Source of the DNA: an uncultured Chloroflexia bacterium
Lineage (GTDB): Bacteria; Chloroflexota; Chloroflexia; QHBQ01; JADMIH01
Assembly (NCBI GenBank): GCA_963797095.1
Contig: CAWCNY010000003.1
Coordinates: forward strand, 160,001 to 224,000
Length of the DNA: 64,000 bases
Direction of reading: 5' to 3'
The notes under the pieces: model-generated
Seen by the model: the letters and a program-made list of their open reading frames with translations, nothing else
Databases searched by the model: none
Told to the model about the DNA's origin: nothing
Translations under genes and position numbers: made by a program
Part shown: in pieces, positions 1-64,000 of the stretch
Numbering within the stretch: the stretch's first letter is position 1
Layout: every line of letters starts with the position of its first letter

Positions 1-615
1 CGGAGCGAGCAGCGCCAGGTACGGCGCGAACTCGAAGCCGCTCTTGCCCGACCGGCTCTCCAGCAGCAGAGCCGTCTGCGCCAGCGGCACGCGCTGCACC
101 TGCGCCTCGGCACCCCACCGCCCCGCCAGGTGGACCACCTCGCGCACGCCCGCCGGCAAGACGGCGGTCAGGCTTCCGGCGTGGCTGATCTCAACCGGGG
201 GTCCGTCGCCGGTGTGCTGCAACAGCGTTTGGCGGAGCAGCATGCCCCTCTCCTCGTCAAGCGTGAAGCGCAACGCCGCCTGCAATGGGAGGTCGGTCGC
301 CTGTAATTCGATGGCGAGGGTTGCCCGGTCGGGGCACGTCCAGCCACGGCAGACCCACGATACCTGCCGGGCATCCGGCGAGAGCTGGACGGCAGTGTCG
401 GTCCGCGAGCGGGCCAGGGCGTCGAATATCTCGGGGCCGGGAAGATCCGGAGGCTCCTCCTGCGACACAGGGCCGAAGTAGTCGCAGAGTAGCGCTCCAT
501 CCAGCAGGCGCAGATGGAGCATCATGCCTCCCCACCTGAGCGACCACCCCTCGGTTTCCGCCTCGTCCTCGTATACCATCTGCATTACTTTTGCTGCTCC
601 ACCATTGCCATCCAT
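1..615 (-). CDS. Alpha-galactosidase (GH36), N-terminal part; runs off the left edge of the window
   Basis: Not in the ORF track because it has no stop in the window. My translation from ATG 615 is open to base 1 and reads ...HLAGRWGAEAQVQRVPL...LLLESRSGKSGFEFAPYLAL, resembling the GH36 N-terminal domain. Divergent from a sugar ABC operon. Confidence 0.75.
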   Translation of the reverse strand, partial: MDGNGGAAKVMQMVYEDEAETEGWSLRWGGMMLHLRLLDGALLCDYFGPVSQEEPPDLPGPEIFDALARSRTDTAVQLSPDARQVSWVCRGWTCPDRATLAIELQATDLPLQAALRFTLDEERGMLLRQTLLQHTGDGPPVEISHAGSLTAVLPAGVREVVHLAGRWGAEAQVQRVPLAQTALLLESRSGKSGFEFAPYLALLAP

Positions 616-683
616 GACGCGCCCGGTTCGAGAGTAATATACAGCAAATGATAGCCCCGGAGCTACGACGCGGAGACATGGAG

Positions 684-720
684 TGGGCACGATGGGCACG
701 ATGGGCACGATGGGCACGAA
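684..720. repeat. 9-bp tandem repeat (GGGCACGAT)x4, intergenic
   Basis: Read directly from the sequence. Confidence 0.9.
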
Positions 721-735
721 GAAACAATTCCGATA

Positions 736-764
736 TTGACAACCGGTAGAATCTCTGCTATCAT
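736..764 (+). promoter_or_regulatory. Sigma70-type promoter for the ABC operon
   Basis: TTGACA (736-741), 17-bp spacer, TG-n-TATCAT (759-764). Confidence 0.7.
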
Positions 765-774
765 CTGTCCGAGT

Positions 775-790
775 ATCAAAACGTTTTGGT
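775..790. promoter_or_regulatory. Putative LacI-family operator ATCAAAACGTTTTGGT
   Basis: Palindrome with the AAAACGTTTT core typical of LacI/GalR operators, just downstream of the -10. Near-identical site at 13742-13757. Confidence 0.7.
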
Positions 791-1262
791 CATCCCTTGC
801 TACTCGCGGCGCGGCGATACGCAAGACCTGGCAGAATCGACCAGCCTGAAGCTTGAAGTAGAGCAACTTACTAAGCGGGTTGGCTCATCATAGCCAGGAT
901 TGCATGTATAGTTCGTGTCCAAAAGACGCGCTTCCCTCCGGCCAAGACGATCCAGCAAATACAGGTACAGCACGTAAAACAGGTACAACAGGCACAGAGC
1001 TGATGGCATAAGTGCGCCAGGCGAGACGGCGCTCGCATAGTAGTCAGGAGGCAGCCTATGGCACAGGAAGCGGAAGAACGATCCCTTGCGTGGCGGCCGC
1101 CACGCGATTTCTGCAAGTGATTACTGTAGTAACCGTAATAAAGGGTGTAACAGGCAGCAACAGACAATTGAAGGGACGGAGAGGGCGTAGCTTTCTCCGG
1201 TATTCGTCTTTCTGTTGCACAAGCAATGCATGCAACACCAGGAGATGAAGGAGGAAACCTAA

Positions 1263-3134
1263 ATGTCGAAAAGCACAAAGCGGTGGTTTTCAATGATGGC
1301 GACGCTCACCTTAGCGCTGTCGCTGCTTTCGCTCGTACCTCTGGCCCCCAGCGCTTATGCGCAGGGTGATTCTCGCACATTCACCGAGACGGGCCATACC
1401 GTCAGCGGCAAGTTCCTGGACTATTGGAACGCGCACGGCGGGCTGGCCCAGCAGGGCCTCCCCCTCACCGAGGCCCAGAATGAGGTATCCGCCGTCGACG
1501 GCAAGACTTATATGACACAGTACTTCGAGCGCGCCGTGTTCGAGATGCACCCTGAGAACACCGCTCCTTACGATGTGCTCCTCTCCCTGCTCGGTGCGAT
1601 CCGATACGGGCAGAAGTACCCCGACGGCGCCCCCGACCAGAAGGCCAGCACCGAAGCCAACGCCCAGAAGTTCTCCGAGACGGGCTACACGGTGGGCGGC
1701 AAGTTCCTCGATTACTGGAACAGCCACGGCGGGCTGGCCCAGCAGGGCTACCCTGTCTCCAACGAATTCCAGGAAGTATCCGACGTTGACGGCAAGACCT
1801 ACACTGTCCAGTACTTCGAGCGCGCCGTGTTCGAGATGCACCCCGAGAACACCGCTCCCAACGATGTGCTCCTCTCCCTGCTCGGCACCTTCGCCTATAA
1901 CCAGAAGTCGGACATCGTGGTGAGCAATGTGCCCGCCGCCACCATCCGGGTGGGCACCTGGGAGAGCGGCGACGCCCTCAACCTGTGGAACGACCTGATC
2001 ACCAACTTCAAGGGAATGTACCCGCAGATCGACATCAGCTTCGAGCCGGTGCCCGACAACTACGGCACCAAGCTCCTCACCCAGATCGCCGCCAACGACG
2101 CGCCGGATGTCTTCCAGGTGGGCGACGGCGACGTGCGGATGTTCGTGGAGCGGGGCGGGGCGGCGGACCTCACCAACTACGTCAAAGGCCAAAACGGCCT
2201 GCCCGGACTTGATACCGTCGTCTACTACCCGGCGCTCTTCCAGACGGGAGTGGTGGACGGCAAATCGTCCTTCTTGACCAAAGACTACAGCCCGCTGGCC
2301 ATCTACTACAACAAGGACCTCTTCGACAAGGCCGGCGTGCCCTACCCGAAAGACGGCTGGACCTGGTCTGACTTCCAGGAAACGGCCATCAAGCTCACCA
2401 CGGGCAGCGGCCCCGACGCCCAGTACGGCATCGTTCTGCCGGGCAATTGGACCCGCGCCGTCGAGCCGTTCGTCTTCCAGAACGGGGGCGACGTGTCGAG
2501 CCCCGACGGCACCAAGACCAGCGGCTACCTGGACAGCCCCGCGACCGTGCAAGCTATCCAGTTCTACGTCGACCTCTACAACAAGTACCACGTCTCGCCC
2601 AGCCCGGCCGACATGAGCACCACCTTCAACGGCGTGGACCTCTTCCAGACCGGCAAAGCGGCCATGAACCTGACCGGCATCTGGCCCGAGTCGGGCTACG
2701 CGCAGGCCCCCGACTTCCACTTCGGCGTGGTCGGCCTGCCTCAGAACAAGCAGCGGGCGAACGCGGTCTGCTGGGCGGGCCTCGGCCTCTACAAGGGGAG
2801 CAAGAACCCCGACCAGGCCTGGCTCTTCCTGCGATATATCGGCGGGCAGGCGGGCCAGACCGAGTTCGCCTCCAACGGCTTGCCGTCGATGCCCTCTGTG
2901 GCCGACAGCCTGAAGATTGCCCAGGACCCCAACAAGTCGGCCTTCCTGAACGAAAACCAGTACCTCGTGCCCCTGCCCGATCTGCGCACCCGATATTGGA
3001 ACGACACGACCAACAAATACTGGGGCGAAGCGCTGGACAACCTGCTGGCCGACGGCGGCGACGTCCAGGCGGCTTTGACCGATGCGGCACAAAAGGCCGA
3101 CGCCGATTATGCCAAGTTGAGCAAGCAGCCTTAG
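1263..3134 (+). CDS. Sugar ABC transporter substrate-binding protein with N-terminal duplicated Chloroflexi-type surface repeat
   Basis: RBS GGAGG. Sec signal ending AYA-Q. Two tandem ~95-aa repeats (FxETGxTVxGKFLDYWNxHGGLAQQGxP...QYFERAVFEMHPEN...DVLLSLLG), then a family-1 SBP (YYNKDLFDKAGV-P, WTWSDF, FQTGKAAM). Confidence 0.92.
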   Translation: MSKSTKRWFSMMATLTLALSLLSLVPLAPSAYAQGDSRTFTETGHTVSGKFLDYWNAHGGLAQQGLPLTEAQNEVSAVDGKTYMTQYFERAVFEMHPENTAPYDVLLSLLGAIRYGQKYPDGAPDQKASTEANAQKFSETGYTVGGKFLDYWNSHGGLAQQGYPVSNEFQEVSDVDGKTYTVQYFERAVFEMHPENTAPNDVLLSLLGTFAYNQKSDIVVSNVPAATIRVGTWESGDALNLWNDLITNFKGMYPQIDISFEPVPDNYGTKLLTQIAANDAPDVFQVGDGDVRMFVERGGAADLTNYVKGQNGLPGLDTVVYYPALFQTGVVDGKSSFLTKDYSPLAIYYNKDLFDKAGVPYPKDGWTWSDFQETAIKLTTGSGPDAQYGIVLPGNWTRAVEPFVFQNGGDVSSPDGTKTSGYLDSPATVQAIQFYVDLYNKYHVSPSPADMSTTFNGVDLFQTGKAAMNLTGIWPESGYAQAPDFHFGVVGLPQNKQRANAVCWAGLGLYKGSKNPDQAWLFLRYIGGQAGQTEFASNGLPSMPSVADSLKIAQDPNKSAFLNENQYLVPLPDLRTRYWNDTTNKYWGEALDNLLADGGDVQAALTDAAQKADADYAKLSKQP

Positions 3135-3174
3135 CTCCATAGCTCAGGCGGGGCACCGCCTATCAAAGTAGTTA

Positions 3175-3206
3175 CTCCTCCCGCAAGGTGTGCCTTGCGG
3201 GAGGAG
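3175..3206 (+). terminator. Perfect 14-bp hairpin after the SBP gene (mRNA stabiliser or partial terminator)
   Basis: CTCCTCCCGCAAGG-tgtg-CCTTGCGGGAGGAG. No long U-tract, a usual arrangement between SBP and permease genes. Confidence 0.7.
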
Positions 3207-3227
3207 CGTTAACACCGGAGGCCACGC

Positions 3228-4172
3228 ATGGCTACGATGCCAAGGCCCATGTCCAGGCCGAGCGCGACGCGAAAGGGGTGGCTCAGTCGCTGGAAGCGAA
3301 GAGAAACCTGGCTTTTCTATCTCTGTATCTCCCCCTGGCTGATAGGCTTCTTGATCTGGACCGCCGGCCCGATGATCTACTCTTTCTATCTCAGCCTCAC
3401 CAGTTGGGACCTTTTCACCCCACCGCAGTGGGTCGGCCTCGACAATTACAAAGATCTCCTCACCGACAACCCCGATTTCTGGCAGTCTCTCAAGGTAACG
3501 GCGGTATATTCTTTCGTTTCGGTGCCGCTCAGCCTGGTGGGCGCGCTCGCCCTGGCCCTCCTTTTGAACTCGAAGGTGCGCGGGATCGCTTTCTTTAGAA
3601 CCATTTTTTACCTCCCATCGGTGCTGCCGGCCATCGCCGTGGCCGTGCTCTGGATATGGGTGTTCAACCCCCAGTATGGCATCCTGAACCTCCTCCTCAA
3701 CCTGGTAGGCATAGAGGGGCCCAAGTGGCTTGGCGACCCGAACTGGGCTTTGCCCGCCCTCATCTTGATGAGCCTCTGGAGCCTGGGCGGGAGCATGATC
3801 ATCTTCCTGGCGGGCCTGCAAGGGATCTCCCAGACCCTCTACGAAGCAGCCGAGTTGGACGGGGCCAACAAAGTGCAGCAGCTGTTCAACATAACCATCC
3901 CCCAGCTGACGCCCACCATCTTTTTCAACCTCGTCATGAGTATTATCGGCTCGTTCCAGGTGTTCACCCAGGCCTACGCCATGACCGAAGGCGGCCCGCG
4001 CAAAGCAACCCTCTTCTATATGTACTATCTATGGGACATGGCCTTCGTGAAGTTCCGCATGGGCTACGCCTCGGCGCTCGCCTGGATCCTGTTCATAGTC
4101 ATCCTCATCTTTACTCTGCTCGTGATCAGGTCTTCGACCCTGTGGGTCTATTACGAATCGGAGACGAAATAG
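3228..4172 (+). CDS. Carbohydrate ABC transporter permease (MalF/UgpA-like)
   Basis: Six TM segments; EAA loop LYEAAELDGA. Confidence 0.95.
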   Translation: MATMPRPMSRPSATRKGWLSRWKRRETWLFYLCISPWLIGFLIWTAGPMIYSFYLSLTSWDLFTPPQWVGLDNYKDLLTDNPDFWQSLKVTAVYSFVSVPLSLVGALALALLLNSKVRGIAFFRTIFYLPSVLPAIAVAVLWIWVFNPQYGILNLLLNLVGIEGPKWLGDPNWALPALILMSLWSLGGSMIIFLAGLQGISQTLYEAAELDGANKVQQLFNITIPQLTPTIFFNLVMSIIGSFQVFTQAYAMTEGGPRKATLFYMYYLWDMAFVKFRMGYASALAWILFIVILIFTLLVIRSSTLWVYYESETK

Positions 4173-4236
4173 ACGGTCGGCGGCTGAGGAAGCTGAAGTT
4201 GCTTTCGTTGGACCCTCAACCCCACAGGAGGCAGTC

Positions 4237-5136
4237 ATGGCCACGCAGGACTCCATAGAACCAAAAGCTGTCGTTTCTCCTCGCCGGGGATCGCTGATAC
4301 AATCCAGGAGCGCTCTCGACCTGATCGGCAAGATAGTCGTCTATATATTGCTCATCGGGGGGTCGATACTGATAATGATCCCGGTCTTCTGGATGGTGTC
4401 GAGCGCCCTCAAGCCGAACTATGAGATTTTCGTCTTTCCGCCGAAATGGATACCGGAGCCCATCCAGTGGGATAACTTCGTCAAAGCGATGACTACCCTT
4501 CCGTTCGGCACCTATTTCCAGAACACCCTCATCATCGAAGTTGGTACCATCGTGGGCACGGTGCTTTCCTGCTCGATCGTGGCGTACGGGTTTGCCCGGC
4601 TGGACGCTCCAGGGCGCAACTTCTGGTTCGTCGTGCTGCTGTCAACGATGATGCTGCCGGGCGTGGTGACGATGATTCCCGTCTACCTGATCTTCAGGCA
4701 GCTAGGCTGGGTGAACACTTTCCTGCCTCTGATCGTGCCGAACTGGTTCGGCAGCGCATTCTTCATATTCCTGCTCAGGCAGTTCTTCATGACGATACCG
4801 CGCGACTTCGAGGACGCCGCGCGCATCGACGGCGCAAACACCTGGCAGATCCTGACGCGCATCGTGCTCCCACTGTCCAAACCGGCCCTGGCAACCGTCA
4901 CCATTTTCACTTTCATGGGCGTCTGGAACGACTTCATGGGCCCGCTGATCTATCTCAACAAGCCTGAGACGTATACCCTGGCCCTCGGGTTGAACTTCTT
5001 CAAGGGGCAGTACACGTCCGATTGGAACATGCTGATGGCGGCGTCGCTGGTGATGATGCTGCCGCTGGTCATTCTCTTCTTCGTGGCGCAGAAGGCGTTC
5101 ATCGAAGGCATCACCCTCACAGGTGTCAAGGGCTAG
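4237..5136 (+). CDS. Carbohydrate ABC transporter permease (MalG/UgpE-like)
   Basis: EAA loop FEDAARIDGA; C-terminal FIEGITLTGVKG. Confidence 0.95.
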   Translation: MATQDSIEPKAVVSPRRGSLIQSRSALDLIGKIVVYILLIGGSILIMIPVFWMVSSALKPNYEIFVFPPKWIPEPIQWDNFVKAMTTLPFGTYFQNTLIIEVGTIVGTVLSCSIVAYGFARLDAPGRNFWFVVLLSTMMLPGVVTMIPVYLIFRQLGWVNTFLPLIVPNWFGSAFFIFLLRQFFMTIPRDFEDAARIDGANTWQILTRIVLPLSKPALATVTIFTFMGVWNDFMGPLIYLNKPETYTLALGLNFFKGQYTSDWNMLMAASLVMMLPLVILFFVAQKAFIEGITLTGVKG

Positions 5137-5315
5137 GATAGGTGTTACAATGTGAGGGTCCAGGGGGCAGGTATGCGGCAGGGCGGGGGAGTGCACCCTG
5201 CGCTCATCCGGCAGTGGAGTTTGGGTTGCCATCCACCTCCACCCTTTACGGCCAATATCGCTCGTGCGTGTACGCCGGCCCCGATAATATAGCTTGAGCA
5301 GAAGGGCAGCCTATA

Positions 5316-7673
5316 TTGGAGTCGGCGGCAACATCATCCCGGGCATCACGAGCGCAGCGTGTATCTGAGAGAGCAGATGCGCTCGATAGGGCAGGAGCTA
5401 TCCGCTTGCCTCTTGCTGCCGTCGCGATATCGGTCGCCTCGGCGGTGTCGCTGGCTTACGAAGTGCTGCTGACCAGGCTCTTTTCCATCCTCTTCGAATA
5501 CCACTTCGTGTTCGTGGCCACATCGCTCGCCATCTGCGGCCTCGGTTTGGGGGCCGCCTGGGGCGCGTGGCTGCTGGCGCGCAGGCGCCGCGATATAACG
5601 CTATTGCACCCTGCTCGCCTGACTATCGGGCTGGCCGCGACGCTTGTGCTCGACAGCCTGATCTTCTCGCTGCTGCCCTGGGCGGGCGCGGTGTACCTGC
5701 AGGCCGCCCTCGCCCTGCCCCCCTTCGTGCTGATCGGCCTCCTCATCGCCACCATTTTCGCGGCGCGCCCGGCCGAGAGCGCCCGGCTTTACGCGTCCGA
5801 CTTGCTCGGTGCGGCGGTGGGCAGCGTGGCGGTGTTGCTGTTGATCGTGTGGAGCGGCGTTTTCACCGCGATCATGTGGCTCGGTCTGCTCGCTTGTGTG
5901 CTGGGGCTGCTGCTCGCTTCCGCAACCGCCGACAGGGAGGCCGCGCGGGTGGCGCTACCAGCCGCGGCGATCGTCGCTTTGTTGGTGCTCGCGGGACAGC
6001 TTTTCGACCTGCCGCGCTTCGACGCAGCGGCCATCGGCGGCGCTCCACCCGACAAAACGATGTTGCGCGTGCTTCAAGACCCCACGCAGCAGGGGCGCAT
6101 CGCCGAGACGGTGTGGGGGCCTTTCGCCCGCCTCGACCTGGTGGAGACTTCAGACCCCGACACCAAGCTCTTATTCACCGACGGTGGCGCAGGGAGCTAC
6201 ATGATTCGCTTCGACGGCGACCTCGGCAAGGTCTCGGACCTGAAGGCCGACCCCGATTACCTCCCATTCACGCTGGGCGTGCCCACCGATACGCTGGTGC
6301 TCGGAGCGGGGGCCGGCAAAGACGTGGTCCTGTCTTTGCTCGCGGGCAGCGAGCACATCACCGCCGTCGAGTTGAACCAGGAAGTAGTAGATCTCACCCG
6401 CCGCTACGCGTCGTTCAACGGCAACATCCTGGACCGTCCCGGCGTGCAGACGGCGGTGGCGGACGGGCGCTCGTACGTCGAGCAGACCGACCACAACTAC
6501 GACCTGATTTACATGAACCTCGTCTACAGCCAGGCTGCGGGACACGAGAATTCGCCCCTGGCCGAGAGCTACGTCTTCACCGAGCAGGCGATGCGCTCCT
6601 ACTGGCGGCACCTCAATCCGGGAGGGAGCATAGGCATCGTAACCCACAACGGCTTCGAGGGGAGCCGCGTCCTCCTCACCGCGATAGCCGCTCTGGAGGA
6701 CGAGGGGTTGGAAACGCGTCAGGCGCTGGACCGCGTGCTCCTCTACCAGGCCTATTCCGACGACCCCAACACCGCCACAAGCGTATTGCTGGTGACTCGC
6801 AGGTCCATGGACGAGAACCAACTGTCGGACAACACCAGGCAAGCCGACGCCCTGGGGTTGCGGACGATGTACGTGCCAGTGCTCTTTGAGCTACCTCTGA
6901 AAGACCTTGTAAAAGGCAACGCGGGCATCTACGATTTCGCTCGCAACGGCGACTACGATCTCGTGCCCACCACCGACGACCAGCCTTATTTTTACCAGAT
7001 CGAGTGGGGGTTGCCCGACACGGTGACTTTGCTGCTGGTGCTGACCGGGGTGGTCGTGCTCGTCTACTTCGCGGTGACGGCCAGGGCGTACCGGCGCTCC
7101 GGACGGATGCGGGTAGGCGCGCTGGCAGCATACTTCGCCGTGCTGGGAGCCGCATACATGCTGGTGATGGTGCCACTTGTGCAGCGCTTCTACCTGCTGA
7201 TGGGCAACCCCACGCTGGCGCTGGTGGTCACGCTCGAAGGGCTGCTGTTCGGGGCGGGGTTGGGCAGCCTGATAGGCTCCCGGCTGCACGGCAAGCTGTT
7301 GAGACCTGTTACCTCCGCCATCGCCGCGCTGGTGGCGTTGCTCGTGGCGCAGGCTCTCCTCTACCCGATGTTCCGCGACAGCCTGCTCCAGGCTCCCCTC
7401 TTCGTGCGCATTGCTGCCGTGCTCCTCCTCACGCTGCCCCTCGGCCTCCTCATCGGCCTCCCTTTCCCCAGCGGCCTGCGCATCGCGGGGGGCTGGCTGG
7501 CTCGCTCGGTGCCCGCCCTGTGGGGCCTGAACGCGATCTCAGCGGTGTTCGGCTCGGCGGTGGCCTCGGCGATAGCCATGACCCTTGGCTTCCAGGCCGT
7601 ACTCCTTACAGCGGCTGTACTCTATACTCTCGCCGCCGTATTGCTCGTGGTAGTCAAGCCGAGCGAAGCGTGA
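5316..7673 (+). CDS. Multi-pass membrane protein with central spermidine-synthase-like class I SAM-binding domain
   Basis: N-terminal TM block (LAYEVLLTRLFS, LYASDLLGAA); SAM motifs VLGAGAGKD, AVELN, VADGRSYV, YDLI; TTDDQPYF; C-terminal TM block (WGLNAISAVFGS). TTG start uncertain. Confidence 0.82.
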   Translation: MESAATSSRASRAQRVSERADALDRAGAIRLPLAAVAISVASAVSLAYEVLLTRLFSILFEYHFVFVATSLAICGLGLGAAWGAWLLARRRRDITLLHPARLTIGLAATLVLDSLIFSLLPWAGAVYLQAALALPPFVLIGLLIATIFAARPAESARLYASDLLGAAVGSVAVLLLIVWSGVFTAIMWLGLLACVLGLLLASATADREAARVALPAAAIVALLVLAGQLFDLPRFDAAAIGGAPPDKTMLRVLQDPTQQGRIAETVWGPFARLDLVETSDPDTKLLFTDGGAGSYMIRFDGDLGKVSDLKADPDYLPFTLGVPTDTLVLGAGAGKDVVLSLLAGSEHITAVELNQEVVDLTRRYASFNGNILDRPGVQTAVADGRSYVEQTDHNYDLIYMNLVYSQAAGHENSPLAESYVFTEQAMRSYWRHLNPGGSIGIVTHNGFEGSRVLLTAIAALEDEGLETRQALDRVLLYQAYSDDPNTATSVLLVTRRSMDENQLSDNTRQADALGLRTMYVPVLFELPLKDLVKGNAGIYDFARNGDYDLVPTTDDQPYFYQIEWGLPDTVTLLLVLTGVVVLVYFAVTARAYRRSGRMRVGALAAYFAVLGAAYMLVMVPLVQRFYLLMGNPTLALVVTLEGLLFGAGLGSLIGSRLHGKLLRPVTSAIAALVALLVAQALLYPMFRDSLLQAPLFVRIAAVLLLTLPLGLLIGLPFPSGLRIAGGWLARSVPALWGLNAISAVFGSAVASAIAMTLGFQAVLLTAAVLYTLAAVLLVVVKPSEA

Positions 7674-7760
7674 AACACCAGGCTCCCCTGAAACCCCTCT
7701 ACCCAACGAATCGTCCGCGACAAACCACTACCCCACTAATCCTTCGTTCCTCGCCGGTGG

Positions 7761-9983
7761 TCAGACGAAGGCCACAGGTACATCGGGAGTGGGCTCCAGC
7801 TGGAAGGGGGGGTCGCTGTGGCCGCTGTGGCCGCTGTGGCCGCTGTGGCCGCTGTGGCCGCTACCCCCACCGAGGGGCGCTACGTCGAGTCGAATTTCGT
7901 CACCGCTCCGTTGCAGCGACAAGTCGTAGCGCTCACCCCACACTTGCAGGTTCTTCACCCGCGCGCCTTGCCAGCCGGAGGGGAGTTGGGGCCTCACCAG
8001 CACCACACCGCGGTCGGGGTCGGGCAGGAGCCGGAACCATCCCTGCACAGCGAGCCAGTTATACGCCGCACTGGACCAAAGCTGCAGGAAGCAGGGCCTG
8101 TAAACGCCTCGCGTCACCTCAAACTCCGGAATGGCCCAGGGCATGCCCCGGTCGCACAGTTCGGCGATTCGCTGCAAGTACCACAGGCCCCGGTCCGGCC
8201 TCCCGTACTGGAACTCCGCCAGCGCCACAATCGCATTCCCCACAGGCATCACGAAGTCGCTCGTGCCGGGGTGGATTATCCCATTGGGGCCGGTGTGCTC
8301 AGACCCTTCAACTTTCGCGAACAGAGAAGCGATGCGTACAGCGTCCCGTGGGTTCGAGCCGTCGAGCACGCCCATCTCCATCATCACGTAGCTCTCCGCC
8401 GGTTCTTCGGGCCACACCGAAAGGTCCCGCTCGATCCTCCAGACGTATTCGCCGCGGTCTGCCACCCAGAAGTGCTCGTCTATGCTCTCGCGCACCTTCA
8501 CACGCACTTGCTCGCACATGGCTGCCGTGCCGGGATCGCCCGCCGAGCAGGCCAGGTAAGCCAGCGACCGCAGCCCCTGGTGCAGCGCAGCCGCCACGTC
8601 CAGCTTCCTGCCGCGTCCCGCGCTCCTCAATTCGAGCAGCCCAGGGCCGTCCGGGAGGAGGGTGTGCTCAGGATCGCACTCGCCAAGCAGGTAATCGAAT
8701 ATGCCCTCTTTGCACAAGCCGTACATCTCCTGGAGAAAGGCCCTGTCGCCCGTCCACCTGTAGGCGCGCTCAACCGACGTGACGAATTGGGCGGTCTCGA
8801 TCGTGTTGCCCGGATTGAAGAGCCTTCCCGTCTGCGTGATTTCGTGCGGTATGCGCCCTCCCTGCCGGCGGGCCATGTTGGCGAGCAGCCTCAAGTTCGA
8901 CAAAACGGCGTCGGTCTGCCCAGCCATCAGCAGACCACTGACGCTGTAGTAGGTGTCGCAACCGAAGTACCATGCGAAGCTCGGGAGTCCCGCCACCGCG
9001 CCACGCGCCACGCCAGGCATCTCCAGGGTCAGCATGTCCATGCAGACGTTCTGAAGGGCGTAGGCTCGGTCGATGCCCGGCTCGGGCGTGTCGACCCTCG
9101 GTGCGCCGCCTATCAGCATTTCCTGTCGGGCCACTTTGGCGCTCAGGAGGGGGTCGTACTCCGCAAGCAGGCCGGTTGCCTTCCGGCGGGCGCATGCCAC
9201 CCCGTCCATCCCACCCACCAGCGCGAAGCGCAGCGTGCGGCTCTCTCCAGGCGCGAGCGCTACATCATAATCGAGGCGGCCGGTTACGCCGGCGCCTTGC
9301 AGGGCGGAGGGATCGGGCAGGATGCCGCCGTGCTTCACCCCCTCTTCGCCGCGCAAGGAGCTTGTGCGCTCAGGCCCCCACAGGTCGGGGCCGGTGCTGT
9401 GCCTGCAAGGGGCGTGGTCGCAGAGCATCGCGCCGCTCCACGCGTGGTGCCCGCCGTCCCATGCCACGATACCGCCCCACTCGTCCACGAACTGCGCCTC
9501 GTCTGCCCTGTCGGGCCAGTAGCTCCACCAGGCCCCCTGTATATCCCACCGCACGAGCCAACTGACTGTCAGCCGGAGGGGCCCTTCTGCTCTATTGTGC
9601 AAGGTGAGGTCGAGCAGCACGCCAGGCTCGTGGTCGGGCACGAAGGTTCGCTGGACGGCCTCGACCGCAGCGCCGCCGACCTGCAGGAGGAACTCGCGCT
9701 CCGCCCTGCCGGGCTGCATCCTGAAGCTCGTGCAGGCGGGCCCCCACAGCCAGCTGGTCTCGCTATGCTCGTCACCTGCCGGCGAGAGGCCGAACCAGAA
9801 GCCGTCGGCCAGCTTGACCGGCGGAGTCCATATTCCGCCCATCTCGCCCGGCAGGTGGTGGCCCAGGTCGGGGAACCCGCCGTGTAGCGAGCCTATGAGG
9901 TAGCATCGCCTGCCCGTCGCGGCGAACAGTCTGTTCAGGTCGTTTGTTACCGGTTCGTCGAAAAGAGACACAGAGACAAGCAA
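7761..9983 (-). CDS. (alpha/alpha)6 glycoside hydrolase, glycogen-debranching/amylo-alpha-1,6-glucosidase-like
   Basis: AGLPSFAWYFGCDTYY, GRIPHEI, NPGNTIETAQF, PEF...CFLQLWSSA; N-terminal GHHLPGEMGGIWTPP. Confidence 0.78.
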   Translation of the reverse strand: MLVSVSLFDEPVTNDLNRLFAATGRRCYLIGSLHGGFPDLGHHLPGEMGGIWTPPVKLADGFWFGLSPAGDEHSETSWLWGPACTSFRMQPGRAEREFLLQVGGAAVEAVQRTFVPDHEPGVLLDLTLHNRAEGPLRLTVSWLVRWDIQGAWWSYWPDRADEAQFVDEWGGIVAWDGGHHAWSGAMLCDHAPCRHSTGPDLWGPERTSSLRGEEGVKHGGILPDPSALQGAGVTGRLDYDVALAPGESRTLRFALVGGMDGVACARRKATGLLAEYDPLLSAKVARQEMLIGGAPRVDTPEPGIDRAYALQNVCMDMLTLEMPGVARGAVAGLPSFAWYFGCDTYYSVSGLLMAGQTDAVLSNLRLLANMARRQGGRIPHEITQTGRLFNPGNTIETAQFVTSVERAYRWTGDRAFLQEMYGLCKEGIFDYLLGECDPEHTLLPDGPGLLELRSAGRGRKLDVAAALHQGLRSLAYLACSAGDPGTAAMCEQVRVKVRESIDEHFWVADRGEYVWRIERDLSVWPEEPAESYVMMEMGVLDGSNPRDAVRIASLFAKVEGSEHTGPNGIIHPGTSDFVMPVGNAIVALAEFQYGRPDRGLWYLQRIAELCDRGMPWAIPEFEVTRGVYRPCFLQLWSSAAYNWLAVQGWFRLLPDPDRGVVLVRPQLPSGWQGARVKNLQVWGERYDLSLQRSGDEIRLDVAPLGGGSGHSGHSGHSGHSGHSDPPFQLEPTPDVPVAFV
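7815..7862. repeat. 9-bp tandem repeat (GCTGTGGCC)x5 encoding (GHS)5 near the C-terminus of the hydrolase
   Basis: Read directly; translates to SGHSGHSGHSGHSGHS on the minus strand. Confidence 0.9.
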
Positions 9984-10024
9984 TCCTATCTATCGTGTGG
10001 CACAGCGAGCGGGCTGATGCCCAA

Positions 10025-12361
10025 TTATGGAGCGAGTCCCGGGCGACCTGAGGCGAGCGGCAGCGGCCTCGCTTCGGCGGCCATCGGTTGGTGGTCCTCA
10101 GTGGAGAAGACCAGGTTGAGCGATTCGTCGCGCATTCTCATGCCCCTCACTTCGACCCGCCCCACGCCGGCGGGCAGGACGGCTCTGGAGGGGTCGAAGT
10201 GCCCTTCGGCGCTCACCTCTATGCCCAGGAGCGTCTGAAGCAGGAGGAGCGGAGCGCCAGCTGCCCAGGCCTGGGGGCTGCAGCTGACAGGATAGGCGGC
10301 GGGTGCGCTCTCCTCTTGCGCACCCTTTCCCCTCGCGAAGCCGCAGTAGAGCTCTGGCAGGCGATAGTCCGGGAAGGTGGCCGCGGCGTCCAGGATCTGG
10401 CGGGCTATTTGTTGCATCTCTGCTTCGAAGCCGTACCGCCGCAGCCCGGCCACCAGGATGGCGTTGTCGTGGGGCCACACCGAGCCGTTGTGGTAGCTCA
10501 TAGGGTTGTACGTGGGGTCTTCCGCGCTGATAGTGCGCACCCCCCACCCGGATAACATGTCGTGGCGCATCAGCCGGGCCACCACCCGCGCAGCCCGCGA
10601 TTCCTCGACGATGCCTGTCCACAAGCAGTGCCCAACGTTGGAAGTTACCGCCCTCACCTGGGCCTTGGATCGATCCAGCGCATGCACGTAGAATCCCTCT
10701 TCTTCCCACCAGAAGTCGCGGTTGAACTCCTCTTTGAGGCGGGCAGCCTGGTGTTCGAGCCTGGCGGACAGGCCGCCCTGTGCTTGCTCATGCACCGCGC
10801 CGCCGTAGCGCTTCAGCGTTTCGGCCACGCCCAGCAGAGCGGCGTAATAGTAACCCTGTACCTCGACAAGGGCGACCGGAGGTTCCGGCCAGGGCCCGAA
10901 GGGGCCGCCCAGCGACTCGTCGGTGTCCTTCCACCCCTGGTTGCGTATGCCGCGCCCGGAGCGAGATTTGTACTCGATATAGCCGTCGCCGTCCAGGTCT
11001 CCCCAGCGCCAAGCCCAATCGAGCGCTCGCCGCACGCTCCCCCATAGCTCGTCGAAGAGGGGCTGGCCGCCGGTCCATTTGACCGTTTCGGAGAATAAGA
11101 TCATGTAAAGGAGGGTGCTGTCCACCGTGCCATAGTATGGGCTGTGCGGCACCTCGCGCGCCAGGGCCATATCGCCCCGCCGAAGCTCGTGTAATATCTT
11201 GCCCGGCTCGCCGTCGCGCCAGTCGTCCACAGCAGTAGCCTGGTACGAGGAGAGGACGCGCAGAGTATCTACGGCTATCTGGGGATTGAGGACCAGAGTT
11301 TCGAGGGCGGTAATCAGGCTGTCGCGCCCGAAGAGAGTGAAGTACCAGGGGAGGCCCGCCGTCACCACGAGGCCGTGCGGCTCCCACTGCAACAGCGAAC
11401 GCAGGTCGAGGACGCTCGTTTCGAGTATGCGGTTGAGGGCGTAACTATCTGTGTCGATGCGGGTACAGGCTCTTTGCCACTCGGTGAAGACGCCTCGCGC
11501 CCTCGCCACCTGCTCCTTGAAGGTCAGCGCCTGTGCTAACTCCCCGGACTGTGGTCTCAGGCCCCCGGCCGGCAGCTCCGGGCTGTCAGGTTCCGGCACA
11601 AGGCGCAGGTGCATGGTGACAGGTTGTCGAGGTGCAAGGGCCAGTTTGTAATGCAAAGCGACCTCTCGCATCTCCCTGCCGGTCGGGGCATCAAGGGTGG
11701 TCACCTCCTCCCAGGTCACCGGCGCTGCATCGCACGTAAAGAGGAGCACCCTGGCGGCGAGCGGATTCGGACCGGGAGCCGCCTGGCGAGTTGAAACGGC
11801 CGGCTGCGCGCGAACCAGCACGGTAGTGCCTTTAGTGCTGTTCGTGGCTCCAACCGGCCACGCACCTTCGCCAACTCGATGGAAGCCATCGTGCACCCGG
11901 ATGCTCACCGTGGGGACAGGAGTGGAGCGCGTGAGGCCACGTAACTCAAATATATCCGCAAAGTCCGCTCCCACCAGCAGCGTGATTTCGACTTCCAACC
12001 CGGTGGGGTTATAGTTGGTGAACTCAATGCTCTCGACAAGCCCGCGCTCGATATATCGACGGCGCGTGATGCCCAGCGCGTGACCGAGCTGCCCGGGGAC
12101 GGAAGAGCCACTACGCTCCTTCAAGCCGAAGTGTATCGCGCTGAGCCGGAAGGTGGCAGCTATGTTGTAGTCGGTGGTGTAGCTCAGCGAGAGAGGTCTC
12201 TCGCCGCCCACAAGGAGTTGCAGCTTGTTGAGATAGCGGGTGTCGTGCAGGTACAGCCCGTAACCGTCGTTGCCGTCCGGGCCGTTCGCTACATCTCCCG
12301 AATGGTCGCTTATCAGGAGTGTGAAGTCGTCTTTTAGCGTAACTGCAGTCGCACCGGTCAT
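10025..12361 (-). CDS. Amylo-alpha-1,6-glucosidase / glycogen debranching enzyme family (GDE_N + GDE_C)
   Basis: GLYLHDTRYL, ADFADIFELRG, AGLPWYFTLFGRDSLI, YYGTVDST, NQGWKD, SYHNGSVWPHDN, LPELYCG, PQAWAAG. Start moved to ATG 12361 to avoid overlap with lacI. Confidence 0.9.
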   Translation of the reverse strand: MTGATAVTLKDDFTLLISDHSGDVANGPDGNDGYGLYLHDTRYLNKLQLLVGGERPLSLSYTTDYNIAATFRLSAIHFGLKERSGSSVPGQLGHALGITRRRYIERGLVESIEFTNYNPTGLEVEITLLVGADFADIFELRGLTRSTPVPTVSIRVHDGFHRVGEGAWPVGATNSTKGTTVLVRAQPAVSTRQAAPGPNPLAARVLLFTCDAAPVTWEEVTTLDAPTGREMREVALHYKLALAPRQPVTMHLRLVPEPDSPELPAGGLRPQSGELAQALTFKEQVARARGVFTEWQRACTRIDTDSYALNRILETSVLDLRSLLQWEPHGLVVTAGLPWYFTLFGRDSLITALETLVLNPQIAVDTLRVLSSYQATAVDDWRDGEPGKILHELRRGDMALAREVPHSPYYGTVDSTLLYMILFSETVKWTGGQPLFDELWGSVRRALDWAWRWGDLDGDGYIEYKSRSGRGIRNQGWKDTDESLGGPFGPWPEPPVALVEVQGYYYAALLGVAETLKRYGGAVHEQAQGGLSARLEHQAARLKEEFNRDFWWEEEGFYVHALDRSKAQVRAVTSNVGHCLWTGIVEESRAARVVARLMRHDMLSGWGVRTISAEDPTYNPMSYHNGSVWPHDNAILVAGLRRYGFEAEMQQIARQILDAAATFPDYRLPELYCGFARGKGAQEESAPAAYPVSCSPQAWAAGAPLLLLQTLLGIEVSAEGHFDPSRAVLPAGVGRVEVRGMRMRDESLNLVFSTEDHQPMAAEARPLPLASGRPGLAP

Positions 12362-12426
12362 TTCCAGCCTGCTCCTCCCTACTCTTCTTCGATCCTCCAG
12401 GCATCTCTGCCCACTGCCCACTAACC

Positions 12427-13611
12427 TTATGCGGAGGCTCTCACGATCAGTTCCGGCTCCACAAGCACCTGCATAGGGCCGATCCATTTGACGGTCACGC
12501 TCGCCTCTCCCGGGCTTTCCGCGCTGAATTGCCTGCGTTGCTCCGCCGTAATCGTATCGGCCACCAGACCCACCTTCTTCTTGCGCCGTGCTTGGTTGTC
12601 TATGATCGACACAAGGAGACCGAGCAGGATTTCCGCGATTGAGCCAAGCGGCTGCCGAACTGTAGTGAGCGGAGTCCGAAGATATGCTGCGAATGGAAGA
12701 TCGTCGAAGCCTGTGACCGCTATTGCTCCTGAGCCTGAGCCGGGACCCAAAGTCGGCTCCGCCCCGACCGCTATCCCGCGATCCTGCAAGTCTTGAATCA
12801 CCTGCATGGCAAGGCGGTCGTTGGCGGCCAGGATGGCTGTAGGCCGCGCGTCGTGTGTGACGTTGCCGGTGCTATCAGTGCCAGCGGTGTCAAGCGAGAG
12901 AAGGTGGGCAATCGCTTCCCTGGTGTTTGCCTGTTCCTGCAAGTCTACGATCACCAGGCGCTCGTCAAGAGGCAAGCCATGATTTTTCAAGCCTTCAACG
13001 TAGCCATCATAGCGGTACAGCGAGTAAGATGTGTTGAGAGGTCCGCTCAAATAGGCAATCGTCCGGTGGCCCTTGCCGACCAGGTAATCGATGACCGCAC
13101 GGATGCCTGCCCTGCTGTCCAGGTCCACCAGCGGGTAGTAGAGCCCCTCATAATCTGCGGTACGCCCGAAAGCAACGAATGGAATGTCAAGCGACTGGAG
13201 CAGATCGATCCGCTCGTCCTGGGGTTTGATGTCGGCAATGATAATACCATCCACCCGCCCGCTTCCGGCCAGCTCGCGATATATTTGGCTCGTATGGCTT
13301 GGAGTATCGGCAATGGTTGCCAGCAAGCTCAGGTTGTGGCGAAATGCGGAGAGGGTCAGCAAACCCAGGAACTCTTTGAAGAAGGGCTCCGACTCGATAT
13401 GCCCGCGAATCAGCGGAGCAAAAGCCACGGTGTCGGTGCGCCGCCTTTGTAAGCTGCGTGCCGCGGCGCTCGGGTAATAATTTAGAGACCGGGCGATTTC
13501 GATGACCCGCTGGCGCGTCTGTTCATTCACGTCGCTGAAGCCGTTGAGCGCGTGCGAAACCGTGGTGATAGATACGCCAGCTTCTCTGGCAACATCGAAG
13601 ATGGTACTCAT
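12427..13611 (-). CDS. LacI-family transcriptional regulator
   Basis: N-terminal HTH TIFDVAREAGVSITTVSHALN, hinge AARSL, GFDDL...LTTVRQP. Confidence 0.96.
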   Translation of the reverse strand: MSTIFDVAREAGVSITTVSHALNGFSDVNEQTRQRVIEIARSLNYYPSAAARSLQRRRTDTVAFAPLIRGHIESEPFFKEFLGLLTLSAFRHNLSLLATIADTPSHTSQIYRELAGSGRVDGIIIADIKPQDERIDLLQSLDIPFVAFGRTADYEGLYYPLVDLDSRAGIRAVIDYLVGKGHRTIAYLSGPLNTSYSLYRYDGYVEGLKNHGLPLDERLVIVDLQEQANTREAIAHLLSLDTAGTDSTGNVTHDARPTAILAANDRLAMQVIQDLQDRGIAVGAEPTLGPGSGSGAIAVTGFDDLPFAAYLRTPLTTVRQPLGSIAEILLGLLVSIIDNQARRKKKVGLVADTITAEQRRQFSAESPGEASVTVKWIGPMQVLVEPELIVRASA

Positions 13612-13741
13612 ATCGAGCCCTTCGCTGAGCTAGCGAATCAGCAGCCAGCTATCACTTTCCGGCCGGTCGCTGCGTGCAGGAGACTGGCCCTGACTATAGA
13701 ATCAACCTCAGGCGGTACGATCTTCTCGCGTTAATTTGGTC

Positions 13742-13794
13742 ACCAAAACATTTTGGACCAGCAGTATTATTGACGAAAATGTAGCCCCTGTCAA
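13742..13794 (-). promoter_or_regulatory. lacI promoter plus second operator copy (ACCAAAACATTTTGGA)
   Basis: Minus-strand TTGACA (13789-13794), 17-bp spacer, AATAAT, followed by an operator-like palindrome at 13742-13757 that matches 775-790. Confidence 0.65.
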
Positions 13795-13846
13795 GACCTG
13801 AGGATGAGCCTGTAGTGTGCAAACTCTGGTCCATGTGTGGGCAGCC

Positions 13847-14047
13847 TTATGCAGCTTGGCTATCGCTGTCATTATCCATGATCAGGAACCTGGGTGCCTC
13901 TCTCCATGCTGTTGCCTCCCTCGGCTGCTGGGCCGTCCATGCGTCTGTTGGAGAGCGGGTGACGCCGAAGTGGACCACACGCCGGGAGCCAAGTTCTATC
14001 GTGAAGAAGCTGAACAAGTGCCTGAAGAACAGGTCATACGTTGGCAA
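13847..14047 (-). pseudogene. Integrase-core (rve) transposase fragment
   Basis: FFTIELGSRRVVHFGVTRSPTDAWTAQQ.RE...PRFLI.D.D matches the middle of DDE integrase-core transposases; both ends missing. Confidence 0.75.
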
Positions 14048-14231
14048 GTACGTCTAGCGCCGAGACCCGAGCCATCAATAGTCCACACGTTTTCTGCATG
14101 CGCTAACGAAGTGCTGTCTCTGGCAGTCGAATTGTTGCAGTAGAGGCTCTTCGTATCCCGATGCCCCCGACTATTCAACGCTCTCCATTACTGACGAAGA
14201 GTGTTGGTAAGCCCTACTCTAGCGAACTTGT

Positions 14232-14500
14232 TCAATTGTTGCAACACTGCCCCAACAACCAACCAACGGCTGATCGGGGCACGTCGGTCCCCGTCTCGCG
14301 GGCGGCTTCGGCCGCGGCACGCACTGTCTGCCAGGCCCGCTGTACCTCCGGCCCCAGCTGCAGCGCCCACTGCTCGACCTCCGACCAGGCAACCTGTGGC
14401 GTGGTGCGGCGCAGATCCGAGAGCACCAGGTTCAGGCAGTCGCGGAAGTGGCGTTCGCTCTCGCCCAACGCGTACCCTCCTCCAGCCACTTGCCTACCCC
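14232..14500 (-). pseudogene. Possible C-terminal fragment of a nucleotidyltransferase-family gene
   Basis: GESERHFRDCLNLVL...VAWSEVEQWALQLG resembles the 'SERQWRDV...LDWAYLERWA' tail of TA-type nucleotidyltransferases. No credible N-terminus. Confidence 0.35.
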
Positions 14501-14818
14501 TGTGCCTTTGGCCAATGCTGGGAATCGAGCAGCGAGTACTGAAAGAACGCACTTCTCCCATTTGGAGACGCGGCGTGATCGAGGGACTTTGCGCTGCTGG
14601 AGCCGTGGGATTGCGCTTCGCTCCATTTAGCGCAGCAGGAGTATTTCGATATCCATCTGTCGGTCAGACAGGCGGCGGGCAGCGAGCACGCCAACAACCA
14701 ACTCGAGGATGTAAACCAGCACCTAGATACAGACGCGCATGGGACAAGCATAAGCCGACTTCCGCGCCTATACAAGGCTCTATGTCCGCCGGATGCATAT
14801 TTGCACGACTACAACGTC

Positions 14819-14847
14819 TTGACAGATGCCCATTGAGGTGATAATAT
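14819..14847 (+). promoter_or_regulatory. Sigma70-type promoter of the nrtR-led operon
   Basis: TTGACA (14819-14824), 17-bp spacer, TG-n-TAATAT (14842-14847), AT-rich downstream. Confidence 0.7.
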
Positions 14848-14888
14848 AACTATAGATAATTCAAATTAGCTTCAGTGGAAGAATCAAC

Positions 14889-15656
14889 ATGAAAGTAGAC
14901 GGCGACCACAACATCAATAGGAATGAGGAAGAGGCATTACAGGCGAACGCCGTGCTGGCGGTCGATGTGGTGCTTTTCACGGTGCGGGAAGCCGAGGACC
15001 TTGAGGACGCCTGGCAGGTGCTGCTGGTCAAGAGCGGCAAGCGAGTGTTCGAGGGAAGGCGCGCTCTGCCCGGTGTCATAGTGCGCCCGAAGGAGAGATT
15101 TGAAGAGGCCGCGCGGCGGGCGCTGCGCACAAAGACCGGGTTGGATGCCACCGACTGGTATCTTGAGCAGTTGGGGACCTGGGGCGAGCCTGAGAGGGAC
15201 ACGCGCGGAAGGGTGGCTTCAGTGGCATACTTCGCGCTGGTGCGCTCTGACCACCTGGTGCTGGCGGCGGGGGATATGATGCTCGATGCCGAGTGGGTGC
15301 CCGTTCGGCGCGCGCTTCGGGAGGAGTTGGCGTTCGATCACTCGGAGATGTTGAGGGCGGCGGTGGCGCGGGTCAGGTCGAAACTGCGGTATTCGTGGGT
15401 GGCGTTCCAACTATTGCCCGACCGCTTCACCTTGCCGGAGATGAGGGCGGTGTATGCCGCGATCCTCGATCCTTCGGTGGCGCGGCTCAACAGCAGCAAC
15501 TTCAAGCGCGCTTTCGGTGAGTTGTTCGAGTCGGGTGCGCTTGTGCCTACAGGGGAACGCGCCGATATCCAGGGTCGTGGCAGGCCGGGCGACCTCTACC
15601 GCTTTTCGGGCCCGCTGGCGGGAACGCGGGAGCGCGAGTTGCCCTGGCACAGTTAG
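14889..15656 (+). CDS. nrtR: NrtR-family regulator (Nudix-like sensor + C-terminal winged HTH)
   Basis: AVDVVLFT, VLLVK, ALPG, LEQLGTWGEPERDTRGRVASVAYFALV, LAFDH, then wHTH FTLPEMRAVYAAIL...NFKR...GRPGDLYRF. The Nudix box is degenerate. Confidence 0.88.
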   Translation: MKVDGDHNINRNEEEALQANAVLAVDVVLFTVREAEDLEDAWQVLLVKSGKRVFEGRRALPGVIVRPKERFEEAARRALRTKTGLDATDWYLEQLGTWGEPERDTRGRVASVAYFALVRSDHLVLAAGDMMLDAEWVPVRRALREELAFDHSEMLRAAVARVRSKLRYSWVAFQLLPDRFTLPEMRAVYAAILDPSVARLNSSNFKRAFGELFESGALVPTGERADIQGRGRPGDLYRFSGPLAGTRERELPWHS

Positions 15657-15729
15657 GATTTCGGATTGCGGATTTGATTATGGAGGGGTGGATTTTGACT
15701 AGGTCATATTCTAATTCGTGAGGTGTGAG

Positions 15730-16563
15730 ATGGTAGAGTTTCAGGTGGTTGGAGGGACGGTGATGGGGCGGGAGCACTACCGGATGCGGGCTAACAGGCA
15801 GGATGCGTTCCGTATCGAGAGGCTGGATGGAATTGCCGTGGCGGTGGTGTGCGACGGGTGCGGCGACCCTGCAAGCCCACATTCGGAGGTAGGTGCCGTG
15901 CTGGGGGCGCGCACCATCGCGCACAGGCTGTCTGCACTGCTGGCCGCCGATGAGATGCTTCTATCCACACAGGATGGGATGGAAAAAGTGTTGGAGAGAG
16001 TGCGGAGAGACACGCTCGTTAGCCTGAGAAAGTTAGCCAGGACGATGGGCGAGGACCCTGAGGAGGCGATATGCGATTGCTTCCTGTTCACTGTAGTGGG
16101 GTGCGCTATCGGTGAAACGCACGCGGCGTTCTTCGCGCTGGGCGATGGGGCAATCATCGCCAATGGGGTGGCTATTGTGCTTGGCCCCTATGAGAACAAT
16201 GCGCCGCCCTATCTAGCCTACGGGCTGCTGGGAAAAGGCATAGAGCAACATGATCTGGGCTTCAAGGTGCATCGCCATTTGCGCACCTCTGAGCTTGACA
16301 ATTTTCTAATTGGCACGGATGGAGTTTGCGACCTGATTAAGGACGATGGGCAAACACTACCCGGCACTACGGAGCCTATCGGGGGCGTGGAGATGTTCTG
16401 GCACGAAGCGATACACTTCTCCAATCCGCATGCGCTCGGCAATCGCCTGCGCCTGATCAACACCGATCAGGTCAGGATAGATTGGCAGAGCCACAGGAAA
16501 ACGACTGATTGGGGCAGGCTGGCGGACGATACTACCCTGGTGGTGGGGAGGCGGAGTGGATAG
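15730..16563 (+). CDS. PP2C-like protein phosphatase (YegK/TerY-P type)
   Basis: GREH...NRQDAF, VVCDGCG, SEVGA, LGDG, IGTDGV, DDTTLVV. Confidence 0.88.
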   Translation: MVEFQVVGGTVMGREHYRMRANRQDAFRIERLDGIAVAVVCDGCGDPASPHSEVGAVLGARTIAHRLSALLAADEMLLSTQDGMEKVLERVRRDTLVSLRKLARTMGEDPEEAICDCFLFTVVGCAIGETHAAFFALGDGAIIANGVAIVLGPYENNAPPYLAYGLLGKGIEQHDLGFKVHRHLRTSELDNFLIGTDGVCDLIKDDGQTLPGTTEPIGGVEMFWHEAIHFSNPHALGNRLRLINTDQVRIDWQSHRKTTDWGRLADDTTLVVGRRSG

Positions 16564-16581
16564 TGCGTGCTGCTTACTTTT

Positions 16582-16643
16582 TTGCGTATTGCGTATTGCG
16601 TATTGCGTATTGCGTATTGCGTATTGCGTATTGCGTATTGCGT
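16582..16643. repeat. Heptamer tandem repeat (TTGCGTA)x~9 between phosphatase and kinase genes
   Basis: Read directly from the sequence. Confidence 0.95.
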
Positions 16644-16666
16644 CTCCGTATCGGTAGGGTGAGGCT

Positions 16667-18592
16667 ATGAAGAGTGTTTATGTGGGTCGGCGTGAGATCG
16701 GATTGTCGAGCAGGAACGCCATCGGGAAGGGCGGCGAGGCTGACGTGTATAGCATTGGAGGCGGGCTGGCTCTGAAAGTGTTCAAGACGCCTGACCACCC
16801 CGACTTGCAGGTGCTCGATCCCGCTGAGAGGCAGGCGTTGGCCTGCGCGGCGCAAATGCGCATCGAATTGCACCAGCACAAGTTGCCCGCCTTCCCTCAT
16901 GGTCTGCCCGCACCAGTGCTTGCCCCGGTAGAGTTGGCTTACGACCGCAGGGGAAGTGGGGCGCGCATCGTCGGGTATACGATGCCGTTCATCAAGGGAG
17001 CAGACCTGCTGTTCCAGTACGGCAAGCGGGGGTGGAGGGAGTCGGCGTTAGGGGCGGGCATCAATGAAGATAGAGTGCGCGATCTGCTGCTGGAGCTTCA
17101 CGCGGCAGTGACAGGCATCCACGCGGCTGGGGTGGTGATCGGCGACTTCAACGACCTCAATGTGCTGGTGAAGGATGGCCGGGTGTATATGGTAGACGCC
17201 GACTCGTTCCAGTACGGCGGTTTCCTGTGCAACACATTTCAGTACCGCTTCCTGGACCCACTCCTTTGCGAGGCGGTAGGCACGCACCCTGAGATGGTCA
17301 GGCCGCACAATATCGGGTCGGATTGGTATGCATACTCGGCGATGGCGATGCAGTGCCTGTTGTACGTCGATCCGTATGGCGGGCTGTACAGGCCTGCCGA
17401 CCCTTCACACAAAGTGGCGGAGGCGCTGCGCCCGCTCCAGAGGATCACGGTGTTCAACCCTGAGGTGCAGTACCCCAGGGCGGCGCTGCCGATCTGCATG
17501 CTGCCCGACGACCTGCTTCAGCACCTGTACGCGACGTTCGAGCGCGACGTGCGTGTCGAGTTCCCGGCGGCGCTTCTGGACGGAATGAGGTGGACCAAAT
17601 GCTTGCAGTGCGGCCAGCGGCACGCCCGGCAGGTATGCCCGTTCTGCACCGGACAGACGGGGGCGGTGCTCGCGGACGCGGCGCGCATACAGTCGCAGGA
17701 GGTGCGCGGGCAGGTGATCGCAACCCTTGTGTTCAGGACCGAAGGGCTGGTGGTGGCCGCATCGGCGCAGGGTGGTCGCTTGCTGTGGCTGTATGAAGAA
17801 GGAGGTGAGTTGAGGCGTGAGGATGGATCACCTGTAACTCAGGGAAGCGCCCGGCCCGGCATGCGGGTCAGCTTGAGCGGCACTAGCACGCATCTGGCTA
17901 TGGGAGGCGTGGGAGTCACGCTCAGTCCGGACGAGGGGCCTCAGCGGCGGCTGGCCGAGAACTTGGGTGGCGAGACGATGCTGGCCGCAAACTCGCGCCA
18001 CGCCTACTGGATCGAGGGTGGGTACCTGTATCGGGAGGGCGCGCTTGGGCTTGGGCCGTTCCTGATCGGTGAAGTGCTGGCGAACGCTACCCATCTGTGG
18101 GTTGGCGAAACGTTCGGCTTCGGGTTCTACAGGGCCGGAGGCATTTCGGGCGCGCTGGTGTTCGATGCCGAACGGGCCGGGATCAACGACCGGGTGGGGG
18201 TGCAGATCCCACGCGGGCAGATAGTTGACGACGAATGTGTGCTCGGCGATGACAGGTGCTGGTTCATGGTCAGCGCCCAGGAAGGAGGTAGTATAATCAA
18301 CTATTGCACGGTAATTATGCGCGCTGGCAGGGTGATTGCTGCACACAAAGCGAAGGATGGCGACGGGTCGTGGCTGGGGTCGATACATGGGCACTGCGCG
18401 GCAGGCCCGGCCCTGCTGGCCCCCACCGACGCGGGGATTGTGCGCCTGGAAGCGCACGGCGCCTCCATCCAGGAGACGAAAACTTTCCCCGATACAGCAT
18501 CCTTTGTACAAGGTGGAAGCAGGCTCTTTGGAGCACCCAATGGAGTATATGTGATTAGCTCGAACGAGATAAGACTGTTGCGGATGGCATGA
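16667..18592 (+). CDS. Ser/Thr protein kinase (YegI/TerY-P type) with Zn-ribbon and beta-rich C-terminal domain
   Basis: IGKGGEADVY, LALKVF, catalytic loop VVIGDFNDLNVLV, VDADSFQ, SDWYAY; CLQC...CPFC after the kinase domain. Confidence 0.88.
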   Translation: MKSVYVGRREIGLSSRNAIGKGGEADVYSIGGGLALKVFKTPDHPDLQVLDPAERQALACAAQMRIELHQHKLPAFPHGLPAPVLAPVELAYDRRGSGARIVGYTMPFIKGADLLFQYGKRGWRESALGAGINEDRVRDLLLELHAAVTGIHAAGVVIGDFNDLNVLVKDGRVYMVDADSFQYGGFLCNTFQYRFLDPLLCEAVGTHPEMVRPHNIGSDWYAYSAMAMQCLLYVDPYGGLYRPADPSHKVAEALRPLQRITVFNPEVQYPRAALPICMLPDDLLQHLYATFERDVRVEFPAALLDGMRWTKCLQCGQRHARQVCPFCTGQTGAVLADAARIQSQEVRGQVIATLVFRTEGLVVAASAQGGRLLWLYEEGGELRREDGSPVTQGSARPGMRVSLSGTSTHLAMGGVGVTLSPDEGPQRRLAENLGGETMLAANSRHAYWIEGGYLYREGALGLGPFLIGEVLANATHLWVGETFGFGFYRAGGISGALVFDAERAGINDRVGVQIPRGQIVDDECVLGDDRCWFMVSAQEGGSIINYCTVIMRAGRVIAAHKAKDGDGSWLGSIHGHCAAGPALLAPTDAGIVRLEAHGASIQETKTFPDTASFVQGGSRLFGAPNGVYVISSNEIRLLRMA

Positions 18593-18665
18593 GGTCAAAC
18601 GCGACCACAAGATAACCGGCATTTGAACGACCATGCGTGAAGCATGGCGAAAAGGAGAGAATGAA

Positions 18666-19790
18666 GTGACAACCAATGTAAAGCACGTCGCCGTGAACAA
18701 CGGGATCGCGGCACCCACAGTGCAACACGCCTCATGGCTCCCAGTCCCGCCGCACTTCGACCCCTCGAACACGGACAAGGTGTGGGCGGTCGATTACCTG
18801 GCGCTGGAGCGCACCGGGGAGGCCTGGGCGAAGTCGCACGACATCGCGCCAGCAGCCTCGGATGCTATCAAGACTGCACTGATACTGATCGACGTGCAGA
18901 TCACTTTCTGCACACCGGGATTCGAGTTGTTCGTGGGAGGCAGGTCGGGACGAGGGGCGGTCGAGGACAACGTGCGGCTGTGCGAGTTCATCTACCGCAA
19001 CATGAAGCAGATCACACGCATCTTCCCGACGATGGATACGCACACACAGTTCCAGATATTCCACCCCCTGTTCTGGGTGAACGACGCGGGCGAGCACCCT
19101 GCACCCTACACGGTGATCACACATGCCGATGTAGAGGGCGGAGTGTGGAAGGTGAACCCACGGGCCACCTACTCGCTCGGCGGCAACTACCTGGCGCTGC
19201 AAAAGCATGTTGAGTACTACACCGAGCAGCTTGAGCGGACTGGCAAGTATGCCCTGATCGTGTGGCCACCACACGCGATGCTTGGTGGGATCGGGCATGC
19301 CCTGGTGCCGTCGGTGCACGAGGCGGTGGAGTTCTTCAACGCGGCGCGGGCCTCGCAAACCGGGTTCGAGATCAAGGGCGGGCACCCGCTGACCGAGAAC
19401 TACTCGGTGCTGTCGCCTGAGGTAATCACTACATCAGGTGGTGCGCCTCTGCCGAACGCGGGCAAGAACTACAGGTTCATCGAGAAACTGCTAGATAGCG
19501 CATCGGGCTTCGATGTGATCGGGATCACGGGGCAGGCGCTTAGCCACTGCGTGGCGTGGACAATCGACGACCTTCTGAAAGACATCTTGCAGAAGGACCC
19601 GGCAGCGGCCAAGAAGGTGCACATCATCCGCGATTGCTCGTCGCCCGTTGTTACCCCAGGGTACGACTTCACGGACGATGCTGAGGCCGCCCTCAAGCGG
19701 TTCGAGGAGGCAGGCATGCGCATCGTGCGCTCCACCGACCCCATCACCGAGTGGCCTGGATATACTGAGGCTTTGCAGAAGAACGGTTGA
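18666..19790 (+). CDS. Nicotinamidase-like cysteine hydrolase (isochorismatase superfamily)
   Basis: LILIDVQITFC (catalytic Asp), TMDTH, WPPHAM, IKG, GQALSHCV (catalytic Cys). GTG start after AAGGAG RBS. Confidence 0.85.
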   Translation: MTTNVKHVAVNNGIAAPTVQHASWLPVPPHFDPSNTDKVWAVDYLALERTGEAWAKSHDIAPAASDAIKTALILIDVQITFCTPGFELFVGGRSGRGAVEDNVRLCEFIYRNMKQITRIFPTMDTHTQFQIFHPLFWVNDAGEHPAPYTVITHADVEGGVWKVNPRATYSLGGNYLALQKHVEYYTEQLERTGKYALIVWPPHAMLGGIGHALVPSVHEAVEFFNAARASQTGFEIKGGHPLTENYSVLSPEVITTSGGAPLPNAGKNYRFIEKLLDSASGFDVIGITGQALSHCVAWTIDDLLKDILQKDPAAAKKVHIIRDCSSPVVTPGYDFTDDAEAALKRFEEAGMRIVRSTDPITEWPGYTEALQKNG

Positions 19791-19800
19791 TTTCTTGTAC

Positions 19801-19933
19801 ACGAAGAGGCGAAGGAAGGCGAAGGGCACGAAGGTTCTTAAGGATATGAGGCAGTGCCGAGCATGTGTGTGAGCGAATAAGAATAATCTTTAATAAAACT
19901 TCGGGATCTTCGCGTTCTTCTTCGCTTCTTCGT
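19801..19933. repeat. Imperfect inverted repeat built of CGAAG units (REP-like element)
   Basis: Left arm ACGAAGAGGCGAAGGAAGGCGAAGGGCACGAAGG pairs with right arm CTTCGGGATCTTCGCGTTCTTCTTCGCTTCTTCGT. Confidence 0.7.
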
Positions 19934-19979
19934 ATTCAAATGAAACCCGCTGAGGGCAAGATAATAAGGAGATAAGGAA

Positions 19980-20786
19980 ATGAATAATAACGGAACACCG
20001 GATGTTAGCAGCCTGTTTGCACAGGCGCACGGATACGGCGAGCTTTCGGACGAGGCTTACCAGGCGCTTTCGGTGGCCGACCTGGGGGCGCAGATACAGG
20101 CGGCGATGGGTGTGCCCGCGCTGAACGTGCCCACCAGCCGGGGCGTGCTCCTCACGATGCTGATAGACGATTCAGGCTCGATACGGTTCAAGGGGAACGA
20201 GCAGGCGGTGCGGGACGGCTACAACGAGATCGTGAAGGCGATGAGGGAATCGAAGCAGGCCGACGAGATGCTGGCGACCACGCGCTACTTGAACGGGCGA
20301 GTGCTCTACCCGTACCAGTTCCTGGCGCACGTGCCCCTGCTGGACAAGGGGAATTACCAGGCCACGGGCGGCACCCCCCTTTACGACCAGGCGATAGCCA
20401 CCCTTGGGACGGTGCTTGCCAAGACGCTGGAGTTCGGGCGGAACGGCACTCCTGTCAACACGGTGACGCTGATTGTTACGGACGGCAACGACGAAGGCTC
20501 GACCAGTACGGCCCGGCAGGTCTACCCCATCGTGACCGACATGCTTGCTCAGGAGTGCCACATCGTGGCGGGCATGGGCATAGACGATGGATCCACCGAT
20601 TTCCGAAGGGTGTTTCGAGAGATGGGCATCCCCGACCGGTGGGTGCTGACGCCGCGCAACGACCCCAAAGAGATCAGGCGGGCCTTCCAACTCTTCTCCC
20701 AATCGGCGATGAGGGCGTCATCCAGCGGGGTGCACTTCAGCGCAACAGCCCAGTCGGGGATGTCGATGGGTGGGTTTGGTGGCTAG
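19980..20786 (+). CDS. TerY-like von Willebrand factor A (vWA) domain protein
   Basis: MIDAS DDSGS, GGTPLYD, IVTDGND; RBS AAGGAG. Confidence 0.87.
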   Translation: MNNNGTPDVSSLFAQAHGYGELSDEAYQALSVADLGAQIQAAMGVPALNVPTSRGVLLTMLIDDSGSIRFKGNEQAVRDGYNEIVKAMRESKQADEMLATTRYLNGRVLYPYQFLAHVPLLDKGNYQATGGTPLYDQAIATLGTVLAKTLEFGRNGTPVNTVTLIVTDGNDEGSTSTARQVYPIVTDMLAQECHIVAGMGIDDGSTDFRRVFREMGIPDRWVLTPRNDPKEIRRAFQLFSQSAMRASSSGVHFSATAQSGMSMGGFGG

Positions 20787-20848
20787 TAGTCGGTAGTCGG
20801 TAGTCGGAGAGAAGCAGGAACCGAAAACTTCTGACTACCGACTACCAT
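20784..20848. repeat. Composite heptamer/REP element, copy A
   Basis: (GGTAGTC)n, core GCAGGAACCGAAAACTTC, then (GACTACC)2. Related copies at ~29108, ~41027 (inverted) and ~61205. Confidence 0.8.
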
Positions 20849-20864
20849 GTGATATATTGCCTCT

Positions 20865-21365
20865 ATGGCACGATTGACTATCGCACGGGACGGTATAGCG
20901 GAATATCTAAGGCTCATCGAAGAGACGCCGGGACGCGTCCCGGCGTCTACTTCGTGGTTGGATGATGCTCTACTGGCGCAGGCTCCGGGCGGGCGCGGGT
21001 GGTCGGCGGCGCAGGTGCTGGCACACATCAGGGGCTGCGACGAGGTTTGGTCGTACAGCATTTACGCCATGCTGGTGGAGAAAGAGCCTGTGCTGGCGGC
21101 GGTCGATGCGCGCAGGTGGGCAGAGGTCGCCGGATATGAAACGATGGGTTTTCATGAAGCGTTGCAAACGTTTGCGCTCAAGCGAGCGGAGTTGGTAAGG
21201 GTGCTGCGCGGCCTGCCGCAGGAGGCGTGGGGAAGGACCGCCAATATAGGTGGGCGAGCGCACAGCGTGTTCAGCCAGCTCAGAAGGATGGGCAAGCACG
21301 AAGTCGAGCATTGCGGGCAGATTGAGGAATTAACAAAATGGCCCGGATCTAGTGATGAACCTTGA
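20865..21365 (+). CDS. DinB/YfiT-like metal-binding protein
   Basis: WSAAQVLAHI...D, F..KR.E, HEVEHCGQI. Confidence 0.85.
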   Translation: MARLTIARDGIAEYLRLIEETPGRVPASTSWLDDALLAQAPGGRGWSAAQVLAHIRGCDEVWSYSIYAMLVEKEPVLAAVDARRWAEVAGYETMGFHEALQTFALKRAELVRVLRGLPQEAWGRTANIGGRAHSVFSQLRRMGKHEVEHCGQIEELTKWPGSSDEP

Positions 21366-21390
21366 CAACGGTACTATCAACGTGTAAAAT
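21362..21390 (+). promoter_or_regulatory. Sigma70 promoter of the hrcA operon
   Basis: TTGACA (21362-21367), 17-bp spacer, TAAAAT (21385-21390). Confidence 0.85.
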
Positions 21391-21400
21391 TATTTTGTGG

Positions 21401-21427
21401 TTAGCACTCCATCAAGAAGAGTGCTAG
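21401..21427. promoter_or_regulatory. CIRCE element (HrcA operator)
   Basis: TTAGCACTC-N9-GAGTGCTAG, one mismatch to consensus, upstream of hrcA. Confidence 0.97.
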
Positions 21428-21485
21428 CATGCACAAATCTCGCAAGGCTCAGGCGTGAAACGCCAAATCTATAGTGCAAACAAAC

Positions 21486-22559
21486 ATGGACCAGACCGGC
21501 GATATTCGAATTAGCGACAGGCAGCGCATCATCCTCAGCATTGTGGTCGAGGAGTATGTCACAACCGCGCGGCCTGTGGCGTCCGAGCAGATTGTGAATA
21601 ACTACAATCTGGCGGTATCGTCGGCCACGGTACGCAACGACTTGGCCGAGCTTGAGCGGCTGGGCCTTATTGTGCAGCCGCATACCAGCGCTGGGCGCAT
21701 ACCCACCGACAGGGGTTACAGGTATTTCGTGACCAACCTGATGCACCCGGCGTCGCTGTCGCAGGACGAGCAGCGAAAGATCAGGCACCAGTTCCACCAG
21801 GTGGAGTTGGACGCCGAGGAATGGGTGCGGCTGGCCGCGTCGGTGCTGGCACGCACCGTCCATAGCGCGGCAGTGGCGACCGCTCCACGCAGCATCGAAG
21901 TGCGGTTAAAGCACTTTGAACTGCTGGCTATTTCGGAGTCGCGCTTGCTGCTGGTGCTGGTGGGCGATGAAGGCTCGGTCACACAGCAGATGCTGACGGT
22001 CAATGAGGCCGCCGACCAGGGCGAGTTGAGCACGCTATCGAATATGCTGAATACTTCCCTGGCGGGCATGGGCGGCAGTGAGATCGGAGCCTGGACCGCC
22101 AAGGATGAGAATGTCGCGCCCCTGGGCGACCTCGCCCCAACAGTATTGAAAACGCTGGCATCGATGTTGCAGAAGCTGGAACGACCAGAGTCGTCGAACG
22201 TGTACCACGAAGGACTTAGCCACATTTTGGAGCAACCGGAGTTCCGCCAGCCTGAGAGGATGCAGCGAGTGCTTGAGATGTTCGAGCAGGGCGACGTATG
22301 GTCTACCCTGATTACTTCGATGGCGGGCCGCGAAGGCGTGCAAGTGATCATCGGAGAAGAAGCGGCTGCCGAAGGGATCGCCAGTTGCAGCGTAGTGCTG
22401 GCGCGCTACGGACTGGAAGACCGCATGACCGGCATTCTGGGCGTGGTCGGCCCCATGAGGATGCCCTACAGCAGGTCGGTTTCGACCGTGAGCTATATGT
22501 CGCAGTTGCTGAGCGACCTTTTGTTGCGGGCATACAACCCCTATCGGGGTAGCGAGTGA
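21486..22559 (+). CDS. hrcA: Heat-inducible transcription repressor HrcA
   Basis: SSATVRNDLAELE..GLI.QPHTSAGRIPTDRGYRYFV; GVVGPMRMPY. Confidence 0.97.
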   Translation: MDQTGDIRISDRQRIILSIVVEEYVTTARPVASEQIVNNYNLAVSSATVRNDLAELERLGLIVQPHTSAGRIPTDRGYRYFVTNLMHPASLSQDEQRKIRHQFHQVELDAEEWVRLAASVLARTVHSAAVATAPRSIEVRLKHFELLAISESRLLLVLVGDEGSVTQQMLTVNEAADQGELSTLSNMLNTSLAGMGGSEIGAWTAKDENVAPLGDLAPTVLKTLASMLQKLERPESSNVYHEGLSHILEQPEFRQPERMQRVLEMFEQGDVWSTLITSMAGREGVQVIIGEEAAAEGIASCSVVLARYGLEDRMTGILGVVGPMRMPYSRSVSTVSYMSQLLSDLLLRAYNPYRGSE

Positions 22560-22607
22560 CGAGTGACGAGTGACGGAGTAAGCAGTTCGCAGTTCGCAGT
22601 TCGCAGT
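22553..22607. repeat. Heptamer repeats (GAGTGAC)x3 and (AGTTCGC)x3 starting at the hrcA stop codon
   Basis: Read directly from the sequence. Confidence 0.9.
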
Positions 22608-22672
22608 ACATCAGACCACAAAGGCAAGAGAATTAAGAACTCAGGGGGTGAGTGTAAAGAGTGAGGGACAAC

Positions 22673-23188
22673 ATGGAACAGGAAGCAAATATAGAAGAAA
22701 CGCCAAACGGCATCGAGGAAGCCCAGGAGCAAACCGGACAGGTAGCGCCTGAGCGCGACATGGCGGCGGAGTACCTCGAAGCCTTGCAGAGAGAGCGCGC
22801 CAACTTCATCAATTACAGGCGGCGCGTAGACCAGGAGAAGACAGAAAGCGCCCAGTACGCAGCAGCCAACCTCATAAAGAAACTGCTCCCGGTGGTGGAC
22901 GATTTCGACCGGGCGCTGGCGGCGGTGCCGGAGGCCGACCGCAAGCACAACAAGTGGCTACAAGGGATCGAGTTGATCGCCCGTAAGCTGCACGCTGTGC
23001 TTGAAGGAGAAGGCGTAGAGCCGATCGAGGCGTTGGGCCAGCCATTCGATCCGAATCTGCATGAGGCTGTCGCATTCGACGACAACGGGAACGGCGGCCC
23101 GGATACAGTGAGCGAGGTGTTCGCCAAAGGCTACAAGCTAAAGGACCGCGTGATCAGGCCGGCAATGGTCAAGGTATCGCGGGGATAA
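22673..23188 (+). CDS. grpE: Nucleotide exchange factor GrpE
   Basis: RERANFINYRRR, LLPVVDDFDRA, FDPNLHEA, KGYKLKDRVIRPAMVKV. Confidence 0.97.
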   Translation: MEQEANIEETPNGIEEAQEQTGQVAPERDMAAEYLEALQRERANFINYRRRVDQEKTESAQYAAANLIKKLLPVVDDFDRALAAVPEADRKHNKWLQGIELIARKLHAVLEGEGVEPIEALGQPFDPNLHEAVAFDDNGNGGPDTVSEVFAKGYKLKDRVIRPAMVKVSRG

Positions 23189-23304
23189 GCGGAGTGCGGA
23201 GGGAAGCCCTTTGCCGGGGTTTCAGGGGTGTCCCCTGCTTCTCACCCTTCCCATTCTAATAAGACAATTCAGAAATCAAAATTCATATTTGGAGGAAACA
23301 TAAA

Positions 23305-25227
23305 ATGGCACACGTATTAGGCATAGACCTCGGCACCACCAACTCGGTCATGTCAGTGATCGAGGGTGGCGAGCCGACCGTCATACCAAACGCTGAGGGA
23401 GCGCGCCTGACGCCCTCTGTGGTGGCAATCTCGAAGTCGGGCGAGAGGCTGGTGGGGCAGGTCGCCAAGCGGCAGGCCATCACCAACCCTGAGAACACGA
23501 TCTTCTCGATCAAGCGCTTCATGGGACGCAAGTTCAACGACCCTGAGGTGCAGCGCGATACCAAGCTTGTTCCATACCGGGTGTCAGAGGCCGCCAACGG
23601 CGACCTGCAGGTGTGGATGGGCGGCAAGGCGTTCTCGCCACCGGAGGTATCGGCGATGATCCTTCAGAAGCTGAAGACAGACGCCGAGGCTTACCTGGGC
23701 GAGAGGATCACACAGGCAGTGATCACAGTCCCTGCCTACTTCAACGACACCCAGAGGCAGGCCACCAAGGATGCGGGCAAGATCGCGGGCCTTGAGGTGC
23801 TCCGTATCATCAACGAGCCTACCGCATCGGCGCTCGCCTATGGCCTCGACAAGAAGACCGAGGAAGAGATTGCAGTGTATGACCTGGGCGGCGGCACATA
23901 CGATATCTCTGTGCTGTCTCTGTCCGAGGGAGTGTTCGAGGTGAACGCCACCAACGGCGATACCCACCTGGGCGGCGACGACTTCGACCAGAGGATCATC
24001 GACTGGCTGGCCGACGAGTTCAAGCGCGACCAGGGGATCGACCTCAGAGGCGACCGCATGGCCCTCCAGAGGCTCAAGGAGGCGGCTGAGAAGGCCAAGA
24101 TCGAGCTTTCAACCACCCAGAGCACCGAGGTCAACCTGCCGTTCATCACCGCCGACGCCGAGGGGCCGAAGCACATGAACATCACCCTCACCCGCTCCAA
24201 GCTGGAGCAGTTGGTGGGCGATCTGATCGACAAGACCATCCCGCCGATGAAGAGCGCCCTTTCCGATGCCAAGATGACCCCGTCGAACATCGACGAGGTG
24301 CTGCTGGTGGGCGGCCAGACGAGAATGCCCGCCGTGCAGAAGAAGGTACAGGACTTCTTCGGGAAGGAGCCTCACAAGGGCATCAACCCCGACGAGGTGG
24401 TGGCGGTGGGAGCCGCGATCCAGGCAGGCGTGTTGCAGGGCTCTGTGAAGGACGTGCTGCTCCTCGACGTGACCCCTCTGACGCTCGGTTTGGAGACTCT
24501 GGGCGGGGTGGCGACACCGCTGATCCAGCGCAACACCACCATCCCGACCAAGAAGAGCCAGGTCTTCTCCACCGCATCGGACAACCAGCCGAGTGTTGAG
24601 ATCCATGTGCTCCAGGGCGAGCGCCCTATGGCAAACGAGAACAAGAGCCTCGGACGCTTCATCCTCGATGGTATCCCGCCCGCACCGCGTGGCGTGCCCC
24701 AGGTTGAGGTGACGTTCGATATCGACGCCAACGGCATCCTCTCTGTGAGCGCCAAGGATATGGCGACCCAGAAGGAGCAGAAGATCACCATCACCGCATC
24801 GTCGGGCCTGTCTAAGGACGAGGTCGAGCGGATGGTGAGGGAGGCCGAGTCGCACGCGGAAGAGGACAAGAAGCGCCGCGACCTGATCGAGTCGCGCAAC
24901 ATCGCCGACAGCATGGCATACCAGGCTGAGAAGACGCTGCGCGAGCTTGGCGAGCAGGTGCCCGCCGACATCAAGACCGAGGTCGAGGGGAAGGTGAGCG
25001 AGGTGCGCGAGGCTCTGAACACCGAGGACGTGGACCGAATCAAGCGCTCTAGCGAAGAGTTGAGTGCATCGCTCCAGAAGATCGGGCAGGCCATGTACGC
25101 ACAGCAGCAGGCCAACGCAGGCACGCGAGGACCCGACACCGAGGGCGCGACCGGCAACGGCGCATCGGAGCCGGGCGCCGATAAGGCCGAGGAAGGCACC
25201 GTCGAGGGCGAGTTCCGCGAGGTGTAA
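23305..25227 (+). CDS. dnaK: Chaperone DnaK (Hsp70)
   Basis: [45 protein letters not shown]. Confidence 0.99.
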
Positions 25228-25249
25228 TCGGACCTGAAGTGAAAATCGA

Positions 25250-25284
25250 AGACTGAGGATCGGGATTGGCTCGGTCCTCAGTCT
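25250..25284. terminator. Hairpin between convergent dnaK and peptidase genes
   Basis: AGACTGAGGA...TCCTCAGTCT inverted repeat. Confidence 0.55.
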
Positions 25285-25290
25285 CGCATT

Positions 25291-26850
25291 TCAGGAGGTA
25301 GTTGGACGCGAGGGCGTGCTGGCTCTGTAGTGGGCAAAGAGGCGATGCAACCCGGCCACAAGTGAGAGCGTGGACAGCAAGAACAATCCCGTAGCCAGGT
25401 CTTTGCGGTCGATGGTCGCCATCGAGGCGGAAGGGTTCACATGAACTGATTGCGAAGCGTTGAGGGCCATTTCTTCGGCCTTGTAAAACGCAATTGCGCT
25501 TTCGGATTCGGGGGTAGATGTAGGAATGGGCTGGCCACCTGCGGAGTTGGCACCAATAGAACCTTCTGTTGGAGTTGTAGGGGTAAAAGTGGCGGGCACC
25601 GTGGCCGTAACTGTGGATACGGACGTGGCGGTTGTGAGCGGAGTATTCGTCGAGGTGGCTGTAGGCTCGGCGGTGAACGTGGGTGTTGCCGGCGGCGGGT
25701 AGGTGCCTATCACTTCGAGGGCCGTGTGGGCGCGCATGCACCGCCATGGATAACTGACCGCCTTGCCGCTCGTCGAGCCGTAGCCGTAGGCGAAGCGGTT
25801 GCCGTAGGGATCGTTGACGATTAGCTGATTGTTGGCGGTGTAGCCGATGGCGACCAGGATGTGGCCTTCCGCAGTGAGGTCGTTGCCGATCAGGACAGGG
25901 TGAGCGCGTTTGAGGGCTGCCACTATAGATTGGAAGCTGAGCGGTAGAGATTGGCTGGAGAGGCCATGCCATTCCAGCACTCGCCTGATCAGGCCCCAAT
26001 CAGCGAGACCGGTGGGGCAGATAGTACCGTATAAGCCCGCGACCTTCTTGCCCAGGGGGTCGTTGGCGGTAGCGCTGTAGGTGTGTTCGTTGTTGGTGTA
26101 AGCCTGGGTGACATAAGGAGCGTACTCGGAGCCGTCAGTGGGGCTATTGCCCTGGTTGGCTGTCGCGCCGGGCCAGGGCTGTAGCTTGCCGTAATAGCCG
26201 AGGATCATAGCAACGCTGGTAGGGCCGCAAGCCCAGTTGCCGTCCGCATTGTCGATGTCGTTGACCTGGTGGATGTAGGGCACGTCAAGGGTAAGCACAG
26301 GCTTGCCAGGCTTGACATAGCAGTCGGCGGACGGGGGCTGCCAGGCAGGGGTTTGGGTAAGCGTGGCAGTTGCGCTAGGGGTCGAAGTAGGACTCGTCGT
26401 GTAAGTTGGTATAGAGGTTGATGTGGGGGTAGGAGTTGATGTGACCGTCGAAGTAGAAGCTGCTGGAAGAGGCGTTGAGGCCACGGAAGGCAGTTGCGGC
26501 GTAGGAGTTTCAGTGTCGGTAGGGGCCGGAGGCTGCGTGGGGGGAATGGCAGCGTCATAGGTTGGCTCGGCTGGCGGCTGAGAGGGGGCAGCCGGAGTCG
26601 GGGAAGGCACGCCTGGCACGATCGAGGGGATTGAGATCCAACTGGTGGTGGGCTCGGCGGGAACAACAGACGTGGAATCGGCTTCCGGTTCACCGGCAAA
26701 GGCCGGAGAAGCAAACACACACGTAATAAAGATCAGAGCGCAAAGAGCTACCAGAGAATAGAGCAGGCGCACCCTGATGAGAGCGGTGGAGGAATGGCGA
26801 GGGTACATTATAGGCTGATTATGAAGGGGAAAGAGGCAGAGCGGTATCAC
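25291..26850 (-). CDS. Exported C39-like cysteine peptidase with Pro/Thr-rich linkers and C-terminal membrane anchor
   Basis: LDVPYIHQ...ACGPTSVAMILGYYG (Cys), GHILVAIGY (His), IVNDPYG (Asp). The true start is probably downstream of 26850. Confidence 0.82.
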   Translation of the reverse strand: MIPLCLFPLHNQPIMYPRHSSTALIRVRLLYSLVALCALIFITCVFASPAFAGEPEADSTSVVPAEPTTSWISIPSIVPGVPSPTPAAPSQPPAEPTYDAAIPPTQPPAPTDTETPTPQLPSVASTPLPAASTSTVTSTPTPTSTSIPTYTTSPTSTPSATATLTQTPAWQPPSADCYVKPGKPVLTLDVPYIHQVNDIDNADGNWACGPTSVAMILGYYGKLQPWPGATANQGNSPTDGSEYAPYVTQAYTNNEHTYSATANDPLGKKVAGLYGTICPTGLADWGLIRRVLEWHGLSSQSLPLSFQSIVAALKRAHPVLIGNDLTAEGHILVAIGYTANNQLIVNDPYGNRFAYGYGSTSGKAVSYPWRCMRAHTALEVIGTYPPPATPTFTAEPTATSTNTPLTTATSVSTVTATVPATFTPTTPTEGSIGANSAGGQPIPTSTPESESAIAFYKAEEMALNASQSVHVNPSASMATIDRKDLATGLFLLSTLSLVAGLHRLFAHYRASTPSRPTTS

Positions 26851-26982
26851 ATAAAGAGGGGGTAGGGCGTAGCCAGATGGTCATAGGACCGGCGAGGGAG
26901 AATAGTAGTATCTTTGTTGTGGGTGAAGGATGTCTCGAAAAGCCGTCTTCAAACGTATATAATGGTCAAGAGCGAAAGGCAA

Positions 26983-27543
26983 ATGGTTATGGAGGTGCGC
27001 ACGCCTGCTACAATTGAAGACCTCTACCGAGTCGAGGGGAAAGCCGAGCTTGTTGATGCGGAGATCAAATCTTTGTCGCCTACCGGATATTGGCCCGCTC
27101 GTGCGGGAGCACGCGTCCTCGTGAGCCTGCTCCAATACGAAGAGGTCAGCCGGTACGGTCGAGCTTTGCCGGACAATACAGGCTTCGTGGTCAACCTCCC
27201 ACGGCGCAAATCTTTGAGTCCGGATGTGGCCTTCTTTACTGGCAAGGTTCCAGAGGACTCAAACCTCAAGTTCCTGGAAGGCGCACCCATTTTTGCCGTG
27301 GAAGTACGAAGTGAAAGTGATTATGGCTCAAAGGCAGAGCGCGAAATCGCCGCCAGGCGGGCCGATTATTTCGCGGCAGGCCCACAGGTGGTGTGGGACG
27401 TGGACCTGTTGGGCGAAGATGTTGTACGAGTGTACAGCGCCGCCAACCCTGATAGGCCGAGGATCTACCGCAAAGGCGAGATGGCGGAGGCCGAGCCTGC
27501 GCTGCCGGGCTGGACGATGCCGGTTGACGATTTGTTTCGATAA
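26983..27543 (+). CDS. Uma2-family PD-(D/E)XK endonuclease-like protein
   Basis: KAELVDAEI..SP, SPDVAF, FAVEVRS, DYFAAG..VVWDVD, EPALPGW. Confidence 0.88.
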   Translation: MVMEVRTPATIEDLYRVEGKAELVDAEIKSLSPTGYWPARAGARVLVSLLQYEEVSRYGRALPDNTGFVVNLPRRKSLSPDVAFFTGKVPEDSNLKFLEGAPIFAVEVRSESDYGSKAEREIAARRADYFAAGPQVVWDVDLLGEDVVRVYSAANPDRPRIYRKGEMAEAEPALPGWTMPVDDLFR

Positions 27544-27576
27544 TACGTGAATACATAGAGGAAGTATAAAAGAGAG

Positions 27577-28725
27577 ATGGCAACAGCAAAACGCGATTAT
27601 TATGAGGTGCTAGGGCTTAACCGGAGCGCCACCACAGACGATATCAAGAGGGCGTTCAGGCAGAAGGCCCGCCAGTTCCACCCGGACGTGAATAAAGAGG
27701 ACGGGGCCGAAGCTCAGTTCAAGGAGATCAGCGAGGCTTACGAGGTGCTGATCGACGACGACAAACGGGCGGCTTACGACAGGTTCGGGCACGCGGCGGT
27801 GTCGGGTGCCGGCGCGGGAGGGGCCGGGTTCGATCCCTTCCAGGGGTTCGGTTCGTTCTCCGACATCTTCGAGACCTTCTTTACGGCTGCGGCATCGGGG
27901 GGGACAACAGGAACGAGGCCGCGCAGGCCCCAGAGGGGTTCGCACCTGGCCTACCGCCTGACGATAGACTTCGAGGAGGCGATATTCGGCGCTGAGAAGG
28001 AGATCGAGGTGCCGAGGTTGGCGACCTGTCCCAAGTGCCATGGGAGTGGCGCGGAGCCAGGCACTGATACGACGGTGTGCCCTCAGTGCAACGGGCGTGG
28101 AGAGCTCAGGCGCGCCCAGCAGAGCATATTCGGGCAGTTCGTGTCGGTGGTGCCGTGCGATAGATGCGGCGGCGAAGGTAAGATCGTAGCCACACCATGC
28201 ACCGAGTGCAAGGGAGAGGGACGTATCAAAGAGACGCGCAAGCTGGCGGTGAAGATCCCGGCGGGCGTTGACGACGGCGCGCAGATACGGCTATCGGGCG
28301 AAGGAGAGGCGGGGCCACGCGGTGCCGCTCCCGGAGACCTCTATATCGAGATCAATGTGAAGCCGCACAGGCTGTTCAGGCGCGATGGCAACGACCTGCT
28401 GCTCGACCTGAACGTGAATATGGCGCAGGCGGCGCTTGGAGCTGAGATCCAGGTGCCTACTGTGGACGGCGATACGGCCACCGTGAAGGTAGTGGCAGGC
28501 ACGCAGAGCGGCAAGACAGTGCGCGTGAAGGGTTTCGGCGTGCCTTACCTGCGCGGGTCGGGGCGCGGCGATATGATGGTGAAGGTGAACGTGCAGATAC
28601 CGACAAACCTGAACGAAGAGCAAAAGCGCTTGTTGCGAGAGCTAGGCAAAACGTTCGGAGAAGCAACGCCTGAGCCTCAGGAGAAGGGTTTCCTGGGCAA
28701 GATTCGTGACGCATTAGGTGGATAA
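27577..28725 (+). CDS. dnaJ: Chaperone DnaJ
   Basis: DYYEVLG, HPD motif, G/F region, four CxxCxGxG repeats. Confidence 0.99.
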   Translation: MATAKRDYYEVLGLNRSATTDDIKRAFRQKARQFHPDVNKEDGAEAQFKEISEAYEVLIDDDKRAAYDRFGHAAVSGAGAGGAGFDPFQGFGSFSDIFETFFTAAASGGTTGTRPRRPQRGSHLAYRLTIDFEEAIFGAEKEIEVPRLATCPKCHGSGAEPGTDTTVCPQCNGRGELRRAQQSIFGQFVSVVPCDRCGGEGKIVATPCTECKGEGRIKETRKLAVKIPAGVDDGAQIRLSGEGEAGPRGAAPGDLYIEINVKPHRLFRRDGNDLLLDLNVNMAQAALGAEIQVPTVDGDTATVKVVAGTQSGKTVRVKGFGVPYLRGSGRGDMMVKVNVQIPTNLNEEQKRLLRELGKTFGEATPEPQEKGFLGKIRDALGG

Positions 28726-28730
28726 AAAGG

Positions 28731-29111
28731 ATGAGAACATTCATCTTACGTTGGGCTGTGATAGTAATTGCCGTCTTCCTGGTGGCCTGGGGCCTGCCGC
28801 AGACCGGCATCTTCGGCGACACGCAATTCGTGAACTACGGCGATGATTGGGTAACCCTCGCCATCTTTTCGGGAGTGCTGGCGCTACTTAATACGTTCGT
28901 GAAGCCGATCCTGGTCATCCTGTCCATACCGTTTACTTGCCTGACAGCGGGACTGTTCCTGATCGTGATCAACGCGGCACTTTTCGGGCTAGCCGCCTGG
29001 CTGGTCCCAACCGTTTCTGTGTCGGGTTTCTGGGGCGCGGTAGTAGGAGCGATAGCGGTCAGCCTTGTAGGCATCGCGGTAAACGTGCTTACGGGAGAGA
29101 AGTTAGCGTAG
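28731..29111 (+). CDS. YvlD-like 4-TM 'phage holin family' membrane protein
   Basis: LLNTFVKPIL..LSIPF..LT.GLF..VINA, VSGFWGA. Confidence 0.85.
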   Translation: MRTFILRWAVIVIAVFLVAWGLPQTGIFGDTQFVNYGDDWVTLAIFSGVLALLNTFVKPILVILSIPFTCLTAGLFLIVINAALFGLAAWLVPTVSVSGFWGAVVGAIAVSLVGIAVNVLTGEKLA

Positions 29112-29194
29112 CCGGTAGCCGGTAGCCGGTAGCCGGTAGCCGGTAGCCGGTAGTCAGAAACCAGGAACCAGGAACTTTCGACTACCGGCTACCA
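29108..29194. repeat. Composite heptamer/REP element, copy B
   Basis: (GTAGCCG)x6 containing the upstream gene's stop, core CCAGGAACCAGGAACTTTC, then GACTACCGGCTACC. Confidence 0.88.
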
Positions 29195-29207
29195 GGAACA
29201 AACAACT

Positions 29208-29429
29208 ATGGATAACACCATTGAGCCTATAAAGGTGGACTCGATCCCAGAGGAATACGACTACATCGCGTCGCTGCCGTGTGACAGGTGCGGAGGGCGG
29301 TACCGGGCTATCAAGCAGGCTCTGCTGATAAAGGGGGAGTCTGCTTCGGATGCTATTGATATCGTTTGCCAGACCTGCGGGCAGGAAAAGCAAGTCCTGT
29401 TCGACATTTCCTCTTTCTACTGGAAGTAG
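29208..29429 (+). CDS. Small Zn-ribbon protein (73 aa)
   Basis: SIPEEYDYI, CDRCGG, CQTCG, FDISSFY; RBS AGGA upstream. Confidence 0.75.
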   Translation: MDNTIEPIKVDSIPEEYDYIASLPCDRCGGRYRAIKQALLIKGESASDAIDIVCQTCGQEKQVLFDISSFYWK

Positions 29430-29436
29430 ACGGGAT

Positions 29437-30006
29437 ATGTCTAGCCCCTTTGACCGTGACCGGCAAGATCCCCACGCGCTGATCCCTTTCGATGAGGCGC
29501 TGCTTGATATGGCGGCGGAGATGGGGCGCAAGTCGGAGCGGCACAGGCACATAATCCGGTTGCATGAGCTGAACGAGCCGTTCCAGAGGATGCTCAACGC
29601 CATCGAGCCGGAGAGCTATGCACGTCCTCATCGCCACCTTGACCCAGACAAGCCTGAGGTATTCATCGCTCTCAGGGGCAGCGCCCTTATAGTGCGGTTC
29701 GGTGATGCCGGCGAGCCTCTTGAGGGGGTTGTAGTGGAGGCCGGCGGGCCGGTTCGTGGGATAGAGATCCCGCCGGGGGCATGGCATTGCCTGGTGTCGC
29801 TGGAAAGCGGTACGGTGTTGTTCGAGGCGAAAGAGGGTCCCTATGTACAGGCCACCGACAAAGATTTCGCAGCCTGGGCACCACCTGAGAGCGACTCTGA
29901 GGGGGGCCAGCACTTTATCGCAAACTTGCGCGACCACTTCGCATCGATATTTCCACAGGTCGCCGCTCGTGAGATCATCGAAGCGGAAGAGGACGAGATA
30001 TTGTGA
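29437..30006 (+). CDS. WbuC-family cupin-fold metalloprotein
   Basis: FQRMLNAIEPESYARPHRH...KPE, EIPPGAWH, FEAKEGPY, KDFAAWAP. Confidence 0.88.
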   Translation: MSSPFDRDRQDPHALIPFDEALLDMAAEMGRKSERHRHIIRLHELNEPFQRMLNAIEPESYARPHRHLDPDKPEVFIALRGSALIVRFGDAGEPLEGVVVEAGGPVRGIEIPPGAWHCLVSLESGTVLFEAKEGPYVQATDKDFAAWAPPESDSEGGQHFIANLRDHFASIFPQVAAREIIEAEEDEIL

Positions 30007-30066
30007 TGGCTGTACGGTGGTGGCTGTGTAGTAGCGGGCGATCTGTTACAAACTTCGAGGTATCGC

Positions 30067-30594
30067 ATGAAAGAGCCAAATTGGTTTGAGAGGATTTTCG
30101 ATTTCAGCTTCCCGGGGGAGTATTTCCCTTATGTGGTGGAGCGGGTGCGGGGCACTCCTGCCCGTTTGGAGGAGCTGGTGGCGGGGATCGACCCTGCTGT
30201 CCTGACCGTCAGACCCGACGGTGAAGAGTGGTCCATACAGGAGCATGCAGGCCACCTGCTCGACCTGGAAGAACTGCACGTGGGGAGGCTGGACGACTTC
30301 GCAGCCGAATCTGACACTTTACGCGCCGCCGATGTGACCAACCGCAAGACCTACGAGGCGAACCACAACGCAGGCTCAATAAAGGACATATTGCAGGCGT
30401 TCAGGGCCACCCGCAAAGAGTTCGTAGCCAGGATCGAGGAGCTAGACGAAGCAGCCGTACAGAAGTCGGCGCTCCACCCCAGATTGAATGTGCCGATGCG
30501 CATGGCGGACCTCGTCTATTTCACGGCGGAGCACGATGATCACCACCTGGCAAGCATCACGATCGTGGCACGCGAATTGAAGGGAAGGAAATAG
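30067..30594 (+). CDS. DinB-family protein
   Basis: WSIQEHAGHLLDLE, ALHPRL, FTAEHDDHHLA. Confidence 0.88.
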   Translation: MKEPNWFERIFDFSFPGEYFPYVVERVRGTPARLEELVAGIDPAVLTVRPDGEEWSIQEHAGHLLDLEELHVGRLDDFAAESDTLRAADVTNRKTYEANHNAGSIKDILQAFRATRKEFVARIEELDEAAVQKSALHPRLNVPMRMADLVYFTAEHDDHHLASITIVARELKGRK

Positions 30595-30599
30595 CTCGG

Positions 30600-31394
30600 C
30601 TATTGGCCGAATATCAGCAGCGAGCGATTCCGATCAAGAGCATCGATATCGCGTCTATAGAGGGCAAGATGGCCCTCATCGATCATCCTCTGGAAGGCGG
30701 TGTCACCCCCATTGGCCCGGTCTTCCATGAGCGCGCAGTGATATTCCAGCCTGGACAGGACGGTGTCAATCAGAGCCGCGCGGTCGTGCTTATCCAGGCC
30801 GTAGCCGTCGCCCAAGACGCGCAGGCGCATACTACGCACCGCAGGCTCGGCAAGGCGCGGGCGGTTTGCCACGATGTCAGGCTCCCAAGAGAGCGGAATG
30901 AAGCGGTAGGCGGCGTAAGCCACGTCCCAGATGCGCGGGCCAGGCCCGGCAAAATCCCAATCAATGAGCGCCTTCGGCTTTTCCCTGCGGAAAACGACAT
31001 TATAGGGCGCGAAGTCGTTGTGGCAAATTACCTCGTGGCGCTTGGGATCGGGATAGACAGACTGCCAGACGGCATCCGGCGGTGGAACATAATCTATAGT
31101 GGTGTCGTGGAAGCGGCGCAAGAAGCGCGCTGCTCCTACCAGGGTTGGGCCTGACCACATGTAGTCGGCAAGCGGGTAGTGACCTACCTCACCATCAATA
31201 TAGGCGAGGACCTCGCGGCCTTGCTCGTCAAAGCCGAGCGGACGGGGCACACCGAGGAAGCGATGGGAGCGAAGATAGCGCAAGAGGTGATGGATCGTTG
31301 GGGTCCACGGACCTGGCATGCGGCGCACGGTATCGCCCACGCGAACCACGGTGGAGACATTGCCCCCTGAGAGCGGGATCTCCTGATCTGACAT
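30600..31394 (-). CDS. Aminoglycoside/choline phosphotransferase-like (APH family) kinase
   Basis: LSGGN...VVRVGDTVRR, ICHNDFAPYNVV, LIDWDFAGPG. Confidence 0.88.
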   Translation of the reverse strand: MSDQEIPLSGGNVSTVVRVGDTVRRMPGPWTPTIHHLLRYLRSHRFLGVPRPLGFDEQGREVLAYIDGEVGHYPLADYMWSGPTLVGAARFLRRFHDTTIDYVPPPDAVWQSVYPDPKRHEVICHNDFAPYNVVFRREKPKALIDWDFAGPGPRIWDVAYAAYRFIPLSWEPDIVANRPRLAEPAVRSMRLRVLGDGYGLDKHDRAALIDTVLSRLEYHCALMEDRANGGDTAFQRMIDEGHLALYRRDIDALDRNRSLLIFGQ

Positions 31395-31395
31395 G

Positions 31396-32361
31396 CTAAT
31401 CTTCGTCGCCGACGATGGTGCTGTAAATTCGGCCCAATTCCTCGTCGGAGTAGAAGTAGATCACGAGCTTGCCGCCGCGACTGCTCTTCGATAGCTGGAC
31501 CCTCGTGCCAAGCGCGTTGCGAAAACGGTCTTCGAGGACGCGCTGCTCACTGTAGAGATCCTCAGCAGGTTGAGGGGCGCTATCTTTCCCATCATCGGGT
31601 TTGGCCTCGGCCAGACGACGGGCCAGGGCTTCCACCTGCCGCACATTGAGGCCGTCGGCAACGGTGCGCTCAAGAAGGCGAAGCATACGACCTTCATCGG
31701 ACACCTGCAAGAGAGCGCGGGCATGGCCCTCCTCAATCAGGCCAAGTGAGAGCGATTCCAGCACCTGGGGAGGCAGCTTCAGGAGGCGGAGCGAGTTGGT
31801 GACTGCCGTGCGGCTCTTGCCGACCGCGTCGGCCACCTCCTCCTGGGTGAGGCCGAAATCGTCAATGAGAGAGCGGTAGGCGAACGCCGCTTCCAGGGGG
31901 TTGAGGTCGGCACGCTGGAGGTTTTCGACGAGTGCGAGTTGAAGTTGCTCGCCGGAGGTGGCTTCTTTGACCACCACAGGCACGGTTTCAAGCTCGGCCA
32001 TCCTGGCCGCACGCCAGCGCCGCTCGCCCGCGATCAGGCCGTATTTGCCCCCACCCAGGCTGGTAACCACCAACGGCTGGATAACACCGTGCTCTCGGAT
32101 GGAGGCGGCAAGCTCCTCAAGCTTTTCGGGGTGGATGGCCTGTCGGGGCTGGCGCGGGTTGGGTGTGATCGCCTCGACTGGCACTTGCAATAGGCCGTTT
32201 CCAAATGGCGCTGGGGGCAGGGCAACATCAACAGGTTGCACAGGTGTAGCCGCACCGGCACGGTCTTCGGCTGTGGTCTGCTGCCCCGCGTCTTCAGCGA
32301 CGGAGGGGGGAATGAGCGCGCCGAGGCCGCGCCCCAGGCCGCCACGCTTCTTGCCCGTCAT
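31396..32361 (-). CDS. parB: Chromosome partitioning protein ParB
   Basis: GLGRGLGALI, PNPRQPR, LIAGERRWRA, ENLQRADLNPLE, HTH. Confidence 0.97.
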   Translation of the reverse strand: MTGKKRGGLGRGLGALIPPSVAEDAGQQTTAEDRAGAATPVQPVDVALPPAPFGNGLLQVPVEAITPNPRQPRQAIHPEKLEELAASIREHGVIQPLVVTSLGGGKYGLIAGERRWRAARMAELETVPVVVKEATSGEQLQLALVENLQRADLNPLEAAFAYRSLIDDFGLTQEEVADAVGKSRTAVTNSLRLLKLPPQVLESLSLGLIEEGHARALLQVSDEGRMLRLLERTVADGLNVRQVEALARRLAEAKPDDGKDSAPQPAEDLYSEQRVLEDRFRNALGTRVQLSKSSRGGKLVIYFYSDEELGRIYSTIVGDED

Positions 32362-33245
32362 GACGCGGCGCTCCTTTCGGCGCTAGAGCCTGGCGCGGGA
32401 AGCGAATCTGAGGAGCGGGCCGCCACCTCGGAGGCGAGGGCAGCGTAGGCCAGCGCACCCCGCGAATTGGGATCATATTCGAGGATGGAGAGGCCGTAGC
32501 TGGGGGCCTCGCTGAGGCGCACGCTTCGAGGCACAAGCGTAGCAAACATCTCGCGCGGAAAGTGCGATTTGACCTCCTGCACCACCTGGGCAGAGAGATT
32601 GGTGCGGCTATCGTACATGGTCATGGCTATTCCCAGGATGCGCAAGCCTCGGTTCAACCCTTTCAGGACAAGAGAAATGGTGTTTGTCAGTTGCAAAAGC
32701 CCCTCCAGGGCCAGGTATTCGCATTGCAAAGGTATTATGACGGCGTCGGCGGCGGTGAGCGCGTTGAGCGTCAGCAAGCCGAGCGATGGCGGGCAATCGA
32801 CCAGGATGTAGTCGTACTGAGCCGTAAGCGGCTGCAATAGTGTGCGAAGGCGATACTCACGCTCTCCCTGTTCCTCGCCCGCAAGCTCAACTTCGGCTCC
32901 TGCAAGTTCCACAGAAGAAGGTAGAAGGTCGAGCCTGCCGCCGAACACCGGGCGGTCTATTGGCGTGACCGCTTCCGAGACATCGGCGCCATCCAGCAGA
33001 ATGTCGTAGAGAGCAGGCTCCTCGCGGTGTTTGTCAACCCCCAGGCTGGAGGTGGCGTTGGCCTGCGAGTCGGCATCGACCAGCAGCACGCGCTTGCCTC
33101 CGGCGGCGAGGTAGGCGGCCAGATTGACGGTGGTGGTGGTCTTGCCGACGCCCCCTTTCTGGTTGGCGAAGGAATAGATATGCCCCCTGCGCAAAGGGCG
33201 GCCTACGATAGGTTCGACACTTTTGCCGGAGAGGTTTTCGTCCAC
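32358..33245 (-). CDS. parA: Chromosome partitioning ATPase ParA/Soj
   Basis: NQKGGVGKTTT, DCPPSLG, QCEYLALEG, VRLSEAPSYG. Confidence 0.97.
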   Translation of the reverse strand: MDENLSGKSVEPIVGRPLRRGHIYSFANQKGGVGKTTTTVNLAAYLAAGGKRVLLVDADSQANATSSLGVDKHREEPALYDILLDGADVSEAVTPIDRPVFGGRLDLLPSSVELAGAEVELAGEEQGEREYRLRTLLQPLTAQYDYILVDCPPSLGLLTLNALTAADAVIIPLQCEYLALEGLLQLTNTISLVLKGLNRGLRILGIAMTMYDSRTNLSAQVVQEVKSHFPREMFATLVPRSVRLSEAPSYGLSILEYDPNSRGALAYAALASEVAARSSDSLPAPGSSAERSAAS

Positions 33246-33253
33246 TGAGGGTT

Positions 33254-33282
33254 ATTCTACCCAATTCGGGGCGGGGGAACAA
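33254..33282 (-). promoter_or_regulatory. Putative parA promoter (near-leaderless)
   Basis: Minus-strand TTGTTC, 17-bp spacer, TAGAAT ending 8 nt before the GTG start. Confidence 0.5.
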
Positions 33283-33296
33283 TCGGGCGTGAGGAC

Positions 33297-34763
33297 GTAA
33301 GTGTTCAGAGTGGAGGTGGAGCAATTTCCACTATATGCTATGGGCATGACTGTTGAAGAAGAAGTTGCCCAGCTGAGGGAAGAGAATAGGCAGCTACGTG
33401 AACAGCTTGAGCAAGCATTGGCTGTGATTGCTCAACTACGTGCAGAACTGGACAAGTACAGAGAGAACAAGAGCAAACCACCTTCCTTCGTCAAGCCCAA
33501 CAGTGCCAAACCCAAAGACAAAGCCCAAAAGCAGCCCCGCCGCAAACGAGCCAAAGACCAAAACGGTGCTCGTCGTCGGGAGCAAAACCCCCCCCAAACG
33601 ATACAGCATACAGTGCAGCAGTGTCCCACCTGCGCCTACCCTCTGCAACACCCCCAAATCGCCCAGCGCCGTCAGGTGATAGAACTGCCTCCTCCCCTTC
33701 CTGTAGAAGTTACCGAGCACCAGTTGTACAAGAGTTGGTGCCCTCGTTGTGAGAAGTGGCATCAGGGGCACGTTGACCTGAGCACACAGGTAATCGGACA
33801 AAGCAGAATGGGAGTACGCATTGCCTCCCTCATAGCTTACCTACGTACCACATTGAGAATGCCGGTCCGCCTCATCAGGGAGTACCTGTTGAGCCTGCAC
33901 AATCTGACCATCTCCACTGGAGAGATAGTGGAGTTGCTGCATCGAGTGGCAGTGGCTGAAAAGGTGCAAGCGGCTACCGAGTCAATCAAGGAACGGGTGA
34001 GAAAGAGTGCTATCGTGCATGGCGATGAAACAGGGTGGCGAGAAGGGGGACACAACGGCTACATCTGGTGCTTTTGTACACCCGATGGTGAGCGATACTA
34101 CGAGTATGACCACTCACGAGCAGGGGCTGTAGTCAAACGGATACTCGGCTCAGAGTTCAAAGGCACCCTTGTGACCGACTTCTATGTAGCGTACAACGAC
34201 TTGCCATGTGAGCACCAACGCTGCTGGGTGCATCTGCTGAGAGACTTGCATAAGCTGAAAGAAGAGCACAAAGAGGGTCCGGATAACGAGGCAGTGCTGG
34301 GTTGGGCTGCTCAGTTACGCAAGCTGTACGACCAGGCTCAAAACGCCTTGAAAGGTAAGGGTCGTTGGGGACGATGGCCTCCCACCCAGCAACAACGAGA
34401 AGTGCTCTACATAGAACTGGTTGAAGGTGTGGCACAACTGGCAGGGCGGTACTCAAATGCCAAAGAACATGGTGCTCACCCATGCCACACATTGTCCAAA
34501 CGATTGATGCTGCACCAGGACAGCCTGTTTCAGTTCGTGCTACAAGAGGGCTTGTCGGCTGACAACAACCTGGCCGAGCGCTCGGTACGTCCTGTGGTGG
34601 TGATGCGTAAGGTATCAGGCGGCTCTCAATCCGAGCGCGGCTCACGCACTCGCATGACGTTGGCCTCCTTGTTTGGCACCTGGCGTGCTAAGGGTCTCAA
34701 TCCCTTCTCAGAATGTATGCTCCTCTTGGTTCAACCCTCTACACCATTAGTCTGAACACTTAC
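33297..34763 (+). mobile_element. IS66-family insertion sequence (single-ORF type), complete
   Basis: 13-bp terminal inverted repeats GTAAGTGTTCAGA / TCTGAACACTTAC. Perfect 8-bp target duplication GTGAGGAC at 33289-33296 and 34764-34771. Confidence 0.96.
33340..34755 (+). CDS. tnpC: IS66 transposase
   Basis: N-terminal coiled coil, SKPPS, CPTC/CPRC, VHGDETGW, LVTDFY, QRCWVHLLRD, DNNLAERSVRP. Confidence 0.95.
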   Translation: MGMTVEEEVAQLREENRQLREQLEQALAVIAQLRAELDKYRENKSKPPSFVKPNSAKPKDKAQKQPRRKRAKDQNGARRREQNPPQTIQHTVQQCPTCAYPLQHPQIAQRRQVIELPPPLPVEVTEHQLYKSWCPRCEKWHQGHVDLSTQVIGQSRMGVRIASLIAYLRTTLRMPVRLIREYLLSLHNLTISTGEIVELLHRVAVAEKVQAATESIKERVRKSAIVHGDETGWREGGHNGYIWCFCTPDGERYYEYDHSRAGAVVKRILGSEFKGTLVTDFYVAYNDLPCEHQRCWVHLLRDLHKLKEEHKEGPDNEAVLGWAAQLRKLYDQAQNALKGKGRWGRWPPTQQQREVLYIELVEGVAQLAGRYSNAKEHGAHPCHTLSKRLMLHQDSLFQFVLQEGLSADNNLAERSVRPVVVMRKVSGGSQSERGSRTRMTLASLFGTWRAKGLNPFSECMLLLVQPSTPLV

Positions 34764-34771
34764 GTGAGGAC

Positions 34772-34813
34772 GAGTGGCGAGTGGCGAGTGGCGAGTGGCG
34801 AGTGGCGAGTGGC
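34772..34813. repeat. Heptamer tandem repeat (GAGTGGC)x6 abutting the IS target site
   Basis: Read directly from the sequence. Confidence 0.95.
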
Positions 34814-36162
34814 TACTTTACTGATAGAACCAAGATGGAGTTGGAATATAGGAGCAGCCTGGTGCCATCTGGGGACCAACGTGGGAGGCTGCAGAGGCCG
34901 GGATTGCCCGGTGGGAAGGTCAGGTCGTCGAAGGCTGCGTATTTCATGGAGGGGATGTCAACGATTGTGAGGTTAGTTGTATACGGTGCGCATCCCTCCG
35001 GTTCGCAGCCACCACCCCGGTAGCTGAAGGCCAATCGATGGCTGTCGGGGCTCCATTGTGGGTTGCTCAGGTACAACGGCAGGATCAGCCATTCCTTCAG
35101 ATTAGCACTTACCAGGGCGAAACCAACCCTGTTGCTCAGCAGTAACCAATTGCCATCGGGCGACCAACTCATGAACCTGTTGAGTGCACCGGCCTCAGGC
35201 TGCTTGGTGACTTGGAAGCGCTTACCTGTGGTCAGGTTGAGGAGATAAGTAGTCTCAGGATCTGAGCCGTAATGCGGTGTCATCATCGAATCTTGCTCGG
35301 TGCTATATGCCAACCAATCGGTGCCTGGCTGGGCAGCAGCGCTCTCCATATAAGGGATGTTGCGGTTATCAAGCACGCGACCGTCCGACGAAAGAGTGAC
35401 CAGGCGCTCACCGCCTATGTATCGCTCGTATCCGGCATCGGTGAACTGGATGGAAGTAGCACGGTCAGCATCCCACCAGCTAATGCGCCAGACGAGCGGA
35501 AGCTCCGGCTGCTCTACAAACTTCGGCGGGCGCCCTGGCTGAGTGAACGTGAGGCGGTCGAGATAGCCCGGCAACCGCGTGATACCCCTGTCTTTACCAA
35601 TGTGCTGCACATAGAGGGTATTGCCAGGTTGAGGCAACTGGTTATCAAAGAGGCCATCAGCCATTTCTGCGTACTGATGTAATAAAGCTTTATCAGTGCC
35701 GTCAAGTGTCGACCAGTATAGATTGCCCGATGTGGTGGCATAGAGAAGCGATGTGCCATCAGGTGCCCATGCCATTGAGGTAACAGGCTCAACAGGCACC
35801 AGGGTTTGCTGGACCTCAAAGTGAATGTGGAGGCCATCTTCCATGGTGAGGATAGTGGCCGGAGTGATCAGCGTGGCCGGTTGAAGGCTGGCGGGTGTGG
35901 GTGTGAAAGTTGGCTCAGGAATGGTAGGGGTCGATGGGGTGGGAGCGAAAGTTGGATAGACACTTGTGCCAACGGGAGCGGGCATAAGCCTGCGCGCAAG
36001 GGTCGGCTCAGGCGGCTGGAACCTTGCTACAAGCGTGGGGGTAGGCACTATTGGCCAGGATCGCCCCGAAGATGCTTCATCACCCCGCGATGAGCATCCC
36101 GCTACAATAGCCACAAGCAAGGTCAGAAATAGCAAGCCTATGGAGAGGCGCAATGCAATCAT
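34813..36162 (-). CDS. Lipoprotein with Pro/Thr linker and TolB/PD40-like beta-propeller
   Basis: Lipobox VAGC; repeated WAPDG / WSPDG / WSPDS motifs. Confidence 0.78.
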   Translation of the reverse strand: MIALRLSIGLLFLTLLVAIVAGCSSRGDEASSGRSWPIVPTPTLVARFQPPEPTLARRLMPAPVGTSVYPTFAPTPSTPTIPEPTFTPTPASLQPATLITPATILTMEDGLHIHFEVQQTLVPVEPVTSMAWAPDGTSLLYATTSGNLYWSTLDGTDKALLHQYAEMADGLFDNQLPQPGNTLYVQHIGKDRGITRLPGYLDRLTFTQPGRPPKFVEQPELPLVWRISWWDADRATSIQFTDAGYERYIGGERLVTLSSDGRVLDNRNIPYMESAAAQPGTDWLAYSTEQDSMMTPHYGSDPETTYLLNLTTGKRFQVTKQPEAGALNRFMSWSPDGNWLLLSNRVGFALVSANLKEWLILPLYLSNPQWSPDSHRLAFSYRGGGCEPEGCAPYTTNLTIVDIPSMKYAAFDDLTFPPGNPGLCSLPRWSPDGTRLLLYSNSILVLSVK

Positions 36163-36326
36163 TATTGATCTCCTACCAAGTGAGCGGTCTTCAATATCAT
36201 AATATTACAATGTGTTAAGGATAAAAAGGTTTTATATAAATACTCCTAAATAGCGGCCATTGCTCGGTTATAATGAGGCGGCTTCGCAATCATCCTTCAG
36301 TTTCCTCTCTCGAGGGTACGACCCTA

Positions 36327-37289
36327 ATGTTACTTGCGTATATTGACTGCTACGCCGGGCTGTCAGGTGAAACGCTCCTGGACGCACTGGTTAGTGCAGG
36401 TCTATCCAGAGAGCAGGTGGATCGCGCACTGGCTGGTTTACCAGGAAAAGTCACTCACACAGACGAACAAAGGGCACTTCTGAGGCTGGACAGCTTCAGA
36501 AAGTCGGTGGCGGCCTCCTCACTGTCACCTATTGTGAAACAGGCGGCAGGCGCTGTGCTGGCAAAGCTGATTGAAGCCACAAACGCGACCTACAGCGAGG
36601 AAGCAGACACTATTTTGCGCGCCATGGGCTGGCATGAGTGGCGCGAAAGCGAGCTACGGGCGGCTGTGGGCGCGGTACAGGCGCTAGCGCTGTTGCGGAT
36701 CGACCGGGTGGAGTGCTCGCCGTTGCGGGTGGGAGGCGGATTGGTGGCCGGGAGCCAAAAGCAAATACGAACGCCCAGTCCCGCGCTCTCGCCTGTTACC
36801 GCCACTCTGTTGTGTGGGGCAGCTGTTCCCGTATACGGGAGCGAGCATGATAGCGAGCTGGTCACTCCGGTTGGTGCGGCGTTGGTGACGACCCTGGCAT
36901 CGGCGTTCGGGCCTCTGCCTCCAATGACCATACGCGCAATAGGTGACGGCAGAGAGCAGGCAGGTAAGAACGGCTCGATCAGGACGACCAGGCACACGCG
37001 GCTATTCATTGGGGAGAGTGCGTCGGTATTTGTGGGGCCTGCTATTCCTCACAGGGAAGCGTCGCCGCGAGCCGAGATCAAGGTGGAAGCCACGCCCCCG
37101 CCACCTCAGCCCGGTGATACTCCAACCGAGGCAACCCGAGAAACTGCGGCGGACGCAGACGAAGTGGACGAATTTACCACTCAATACGCGGCGGAGCATG
37201 CCCCCGCCACCCCCTATATATCTCTAGTCGAAGAATGGGTCTCATTGAGCATCAAGGGGCACCAGCAGAGCGGGCGGCAACGGGTATAA
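36327..37289 (+). CDS. Divergent LarC-like (DUF111) protein
   Basis: N-terminal YIDCYAGLSGETLLDALVSAG, CSPLRVGGG, PVTATLL, ELVTPVGAAL...FGPLPPM.I..IG.G match the LarC N-half. C-terminal LarC2 domain absent. Confidence 0.72.
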   Translation: MLLAYIDCYAGLSGETLLDALVSAGLSREQVDRALAGLPGKVTHTDEQRALLRLDSFRKSVAASSLSPIVKQAAGAVLAKLIEATNATYSEEADTILRAMGWHEWRESELRAAVGAVQALALLRIDRVECSPLRVGGGLVAGSQKQIRTPSPALSPVTATLLCGAAVPVYGSEHDSELVTPVGAALVTTLASAFGPLPPMTIRAIGDGREQAGKNGSIRTTRHTRLFIGESASVFVGPAIPHREASPRAEIKVEATPPPPQPGDTPTEATRETAADADEVDEFTTQYAAEHAPATPYISLVEEWVSLSIKGHQQSGRQRV

Positions 37290-37534
37290 AGGAGCAATCA
37301 TAGACAAGATAATAGCGTTTGGCAGCGGCGGGTGTCCTCTATGACATCCGCTTCCTCGTATTGCTTGCCGGATTGAACAGGTCTCGGGCATCCGGGTTTG
37401 AAACGCAAAAGAGCGATTGACAGCCAGGACGAACGACCTTACGATCTGGAGACAAGCAGCCTCTCCAGGCTACTATTGAACATGCGCTGCAAGAGAAGGT
37501 TGTCCAGCGCCAGGCCATTCGAGGAGGCAACAAG

Positions 37535-40500
37535 ATGCAATTCACCAATGGATACGCTCTTGTAATAGGAGTGGACGAGTATATTAGCGCCTCTAGCAGT
37601 GAAGTTTATTTGCCCGTAGCTCGCAATGATGCGGTCGCTCTCGCCGAGGTACTTACAAATGAGAAGGCTGCTGGCTATCCAGACCGGCAGGTCACTGTAC
37701 TGACAGGAAGGAATGCTAACAGGATAACGATAGCGAAAGAATTCGAGAAGCTTCAAAGCATCGCCCCCTCAGACAGTACGGTGCTAATCTTCCTTTGCGG
37801 ATACGGGATAGTACGTGGACAAGAGTATTATTTTGTTGCTTCAGACGCAGCACCCGAGCTCAATGAGTCGTCACTACTGAGTTCAGCCATTGCAGGACAG
37901 GAGTTGGCGCAAAGGATCTCAAGCCTGCAAGCTCAGAGGGTGGTCATGATGTTTGATACAGGCTTGCTATCGTCCTGGTCCGACACATCACAAGAAAAGG
38001 TACAGCTGCCCCCACTCTTCGGTGATGAGTCCCTACCACCGCCAGATTTTGTGCTCGACAATTTGCGCGCCACGGGTGAAGGTAGGGTCATTATTTCAGC
38101 CTGTGGCCCAGGCCAACACTCATATTTCGATCAAAGTTCCGGTCGCAGCTTTTTTTCGCAGGCGTTGGTGGAAGGCCTGAGCGGCAATTCTGCTATTAAG
38201 CCCGACCAGGGCTACATTACCGTGAATAACTTGTGGCGCTTCGTAAGCAAAAGAGTAGGATCTCTTGCCCGACAATTCAGCGCTACCCTGAAGCAGGTGC
38301 CATCCATAACCGCTTCAACTCTCGACCCGTTCTTTCCTGTAGCCTTATTTCATGGTGGGGAGGGCATAGTTCCAGATGGGTCAAGTGCAAGCAAGGTAGA
38401 GCAGATTCAGATAGAGCAGTCAAGCCCTACCGATGATAGTGAAGCTAAAGACTTGCGGCCCCTAGATTCAGCGGTGAAGCAGAGCCAACCACGGCGTAAG
38501 TCAGGCAGCAGGAGAAGAGGCGCGGCAAGTAAGGATAGCGACACACCGAGTACGGCTGTTAGCGCCGATACAGATGCCACCACCGATGAAACCTCTCCGG
38601 CACCAACAACCCGCCCCGCTTCCTGGTTGCCGATCATCAATGCCGATACTGCCAATGCGGGTCTCACTCAAGGACAGCCACTCACCGACTTGCTTGACAT
38701 TACCCCCGATGTGAGGGCTTTCGCGACCCTTATCGCCTCCAAGAGACTGGCGCCTCCACTATCGATCGGGTTATTTGGGGAATGGGGGTCGGGCAAGACC
38801 TTCTTTATGCAGCTTTTGAAGGAAGAAATAGAGAAGCGGGCCAGGGCCGCCAGGGATTCGGGGAAGCCGCAGAGCCAGGTCATGTTCTACAAGAACATCA
38901 GGCAGATCGAATTCAATGCCTGGCAATACATGGAGGGCGACCTGTGGGCCAGCCTGGTATCTCACATCTTCGATGGACTGGTGAACAATGACCGAGCCAG
39001 CAATGAAGAACAAATAGAGGAATGGAAGAAGGAACGCTTGACACGGCTGGATCGCCTGGGCGTGCAGAAAGCAGCCGAAGAAGCCGCCAGGGTAAAGCAG
39101 GAGCAAGCACAGGTAGCTCTATCGGCAGCGCAAGCCGAACAAGACCAGGCCCAGCGAGAGCTAAGAAACGCCGAGACGAAGGCATTGGAGATCACCCCAA
39201 GAAACATTCTTGAAAAAGCCTTCGGTCAAGCAAATGTGCAGGACGGATTGACGGCGTTGCGCGCCAAGCTCGGACTCGACCCGGACCTGGGAGATGATAT
39301 CGAGAAAACCTTCTCCGAAACGGAGGCAGCATACAACCGGAGCCAAACGCTGGCAGGCTCGCTGCTCGGCGGCGGGAATCGCATCTGGTGGCTGCTCCTT
39401 ATCCCTGCCATATCGGTGTTAGCAGGAGTCATAGCCGGGCTGCTCACCTGGGCGGCAGGCAGCGAATGGTTTGCGCAGACCGCCGCCGTGATCACCTCGA
39501 TTGGCGGGCTGATCGCCGGGGCCATCGCCTGGCTTCGCAAGCAGATCGGCTGGGCATCGGGGTGGCTCGCGGACGTGGAGAAGCTAAGGGACGACCTGGA
39601 AGCGAACATCAAAGCGCAGACCGAACCGGAACGCACTGAACTGGCAGAGCGTGAGGCAGATGTGGAGGCAGCCCGCAAGAGGTTGGCCGAAGCCCAGGAG
39701 GCGAGGGCCAAAGCCCAGCAACAGGTAGCGCAGGCCGAGGAGGACCTGAGAAACGCGTCACCGGAGAAGCTGCTGACAAGTTTCCTGGAGGAACGGGTAG
39801 AGAGCAGCGACTACCGCAAGCGCCTGGGCATACTGGCGTTGATCCGCCAGGACTTCCAGACCCTTTCGAACCTGATGTCGGAGGGGAACAAAGACCTTGA
39901 AGACGTAACGGATTTGAAGAAGGAACAGGAAAACGACACAGGACGAATCAATCGTATTGTGCTCTACATCGACGACCTCGACCGCTGCCCGCCTGAAAAC
40001 GTGGTGAAGGTGCTGCAGGCGGTAAACCTGTTACTCGGTCTGCCCCTCTTTGTGGTGGTGGTAGCGGTCGATGCGCGGTGGGTGCGAGGCTCGCTATTAT
40101 CCAGGTACAAGGGGTTGCTACAAGACGAGCTCATAACACCCAATATGAACAGCGGTGCCAACGATGAGCAAGCCAGCATCCAGGACCTACAGGCATCGCC
40201 CCTGGACTACCTGGAGAAGATATTCCAGATCCCGTTCTGGCTCAGCCCGATCAGCGAGGATGGGCGAAAGACAATGCTCAAAGATCTTCTTGCTCCTACA
40301 CCTGCTGCGATCCGGCCAGAGACGCCCCCTACCAACGGCAACAGCGACAAACCGTTGCCTGAGAACAAGGCTGACGAGAGCACACCAGGTGCAAATGGAC
40401 CCACGGCAGTCGTCAATATAGCCAGGGATGGGAATGGGCCAGAGGCAACGAACGGGGCTGGTCAACCCATCCCGGAGCCTGCGCAAGCTCCACGCCCACC

Positions 40501-41026
40501 AGAGCAGGCGGATTCCAAAGAAGAGGAAGTGGATATGAATCCGGCGGCAATGACTATCCAAAAGACAGAGTTGGACTTCGTTGAAGAGTTGGCTCCCCTC
40601 CTCGGGCGCTCGCCAAGAGCTTTGAAACGCTTCGTCAATACGTATATGCTCGTCAAGGCCAAGCTCGGTGACGTTGGCATCCTGCTGGGCGAAGCCAATG
40701 ATACGCAGTATAAGATAATACTTGTACTGGTGGCCCTCGTCACTCACAGCCCTGAGGTCACGCCTCTGGTTTTTCAAGCGGTTGATTACAACGCGGGATT
40801 GCAGAGCGCCCCCGCTTCGGCGACATGGAAGAGCATACAGTCCTACGTGGTGGCGCAAAGTAAAGAGAATAAGCGCTCGCCCGATTGGGAAGCCGAATGG
40901 AAAAGGGTGTCAGACTGGCTCGATAAACACGAGACAGAGCTACAAACGGATTGGAAGAACCTCAACATTTGGGTCCAGCGCATCGCACGCTACGCATACG
41001 TGGCCGATCCAAGCTGGCTCAGTTGA
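37535..41026 (+). CDS. Inactive caspase-like (peptidase C14) domain fused to membrane-spanning KAP-family P-loop NTPase
   Basis: YALVIGVDEY, NDAVAL, FLCGYG, FDTG, FFSQALVEGL; Walker A GEWGSGKT, EFNAWQY, two TM helices between coiled coils, Walker B YIDDLDRC, DYLEKIFQIPFWL, SPRALKRFVN. Confidence 0.9.
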   Translation: MQFTNGYALVIGVDEYISASSSEVYLPVARNDAVALAEVLTNEKAAGYPDRQVTVLTGRNANRITIAKEFEKLQSIAPSDSTVLIFLCGYGIVRGQEYYFVASDAAPELNESSLLSSAIAGQELAQRISSLQAQRVVMMFDTGLLSSWSDTSQEKVQLPPLFGDESLPPPDFVLDNLRATGEGRVIISACGPGQHSYFDQSSGRSFFSQALVEGLSGNSAIKPDQGYITVNNLWRFVSKRVGSLARQFSATLKQVPSITASTLDPFFPVALFHGGEGIVPDGSSASKVEQIQIEQSSPTDDSEAKDLRPLDSAVKQSQPRRKSGSRRRGAASKDSDTPSTAVSADTDATTDETSPAPTTRPASWLPIINADTANAGLTQGQPLTDLLDITPDVRAFATLIASKRLAPPLSIGLFGEWGSGKTFFMQLLKEEIEKRARAARDSGKPQSQVMFYKNIRQIEFNAWQYMEGDLWASLVSHIFDGLVNNDRASNEEQIEEWKKERLTRLDRLGVQKAAEEAARVKQEQAQVALSAAQAEQDQAQRELRNAETKALEITPRNILEKAFGQANVQDGLTALRAKLGLDPDLGDDIEKTFSETEAAYNRSQTLAGSLLGGGNRIWWLLLIPAISVLAGVIAGLLTWAAGSEWFAQTAAVITSIGGLIAGAIAWLRKQIGWASGWLADVEKLRDDLEANIKAQTEPERTELAEREADVEAARKRLAEAQEARAKAQQQVAQAEEDLRNASPEKLLTSFLEERVESSDYRKRLGILALIRQDFQTLSNLMSEGNKDLEDVTDLKKEQENDTGRINRIVLYIDDLDRCPPENVVKVLQAVNLLLGLPLFVVVVAVDARWVRGSLLSRYKGLLQDELITPNMNSGANDEQASIQDLQASPLDYLEKIFQIPFWLSPISEDGRKTMLKDLLAPTPAAIRPETPPTNGNSDKPLPENKADESTPGANGPTAVVNIARDGNGPEATNGAGQPIPEPAQAPRPPEQADSKEEEVDMNPAAMTIQKTELDFVEELAPLLGRSPRALKRFVNTYMLVKAKLGDVGILLGEANDTQYKIILVLVALVTHSPEVTPLVFQAVDYNAGLQSAPASATWKSIQSYVVAQSKENKRSPDWEAEWKRVSDWLDKHETELQTDWKNLNIWVQRIARYAYVADPSWLS

Positions 41027-41113
41027 TGGTAGTCGAAAGTTCCTGGTTCCTGCCTCTTACTATCGTCTACGATCCATCGTCGTCCGACTACCGACTACCG
41101 ACTACCGACTACC
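41027..41113. repeat. Composite heptamer/REP element, copy C (inverted)
   Basis: GGTAGTCGAAAGTTCCTGGTTCCTGC...(CCGACTA)x4; reverse complement of copies A/B. Confidence 0.85.
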
Positions 41114-41117
41114 ACCG

Positions 41118-42155
41118 TTACGACAAAATACCCCTGCGCCGCAAGTAATGCAGCACAAGGTCCTCGAAAGGCTGGTCGGTGGTGACCTGGATGTAATTGA
41201 TGCCCCGTCGCCTGCAGAAGTCCTCTATGCCCGATTGCCATGCCTCGAACTTCTCGCGGTAGAGGTCGAGCACGCCACCGTCGATCGACACCTCCTGGGT
41301 AGCGCCCGTTTCGATGTCTTTGAGACGCAGGTCGCCGATCAAAGCAAGCTCCGGGTGCACCTCGGCAGGGGCGAGGATGTGGATCACATTCACCTCATGC
41401 CCGGCGGATTGCAAAGCCTTTAACCCTTCTATGCCGCCACCCTCCACCAGCAGGTCGCTTAACACAAATAAGAGGCCGGGATATTTGGCCTGGCTGGCAT
41501 ACTGGCGTAGCACCCGGTCAAGGTCGGTCGCGCCTTCGGTACGCACTCCTGCGATCCAGCGCAGGAGCGACACGGCGTGGCCCTTCCCTCGCACCGACGA
41601 GAAACGCTGGAGACCGTTGGCATTGAAAGCGGTCACACTGAGCCTGTCGAGGTTGGCGAGGGCCACGTAGCCGAGGGCGGCTGCGGTGCGGCGTGCATAC
41701 ACCAGTTTGTTTTGAGCGCGGAGATCGCCTGCGGGAGCCGAGGGCACGACCACGCCCCCGATAGACTTCACTTCGGTGTCTACGGGCGCGACCGGGGCCG
41801 AGATCGTGATGGTGCTGGGGTCGCCCCAATCCATGGATTTACTGGCATCCAGGAGCAGGTGAACGGTGATATCTTCTTCTTCCTGGAAGAGCTTGATGAA
41901 CAAGCGCTCCATGCGAGCGTAGGCATTCCAGTCCACGCGGCGCAGGTCGTCACCGTGGGTGTAGTTGCGGTAGTCAGCGAACTCCACCGACTGGCCGCGC
42001 TTGGGGCTGCGGCGCTCGCCCTTCATCCTACCCGCCTTCAATTTGCGGCTGATGAGCGAGAGCCGCTCAAGCTTGCGCATGAAATCGGCGTCGAAAAGCG
42101 CTTCATAGAAAGCTTGTGCTGCCTGAGATGGGCCGGGGGTTGTTGGGGTGGTCAT
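41118..42155 (-). CDS. DUF58 (vWA-like) protein
   Basis: GERRSPKRGQSVEFADYRNY..GDDLRRVDWN, LLLDASKSM, VLSDL. Confidence 0.92.
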   Translation of the reverse strand: MTTPTTPGPSQAAQAFYEALFDADFMRKLERLSLISRKLKAGRMKGERRSPKRGQSVEFADYRNYTHGDDLRRVDWNAYARMERLFIKLFQEEEDITVHLLLDASKSMDWGDPSTITISAPVAPVDTEVKSIGGVVVPSAPAGDLRAQNKLVYARRTAAALGYVALANLDRLSVTAFNANGLQRFSSVRGKGHAVSLLRWIAGVRTEGATDLDRVLRQYASQAKYPGLLFVLSDLLVEGGGIEGLKALQSAGHEVNVIHILAPAEVHPELALIGDLRLKDIETGATQEVSIDGGVLDLYREKFEAWQSGIEDFCRRRGINYIQVTTDQPFEDLVLHYLRRRGILS

Positions 42156-42218
42156 GGGTTCTTATTGCGTACTGCGTACTTCGTATTGCTTGTTCCGTCG
42201 CTCGTCACTTGCCGCTCG

Positions 42219-43061
42219 TCACTCGCCATCCTTCGTCCCGCACCCCATGAAGATCACGTACATAGTTATCACGTCTGGCTCACGGGCGCGGTCGTCGGCG
42301 GCGATTAACAGGTCTAGCTCTTCCTGTGTGATCTTGCCTTCTGCGAACAGGTACCGAAGGGTTTCGCGGCCTGAGGCGGGCGACATTACCTCTATGCCGT
42401 ACTCGTCGCTGTGGACGCCGATCAGATCTAGCCTGGGGTTCGTAAAACCGGCTTCGCGCAATATGCGGAGGAGTTGCCTGCCGATGTTGCGGTTGCCTCC
42501 CTTTTGCTTGTGCTCCTCGATAAAGCGCTCGGTGATCGCCTTCACTTCGGGAGGGTCTTCCGGGTCGAACAGGTGCATCTTGTCGTCTATGTCGAGAAGG
42601 ACCAGTTTGCCGCCGGGCTTGAGAAGACGCCCAATCGCGCGGGCGGCAGCCACGGGGTCGGGGAGGTGTTGGAATACCAGGCGAGCATAGGCGAAATCAA
42701 AGCTTGCTTCGGGCAGGTCGCTCGACATTGCGGAGCCTTAAATCAGGTGTAGACGGTCGCCGCCCCGGTTGCCCAGGTACGCCCGCGCGCGCTCGATCAT
42801 AAGCGGGTCGATATCGATGGCGGTGATAGCGCTATTGGGGAGCATATCGAGTAGCCGGCCTGTGACGAAGCCTGGACCGCTCCCCACTTCAAGCACTGAC
42901 ATGCCGTCCCGCAGGCCGAACCATTCTAGATTACGGGCCTCGCGCTCCCAGAACAGTAGAGCCTGGTCGCGCAGGCGCTGGATTTCGAGGTCCACCCCAC
43001 CGGGCATGTCGCTCACCTTATACGCGCTCTTATCGTCTCTGGTTTCATTGGTGGTTTGCAT
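42219..43061 (-). pseudogene. Class I SAM-dependent methyltransferase interrupted by an in-frame TAA (42738-42740)
   Basis: ORFs 42738-43061 (LEVGSGPG, IDID) and 42219-42728 (FDFAYARLVFQHL, LKPGG) are in the same frame, separated by TAA GGC TCC GCA. Confidence 0.85.
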
Positions 43062-43138
43062 AGCAGTATCTCCTTCTCTTCCGGCATCTTGACAGGAGTT
43101 TAACTATACCATACAATCAGGCAACCTACATCGCAGGA

Positions 43139-43867
43139 GTGCTAGCCGTGCCTTCGGATCGAACCGGGAAAAACGGTCGTGCTAACCTTACTATAAAGGA
43201 ATTACCACCGGATGGTCGACCTCGTGAGAAGTTAAAGGCTCTGGGCGCGAGCGCGCTATCGGAAGCCGAGTTGCTGGCGATCATCCTGCGCGTAGGCACG
43301 CACGGTGAAAGCGTTGTTGACCTCTCCACCCGGTTGCTCCTGAGCTACGGTGGCTTGGTGGGCCTGTCGCGTATATCGTTCGCCGAGTTGTGCGAGGTGC
43401 ACGGGCTGGGCGAAGCCAAAGCCTGCCAGTTGAAAGCCGCCCTAGAGATGGGTAGAAGGCTGCTGCTGGCGCAACCGGAGGAGCGCATCCAGGTGCGCTC
43501 GCCCGCCGACCTTGCCCCACTGCTTATTCTTGAGATGGCTCCGCTGGACCATGAAACGTTGCGCGTTGTCCTCTTAAACACAAAGAACCAGGTGATAAAG
43601 TTCACCGACGTGTACCACGGCTCGCTCAACTCGTCGCTGGTGAGGGTGGCCGAGGTCTTCAAGGAGGCCGTGAGGACCAACGCGGCGGCGATCATTGTCG
43701 CCCATAACCACCCCAGCGGCGACCCCACGCCCTCGCCCGAAGACGCCCGTGTAACTGAGCAGATCGTAGCGGCGGGCAAGCTCCTGGAGATAGAGGTGCT
43801 CGACCACCTCGTAATAGGCGAGCGCACCTGGGTCAGCCTGCGCGAGAAGCGATTAGGATTCAAGTAA
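43139..43867 (+). CDS. radC: RadC/JAB-domain protein (chromosomal type with N-terminal HhH)
   Basis: [39 protein letters not shown]. Confidence 0.95.
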
Positions 43868-43887
43868 ACTAACCACCATCTCGACCG

Positions 43888-43922
43888 AAAAGGGCCGCGC
43901 CTCTCCTATGCGCGGCCCTTTT
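43888..43922 (+). terminator. Rho-independent terminator (bidirectional form)
   Basis: AAAAGGGCCGCGC-loop-GCGCGGCCCTTTT. Confidence 0.88.
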
Positions 43923-44120
43923 ACGTGTAAGCGTGCGTATCGAAGTCTAATCATTTCTTAATCTTTTTTTTCACTCAGCTTAAAGTTGCAAGGGTAAACT
44001 AAGAATAGAACACCTGATCCAAAGCCGGATGGGTGGGTCTGATCGTTGCTCCAATAGAAACATGCTCCATGGAGAGAAACGCAAATCAGGTCTCTTTTGG
44101 TCCTCGAAGGAATAGTTTGA

Positions 44121-46362
44121 ATGATCTTAACTAAGGAAAATGCAAGAACGGCGGTGCAGCTAGGACGCCTGGAGTTCGCGACGATACTTTCATGGTTCAG
44201 CCTGGGGGTGCCCCTCGCCGTGTCGGCCATACTGAACCTTTGGAACCTGGCTCAGAACGGTTACAGCAACCTCTATTACTCTGTGGCCGTGCAGAGCATG
44301 ACCCGGGGCTTCCACAACTTCTTCTTCGCCTCGTACGACGCGGGCGGCTTCATTACCGTGGACAAGCCGCCTGTCGCCCTCTGGATACAGGCCATCAGCG
44401 CCAAACTCTTCGGCTTTAGCCCCCTCAGCATTCTCCTGCCTGAGGCTCTGGCCGGTATCGCGTCGGTGGCCCTGCTCTATTTCCTGGTGCGTAGGTTGTT
44501 CGGAACGCTGGCTGCGTTCGTGGCGGCCCTGGCCCTGGCCCTCACGCCTATTGCGGTGGCCGTAGAGAGAACCAACAACACCGATACCTTCCTGATGTTC
44601 ACCCTGCTGCTGGCGGCCTGGGCTATCACGGTAGCCACCGAGAAGGGCAAACTGGCTCTGCTGGCCCTCGGCCTCGGGCTGGTGGGAGTGGCGTTCAACA
44701 TAAAGATGCTGGCCGCGTTCATCGTTTTGCCCGCATTCTACCTGCTCTACTTCATTGCCGCCCCTATCAAGTGGCATATGCGCGTGTTGCACCTTGCGCT
44801 GGCAAGCGTGGTGGTGTTCGGGGTTGCCCTCTCCTGGCCTCTTGCCGTCGACTTGACGCCTGCCGGCCAGAGGCCCTGGGTGGGCGGCAGCCAGGTCAAC
44901 AGCGAGATCGACCTGGCCCTCGGCTATAACGGCCTGGGCCGCGTGGATGGAAACGAAGGCATGGGCAGAGGCAATTTCGGCGGCAACCCGATCCAGGGCG
45001 TTTTACCTGGCATAATCCCCGGCTCCGGTGGCAACAACGGCAACAACGGTGGGACCAATCAGCCCTTCGGAAACAGATGGCAATAACGGCAATAACGGCA
45101 ATAACGGCAATAACGGCAATAACGGCGGCAACAATCTACCGTTCGGCAATGGACGGCGCGGCCTTGGCGGCGGGCAACAGCCACAGGGCGGCCGGCAGCC
45201 GCAGGGTGGGTTCCCGCTTCCTTTCGGCGGCAATACTATCCCCTTCGGCAATGGTAACGGCAACGGTAGCGGCGTAAGAGGTGGGTTTGCCGCCGGTGGC
45301 GGCCCCAGTGCCAGCGGCGGTCTGTTCGGCGCGGGCCAGCCGGGAGCTACCAGGCTCTTCACGGGCGATATGGCGGCTCAATGGAGCTGGTTGATCCCTC
45401 TGGCCCTGATTGGGGTGGTGGCGGCGGCCCTGGGTCTCAGGCGGAGGTGGCCTCTTGAGAAGAAGGCTCAGGCGCTGTTGCTGTGGGGAGGCTGGCTGGC
45501 GATGTATGGCGCGGTGTTCAGCATCGCTTCGGGCATCTTCCACCCCTACTACCTGATAATGCTGGCTCCTGCCGCAGCGGCCCTGGTGGGGATCGGGGTG
45601 TCGGCGCTATGGACGGCCTACAGGCGGCAGGAAGGCTTTCAAGCATGGCTGCTGCCCGTTGCCCTGCTGGCAACAGCCTTGTGGCAGAGTTGGATACTGG
45701 TCAACTACGCGCAGTGGAACCCATGGCTCACACCTGTGCTGCTGGGCGGCAGCCTGGTGGCGGCGGGTGGACTGGTGGCGGCTCGGCTGCTGGCCCGCGT
45801 GATAGGTCACAGGACATGGCGGCGTTGGGCGCTTGCACCCCTGGCCGCCGGAGGAGTGGCCCTCCTGCTCGCGCCCATTGCATGGTCGGTGACGCCCGTG
45901 TTGGCGGGACCAAGCAACGCCAGCCTGCCGATGGCCGGACCTGAGGCACTCAATCAGAACGATCCCACTAGCTGGACCAGGCTGAATATCTCGGAGGGCG
46001 GCGGCCTGATCACCTACCTCCAGGAGAACCAGGACGGTTACTTCTACCTGTTGGTCGTTGGCAACTCGCAGCAAGCATCGTCTATCGCGCTCGAAACCGG
46101 GCAGCCGGTGCTGGCGGCGGGCGGCTTCATGGGGAGCGACCCGGCGTTGACCGTTGAAAAGCTCCAGGAGATGATCGCCAACAAGCAAGTGCGCTACGTG
46201 ATGGGCCTCAACGGTCAGGCGGGCAATTGGATACAGTCCACTTGCTCTGCCATAGACTCCAGCGAATACCAGGGCGTGAGCGGCTTCAGCGGCTCGTTCA
46301 GCCTCAACGGCTCGCGTCTGTACGACTGCGCGCCGCAGGCCTCGAATGGGGTAACTTACTGA
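44121..46362 (+). CDS. GT-C glycosyltransferase family 39 (YkcB/YycA-like), +1 frameshift near 45072
   Basis: NLYYSVAVQSM, GFITVDKPP, RTNNTD, FNIKML, RPWVGGS, GYNGLGR continue in the next frame with GN-rich linker, FHPYY, GGFMGSDP. Confidence 0.85.
45079..45128. repeat. 9-bp tandem repeat (GGCAATAAC)x5 encoding a GNN linker
   Basis: Read directly from the sequence. Confidence 0.9.
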
Positions 46363-46471
46363 CGAGTGGCGAGTTGGGGCAGTCTTGTGCCAATGTTGTC
46401 GCATAGAACCCACGAAAGTGGCCCAGGTGCGAGCGCTGCCCGTGGGTATCCTGCGCCTCGCCATCCCAAAT

Positions 46472-46762
46472 AGTCCCGGAGGGACGTAAGAGCATAGCCC
46501 AGGGTGCAAGTCGGTCGAGCATAAGCCACCCAAGCCAAGTCCCATAGGGACGTAAGAGAGTAGCCCAGGGCGTAAGCCCTGTGGCAAGCCCAGGAAAATG
46601 CCATAGCCCCGTAGGGGCGCAAGAACAAGCACTTCGGTCCTGTATGATGCAATGCTGCCATGCTCTTACGCCCCTACGGGACTACTTATCTGTGTGGCGT
46701 ACGATCCCCAGGGCTTACGCCCTGGGCTATATTCTGCCGTCCCTCCGGGACTTGGCTTGGGT
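46472..46762. repeat. Large composite palindromic REP/MITE-like element
   Basis: Left arm CCCAAGCCAAGTCCC..AGGGACG..TAGCCCAGGGCGTAAGCCCTG..CCCGTAGGGGCG is mirrored by CGCCCCTACGGG..CAGGGCTTACGCCCTGGGCTA..CGTCCCTCCGGGACTTGGCTTGGG. Partial extra left copy at 46472-46505. Confidence 0.85.
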
Positions 46763-46819
46763 AGCACCCCACGCTCTCTACAGCTTGGAGCCTGTGCCTG
46801 CCTCTCTTGCCTTATTGCG

Positions 46820-47446
46820 CTACCAGCTATAGCGGTACCGTTCTTCCTTCCAGGGATCGCCGCGCATGTGATAGCCCGCGTCCTCCCAGAAGCCCGGCTC
46901 GTCCTCGGCAAGAAACTCCATTCCCCGCACCCACTTGGCGCTCTTCCAGAAGTAGAGCTGAGGTACCACCAGGCGCATCGGCCAACCATGCTCGTCCGTG
47001 ATGTCTTCGCCGTTGTTCCGGTAAGCAAAGAGCACGTTCGGCGCAAGCAGGTCGTCTAAGGGCACGTTGGCGGTGAAGCCCTGCTCGGCGTGCACCAGCA
47101 CATACTTCGCTTCGGGCTTCGGCTTCACGCGCTCGTAAATCTCGCGGAAGGGTATCCCCTCGAAGGCGTTGTCGAACTTGCTCCAGCGCGTCACGCAGTG
47201 GATATCGACGGGCTGAGTGGTGGCATGGGGAAGGGCCATGAACTCCTCGTAAGTCCAGGTCATGGGGTTCTCGACCAGGCCGAACACGCGGAAGTTCCAC
47301 TTCTGCAAAGGCGTGTGCGGCACGCCACCATAGTGCAGAACAGGCCATTTCTCGGTGAGGGATTGACCGGGCGGGAGGCGCTTCGCCAATTCTTCTCTGC
47401 TGAATTTGCGCTCCGGCCTCACGCGATTGAGTATGTTATCCAGCAT
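46820..47446 (-). CDS. Sulfite oxidase-like molybdopterin oxidoreductase (YuiH-like)
   Basis: RLPPGQ..TEKWPVLHYG, DIHCVTRWS, EHGWPMRLVVPQLYFWKSAKW, GFWE..GYHMRGDPWKEERY. Confidence 0.93.
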   Translation of the reverse strand: MLDNILNRVRPERKFSREELAKRLPPGQSLTEKWPVLHYGGVPHTPLQKWNFRVFGLVENPMTWTYEEFMALPHATTQPVDIHCVTRWSKFDNAFEGIPFREIYERVKPKPEAKYVLVHAEQGFTANVPLDDLLAPNVLFAYRNNGEDITDEHGWPMRLVVPQLYFWKSAKWVRGMEFLAEDEPGFWEDAGYHMRGDPWKEERYRYSW

Positions 47447-47646
47447 TGTTTGTCCTTTCGAGAGGGTTTGCGATATGAGAAATATGAACTACTGCTCACT
47501 TCTTATTGCTTAGTTAACGATCCCTGATGTGCAACATGTTGAGATCTATAGGGAGCTATTTGATGAGGATATTATACGGCAAAGTTGTTACGTCTACATC
47601 CTCGAACCCACAAATAAGCAGTACGAAGTAAGCAATATGCAGTAGC

Positions 47647-48111
47647 TCACGTTTCCCGCCCACACACCAGGCCGAGGGCAATTCCGAAAGCTACATGGCG
47701 GGTAATCTGCCCGAAAAAGGTCTTGCGGTCGAGGAGGAGCGCGAGTTGGCCGCTTTTCATGCCAGCGTGAATGCGGTCCACGATAAGGCCCGCAGGGTAG
47801 AGAACAGTATTCTCAGCCATAAGAAAGAGAATGCCGCGCAACCAGCTGGGGCCGGGCAGGCGCTGCCTGGCGTAACGCACATAAACGAATGCCATCATTG
47901 TCGAGAAAGCGTAGTGCCCGGCCACCCCCTGGATCTGCCACAGGGGCGTGCGCGTGGTGAACATCTGGCCGACCAGCTTTATATCGTTGAACCGCCATGA
48001 GCTTAGCTTGTTATCCAGCCACATCGCCGCCAGAAAGGCGCTGCCCGCAGCAATCCCACCTTTGACTATCTCGGAATCTTGTCCATCAGTTTTTGATCTA
48101 AATATGCTCAC
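47647..48111 (-). CDS. Hypothetical membrane protein
   Basis: GTG start overlaps the upstream stop (GTGA). Hydrophobic segments; GHY and RHVAFG motifs. Confidence 0.6.
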   Translation of the reverse strand: MSIFRSKTDGQDSEIVKGGIAAGSAFLAAMWLDNKLSSWRFNDIKLVGQMFTTRTPLWQIQGVAGHYAFSTMMAFVYVRYARQRLPGPSWLRGILFLMAENTVLYPAGLIVDRIHAGMKSGQLALLLDRKTFFGQITRHVAFGIALGLVCGRET

Positions 48112-48989
48112 AATATGATGCCTCCTATCCATCCTACGGAAAGGACCAGCGCCCCGGTTTCCAGCAGCAACGAGCCTAGCTTGAGGTTGGGGTCGCGTCC
48201 TCTGTAGATAAGAGTGCCTGCAAGCATGAATAGTGCCCCCGCGATCGCGCCGGGCAGGTACCACTCGATCCGGTAGTTGAGGAAAGGCCATAGCGCCAGC
48301 GTCAGGAGCAGACCCACTGCGCCCGCGGCCAGCGCCAGCGCCACCGAGCGCGACATACCCAGCCTGTGGGCCAGCCCGCGCACGCCCGCCGTTGTATCAG
48401 ATGCAATATCGGGGATTGTGTCGGCAAGATGCACCACCAGCACCATTACCGCACCCACAGGCAGCACCCAGAATAGCCGAGGAGGGAAATCGCCTCCGTG
48501 GTGAGCGCCCGCCCAGGCCCATAGCGGCAAAGTGGGGAAGGCCATCGAGAAGGGCAGCCACGAAAAGGCGGTATACTTCAGTCCCACGTCATAGAGGAGG
48601 CCGCCGCCAATCCCCACAGCCGTCAGCACCAGCAGAGGCAGGCTGAAAAGCGCCGCCAGCAACAGCGACAGCAGGCCAAACCCCGCGCCAACTCCCCAGG
48701 CCACGCGAGCGGGAATCTGCCCCGAAGCAACGGGCTTTTCCGGGCGGCCCTGGTCGATATGGCGGTCGTAGTAATCGTTGAAAGCCGAGATCGAGAACTG
48801 GCGGCAGGCCTCGATAACGAGCAGGTAGAGGAGCGTGCCCGGCGGGGGCAATCCACGCGCCGCCAGCAGCACGAACGCGCCGACGGCCAGCACCGTCATC
48901 AGCGAAGGCAGGGGGTGGAGCAGCCGCCAGTAGGCCGCCACGCGAGCCTGCGGGGTGATCTCTACATCTATAGCGCCTTTACCGCCCAT
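48108..48989 (-). CDS. UbiA-family prenyltransferase
   Basis: NDYYDRHID...KPVASG, LYDVGLK, DTIPDIASD; multi-TM. Start uncertain. Confidence 0.85.
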   Translation of the reverse strand: MGGKGAIDVEITPQARVAAYWRLLHPLPSLMTVLAVGAFVLLAARGLPPPGTLLYLLVIEACRQFSISAFNDYYDRHIDQGRPEKPVASGQIPARVAWGVGAGFGLLSLLLAALFSLPLLVLTAVGIGGGLLYDVGLKYTAFSWLPFSMAFPTLPLWAWAGAHHGGDFPPRLFWVLPVGAVMVLVVHLADTIPDIASDTTAGVRGLAHRLGMSRSVALALAAGAVGLLLTLALWPFLNYRIEWYLPGAIAGALFMLAGTLIYRGRDPNLKLGSLLLETGALVLSVGWIGGIIL

Positions 48990-50418
48990 GATCGGTTGAA
49001 AGGTCAGCAACTGTCGCTGCTATAGCTCTAAGGGATATGTCGTCGGACTCGGTGATGCCTAGCTCGGCGGCGGCTTCGGCCAGGATCGCCAGCGGGTCGT
49101 CGGGCGGGCGTTCAATTCGCGGCGGCGTCTTCTCGGCAACCGTTATATGGGGTCGACCCGGCGGGTTGGCCTTACGAGGGGCTTCAGACACAAGTTGCAC
49201 ATCAGGCACAACCACCTCGGCCTGCTCGCCCTTGAGTGCCAGCATGAACTCGAAGTACCCACGTGCCGCGCCCTCCAATGTGTGGTGCTCGGCCACGTAG
49301 CGGCGAGCAGCGCGGGACATCGCCTCGCGGACGTCAGGACGTCGGGCCAGCAGCAGTAGATATTCGAGAAGCAACTCCTCCTCGATCTCACCAATATCGA
49401 TCTTGCCAGCCGCATCGTCCGGCAACTCCTCGAACGACCCCGTGCGCGACACCAGCACAGGCACGCCCGCGCCCATGATCCTGAGGAGTGAGGCGGAGGT
49501 CTCACCGGCTGTGGGCCAGCGCAGGTTGAGGCACACATCGGAGGCCGCCAGGTAATAAGGCAAATCGCCCGACGACACGTATCCCGTGGTCTTCACGCGG
49601 TGCGATAGCTCAAGCATCTCCACCTGCTGCGAGGGGTCGTAGTTGGTAGAGCGACTCCCTACCAGCAGATAGAGCGAGTTCGGCACCTCCATCAGCAATG
49701 CTTTGAAGGCGCGCAATGTGGCCGACACCCGCTTGTACGGGTTCAGGTGCCCCACCGACGTAACCAGAAAGAGGCCGGGGTCGAGGCCAAGGTAGGCGCG
49801 CGCTTCCTCTTTAGGGATCAGAGTAGGGAGCGGTACGCCCATCGGCACCACCCCAACAGGCACATCGGGCCGCACCTCGCGCACCAACCTCTCCATGTAA
49901 TGGCTATGCACGATCACTCCTCGCGCCGCCCCGATCGCCTCGTCGCTGAGCGGGTACTTGAACAGCGCCTCTGGGAACTGACCCAACAGCACGCGCCGGG
50001 CGGCCTCCCGCCCCTCCTCGCCGTAACTAACCTCCATCAGCGCCACATACTCACGACGCCTGCCGTCGTTCAGCGCCATCCAGATGCGCAGGTGGTGCAG
50101 GACGAATTCGTGCATGACCACCACGCCGGGGTGCTTGAGCAGCGCCTCGTAGATGTAGGCGTGCGCGGGCGAGTTGCCCATCTGGTAGATTACCGAGTGG
50201 TAGCGGGAGGCAAGGCGGTCGAACTCGCGGCCCTGGAGTATGTCAAAGTGAGCCGGTAGATCGGGGTTGGATGGCTTGTATCCCTTGTCGATGAACAGGT
50301 CAATATCCGGCGCGCTGCCGCCAATCCGCGCCTGCCACATGGCCGCAAGCAATTCCTCGCTGTAGTCGGAGATACCCGACTGGATCGGGTTCAGCGGCGA
50401 AAAGAAGGCGATCTTCAT
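48979..50418 (-). CDS. Glycosyltransferase family 4
   Basis: FSPLNPIQSGISDYS, YQMGNSPAH, LNLRWPTAGETSASL. Confidence 0.9.
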   Translation of the reverse strand: MKIAFFSPLNPIQSGISDYSEELLAAMWQARIGGSAPDIDLFIDKGYKPSNPDLPAHFDILQGREFDRLASRYHSVIYQMGNSPAHAYIYEALLKHPGVVVMHEFVLHHLRIWMALNDGRRREYVALMEVSYGEEGREAARRVLLGQFPEALFKYPLSDEAIGAARGVIVHSHYMERLVREVRPDVPVGVVPMGVPLPTLIPKEEARAYLGLDPGLFLVTSVGHLNPYKRVSATLRAFKALLMEVPNSLYLLVGSRSTNYDPSQQVEMLELSHRVKTTGYVSSGDLPYYLAASDVCLNLRWPTAGETSASLLRIMGAGVPVLVSRTGSFEELPDDAAGKIDIGEIEEELLLEYLLLLARRPDVREAMSRAARRYVAEHHTLEGAARGYFEFMLALKGEQAEVVVPDVQLVSEAPRKANPPGRPHITVAEKTPPRIERPPDDPLAILAEAAAELGITESDDISLRAIAATVADLSTDHGR

Positions 50419-50426
50419 ACGCGTGA

Positions 50427-50852
50427 CTATACCTCACCACCGCCGGTGTCGGGCACATCCGATGGGCTTGTGAGGATCAAAACCCAACCGAGGGCAAGCA
50501 CACCCAGCGATAGCAGGCTGAAGAAGGACCACGCCTGCGAGTTGCCAAACGAGGAAACAGAAACCACTATGAAAGCGTTCAAGCCGATCATCGCTCCCGC
50601 GATCAGGCCACGAGCCAACCGGTCGCGCCACCGGACGAGCGGCTCGCTCCATAGCAGTTGCATCCCCTTCGGCTGGTCGCTCCTGTCTCTGTTGAGCAGT
50701 ATAACGCCCCCGGCATACATCGCCCCTGCCAACAGGAAAAGCACGAAGTCCTGCCAGCTTGACGCCTGCGCGAATAGGCGCACCAACGGGATGATCAGCA
50801 GAAAAATCGCGTTATAGGTCAGCGCGTACCCAATCTTGCCCGATCTCGACAT
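50427..50852 (-). CDS. Hypothetical 4-TM membrane protein
   Basis: ATG 50852 after AGGAAGG; four hydrophobic segments; sits inside the operon. Confidence 0.6.
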   Translation of the reverse strand: MSRSGKIGYALTYNAIFLLIIPLVRLFAQASSWQDFVLFLLAGAMYAGGVILLNRDRSDQPKGMQLLWSEPLVRWRDRLARGLIAGAMIGLNAFIVVSVSSFGNSQAWSFFSLLSLGVLALGWVLILTSPSDVPDTGGGEV

Positions 50853-50878
50853 AACCGTACCTTCCTGCACGTGGAACC

Positions 50879-51916
50879 CTACTGCGCCGCGCCCAACAAC
50901 GAGTTTACCACAAGATCCCATGTAAGGTTCGCTACCTTCGATCTGCCCGCGTTGCCCAAACGCTCGGCCTCCTTTGGGTCCTGCATCAGGCGCACGATAG
51001 ATCGGGCGATGGCCTGAGGCTCGGGTGGGGTGACCAATCCGCTAACACCCTCCTCAATGAATTCGAGCACACCGCCCGCATCAGCGGTGGTGATCACGGG
51101 CCTTGCAGCTGCCAGCGCCTCCACAGTGCCATACCCATAGTCCTCATCTATCGGCGCGTAATAGACGGCACGTGCATTTGCATACAGCCGAGATGCCTCT
51201 TCGTCGGGCGCGAAGCCGGTGAACTGCACTCGCTCCATGATGCCTAAATCACGCGCGTTACGCTTCAAACCATCCGCTTCTGGGCCTGTCCCCGCTATTA
51301 TTGCGCGCGCTTCTGGCGCATGGGCCAATGCGCCAAGCAGCAAATCTATGCGTTTAGCAGCATCCAGTCTGTTTAGCGACAAAATATAGTCGCCATACGG
51401 CCCCGGCTTGAGATCCAACCCGGAACGAACAGGCGGGTAGAGAGGCACACCGTCCAGGCCATTGAAACGCTTGAGGCGTGCAGCCACGTTGCGCGATATA
51501 GTAAAGATGCGCTTGCTCTCGGCCAGCGCTTTGGTGTCCATCTCGAACATGGTGCGGCGCACCCGCACATCCTCCTGCGACCCCGTGAAGTCCGACATGC
51601 GCGTGCCGAACCAGTCATAAATCTGGCGGAACTGGTGCACCAGCCACACCACCTTATTAGGGTGCTTCACCACATACGACGGCCACTTGGTGCAGATCGC
51701 CAGGTCAACCTTCTTGCCGTCGCTCTCCGTTATGTCAACCAACCGCCACGCCAGCGCGCTGGATATTATCTGAGCGCGGGGATACCACTTGTAGGGAAGG
51801 GCAATAATATCTACCTGGTGCCCCCGCTCCACAAGCGCATCGCGCAGCCCGTCCACCAGCACCTCGTTCCCTCCACGTATAAAAGGTACCTGGGCTGTGC
51901 AGATGGCGATACGCAA
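50879..51916 (-). CDS. Glycosyltransferase family 4
   Basis: QVPFIRGGNE, HPNKVVWLVHQFR, EDYGYGTVEA. Confidence 0.92.
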   Translation of the reverse strand: MRIAICTAQVPFIRGGNEVLVDGLRDALVERGHQVDIIALPYKWYPRAQIISSALAWRLVDITESDGKKVDLAICTKWPSYVVKHPNKVVWLVHQFRQIYDWFGTRMSDFTGSQEDVRVRRTMFEMDTKALAESKRIFTISRNVAARLKRFNGLDGVPLYPPVRSGLDLKPGPYGDYILSLNRLDAAKRIDLLLGALAHAPEARAIIAGTGPEADGLKRNARDLGIMERVQFTGFAPDEEASRLYANARAVYYAPIDEDYGYGTVEALAAARPVITTADAGGVLEFIEEGVSGLVTPPEPQAIARSIVRLMQDPKEAERLGNAGRSKVANLTWDLVVNSLLGAAQ

Positions 51917-51934
51917 ATTGTGCTCTCCTTAATG

Positions 51935-52025
51935 GACGAGTGACGAGTGACGAGTGACGAGTGAAGGCACAGTAAGCAATACGCAATACGAGGTACGCAA
52001 TATTCACTTGTCACCCGTCACTCGC
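51935..52025. repeat. Heptamer repeat cluster (GACGAGT)x4, degenerate (CAATACG)n and complementary GTCACTC units
   Basis: Read directly; spans the junction between two minus-strand genes. Confidence 0.8.
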
Positions 52026-52438
52026 CCCTCAATCTCCGCCTCCAACTCGCTTACCCGATCTTCCAGCGATTGCCATTCGCGAGTCAGGCGTTCGTGATAG
52101 GCTGCCATTTCTACCAGGGTGCGGGCCACCGCCGAATTATAGCGGTTCTGCTGCTCGACTATCGGGTTGATGTACCATCGCAGGAGCACGCGCACTGCAC
52201 GCTTTGTGTACGCACCAAGCCTGCCTACCAGGCGGGTTTCCCACGTTATCGGCAGGTGGGCCGACACGAACCAGCTATCGTTGACCGCCTCTACGCTCCG
52301 CTTCAATTCGGCCAGGTTGAGCGCGTGCGGATCGTCGGGATCGTCAACGGTGAACCGTGCGCGGCGCTCGCGTATCTGCTCGCGCAGTTCATCGAGGATG
52401 GCCGCCACGTCAGGCTCTTGCTGCGGCTTATCAGACAT
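52004..52438 (-). CDS. Small coiled-coil protein of the glycan cluster
   Basis: DVAAILDELREQIRERR, VSAHLPITW, WYINPIVEQQNRYN, C-terminal heptads. Confidence 0.8.
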   Translation of the reverse strand: MSDKPQQEPDVAAILDELREQIRERRARFTVDDPDDPHALNLAELKRSVEAVNDSWFVSAHLPITWETRLVGRLGAYTKRAVRVLLRWYINPIVEQQNRYNSAVARTLVEMAAYHERLTREWQSLEDRVSELEAEIEGRVTGDK

Positions 52439-52450
52439 TTACTTCACCCA

Positions 52451-53738
52451 TCAAGCGTTCCGTCTCGCATGCCTCATCTCGCTCTCCAGACCCTCGATTC
52501 GAGCGCGCAGGTCTTCCAACTCAGTAGAGATATCGTCCCCCGGCATACTCACACGCGAGAAGAGTGCGGAATTGAGCGTGGACTGGACCGCCACGCGAGC
52601 CTGTAGCTCGGCCAATTGGTTGGCAAGCTCGCGCACAGTACGCGCTAGCTCCGCGTTATAGTCGATCTGCTTCTCGAAGGCAGGCCACAGGTAAAGCCTG
52701 TTCAACAGGTTTCCTATACGACCACGCATCCCAGCAGGCTTGCGGGTGCGCCCATGCGCCTGCTCGTACACCTGCCAATTCGACATCACCCCCGACATGT
52801 GCGCTTGCATCTCTGCCCACTTCTCGCCCATCAACTCAGGCGATTTGCTATCCGTCTCGGTCTGCTCGGTATTCACAGTGGCTGGTCCATCGAACAGCGC
52901 GAGGGAGGCTTTGCGGTCCTCCTGCTCCATATCGCCCGTTACCCTGGCGGCCTCGGCGGGCAGGAAGTCCATCATCAACTGCTCAGGCGAGTAGTGCTTC
53001 ACCACGAAACGAAGGCGGTTTGCATGGTAGAAGTTGTAGTAAAGCGCGCCTTTTCGGTCCAGGGTAACGGTCTCCTCATGGTAGGCAAGCGCATCGGGCT
53101 GGTAGATGGCGCTCAGGCCCTCTTTCTCGGCCCGCCAGCAGAGGTCCACGTCCTCGTAATAGAGCGGAAAGAAATCGTCATCGAAGAAGCCAAGCGAGCG
53201 CCCCACGTCGCGGCGCATAGCCATGGCCGCGCCCGTCACGAACGACACCTTCTTGGTGAGGTTGTACTGGCCCCGGTCGCGCTCGCCCCGCCCGATGTGG
53301 TTGGTGGTGGCGAGCGGGTAATTGACGACCCCGCCCGCGTGCTGGATGGTCTTGCCGTCGGGATAAAGCACGCGGCTGCCCGCGATGCCGACCCCCGGAT
53401 CGGCAAGGGTGGCGACCACAGCCCGCATCGCATCCCTTGTCGAGGCGCACATCAGGGTTGACCGTACACACGATCTCGCCCTCGGCCATGAACAGGCCCA
53501 CACTCGCCCCGCCAGCGAAGCCCTTGTTGTCGGGCAGGTCAAGCGCCTCCACGCCGGGGAAGCGTTCGCGGATCAATTCCACGCTGCCATCGCTGGAGGC
53601 GTTGTCTACCACTATGATCTCCACCTGCGGATAGTCAAGGGCCTGCAACGATTCAATGCAGCTCAAGATGTGAGCCGCGGTATTGTAGCTCACTATCACC
53701 ACAGAGGCAGAAGGCAAACGGTGTCCATCCATAGTCAC
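52451..53738 (-). CDS. Glycosyltransferase family 2 with C-terminal coiled coil, +1 frameshift near 53435
   Basis: SVVIVSYN, VVDNASSDGS, NKGFAGG, NPDV, then in the next frame IQHAGG, VTGAAM, YYEDVDLCWR. The shift lies in a GGG run. Confidence 0.88.
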
Positions 53739-53858
53739 GCGACATTATACAATGCAGCGCGCGCAAAGACGAAGGCCGGGAGGGGGCAGGTGTCAAATAG
53801 CGAGATTTAGAGTATGCTGGTATCCTGAACCAGATCCTTGCTGGATGAGGGAAATCCG

Positions 53859-54170
53859 ATGGAAGTTCAATGCACACATGTGACACCGGTTTATGTGCGC
53901 GATGTAGAGCCAAGCGCTCTTGGCTGTGAGGATTGCTTGAAAATCGGTAGCTGGTGGGTACACCTGCGCATCTGCAAAGAGTGCGGGCACGTAGGCTGCT
54001 GCGACAACTCGCCCAACCGCCATGCCACCAAACATTACCACACCACGAAACATCCCATCATACGCTCCTTCGAGCCGGACGAAGAGTGGGGCTACTGCTA
54101 CCAGGATGACGCTTACTTCGAGTCGATGGGCCAGCCTGAGAACAAGGCAGGGGTGCACTATGGCGACTAG
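53859..54170 (+). CDS. UBP-type zinc finger protein
   Basis: CTH, GCEDCLKIGSWWVHLRICKECGHVGCCDNSPNRHATKH, EPDEEWGYCY. Confidence 0.92.
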   Translation: MEVQCTHVTPVYVRDVEPSALGCEDCLKIGSWWVHLRICKECGHVGCCDNSPNRHATKHYHTTKHPIIRSFEPDEEWGYCYQDDAYFESMGQPENKAGVHYGD

Positions 54171-54221
54171 ACCCTGACCGAGAAAACCCACAAAACAGGC
54201 GCGCCTTGGAGGCAGCTAACG

Positions 54222-54441
54222 ATGCCAACACAAAGGAACATTATGCGAGACTTAGTTGCGCGCTATGGCTTGAACGAAGAAGGGGTCATCCAGGAGTACG
54301 CCGCCGCTGAAAGACGTGCCGAAGTAAGGCGCAAGAGTAATTAAGTACAACGTATCACCGGAGGCTTACGCGCGCGCTCTTTGGCAAGATGGCGTTCGCA
54401 AGGGTTGGTTCGATGGTGATCATGTTCAAATAGCACGCTGA
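54222..54441 (+). CDS. Small hypothetical protein, apparently frameshifted at ~54341 (not in ORF track)
   Basis: RBS GGAGG, then MPTQRNIMRDLVARYG...AAAERRAEVRRKSN. Removing one T gives KYNVSPEAYARALWQDGVRKGWF... Confidence 0.55.
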
Positions 54442-55700
54442 ACGCATCGCCTATATATCTCGATAATCCGCCCGATCTTGTGGTCCCACGTGTGCTCCGC
54501 TAACACCTTGCGACGGCCAGCCTCGCCCAGCATGTGGGCGGCTTCGGGCCTACGCAATAGAAGCTCTATGCGATTGGCGAGCGCCGCCACATCTCCAAAC
54601 TCCACCAGGTAGCCGTCTACCCCATCTGTGATCACTTCGGGCACGCCCCCAGCGTTCGCCCCGATCACAGGCACGCCGTTCAGCCATGCCTCCAGGTACA
54701 CGATCCCGAACGAATCGGTACGCGACGGCATACAGAAGATATTCCCCGCCGCTTGCAGGTCCTTCTTGTCGGCGTCCGAGATAAAGCCAAGCCACCTGCA
54801 CTTCCGACGCACTTCATCCGGCAGAGCCTCGTAATACGCCCTGAACTTATCAAGCATCGTAGATCCCGCCATGATGAAGGTGGCATCCACGCCCCGCGCC
54901 CACACCTTTTGCATGGCCTCAATGGTGTGGGCCGTGCCTTTGTCGTGTGCCGCCGCCCCTATGTAGTACACAATCGGGCCCTCCACCCCGTACTTCTCCC
55001 TGAACCGCCCGCCATTGCCGCCCACCACCTCCCACGGATTGACCCCCACACCCACGCGCTCCATCTTCTTTGGCGACACTCCCAGTTCGGCCAGGTAGTC
55101 GCGCTCAAGGCGGGTCTGCACGATCACACGGGTAGCCCTCTTTTCGAGGTCGATCTGGTGGGGCATCGTATAATAGCGGCTGATCGAGTCGTCGCCCGGC
55201 TCGCCCAGGTGCGTGAACGGAGTGATCATGTGCGGTATCCCCGCCCTCTCCGCGTAGTCGGCGGCATCAGCGATCATCAACTCAAAGGGAATATTGGTGG
55301 TATGCACAAGGTCGAACGCGCCCGGCGGCAGGGCACGCAAAGCGCGTCGCAGGGAAGGTATCCAGGGCGTGAGCCGCGACATCCTGTACAAAAGCCTCAC
55401 GCTGTTCGGCCCCAACTCCGCAAGTTCCGCCATCGCCCTGCGCCACCCCCTGTAATATATAGAGGGAAACGGCCAATGCTTCACTCGAAACCGGCGGATC
55501 GCCACCCCGTTGTGCATCTCCCGCTCGGTTGGTATTCGCTTCGCCTGGCCCGACCAGAAGTAATCGAGGTCCCAGGCGTCGGTGGTCCACACCTCCACCC
55601 GGTGCCCATCGCGGGCCAGGCGCTCGGAAAGCTCCTGAAAATATAGCTCGGAGCCGCCGATGTAGGGGTAATATCGTTGGATGATGTGGAGGATGCGCAT
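54426..55700 (-). CDS. Glycosyltransferase family 4
   Basis: MRILHIIQRYYPYIGGSE, PSRTDSFGIVYLEAW, GGVPEVI.DGVDGYLV. Confidence 0.92.
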   Translation of the reverse strand: MRILHIIQRYYPYIGGSELYFQELSERLARDGHRVEVWTTDAWDLDYFWSGQAKRIPTEREMHNGVAIRRFRVKHWPFPSIYYRGWRRAMAELAELGPNSVRLLYRMSRLTPWIPSLRRALRALPPGAFDLVHTTNIPFELMIADAADYAERAGIPHMITPFTHLGEPGDDSISRYYTMPHQIDLEKRATRVIVQTRLERDYLAELGVSPKKMERVGVGVNPWEVVGGNGGRFREKYGVEGPIVYYIGAAAHDKGTAHTIEAMQKVWARGVDATFIMAGSTMLDKFRAYYEALPDEVRRKCRWLGFISDADKKDLQAAGNIFCMPSRTDSFGIVYLEAWLNGVPVIGANAGGVPEVITDGVDGYLVEFGDVAALANRIELLLRRPEAAHMLGEAGRRKVLAEHTWDHKIGRIIEIYRRCVQRAI

Positions 55701-55844
55701 GACGCGTGGCAGAGGAACCCACGATAGTTCCCCCGGGCACGAACAGTACCAATTATGCCAGATAGGAGCCTGGAACGTCCACGTGCTACAATGTGCCCCG
55801 GAACAGATCGATTCATAAGCACGCTGAATCGCAGGAGGCAACCG

Positions 55845-56384
55845 ATGATCAAAGCGCTCGGATGGCGATTAGCTCACGCACGCGTCGCGGGTCCGCTAAT
55901 AATAACGGCGATCTTCCTCTTTTGCTCGACTTTCGGCCTGGCCATAGGCACTCTGCTCAAAACCGAACACACCCGGTTCACAGAGCTACCCGTCTACCCC
56001 AATACCCAGTCCCTGACCGCTCTTTCGCCAGGGCGCATTGGCTCGCTGAGCACGCCCACTGCCACGCCCATCACGCCGCCTGTAACGCTGACCAACTTCA
56101 CGTTCGCCACCTCAGACACACACGAGCAGGTACTCGCTTTCTACAAACAGGCGATGGAGCACGATTTCGGCATGCAGCTGCAAGGTGGCGACGCCACCAC
56201 AAACGTATCAGATGGGGTGGCGATCATGCGCTACTTGCGGGCCGCCCTCTACCGGAACTGGACCGTGAGCAACGACATAGTGCCGAGTTTGTGGGTGCTT
56301 GAAAGAGTGACTATCACTGTGGACTGGCAGACGCCGGGCGTAACGCGCGCCACTGTCAGCCTGGATGTGCAGCCACTCCCCTAG
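55845..56384 (+). CDS. Hypothetical exported/membrane-anchored protein
   Basis: RBS AGGAGG, N-terminal TM, LPVYPN, EQVLAFYK. Confidence 0.65.
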   Translation: MIKALGWRLAHARVAGPLIITAIFLFCSTFGLAIGTLLKTEHTRFTELPVYPNTQSLTALSPGRIGSLSTPTATPITPPVTLTNFTFATSDTHEQVLAFYKQAMEHDFGMQLQGGDATTNVSDGVAIMRYLRAALYRNWTVSNDIVPSLWVLERVTITVDWQTPGVTRATVSLDVQPLP

Positions 56385-56394
56385 CCAACCACAA

Positions 56395-56772
56395 TCAGCC
56401 GATCAGGCGCGCCACCACAACCCCCAGGTAGGCGGCCACCAGCGATCCGGCCACGCTGATCAATATATTCCAGAGGGCGGGCAGCAGATCTCCCCCTTCG
56501 AGCAACACGATATTGTCGTAGCTGAAGGTGGAGAAAGTCGTGTAGGCCCCCAGGAAGCCGACTCCCAACAGGAGGCGATAGCCTGGATCGGCCACGATCC
56601 GGTTGCTGATCAGCACAATCACGAATCCAAGCAAAAAGCTGCCCGTGATATTGATCAGGAGGGTGCCGAAAGGGAACGCGGCACCGAAACGTCCTGCTAT
56701 ATAGTTGGTAAGCCAGTAGCGCACGTTTGCACCCAGCGCGGCACCACCGCCGATCAGGAGGAACTCACGCAT
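56395..56772 (-). CDS. crcB: Fluoride efflux channel CrcB/FluC
   Basis: GAALGANVRY, FPFGTLLINITGSF, GFLGAYTTFSTF. Confidence 0.96.
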   Translation of the reverse strand: MREFLLIGGGAALGANVRYWLTNYIAGRFGAAFPFGTLLINITGSFLLGFVIVLISNRIVADPGYRLLLGVGFLGAYTTFSTFSYDNIVLLEGGDLLPALWNILISVAGSLVAAYLGVVVARLIG

Positions 56773-57181
56773 TGCCCGCACCTCCTGTCTGCTTGTGCGG
56801 GTGAAGGTAAGAATGACCTTCAAGGTCTTGCACCGTGATCAAACCGCCGTTGGGGCGGACAAGCTCTTCCAGTTGCGGAAGGAAAGCACCCACGCGCTCT
56901 TGTGTATCGACAATCAGAATTACCAGCGGTAGGCGTTGCTGGAGGTCGGCGAAGCCCGCCCTGTGTATAGACCGGCTGGAAGCGCTGTAGCCCGCCACGC
57001 CTTTCACGACGGTAGCGCCCGCGCCGCCCTCGCGCACCATTTCCAGTATTTTCAGGTATAACGGACGATGGCCCCAGTGGTCCGTCTCCTGAATATAGAC
57101 CGTAAGTTGTTGCATCTTCGTAAATCCTTCATGGCTAGGGTCGCCGGGAGGGCTGCCACCTGTCATATTGTTGTCTGACAT
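56765..57181 (-). CDS. DUF190 (PII-like) protein
   Basis: LTVYIQETDHWGHRPLY, AGATVVKGVAGY, LPLVILIVD; overlaps crcB. Confidence 0.9.
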   Translation of the reverse strand: MSDNNMTGGSPPGDPSHEGFTKMQQLTVYIQETDHWGHRPLYLKILEMVREGGAGATVVKGVAGYSASSRSIHRAGFADLQQRLPLVILIVDTQERVGAFLPQLEELVRPNGGLITVQDLEGHSYLHPHKQTGGAGNA

Positions 57182-57247
57182 CGCTTTGCTCCGGAAGCTA
57201 GATGCGCTACTTACGAAAATAGCCTCTACGAGCATCACCTTGGATGT

Positions 57248-57316
57248 CTGTAGAAGCTATCGGTTCAGGGAACGTTGGCGTCTTGCAATTACGCCCGGCG
57301 AGCCTCATCACCTACG
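57248..57316 (-). ncRNA. Fluoride riboswitch (crcB motif)
   Basis: Minus strand reads GGTGATGAGGCTCGCC...GATAGCTTCTAC, upstream of DUF190-crcB and directly after a promoter. Confidence 0.85.
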
Positions 57317-57321
57317 CCTGA

Positions 57322-57351
57322 ATTGTAACAGCTTTCACAATAAAGTGTCAA
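57322..57351 (-). promoter_or_regulatory. Sigma70 promoter of the fluoride operon
   Basis: TTGACA, 18-bp spacer, TG-n-TACAAT on the minus strand. Confidence 0.75.
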
Positions 57352-57457
57352 CTTCGTAATTGCCGGCAATATGTGGGCAGTAATCGCGTTGCGACCTACC
57401 AAACGGGTACGATATAATCGACACATGGGAAGCAGCCTCTAATGTTGGGCTGGTTCG

Positions 57458-60400
57458 TTGGCAGACCGTATCACCCGGAGGTCTCAGTTGTCACGGCGAA
57501 CGATTCGCCTCAAAACTACATTGCCGGTGCGTATCGCTCGTTCCGCGAATACGCCACAACAGCCGTCCCCGGACGGCAACGACACCAATCCAACCCCTGA
57601 GGAAACGCCGGACACTCCCGTCCCGGCAACTCCGGTGCCTCTCCGCAACGCCCTCTTGCCACTGGCCGGAGGTTTGGGCGCGCTCGCCCTCGCGGGGCTG
57701 GGCGAGGCGCTCGTAGAGGCGCAGGATAAAAGCATCCTGAGCCTGCTTCTCTACCTTGCCGCGATCGGGCTGTTCGCCTGGAGCGCCACCTTCCTCACCG
57801 CCCCGCCCGGCGACCTACCCTCGAAAGACCGCCCCCCGGAGCGCCCGCGCGAAGGCGATTGGACCGCGTGGGCTATCTTGGGCGTGGGGCTTGCCGGCGC
57901 CCTCGTCCTGAACCTGATTGCCTTTCTCATGCTGCGCGACTACCTCGGCTCGGAGCCTGGCAAGTGGCTGTGGCTGGCGAGCCTGATAGTAGTAGCAGCC
58001 ACCGGGATCGCGCTCCACAGGAGATTTAGCTGGCCTGCGCGCTGGCTTGGCGGTGTGTGGCCCCGCGCCTCGTGGAACAGGTGGTTAGTCGTCGGGTGCA
58101 TCGTGGTCATCGGCGTGGCTGCGGTGGCCGCGCGCTTCGTGTCCCTCGACACCGTGCCGTTCGGCATCAACGCCGACGAAGGCGACCGCGCGGCCACCGC
58201 GATCCAGATCCTGCGCGGCACCAACACCGATAGCATGTTCGGCGATGGCTGGTATCAGATCTCGATGGTCTATTTCACCATGCTGTCCTGGCTGCTCAAG
58301 CTGATCGGCATCGGCTTCGTGCAGGCGCGCATGTTCGGAGCCACCGCCAGCGTGATCGCACTAGCCATCATCATCTGGATAGGCGCGAGGCATTTCAACT
58401 GGCGCGTGGGCCTGATGGCGGGTGGCATATTTGCCCTCCTCGGCATCGCCCTGCAATTCGCCCGCGAAACAAGCGAGTCGGGGCCGACCGCCACGCTGTG
58501 GGCGCTCAGCATCGCCTGCTTCCTCGAAGCCGCGCGCACGGGCAGGATGTGGGCCTGGGTGGGCGCCGGCCTATCGGGGGGCTTCTCGATCTATTTCTAC
58601 CCCACCGGAAGGCTCTGGGCCGCCCTGGCTGCTGTGGTCTGCATCTATCTATTCGTTCACGGCCTGGGCGGCAGGCGAGCAGCAATCGCTCGCGGCACGG
58701 TGGTGGCCGCCCTCGCCGCCATAATGATAATGTCGCCTTTCGGGGCCGATATGTTGAGGGCACCTGAGAACTTCACTCTGAGGGCCCGCGATACCTCTAT
58801 CTTCACCCAGGATAACCCCACCCGGCTGCACTACTACGACCCTGCATGGTCCACGTCCAGATTGCTGGTCGAGCAGACTATACGCGGGGTCGGTGCCATC
58901 AACCAGTTCCTCGACGATGGCGGCTTCTGGCCCACCGACAAACCGATAATGAGCGGCTTGCTTGCCGTGCTCATGCTCATTGGGCTGGGCTGGGTCTGCC
59001 TGCATCTGCGCGACCCTCGTTATGCGATAATCGCGGCGTGGTTCTGGTTCGGACTGGTGGGCGTAATCGTGACCGTCGAGACTCCCAATTTCCAGCGCAT
59101 GGGCACAGCTATCCCCACGCTTGCTATCATTCCCGCCCTTGTGCTGGAAAGCCTGATCAGGCGGGTGCAAGCGCTGGTAGCCGGACTGCGCATCGACTGG
59201 GCGCGATACGGCACAATCGCTGCCACGGCAGCAGCCGGGTTGATAGTGGTCTGGATCGGGTTGAGCCAGGTGATCTTCTATTTTGACGACTACGGGAAGC
59301 GCGACAGGTGGCCGCAGCCCACCATCCAGGGCAACGCCGTCAACGACCAGGGCACCGACACGCTCACCATCACCCTTGCCCGCAGTTTCCACATGGTCAA
59401 TTCGGGCTGGGTGCAATTGCTCGCGCCCTACACTCCACACGGTGGAATGCGCTACCCCGGCAGCGACCTGCCACTTGCCGAGCCTGCCGACACGAGTTCT
59501 CGCCTTCATGATTTACCCCGACCAGAAATACTACCTCCCCTATCTGCACGATCTCTACCCGTCCGGGTCGGCACAACCTTATACCAATCCCTCCGAGGGC
59601 ACGGTAGTGACAATGTATCGCGTACCACAGGATGAGTGGGCCTCACAGCAGGGCGCGATGGCACAGCTCAACGGCGGAAATGCCATGCGCGTGCCAACAT
59701 TGGGGGCGCAGCCGCCCGGCCTTTCCGGCTACCCGGCTCAGATAAAATGGACTGCCGGGCTGCGCGTTCAGGCCTATTGGAACTACGCATTCCGCATCGG
59801 TCCAGGCCCCTCTCACCTGGTGATAGACGGCATGGAAGTGCTGAATGTGCCCATCGGCACTCCTTCCATGGAAGCGACCGTATCGTTGGCAGCGGGCGAC
59901 CACGCGGTGCTCTATGAGGGCACATTCGACTCGGCCCCGGTATTCGAATGGGCACAGAGCGGGGTCCCTGACGCCGGCGGCAACATGCCACCCCTCGCCT
60001 GGCGTCCCGCCCAGACCGAGGAACTAATGTCGCAAGAGACCCAGCCCAGGAGTCTTTATGGCGTGGTGCAGGTACAGGACAGGCCCGAACAGCACCTTCT
60101 GAGCAATACGATTGCGCAGTGCTGTCTGAGCGGCGTTGTAAGCAACGACGGCAGGCCCTACACCGTCACCTGGACCGGAAGCCTGGATGCTCCAACCACC
60201 GGAACCTACACTATGACCCTGCTGATGGAGGGCACGGGCCATCTGCTGATCGACGGCAGGCAGTTAATTCAGAGCGTGGAGCCAACGGATAATCCGATCT
60301 CGGCTGAACTTGCGCTTGAAGCGGGTAAGCATACCATCGAGCTAAAGATGGAAGCCCAAAACACGCGCGGCGACATCGAGTTGCGCTGGACACCGCCCGG

Positions 60401-60536
60401 CGGGCAAGACTCCATCGTCCCACCCTCGGTGCTCTCACCTCCCGAAGGGGTGGGCGTGGGCCAGCCCCTCGATCTTACCACCTTCATCGACGTGCCTGTG
60501 ACCCTGGCCCACCAGCCACTCGAAACCACCCGTTAA
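57458..60536 (+). CDS. GT-C (GT39/ArnT-like) glycosyltransferase with two C-terminal PA14-like domains, +1 frameshift near 59497
   Basis: PFGINADEG, multi-TM, FYPTGR; next frame has WTAGLRV...LVIDG...LAAGDH and WTGSLDAP.TG.Y...LLIDG...LEAGKHTI...LRWTPPG...VPPSVL. Confidence 0.8.
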
Positions 60537-60806
60537 CGCCCGAAACGCCCTAACTCCGGTATTTCAAAACCACCTATAGAGGCCAGGCAGATCTCCCTGC
60601 GTACTTGCCGGAAGCGTGGAGGGCAAGGAATTCAGGCACAGGTTAGGCACTGAACTCATGCAGGGCATAGACGAGAAGGACCGGGCACACCTGCTACACA
60701 GCATGGCCCGCATCCAGGAAAACACACAAGCCATCCGAAGCGCCGAGAACGAATCCCCAGCCATAGGAATCGGTCTCCAGTAGGAGCGCCATACATCCGC
60801 AGACCC

Positions 60807-60836
60807 TTGACACCCCGCGCCAGACACAACTATACT
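60807..60836 (+). promoter_or_regulatory. Sigma70 promoter of the trpS leader
   Basis: TTGACA, 18-bp spacer, TATACT. Confidence 0.75.
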
Positions 60837-60861
60837 GATCCCATACAATCAAATACTTGAA

Positions 60862-61160
60862 AAGGCTAAGATCAGAGCTAGTAGCCACCGGAGCGAAGCC
60901 ACAGAGAGCCGGGCAAGCTGGGAACCGGCGCAGGCGCGGGAGGTGAATGGGTCTGTGAGCCGTAAGCTGAACAACTCGTGATACAAGATCACCCCCGTCA
61001 AGTAGGCCGATCCGTAAATCTCCAACGTTACAGGAGCAGCAGTAGAGTAAGTAATCACGTATCACGTTTTACGCATCACTGCAAAGAGCGCGGCAGGAAT
61101 GCCGAATCAGGGTGGTACCGCGGGTAAGCCCCGTCCCTTCTTTGGGACGAGGGCGTTTTT
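60862..61160 (+). ncRNA. T-box riboswitch, Trp-specific, with terminator
   Basis: Stem I with AGTA, AGAGA and GCTG motifs; specifier GAA-TGG (60948-60950); T-box AATCAGGGTGGTACCGCG (61105-61122); terminator CGTCCC..GGGACG..TTTTT. Confidence 0.93.
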
Positions 61161-61204
61161 GTGTACTTAGCCAGAAGACCACCTCCTAATAAACAAAACC
61201 CAAA

Positions 61205-61265
61205 ACCCGGCAACCAGGAACCGGCAACCAGGAACTAGGAACAGATAACCGACTACCGACTACCA
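61205..61265. repeat. Degenerate composite heptamer element, copy D
   Basis: AACCAGG/AACCGGC heptads followed by (CCGACTA)2, immediately before the trpS RBS. Confidence 0.65.
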
Positions 61266-61278
61266 GGAGGAAACGACA

Positions 61279-62298
61279 ATGACCAAGAAACGCATACTAA
61301 CGGGCGACCGCCCAACCGGGCCGCTCCACCTGGGGCACTATGTCGGCTCCCTGGCGGACCGCATCAGGTTGCAGCAGGAATACGACAGCTACATCCTGAT
61401 CGCCGACGTGCAGGCCCTCACCGACAACTTCGACAACCCCCAGCGCGTGCGCGACAACGTCTTCGAGGTAGCCACCGACTACCTCGCGGTGGGCCTCGAC
61501 CCTGAGATCGTCACCATCGTCGTGCAATCCCTCGTGCCCCAGATCGCCGAGCTAACCGTCCTCTTCGCCAATCTCGTGACCGTAGCCCGGCTTGAGCGCA
61601 ACCCCACCGTCAAGGACGAGATGAGAGAGAAGGGCATGGAGGACAACGTCACCTTCGGCTTCCTCGGCTATCCAGTCTCGCAGGCCGCCGATATCATGTT
61701 CGTCAACGCCAATCTCGTGCCAGTGGGCGACGACCAGGCCCCCATGGTCGAGCTTACTCGCGACATAGTGATCAGGTTCAACAACATCTACGGCGACACC
61801 CTCAATGTGCCCGACCTCATGATCGGCCACGTGCCACGCCTCCCCGGCACCGATGGCAAAGCCAAGATGAGCAAGTCCACCGGCAACGCCATCTACCTCA
61901 AAGACACTCCCGAAGAGGTGCAGCGCAAGGTGATGAGCATGTACACCGACCCCACCCGCCTCCGCGCCACCGACCCCGGCCACGTGGAGGGCAACCCCGT
62001 CTTCACCTACCACGACGCCTTCAACCCCAACAAAGAGGAAGTGGAGGAGTTCAAGCGCCTCTACCGTATCGGCGGTATCGGTGACGTCGCCGTCAAGAAG
62101 GCTCTAGTTAAAGCCCTCAACGACTTCCTCGACCCCATCCGCGAGCGACGAGCCCAGTTCGAGCAGAAGCCGGAGATGGTGCGCGAGATCGTAATGGAAG
62201 GCACCCGCCGCGCCCGCAAGCGAGGCGAAGAAAGCATGCGCCTCGTCCGCCACGCCATGAAAATAGACTACTTCCCGGGAACAGATCTGGAAGTTTGA
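61279..62298 (+). CDS. trpS: Tryptophan--tRNA ligase
   Basis: [34 protein letters not shown]; Trp T-box upstream. Confidence 0.98.
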
Positions 62299-62410
62299 GG
62301 TTCCGGCTCCTAGCTCAATAATGTCAAGCAACAAGAGGTATTAGCCGGATGGTTCATTGAGTATGCCTGCTGGCATTTTGTATGCAAAGCCGCACTTAGC
62401 TATCAGCCAC

Positions 62411-62965
62411 CTAAGCGGCAGTACGAATGGCGCTTCTGCCCTCCGCCACAACATAGGCAACGGTCAACCATGTAACCACCGTACAGCCAATCACCGGAAC
62501 GACTATCCATACGCTGATTTCACCCACCATGGAGGACGCACTAAAAGCCAGGAACGTGGTCGCTACGATCAGCACCCACAGGATGCCGGTGGCGTAATAT
62601 TGTCTGACATGGAATAGGGCGGCAAGAGGCAAGAAGTGAAGCCCTACAATTGCCATGATGACAGGCACAAGAACGTTCGGGTCGTCCACAAAACTGCTCA
62701 CCAAAGCTATCGCCGCGCCTTCCAGCAGGAAAATCAAACCGAAGAATATCCCCAGACGCAGTCCCTCTCTTTTGCCACGGGCTATTGAATCCGGATCGGT
62801 AGACGATGGCAACTGTAAGGCGGCGCGTAGATACACTATGCAGATAGCTACCAGTCCGATGGCCACAACCACGCTGCTCCCAATCAATATCACTGCGAGG
62901 AGAGTAGCACCGTTGGTCAGCCACAAGATAGATAAAACTATGGCATAAGCCGTCGCCACGAACAC
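62411..62965 (-). CDS. Hypothetical multi-TM membrane protein; 5' end probably disrupted
   Basis: IVGLHFLPLAALF motif and hydrophobic segments. An upstream hydrophobic stretch (ALVVGVLIILAV) and ATG 63072 lie in another frame. Confidence 0.6.
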   Translation of the reverse strand: MFVATAYAIVLSILWLTNGATLLAVILIGSSVVVAIGLVAICIVYLRAALQLPSSTDPDSIARGKREGLRLGIFFGLIFLLEGAAIALVSSFVDDPNVLVPVIMAIVGLHFLPLAALFHVRQYYATGILWVLIVATTFLAFSASSMVGEISVWIVVPVIGCTVVTWLTVAYVVAEGRSAIRTAA

Positions 62966-63152
62966 CAGCCAGAGCGCGCCGGAAGCACGGCCAATATGAT
63001 AAGCACGCCAACCACCAGGGCTTATTGATCCGGAAGACGCTCCGTTCTTCGTTATGAGTTCGTTACTTGCATGGCTGTACCTTACTCTAAGGAATGCATT
63101 GTACCAGACTTAGGTCGACTGATGCATTAAATCTATCTGCTACAATGAACCC

Positions 63153-64000
63153 GTGAGCAATAACGAATTGTTAGAAACCCTGCACCAACTGCCGCCTCTC
63201 ATGCCGCAGTTTCTGCGCAAGAGGCGGGCGGGGGTGACGGCTCCCTCCGAAATAGCCGCCGAGCTAGGGATCGAACGCCCCCTCGTCTTCGCGATGGCGC
63301 AGCTTGACTACGTCGCAGGCATGTACGGGCAGGAAGGTGCGACCCTCGCTCAACTCCGCGCCTACGATCCCTACGAGGTAATCGACACCACCTCAGCGCC
63401 AATAACCACTCTCAAACAAGAAGGGCTGATCATTGAGGATGGCGACGGCATGATGACCCTCTCGCCCATAGCCCGCGACGCCGTCAATCGGTTTCAGGCG
63501 GCAGGCATCGAAGCGGTAGGCAGCAAGAGACCGCTCCCGCCGCAGGATCTGGAACAACTGGCAAGTTATCTGCAACGCGCAAGCGCAGCGGTTCAGGCCA
63601 ACCCCCTGTTCAAGTCAATACCTGGCGGTCATTTAAGGGGATATGTCGCTGCGAGCAGATATGGGCGCGGCTCAAACGACCCTATGGTCAGGATCGAACA
63701 GGCCATCTTCGAATTGTGGGGCGCAAGAGATGACGCCCACACCACCGCCTGGCGTAATGCCGGCCTCGAAGGCCCACCCTTCGATGTCCTCTCCCAAGTG
63801 TGGTCCGGCGCCGACACCATCGCCACCCTGTGCGAAGCCCTAAAATACAAGCAGACGCCCCAGGACATCGAAAGCAGCCTGGCGTGGCTAGCCGCATGCG
63901 ATCTCATCGAGCGTCACGGCAACAATGTCCACCTCACTCCAAAAGGCGTACTGATCCGCGAAGACATCGAAAGTGAAACCAACAGGATGTATTTTGAAGA
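63153..64000 (+). CDS. Hypothetical protein with two winged-helix-like segments; runs off the right edge
   Basis: My translation from GTG 63153 is open to the end of the window: LKQEGLI..., LWGARDDAHTTAW, LAACDLIE...LTPKG..IREDIESETNR.YF. Confidence 0.7.
   Translation, partial: MSNNELLETLHQLPPLMPQFLRKRRAGVTAPSEIAAELGIERPLVFAMAQLDYVAGMYGQEGATLAQLRAYDPYEVIDTTSAPITTLKQEGLIIEDGDGMMTLSPIARDAVNRFQAAGIEAVGSKRPLPPQDLEQLASYLQRASAAVQANPLFKSIPGGHLRGYVAASRYGRGSNDPMVRIEQAIFELWGARDDAHTTAWRNAGLEGPPFDVLSQVWSGADTIATLCEALKYKQTPQDIESSLAWLAACDLIERHGNNVHLTPKGVLIREDIESETNRMYFE

Follow-up and report, generated by a model that had tools for sequence, protein, structure and literature searches.

We describe a five-gene cassette from an uncultured Chloroflexia bacterium (CAWCNY010000003.1, GCA_963797095.1) in which a long-form nicotinamidase-like amidase is accompanied by a TerY-P-type triad of kinase, phosphatase and vWA protein and preceded by an NrtR-family regulator. 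We consider that there is about an even chance that the cassette serves NrtR-controlled nicotinamide salvage or clearance, with the triad attached to the enzyme. The linkage of amidase, triad and NrtR in many phyla and some huge phages suggests that vitamin B3 recycling may be placed under protein phosphorylation control. No earlier description of a kinase-phosphatase-vWA-nicotinamidase cassette was found in the searchable literature.

Results

Organization of the locus

The window analysed here is a 64,000-nt stretch of the contig (positions 160,001-224,000, forward strand). As the first-pass annotation had claimed, five intact, co-oriented + strand ORFs run uninterrupted through 14889-20786 of the window (Table 1). 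The gaps between the genes measure 40-189 nt, and a scan of 13600-21600 returned no + strand terminator-like sites. The hrcA locus named as the right-hand neighbour is present as hrcA-grpE-dnaK, but a DinB-family gene (20865-21365) lies between it and the vWA gene; these, together with the glycogen debranching enzyme and LacI genes elsewhere in the window, are housekeeping neighbours. The mobile-element scar proposed on the left was borne out in part: the spacer 13612-14888 holds ~70-175-nt pieces that recur elsewhere in the genome at 70-81% identity, but no transposase domain was found for it.

Table 1 Features of the cassette, in window coordinates.
Feature	Position	Strand	Evidence
Sigma-70-like promoter, TTGACA / 17 nt / TAATAT, TG extension	14819-14847	+	Consensus scan, 10/12
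Conserved 25-mer, candidate operator, overlapping the -10 and extending downstream	14842-14866	+	Comparison with relatives
NrtR-family regulator, 255 aa: Nudix-like domain (degenerate catalytic box) and winged-helix domain	14889-15656	+	Pfam
PP2C-type Ser/Thr phosphatase, 281 aa	15718-16563	+	PF13672
YegI-like kinase, 641 aa: kinase ~residues 1-300, zinc ribbon, ~300-aa C-terminal domain	16667-18592	+	hhalign
Long-form nicotinamidase-like cysteine amidase, 385 aa, isochorismatase-like fold	18633-19790	+	Model, hhalign
vWA-fold protein, 268 aa: full MIDAS, N-terminal helical extension, conserved GGFG tail	19980-20786	+	Model, Foldseek

The triad

The five proteins were searched against Pfam, NCBIfam and PADLOC profiles at E <= 0.001. 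At this threshold the kinase, amidase and vWA protein gave no match, except that kinase residues 124-185, covering the catalytic loop, matched lanthionine synthetase models of NCBIfam, at E 3.1e-5 and 7e-4 and far below their cut-offs. The phosphatase matches PF13672 (E 1.3e-16), and its Asp motifs D29, D46-G47, D143, D201-G202 and D270-D271 do not vary among 13 orthologues. The YegI-like assignment of the kinase was confirmed by hhalign, which aligned residues 20-324, zinc ribbon included, with E. coli YegI (probability 98.1%, E 8e-14). K37, D160, N165 and D177/D179 are invariant, as are the zinc-ribbon residues C312, C315, C324 and C327; the C-terminal domain is family-specific, and all whole proteins bearing it (~552-667 aa) have it in the same place. 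The predicted structure of the vWA protein (pLDDT 84.5) matched integrin I domains, the CMG2 vWA and other vWA domains in the PDB (Foldseek, E ~1e-7, probability 1.00), and the MIDAS that had been read from its sequence (DxSxS, T, D: D63, S65, S67, T132, D168) is invariant in 17 sequences. The three proteins fit the TerY-P definition as given in the accessible text of PMC11090510, namely vWA, PP2C and a Ser/Thr kinase with a C-terminal zinc ribbon, and the earlier identification of this triad is retained.

The amidase

Among the best 28 matches listed by VIA-align for the amidase model (pLDDT 75.6), all are isochorismatase-like hydrolases. The best is the Drosophila nicotinamidase, a long-form animal enzyme of 327 aa (Z 13.7), followed by 27 other isochorismatase-like chains at Z 10.6-12.8, values that leave nicotinamidases tied, within ~1-2 Z, with other isochorismatase-like enzymes such as N-carbamoylsarcosine amidase, RutB and maleamate amidase. 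Comparison by hhalign with E. coli PncA (probability 88%, E 3.1e-6) aligned WPxH, KG..PL..SYS and the catalytic Lys and Cys, which supports the nicotinamidase-like reading of the first-pass annotation. The N-terminal Asp region matched M. tuberculosis PncA weakly (E 0.019). D87, K248 and C306 are invariant in the family alignment together with D135, H137, H144 and H214. The window protein scores 12.7 bits against PF00857 (cut-off 27). Fold and motifs support a nicotinamidase-like class, from which nicotinamidase activity is predicted. The amidases are 55-61% identical across phyla. Insertions and an N-terminal extension accompany an excess of ~150 aa over classical PncA, and in some versions a ~230-aa domain is fused to the protein or lies ahead of it. 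The excess length could reflect a different or larger substrate.

NrtR and its candidate operator

The regulator matches Pfam NUDIX (E 1.3e-10) and NrtR_WHD (E 2.2e-13), and scores 116 bits against the NCBIfam NrtR model, under its equivalog cut-off of 400. It is 67.5% identical to a second NrtR of the same genome, which heads nadB-nadC-nadA. The previously annotated promoter was recovered by our scan; because the scan found 5 promoter-like sites in total against 2.8 +/- 2.0 in shuffles, the site alone is weak evidence. The same -35/-10 layout aligns in genus relatives and before the second NrtR operon. The conserved 25-mer is identical in the relatives L013 and L010, whose flanks differ, and is unique in the genome except for one 20/25 match. 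It lacks the GT-N7-AC core, and no canonical NrtR box (AGTGT-N7-ACACT) occurs upstream of the window cassette; with a promoter of this kind, any NrtR control in the window would depend on the conserved 25-mer as candidate operator.

The picture elsewhere was obtained by searching upstream of PP2C or NrtR for AGTGT-N7-ACACT with at most one mismatch, a pattern that fits the published core GT-N7-AC of the 21-bp palindromic NrtR sites (PMC2330246). Boxes were found at 46 of 72 eligible loci (14/20 from genomes, 32/52 from metagenomes), and 88 of the 109 matches in those loci fall within upstream windows.

Linkage and distribution

Of 400 metagenome relatives found for the kinase, the 80 best were used to count linkage. 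PP2C is present in 56/56 of these loci with at least 1 kb upstream, the amidase in 56 of the 57 with at least 1.5 kb downstream and the vWA gene in 42/43 with at least 3 kb downstream; all three partners occur in every one of the 34 loci with both flanks. The order PP2C-kinase-amidase-vWA is conserved across loci. Of the 41 kinase loci whose upstream flank reaches 3 kb or more, 23 have NrtR and 18 lack it. The claim that the five families form a conserved combination, for which the first-pass annotation had set a refutation test in advance, held up in these counts.

The cassette was found in Chloroflexota, Cyanobacteriota, Actinomycetota, Entotheonellaceae and CPR bacteria, among the last a Parcubacteria genome of 0.9 Mb, and its components are ~35-60% identical across distant phyla. 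Three genomes carry an amidase-vWA pair with no adjacent kinase, and each has a full-length kinase elsewhere. Within the genus, the amidase is present in only 6 of 25 genomes searched, source genome included, and among 401 sampled genomes of the phylum only the source genome has the full-length kinase. This patchy distribution is more in keeping with an accessory or conflict role than with core metabolism and, with the cross-phylum spread, suggests horizontal transfer of the cassette. A diverged version of the cassette occurs in three huge phages, each with the amidase-vWA pair or more: LR745208.1 has all four parts (amidase, vWA, PP2C, kinase), LR756500.1 a diverged amidase-vWA-PP2C-kinase cluster near an NAD synthase gene, and LR756511.1 the amidase and vWA genes.

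The amidase also stands alone, neither kinase nor vWA being present at 38 of the 60 amidase loci whose flanks suffice. A vWA profile search gave no match in 5/5 genomes with a stand-alone amidase (the positive control matched 5/5), and a quick tree intermixes module-linked and stand-alone amidases. Since the amidase occurs without the triad in many organisms, the triad would be a regulatory add-on outside catalysis; it looks like an addition to an already working enzyme.

Links to NAD metabolism

A QRPTase-type nicotinate phosphoribosyltransferase gene lies within the flanks covered, up to ~10 kb away, in 11/80 amidase loci; among kinase loci, 7 of the 21 with long flanks have one. The gene recurs beside the amidase in several phyla, and the source genome encodes pncB away from the cassette. 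These findings weaken the earlier argument that an operon lacking pncB is no standard salvage operon, and make Preiss-Handler salvage the most economical output. In cyanobacteria, 8 genome loci have ADP-ribosylglycohydrolase genes as insertions, one or two between PP2C and kinase. Together with the NrtR boxes before other organisms' cassettes, these genes strengthen the ADP-ribose theme proposed at the outset.

Discussion

Under the salvage or clearance model, NAD consumption would cause ADP-ribose to accumulate and NrtR to leave the promoter, as the NrtR family leads us to expect. Nicotinamide, the other cleavage product, would be converted to nicotinate by the long-form nicotinamidase, and nicotinate would return to NAD by the Preiss-Handler route through nicotinate phosphoribosyltransferase. 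The YegI-like kinase, PP2C and MIDAS vWA may constitute a reversible phospho-switch gating or reporting on the amidase, a role that we infer solely from obligate genomic linkage, and the private C-terminal domain of the kinase would read some signal.

Nicotinamide may be competed for in NAD+ rebuilding and may inhibit NADases as their product. The cassette might instead act in conflict, defending cells against phages or, in huge phages, serving counter-defence, with the triad sensing infection or NAD+ depletion and activating the amidase; nicotinamide would be sent to the nicotinate route and withheld from an opponent's NAD+ rebuilding, or NADase product inhibition would be relieved. We hold this to be rather unlikely. 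It draws on the patchiness in genus and phylum, the similarity retained over distant phyla, the phage clusters, one of them near NAD synthase, the inserted ADP-ribosylglycohydrolase genes, and the reported association of TerY-P triads with restriction-type systems and the reported action of TerY-P-like modules as defence systems in their own right (accessible text of PMC11090510). However, PADLOC models gave no match to any of the five proteins at E <= 0.001, the window neighbours are housekeeping genes, the cassettes examined contain no NADase gene, and retention in a 0.9-Mb CPR genome with a salvage enzyme gene often near points to metabolism. No evidence was found for the defence role first proposed; that role and the non-salvage argument are weakened in the original interpretation, while the conserved five-family cassette, the TerY-P triad and the ADP-ribose theme are supported.

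It is improbable, in our estimate, that the amidase deamidates, in place of nicotinamide, one of the larger pyridine nucleotides (NMN, nicotinamide riboside, NAD) or some unrelated amide, with the triad controlling a non-salvage step. The additional ~150 aa, the ~230-aa domain of some versions, the structural tie with non-nicotinamidases and profiles that scarcely reach PncA or PF00857 would suit such a substrate, but the top structural match is itself a long-form nicotinamidase, WPxH and KG..PL..SYS align with E. coli PncA, the gene for the enzyme that uses the nicotinamidase product recurs nearby, and pairing of NrtR with pncA is known from established regulons (Table 1 of PMC2330246). Chance adjacency of the five genes, without shared function, is very hard to credit: the intergenic gaps and the stand-alone amidases would allow it, but it is contradicted by the linkage counts, which extend over many phyla and to phages, and by the conserved gene order.

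Comparison with known systems

All three component types of the E. coli YegL / PphC (YegK) / YegI triad, TerY-P as defined in the accessible text of PMC11090510, are shared with the cassette. Homology to YegI extends over the kinase domain and zinc ribbon, whereas the C-terminal domain sets the cassette kinase apart. The cassette phosphatase is of the same Pfam family as PphC, which we take to be a PF13672 member, but has no BLASTP similarity to it, and the vWA protein cannot be credibly related to YegL by sequence (hhalign probability 15%). The cassette further differs in its predicted NrtR control, in the nicotinamidase-like gene fixed between kinase and vWA, and in a gene order unlike that of the E. 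coli locus.

The isochorismatase-like fold is common to the amidase, classical PncA (E. coli, M. tuberculosis, yeast Pnc1) and long-form animal nicotinamidases, and the catalytic Lys and Cys and WPxH align with E. coli PncA. Bacterial PncA measures ~185-215 aa, compared with ~347-385 aa for the amidase family, which is sub-threshold in Pfam and of which a part is embedded in the cassette.

In NrtR NAD salvage I regulons (nrtR-pncA, pncB; e.g. Roseiflexus sp. RS-1, Rodionov et al. 2008, PMC2330246), NrtR likewise heads or faces a nicotinamidase-type operon, canonical 21-bp GT-N7-AC palindromes also precede the cassette in other organisms, and the source genome likewise has an NrtR-nadBCA operon and pncB. 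In contrast, the accessible text of PMC2330246 names no gene for a kinase, phosphatase or vWA protein among the members of these regulons, and the cassette has a divergent long-form amidase missed by Pfam and, in the window, a promoter without canonical box. Streptomyces nrtR-draG, as described there, has neither triad nor amidase and the window cassette has no glycohydrolase gene, but the NrtR-ADP-ribosylglycohydrolase link is shared with the cyanobacterial cassettes.

Results

Gene layout and genomic surroundings of the cassette

The cassette lies on a stretch (G000:C3:160001-224000) of a 6.0 Mb genome that is 93% complete and whose nearest named relatives are Chloroflexia MAGs. It consists of five genes, encoding an NrtR-family regulator, a PP2C phosphatase, a YegI-like kinase, a long-form nicotinamidase-like amidase and a vWA protein. 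The first-pass annotation described these as five intact, co-oriented genes behind one promoter, and our ORF check and consensus scan bear this out. The gaps between the ORFs are, in order, 61, 103, 40 and 189 nt, and the consensus scan finds no terminator-like site on the + strand within the cluster. Searching Rfam at E <= 1 over 13600-21500 gives no match, hence no NAD riboswitch.

Coordinates of the cassette genes and of their promoter elements in the window
Feature	Position	Strand	Basis or remark
NrtR-family gene	14889-15656	+	uninterrupted ORF
PP2C gene	15718-16563	+	uninterrupted ORF
Kinase gene	16667-18592	+	uninterrupted ORF
Amidase gene	18633-19790	+	uninterrupted ORF
vWA gene	19980-20786	+	uninterrupted ORF
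Promoter-like site	14819-14847	+	consensus scan
25-mer in cassette promoter	14842-14866		same 25 nt in a relative with divergent flanks; candidate operator

The upstream neighbours, a LacI-family gene and a glycogen-debranching-type gene, are on the opposite strand. They are separated from the cassette by a non-coding spacer of 1.3 kb (13612-14888), in which the segment 13865-14039 is repeated at three further places of the genome (73-78% identity) and the segment 14499-14813 at two places on contig C1; an ORF of 226 aa within the spacer (14161-14841) has no family match. The earlier claim of a mobile-element scar on this side thus holds as far as the repeated short pieces go, but there is no recognisable transposase. 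On the right, the hrcA locus noted before is present as hrcA-grpE-dnaK, although a DinB-family gene intervenes.

The triad is found with the amidase across genomes

We assessed the conservation of the combination from both the kinase and the amidase. The kinase-based count covers the best 80 of 400 metagenome relatives, with loci eligible by flank. Of 57 eligible loci, 56 contain the amidase, which directly follows the kinase in 52, while the vWA gene is present in 42/43 and PP2C in 56/56; all three partners occur together in 34 of 34. An NrtR gene is found at 23 of the 41 loci with at least 3 kb upstream (13 co-directional, 10 divergent). Co-localisation of the five families in other genomes, on which the original proposal depended, is therefore confirmed, and chance juxtaposition of the five genes is rejected.

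The amidase-based count, taken over the best 80 genome loci, of which 60 have adequate flanks, shows a different picture: 19 loci carry kinase and vWA, 3 vWA only, none the kinase only and 38 neither, some of these solitary amidases having short flanks. Each of the three genomes with vWA only encodes a full-length kinase elsewhere, and a vWA of the cassette family was found in 0/5 genomes with a solitary amidase (positive control 5/5). Kinase loci are nearly always accompanied by the amidase and many amidases lack the triad of kinase, PP2C and vWA; therefore, the triad needs the amidase, and not vice versa. A quick maximum-likelihood tree built from 79 amidases does not separate module-linked from stand-alone proteins; at least 10 label changes are needed, 3 of them forced by well-supported branches in this quick search.

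At closer range, the amidase occurs in 6 of the 25 genus genomes searched (G000 included) and in 6/41 over all relatives searched. Two relatives on long enough contigs (L010 and L009) keep all five genes in the same order as in the window; L009 comes from a genome flagged as unpublished (G022), and its use requires the depositors' permission. Two more genus loci end at contig edges and agree in gene order as far as visible, and a further locus (L011) has the amidase without cassette partners in the 11.6 kb fetched. The cassette is also retained in CPR bacteria (the Parcubacteria locus L029 of G447, and L026, L043 and L030), one of whose genomes measures ~0.9 Mb; such retention is notable in genomes so reduced. 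A reduced arrangement is seen in Oscillatoriales cyanobacterium USR001 (L081:8364-11020), in which a divergent NrtR is followed by PP2C directly before the amidase, with a canonical NrtR box upstream and no kinase or vWA within 10 kb.

The amidase is predicted to be a nicotinamidase-like cysteine hydrolase

Pfam recognises only two of the cassette proteins at E <= 0.001, NrtR (NUDIX and NrtR_WHD) and PP2C (PP2C_2); kinase, amidase and vWA have no match at this threshold in Pfam or PADLOC. For the amidase, PF00857 scores 12.7 bits, below the cut-off of 27. Sequence-only searches of the PDB gave weak matches for the cassette proteins taken singly, chance-level matches for the amidase profile, just catalytic-loop and zinc-ribbon matches for the kinase profile (E >= 0.017) and nothing at E <= 1 for the vWA profile.

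The top 28 matches of the amidase AlphaFold model (pLDDT 75.6; VIA-align wide) are exclusively isochorismatase-like hydrolases (Z 10.6-13.7, the next entry having Z 8.3), so that the protein is predicted to adopt the isochorismatase-like cysteine hydrolase fold. The best match is the Drosophila nicotinamidase (Z 13.7, rmsd 4.4 over 206 residues), while the nicotinamidases of bacteria and yeast reach Z 11.0-12.4, on a par with further amidases that share the fold. When profiles are compared, E. coli PncA matches with a probability of 88% (E 3.1e-6), and the alignment pairs WPPH with WPDH, KGGHPLTENYSVL with KGENPLVDSYSAF, and SHCV with DYCV; K248 and C306 thereby coincide with two motifs of the E. 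coli protein, KG...SYS and ...CV, and D87 is within a stretch matching residues 3-34 of M. tuberculosis PncA. The intact Asp/Lys/Cys triad reported from the first inspection is upheld, as D87, K248 and C306 are invariant in 14 amidase sequences, which points to a putative catalytic triad.

An Asp/His metal site distinguishes nicotinamidases from other isochorismatase-like members. D135-x-H137 and H144, which may be the equivalents of the PncA metal ligands, are invariant across the aligned amidases, as is H214, the histidine of the WPxH motif that aligns with WPDH of E. coli PncA.

The family is large, with at least 8000 relatives at E <= 0.001, at least 597 loci in species-representative genomes and 55-61% identity across phyla. 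G000 has two further isochorismatase-family genes, and the cassette amidase is for this reason one candidate nicotinamidase of the genome and not the sole one. One of the two (L092, contig C6:552868-553416) is possibly disrupted, as a TAG stop falls within its match.

The region before the amidase is variable. A domain of ~230 aa for which Pfam gives no match is associated with loci L102, L124, L153 and L177 (~11900-12600). Its fusion to the amidase N-terminus is seen in P0017 and P0031 (582 aa), whose length P0038 and P0046 share; in the alternative form it is a separate stretch between kinase and amidase. In Pseudanabaena-type loci (L040, L045 and L049, ~9370-9970) the same slot holds a protein of 198-201 aa with no Pfam match (cluster c50), which is also present in L148, L159, L160 and L170.

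Kinase, phosphatase and vWA protein

Aligned with 13 orthologues, the kinase matches E. coli YegI with an hhalign probability of 98.1% (E 8e-14), in line with its initial description as YegI-like. The alignment covers the core of the kinase as well as a zinc ribbon (CxxC...CPxC) whose four cysteines are invariant, with weak Nop10 zinc-ribbon matches besides, and the protein is predicted to be a Ser/Thr kinase with a zinc ribbon attached C-terminally to the kinase domain. For kinase, amidase and vWA taken together, the sole NCBIfam match is a short one of the kinase catalytic loop to lanthionine synthetase models, far below their cut-offs. The C-terminal 307 residues of the kinase constitute a domain with HMMER matches in 550 of 1.84 billion cluster representatives; in the best 150 matches it is the C-terminus of proteins of ~552-667 aa or belongs to shorter ones, probably fragments for the most part.

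PP2C matches PF13672 with 61.2 bits (cut-off 24), and its Asp-bearing motifs are kept in 13/13 aligned orthologues. The vWA product has no Pfam VWA match. Its model is confident (pLDDT 84.5) and retrieves integrin I domains and other vWA domains in Foldseek (E ~1e-7), and all 17 sequences compared keep the DxSxS motif (D63, S65, S67), T132 and D168. The protein is thus modelled as a vWA fold with a full MIDAS motif, and its first assignment as a MIDAS-bearing vWA stands. ESM Atlas adds leads, by cluster name only, to vWA and isochorismatase/nicotinamidase clusters.

NrtR and its operator

The window NrtR is composed of an N-terminal Nudix-like domain (PF00293, E 1.3e-10, residues 37-156) and a C-terminal winged-helix DNA-binding domain (PF21906, E 2.2e-13, residues 172-239). 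It scores 116.4 bits against the NCBIfam model of the ADPR-responsive repressor (NF050029, cut-off 400), below equivalog level, and is a member of the family, not a curated equivalog. The consensus of the Nudix box is REUXEE; read by eye, RALRTK is at this position in the window protein, a substitution consistent with a non-catalytic sensor.

As far as the available part of Rodionov et al. 2008 (PMC2330246) goes, NrtR operators are 21-bp palindromes with a GT-N7-AC core, a response to ADP-ribose has been demonstrated for two family members, and the regulons described include no kinase, phosphatase or vWA genes. Two 21-bp palindromes matching this core are present in the PP2C promoter of cyanobacterial cassette loci. 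We scanned the fetched loci for AGTGT-N7-ACACT, allowing up to one mismatch. Among eligible loci, the box directly precedes PP2C or a co-directional NrtR in 14 of 20 from genomes and 32 of 52 from metagenomes, and these short upstream windows contain 88 of the 109 matches in those loci. Exact copies at L071:1003-1019, L032:1035-1051 and L035:3058-3074 precede amidases without adjacent kinase or PP2C, and because of this the amidase may be NrtR-regulated outside the cassette too.

No canonical box (GT-N7-AC type inverted repeat) was found in the window, where the layout of the cassette promoter is similar to that of the promoter of the second NrtR operon of G000. A genome-wide scan with the promoter 25-mer yields no further site except one 20/25 match on contig C2 (~592251; L179:3752-3776), ~30 nt upstream of uvrB. 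An intein bearing a LAGLIDADG domain interrupts this uvrB gene, which encodes 1224 aa.

NAD genes near the cassette and in the genome

The fetched flanks (up to ~10 kb) encode a QRPTase-type nicotinate phosphoribosyltransferase at 11 of the best 80 loci found with the amidase; among the 21 long-flanked kinase loci, 7 have one. Eight cyanobacterial genome loci have one or two ADP-ribosylglycohydrolase genes between PP2C and kinase. These accessory genes point the same way, towards a link to NAD/ADP-ribose. Elsewhere in G000, the second NrtR, 67.5% identical to that of the cassette, heads nadB-nadC-nadA, and pncB is 270 kb away from the cassette; no PF04095-type enzyme was found in this genome at 93% completeness.

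Related clusters in huge phages

A tblastn search of deposited phage genomes with the amidase returned four records (30-34% identity), three of which are uncultured huge phages of 462-595 kb; the vWA query gave no match to phage records at 1e-5. LR756500.1 (L182) encodes, in this order, an amidase (PF00857, 28.7 bits), a vWA-like protein, PP2C_2 and a 561-aa Pkinase protein, with an NAD synthase gene 3.3 kb upstream of the cluster and a sigma-70 gene also adjoining. LR745208.1 (L181) has the amidase, vWA, PP2C and kinase families all within 7 kb, and LR756511.1 (L180) has amidase and vWA. Pfam VWA matches to the phage homologues are weak (E 7.7e-4 and 1.4e-3), and the phage clusters have diverged from the cellular cassette. 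The association of the four parts is thus ancient and spans both cells and viruses. Scanning IMG/VR with the kinase adds 13 loci on putatively viral contigs of ~42-545 kb, at least one of these contigs also being the source of a metagenome locus.

Discussion

How the cassette may work

We favour, at about even chances, a cassette for nicotinamide salvage or clearance that is controlled by NrtR and in which a TerY-P-type phospho-switch gates the amidase. Gene linkage, NrtR boxes in relatives, folds and motifs are the observed basis of this reading, and the remainder we infer. By analogy with its family, NrtR would respond to ADP-ribose. The amidase would convert nicotinamide to nicotinate, which PncB would pass on towards NAD, while kinase, PP2C and vWA could set amidase activity, assembly or stability via reversible phosphorylation. 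The MIDAS site of the vWA could plausibly recognise a ligand that is acidic or phosphorylated, and the private C-terminal domain of the kinase is the obvious candidate sensor.

The first-pass annotation had leaned towards defence, and a switch that senses infection or the cleavage of NAD+ and activates the nicotinamidase would suit the patchy distribution of the cassette, the huge-phage copies of its parts and the company reported for TerY-P triads in the available part of PMC11090510. However, the neighbours of the cassette in the window are not defence genes, and at E <= 0.001 all five proteins are without a match in PADLOC-DB 2.0.0, the best hit being MkoA (E 0.0031) on the kinase catalytic loop. 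The proposed defence role is not supported by these results, and we consider such a switch unlikely. On this reading, cells and huge phages would share a single four-part device as a weapon over NAD+, with the nicotinamidase deciding who rebuilds NAD+ from nicotinamide; were it true, the cassette would provide the first defined enzymatic output for TerY-P triads. The ties among amidases of the fold leave room for a substrate other than nicotinamide, and the PncA-like motifs argue for nicotinamide itself; we hold a different substrate to be quite improbable.

If salvage or clearance under NrtR and the phospho-switch is the correct reading, the amidases make up a large family of long-form nicotinamidases that Pfam does not detect, and NAD salvage may be under post-translational control in cyanobacteria, Chloroflexota and genome-reduced CPR bacteria. 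The huge-phage copies may then tie the chemistry of the cassette to NAD+ depletion and reconstitution during infection.

Comparison with known systems

To our knowledge, the widespread TerY-P triads, including E. coli YegI/PphC/YegL, have no established target. The amidase, an enzyme of known chemistry to which the triad is locked, would be the first concrete enzyme partner for a switch of this type, and since the triad is tied to this one enzyme, the kinase substrate, the vWA ligand and the physiological output are directly testable. In the literature searched, no paper was found that connects the triad to a nicotinamidase or isochorismatase, although the TerY-P-defining paper or supplements may contain a passing mention. 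The vWA, PP2C and zinc-ribbon kinase types of the TerY-P triad are all found in the cassette, whereas no specific kinship of its vWA to TerY/YegL was found (hhalign probability 15% with E. coli YegL) and kinship of its PP2C to E. coli PphC was looked for and gained no support. NrtR regulons that include pncA, YegI-type TerY-P triads and nicotinamidases are each familiar, so that every part of the cassette is of a known kind; the apparent novelty is the fixed union of an NrtR regulon, a TerY-P-type triad and a nicotinamidase-like enzyme.
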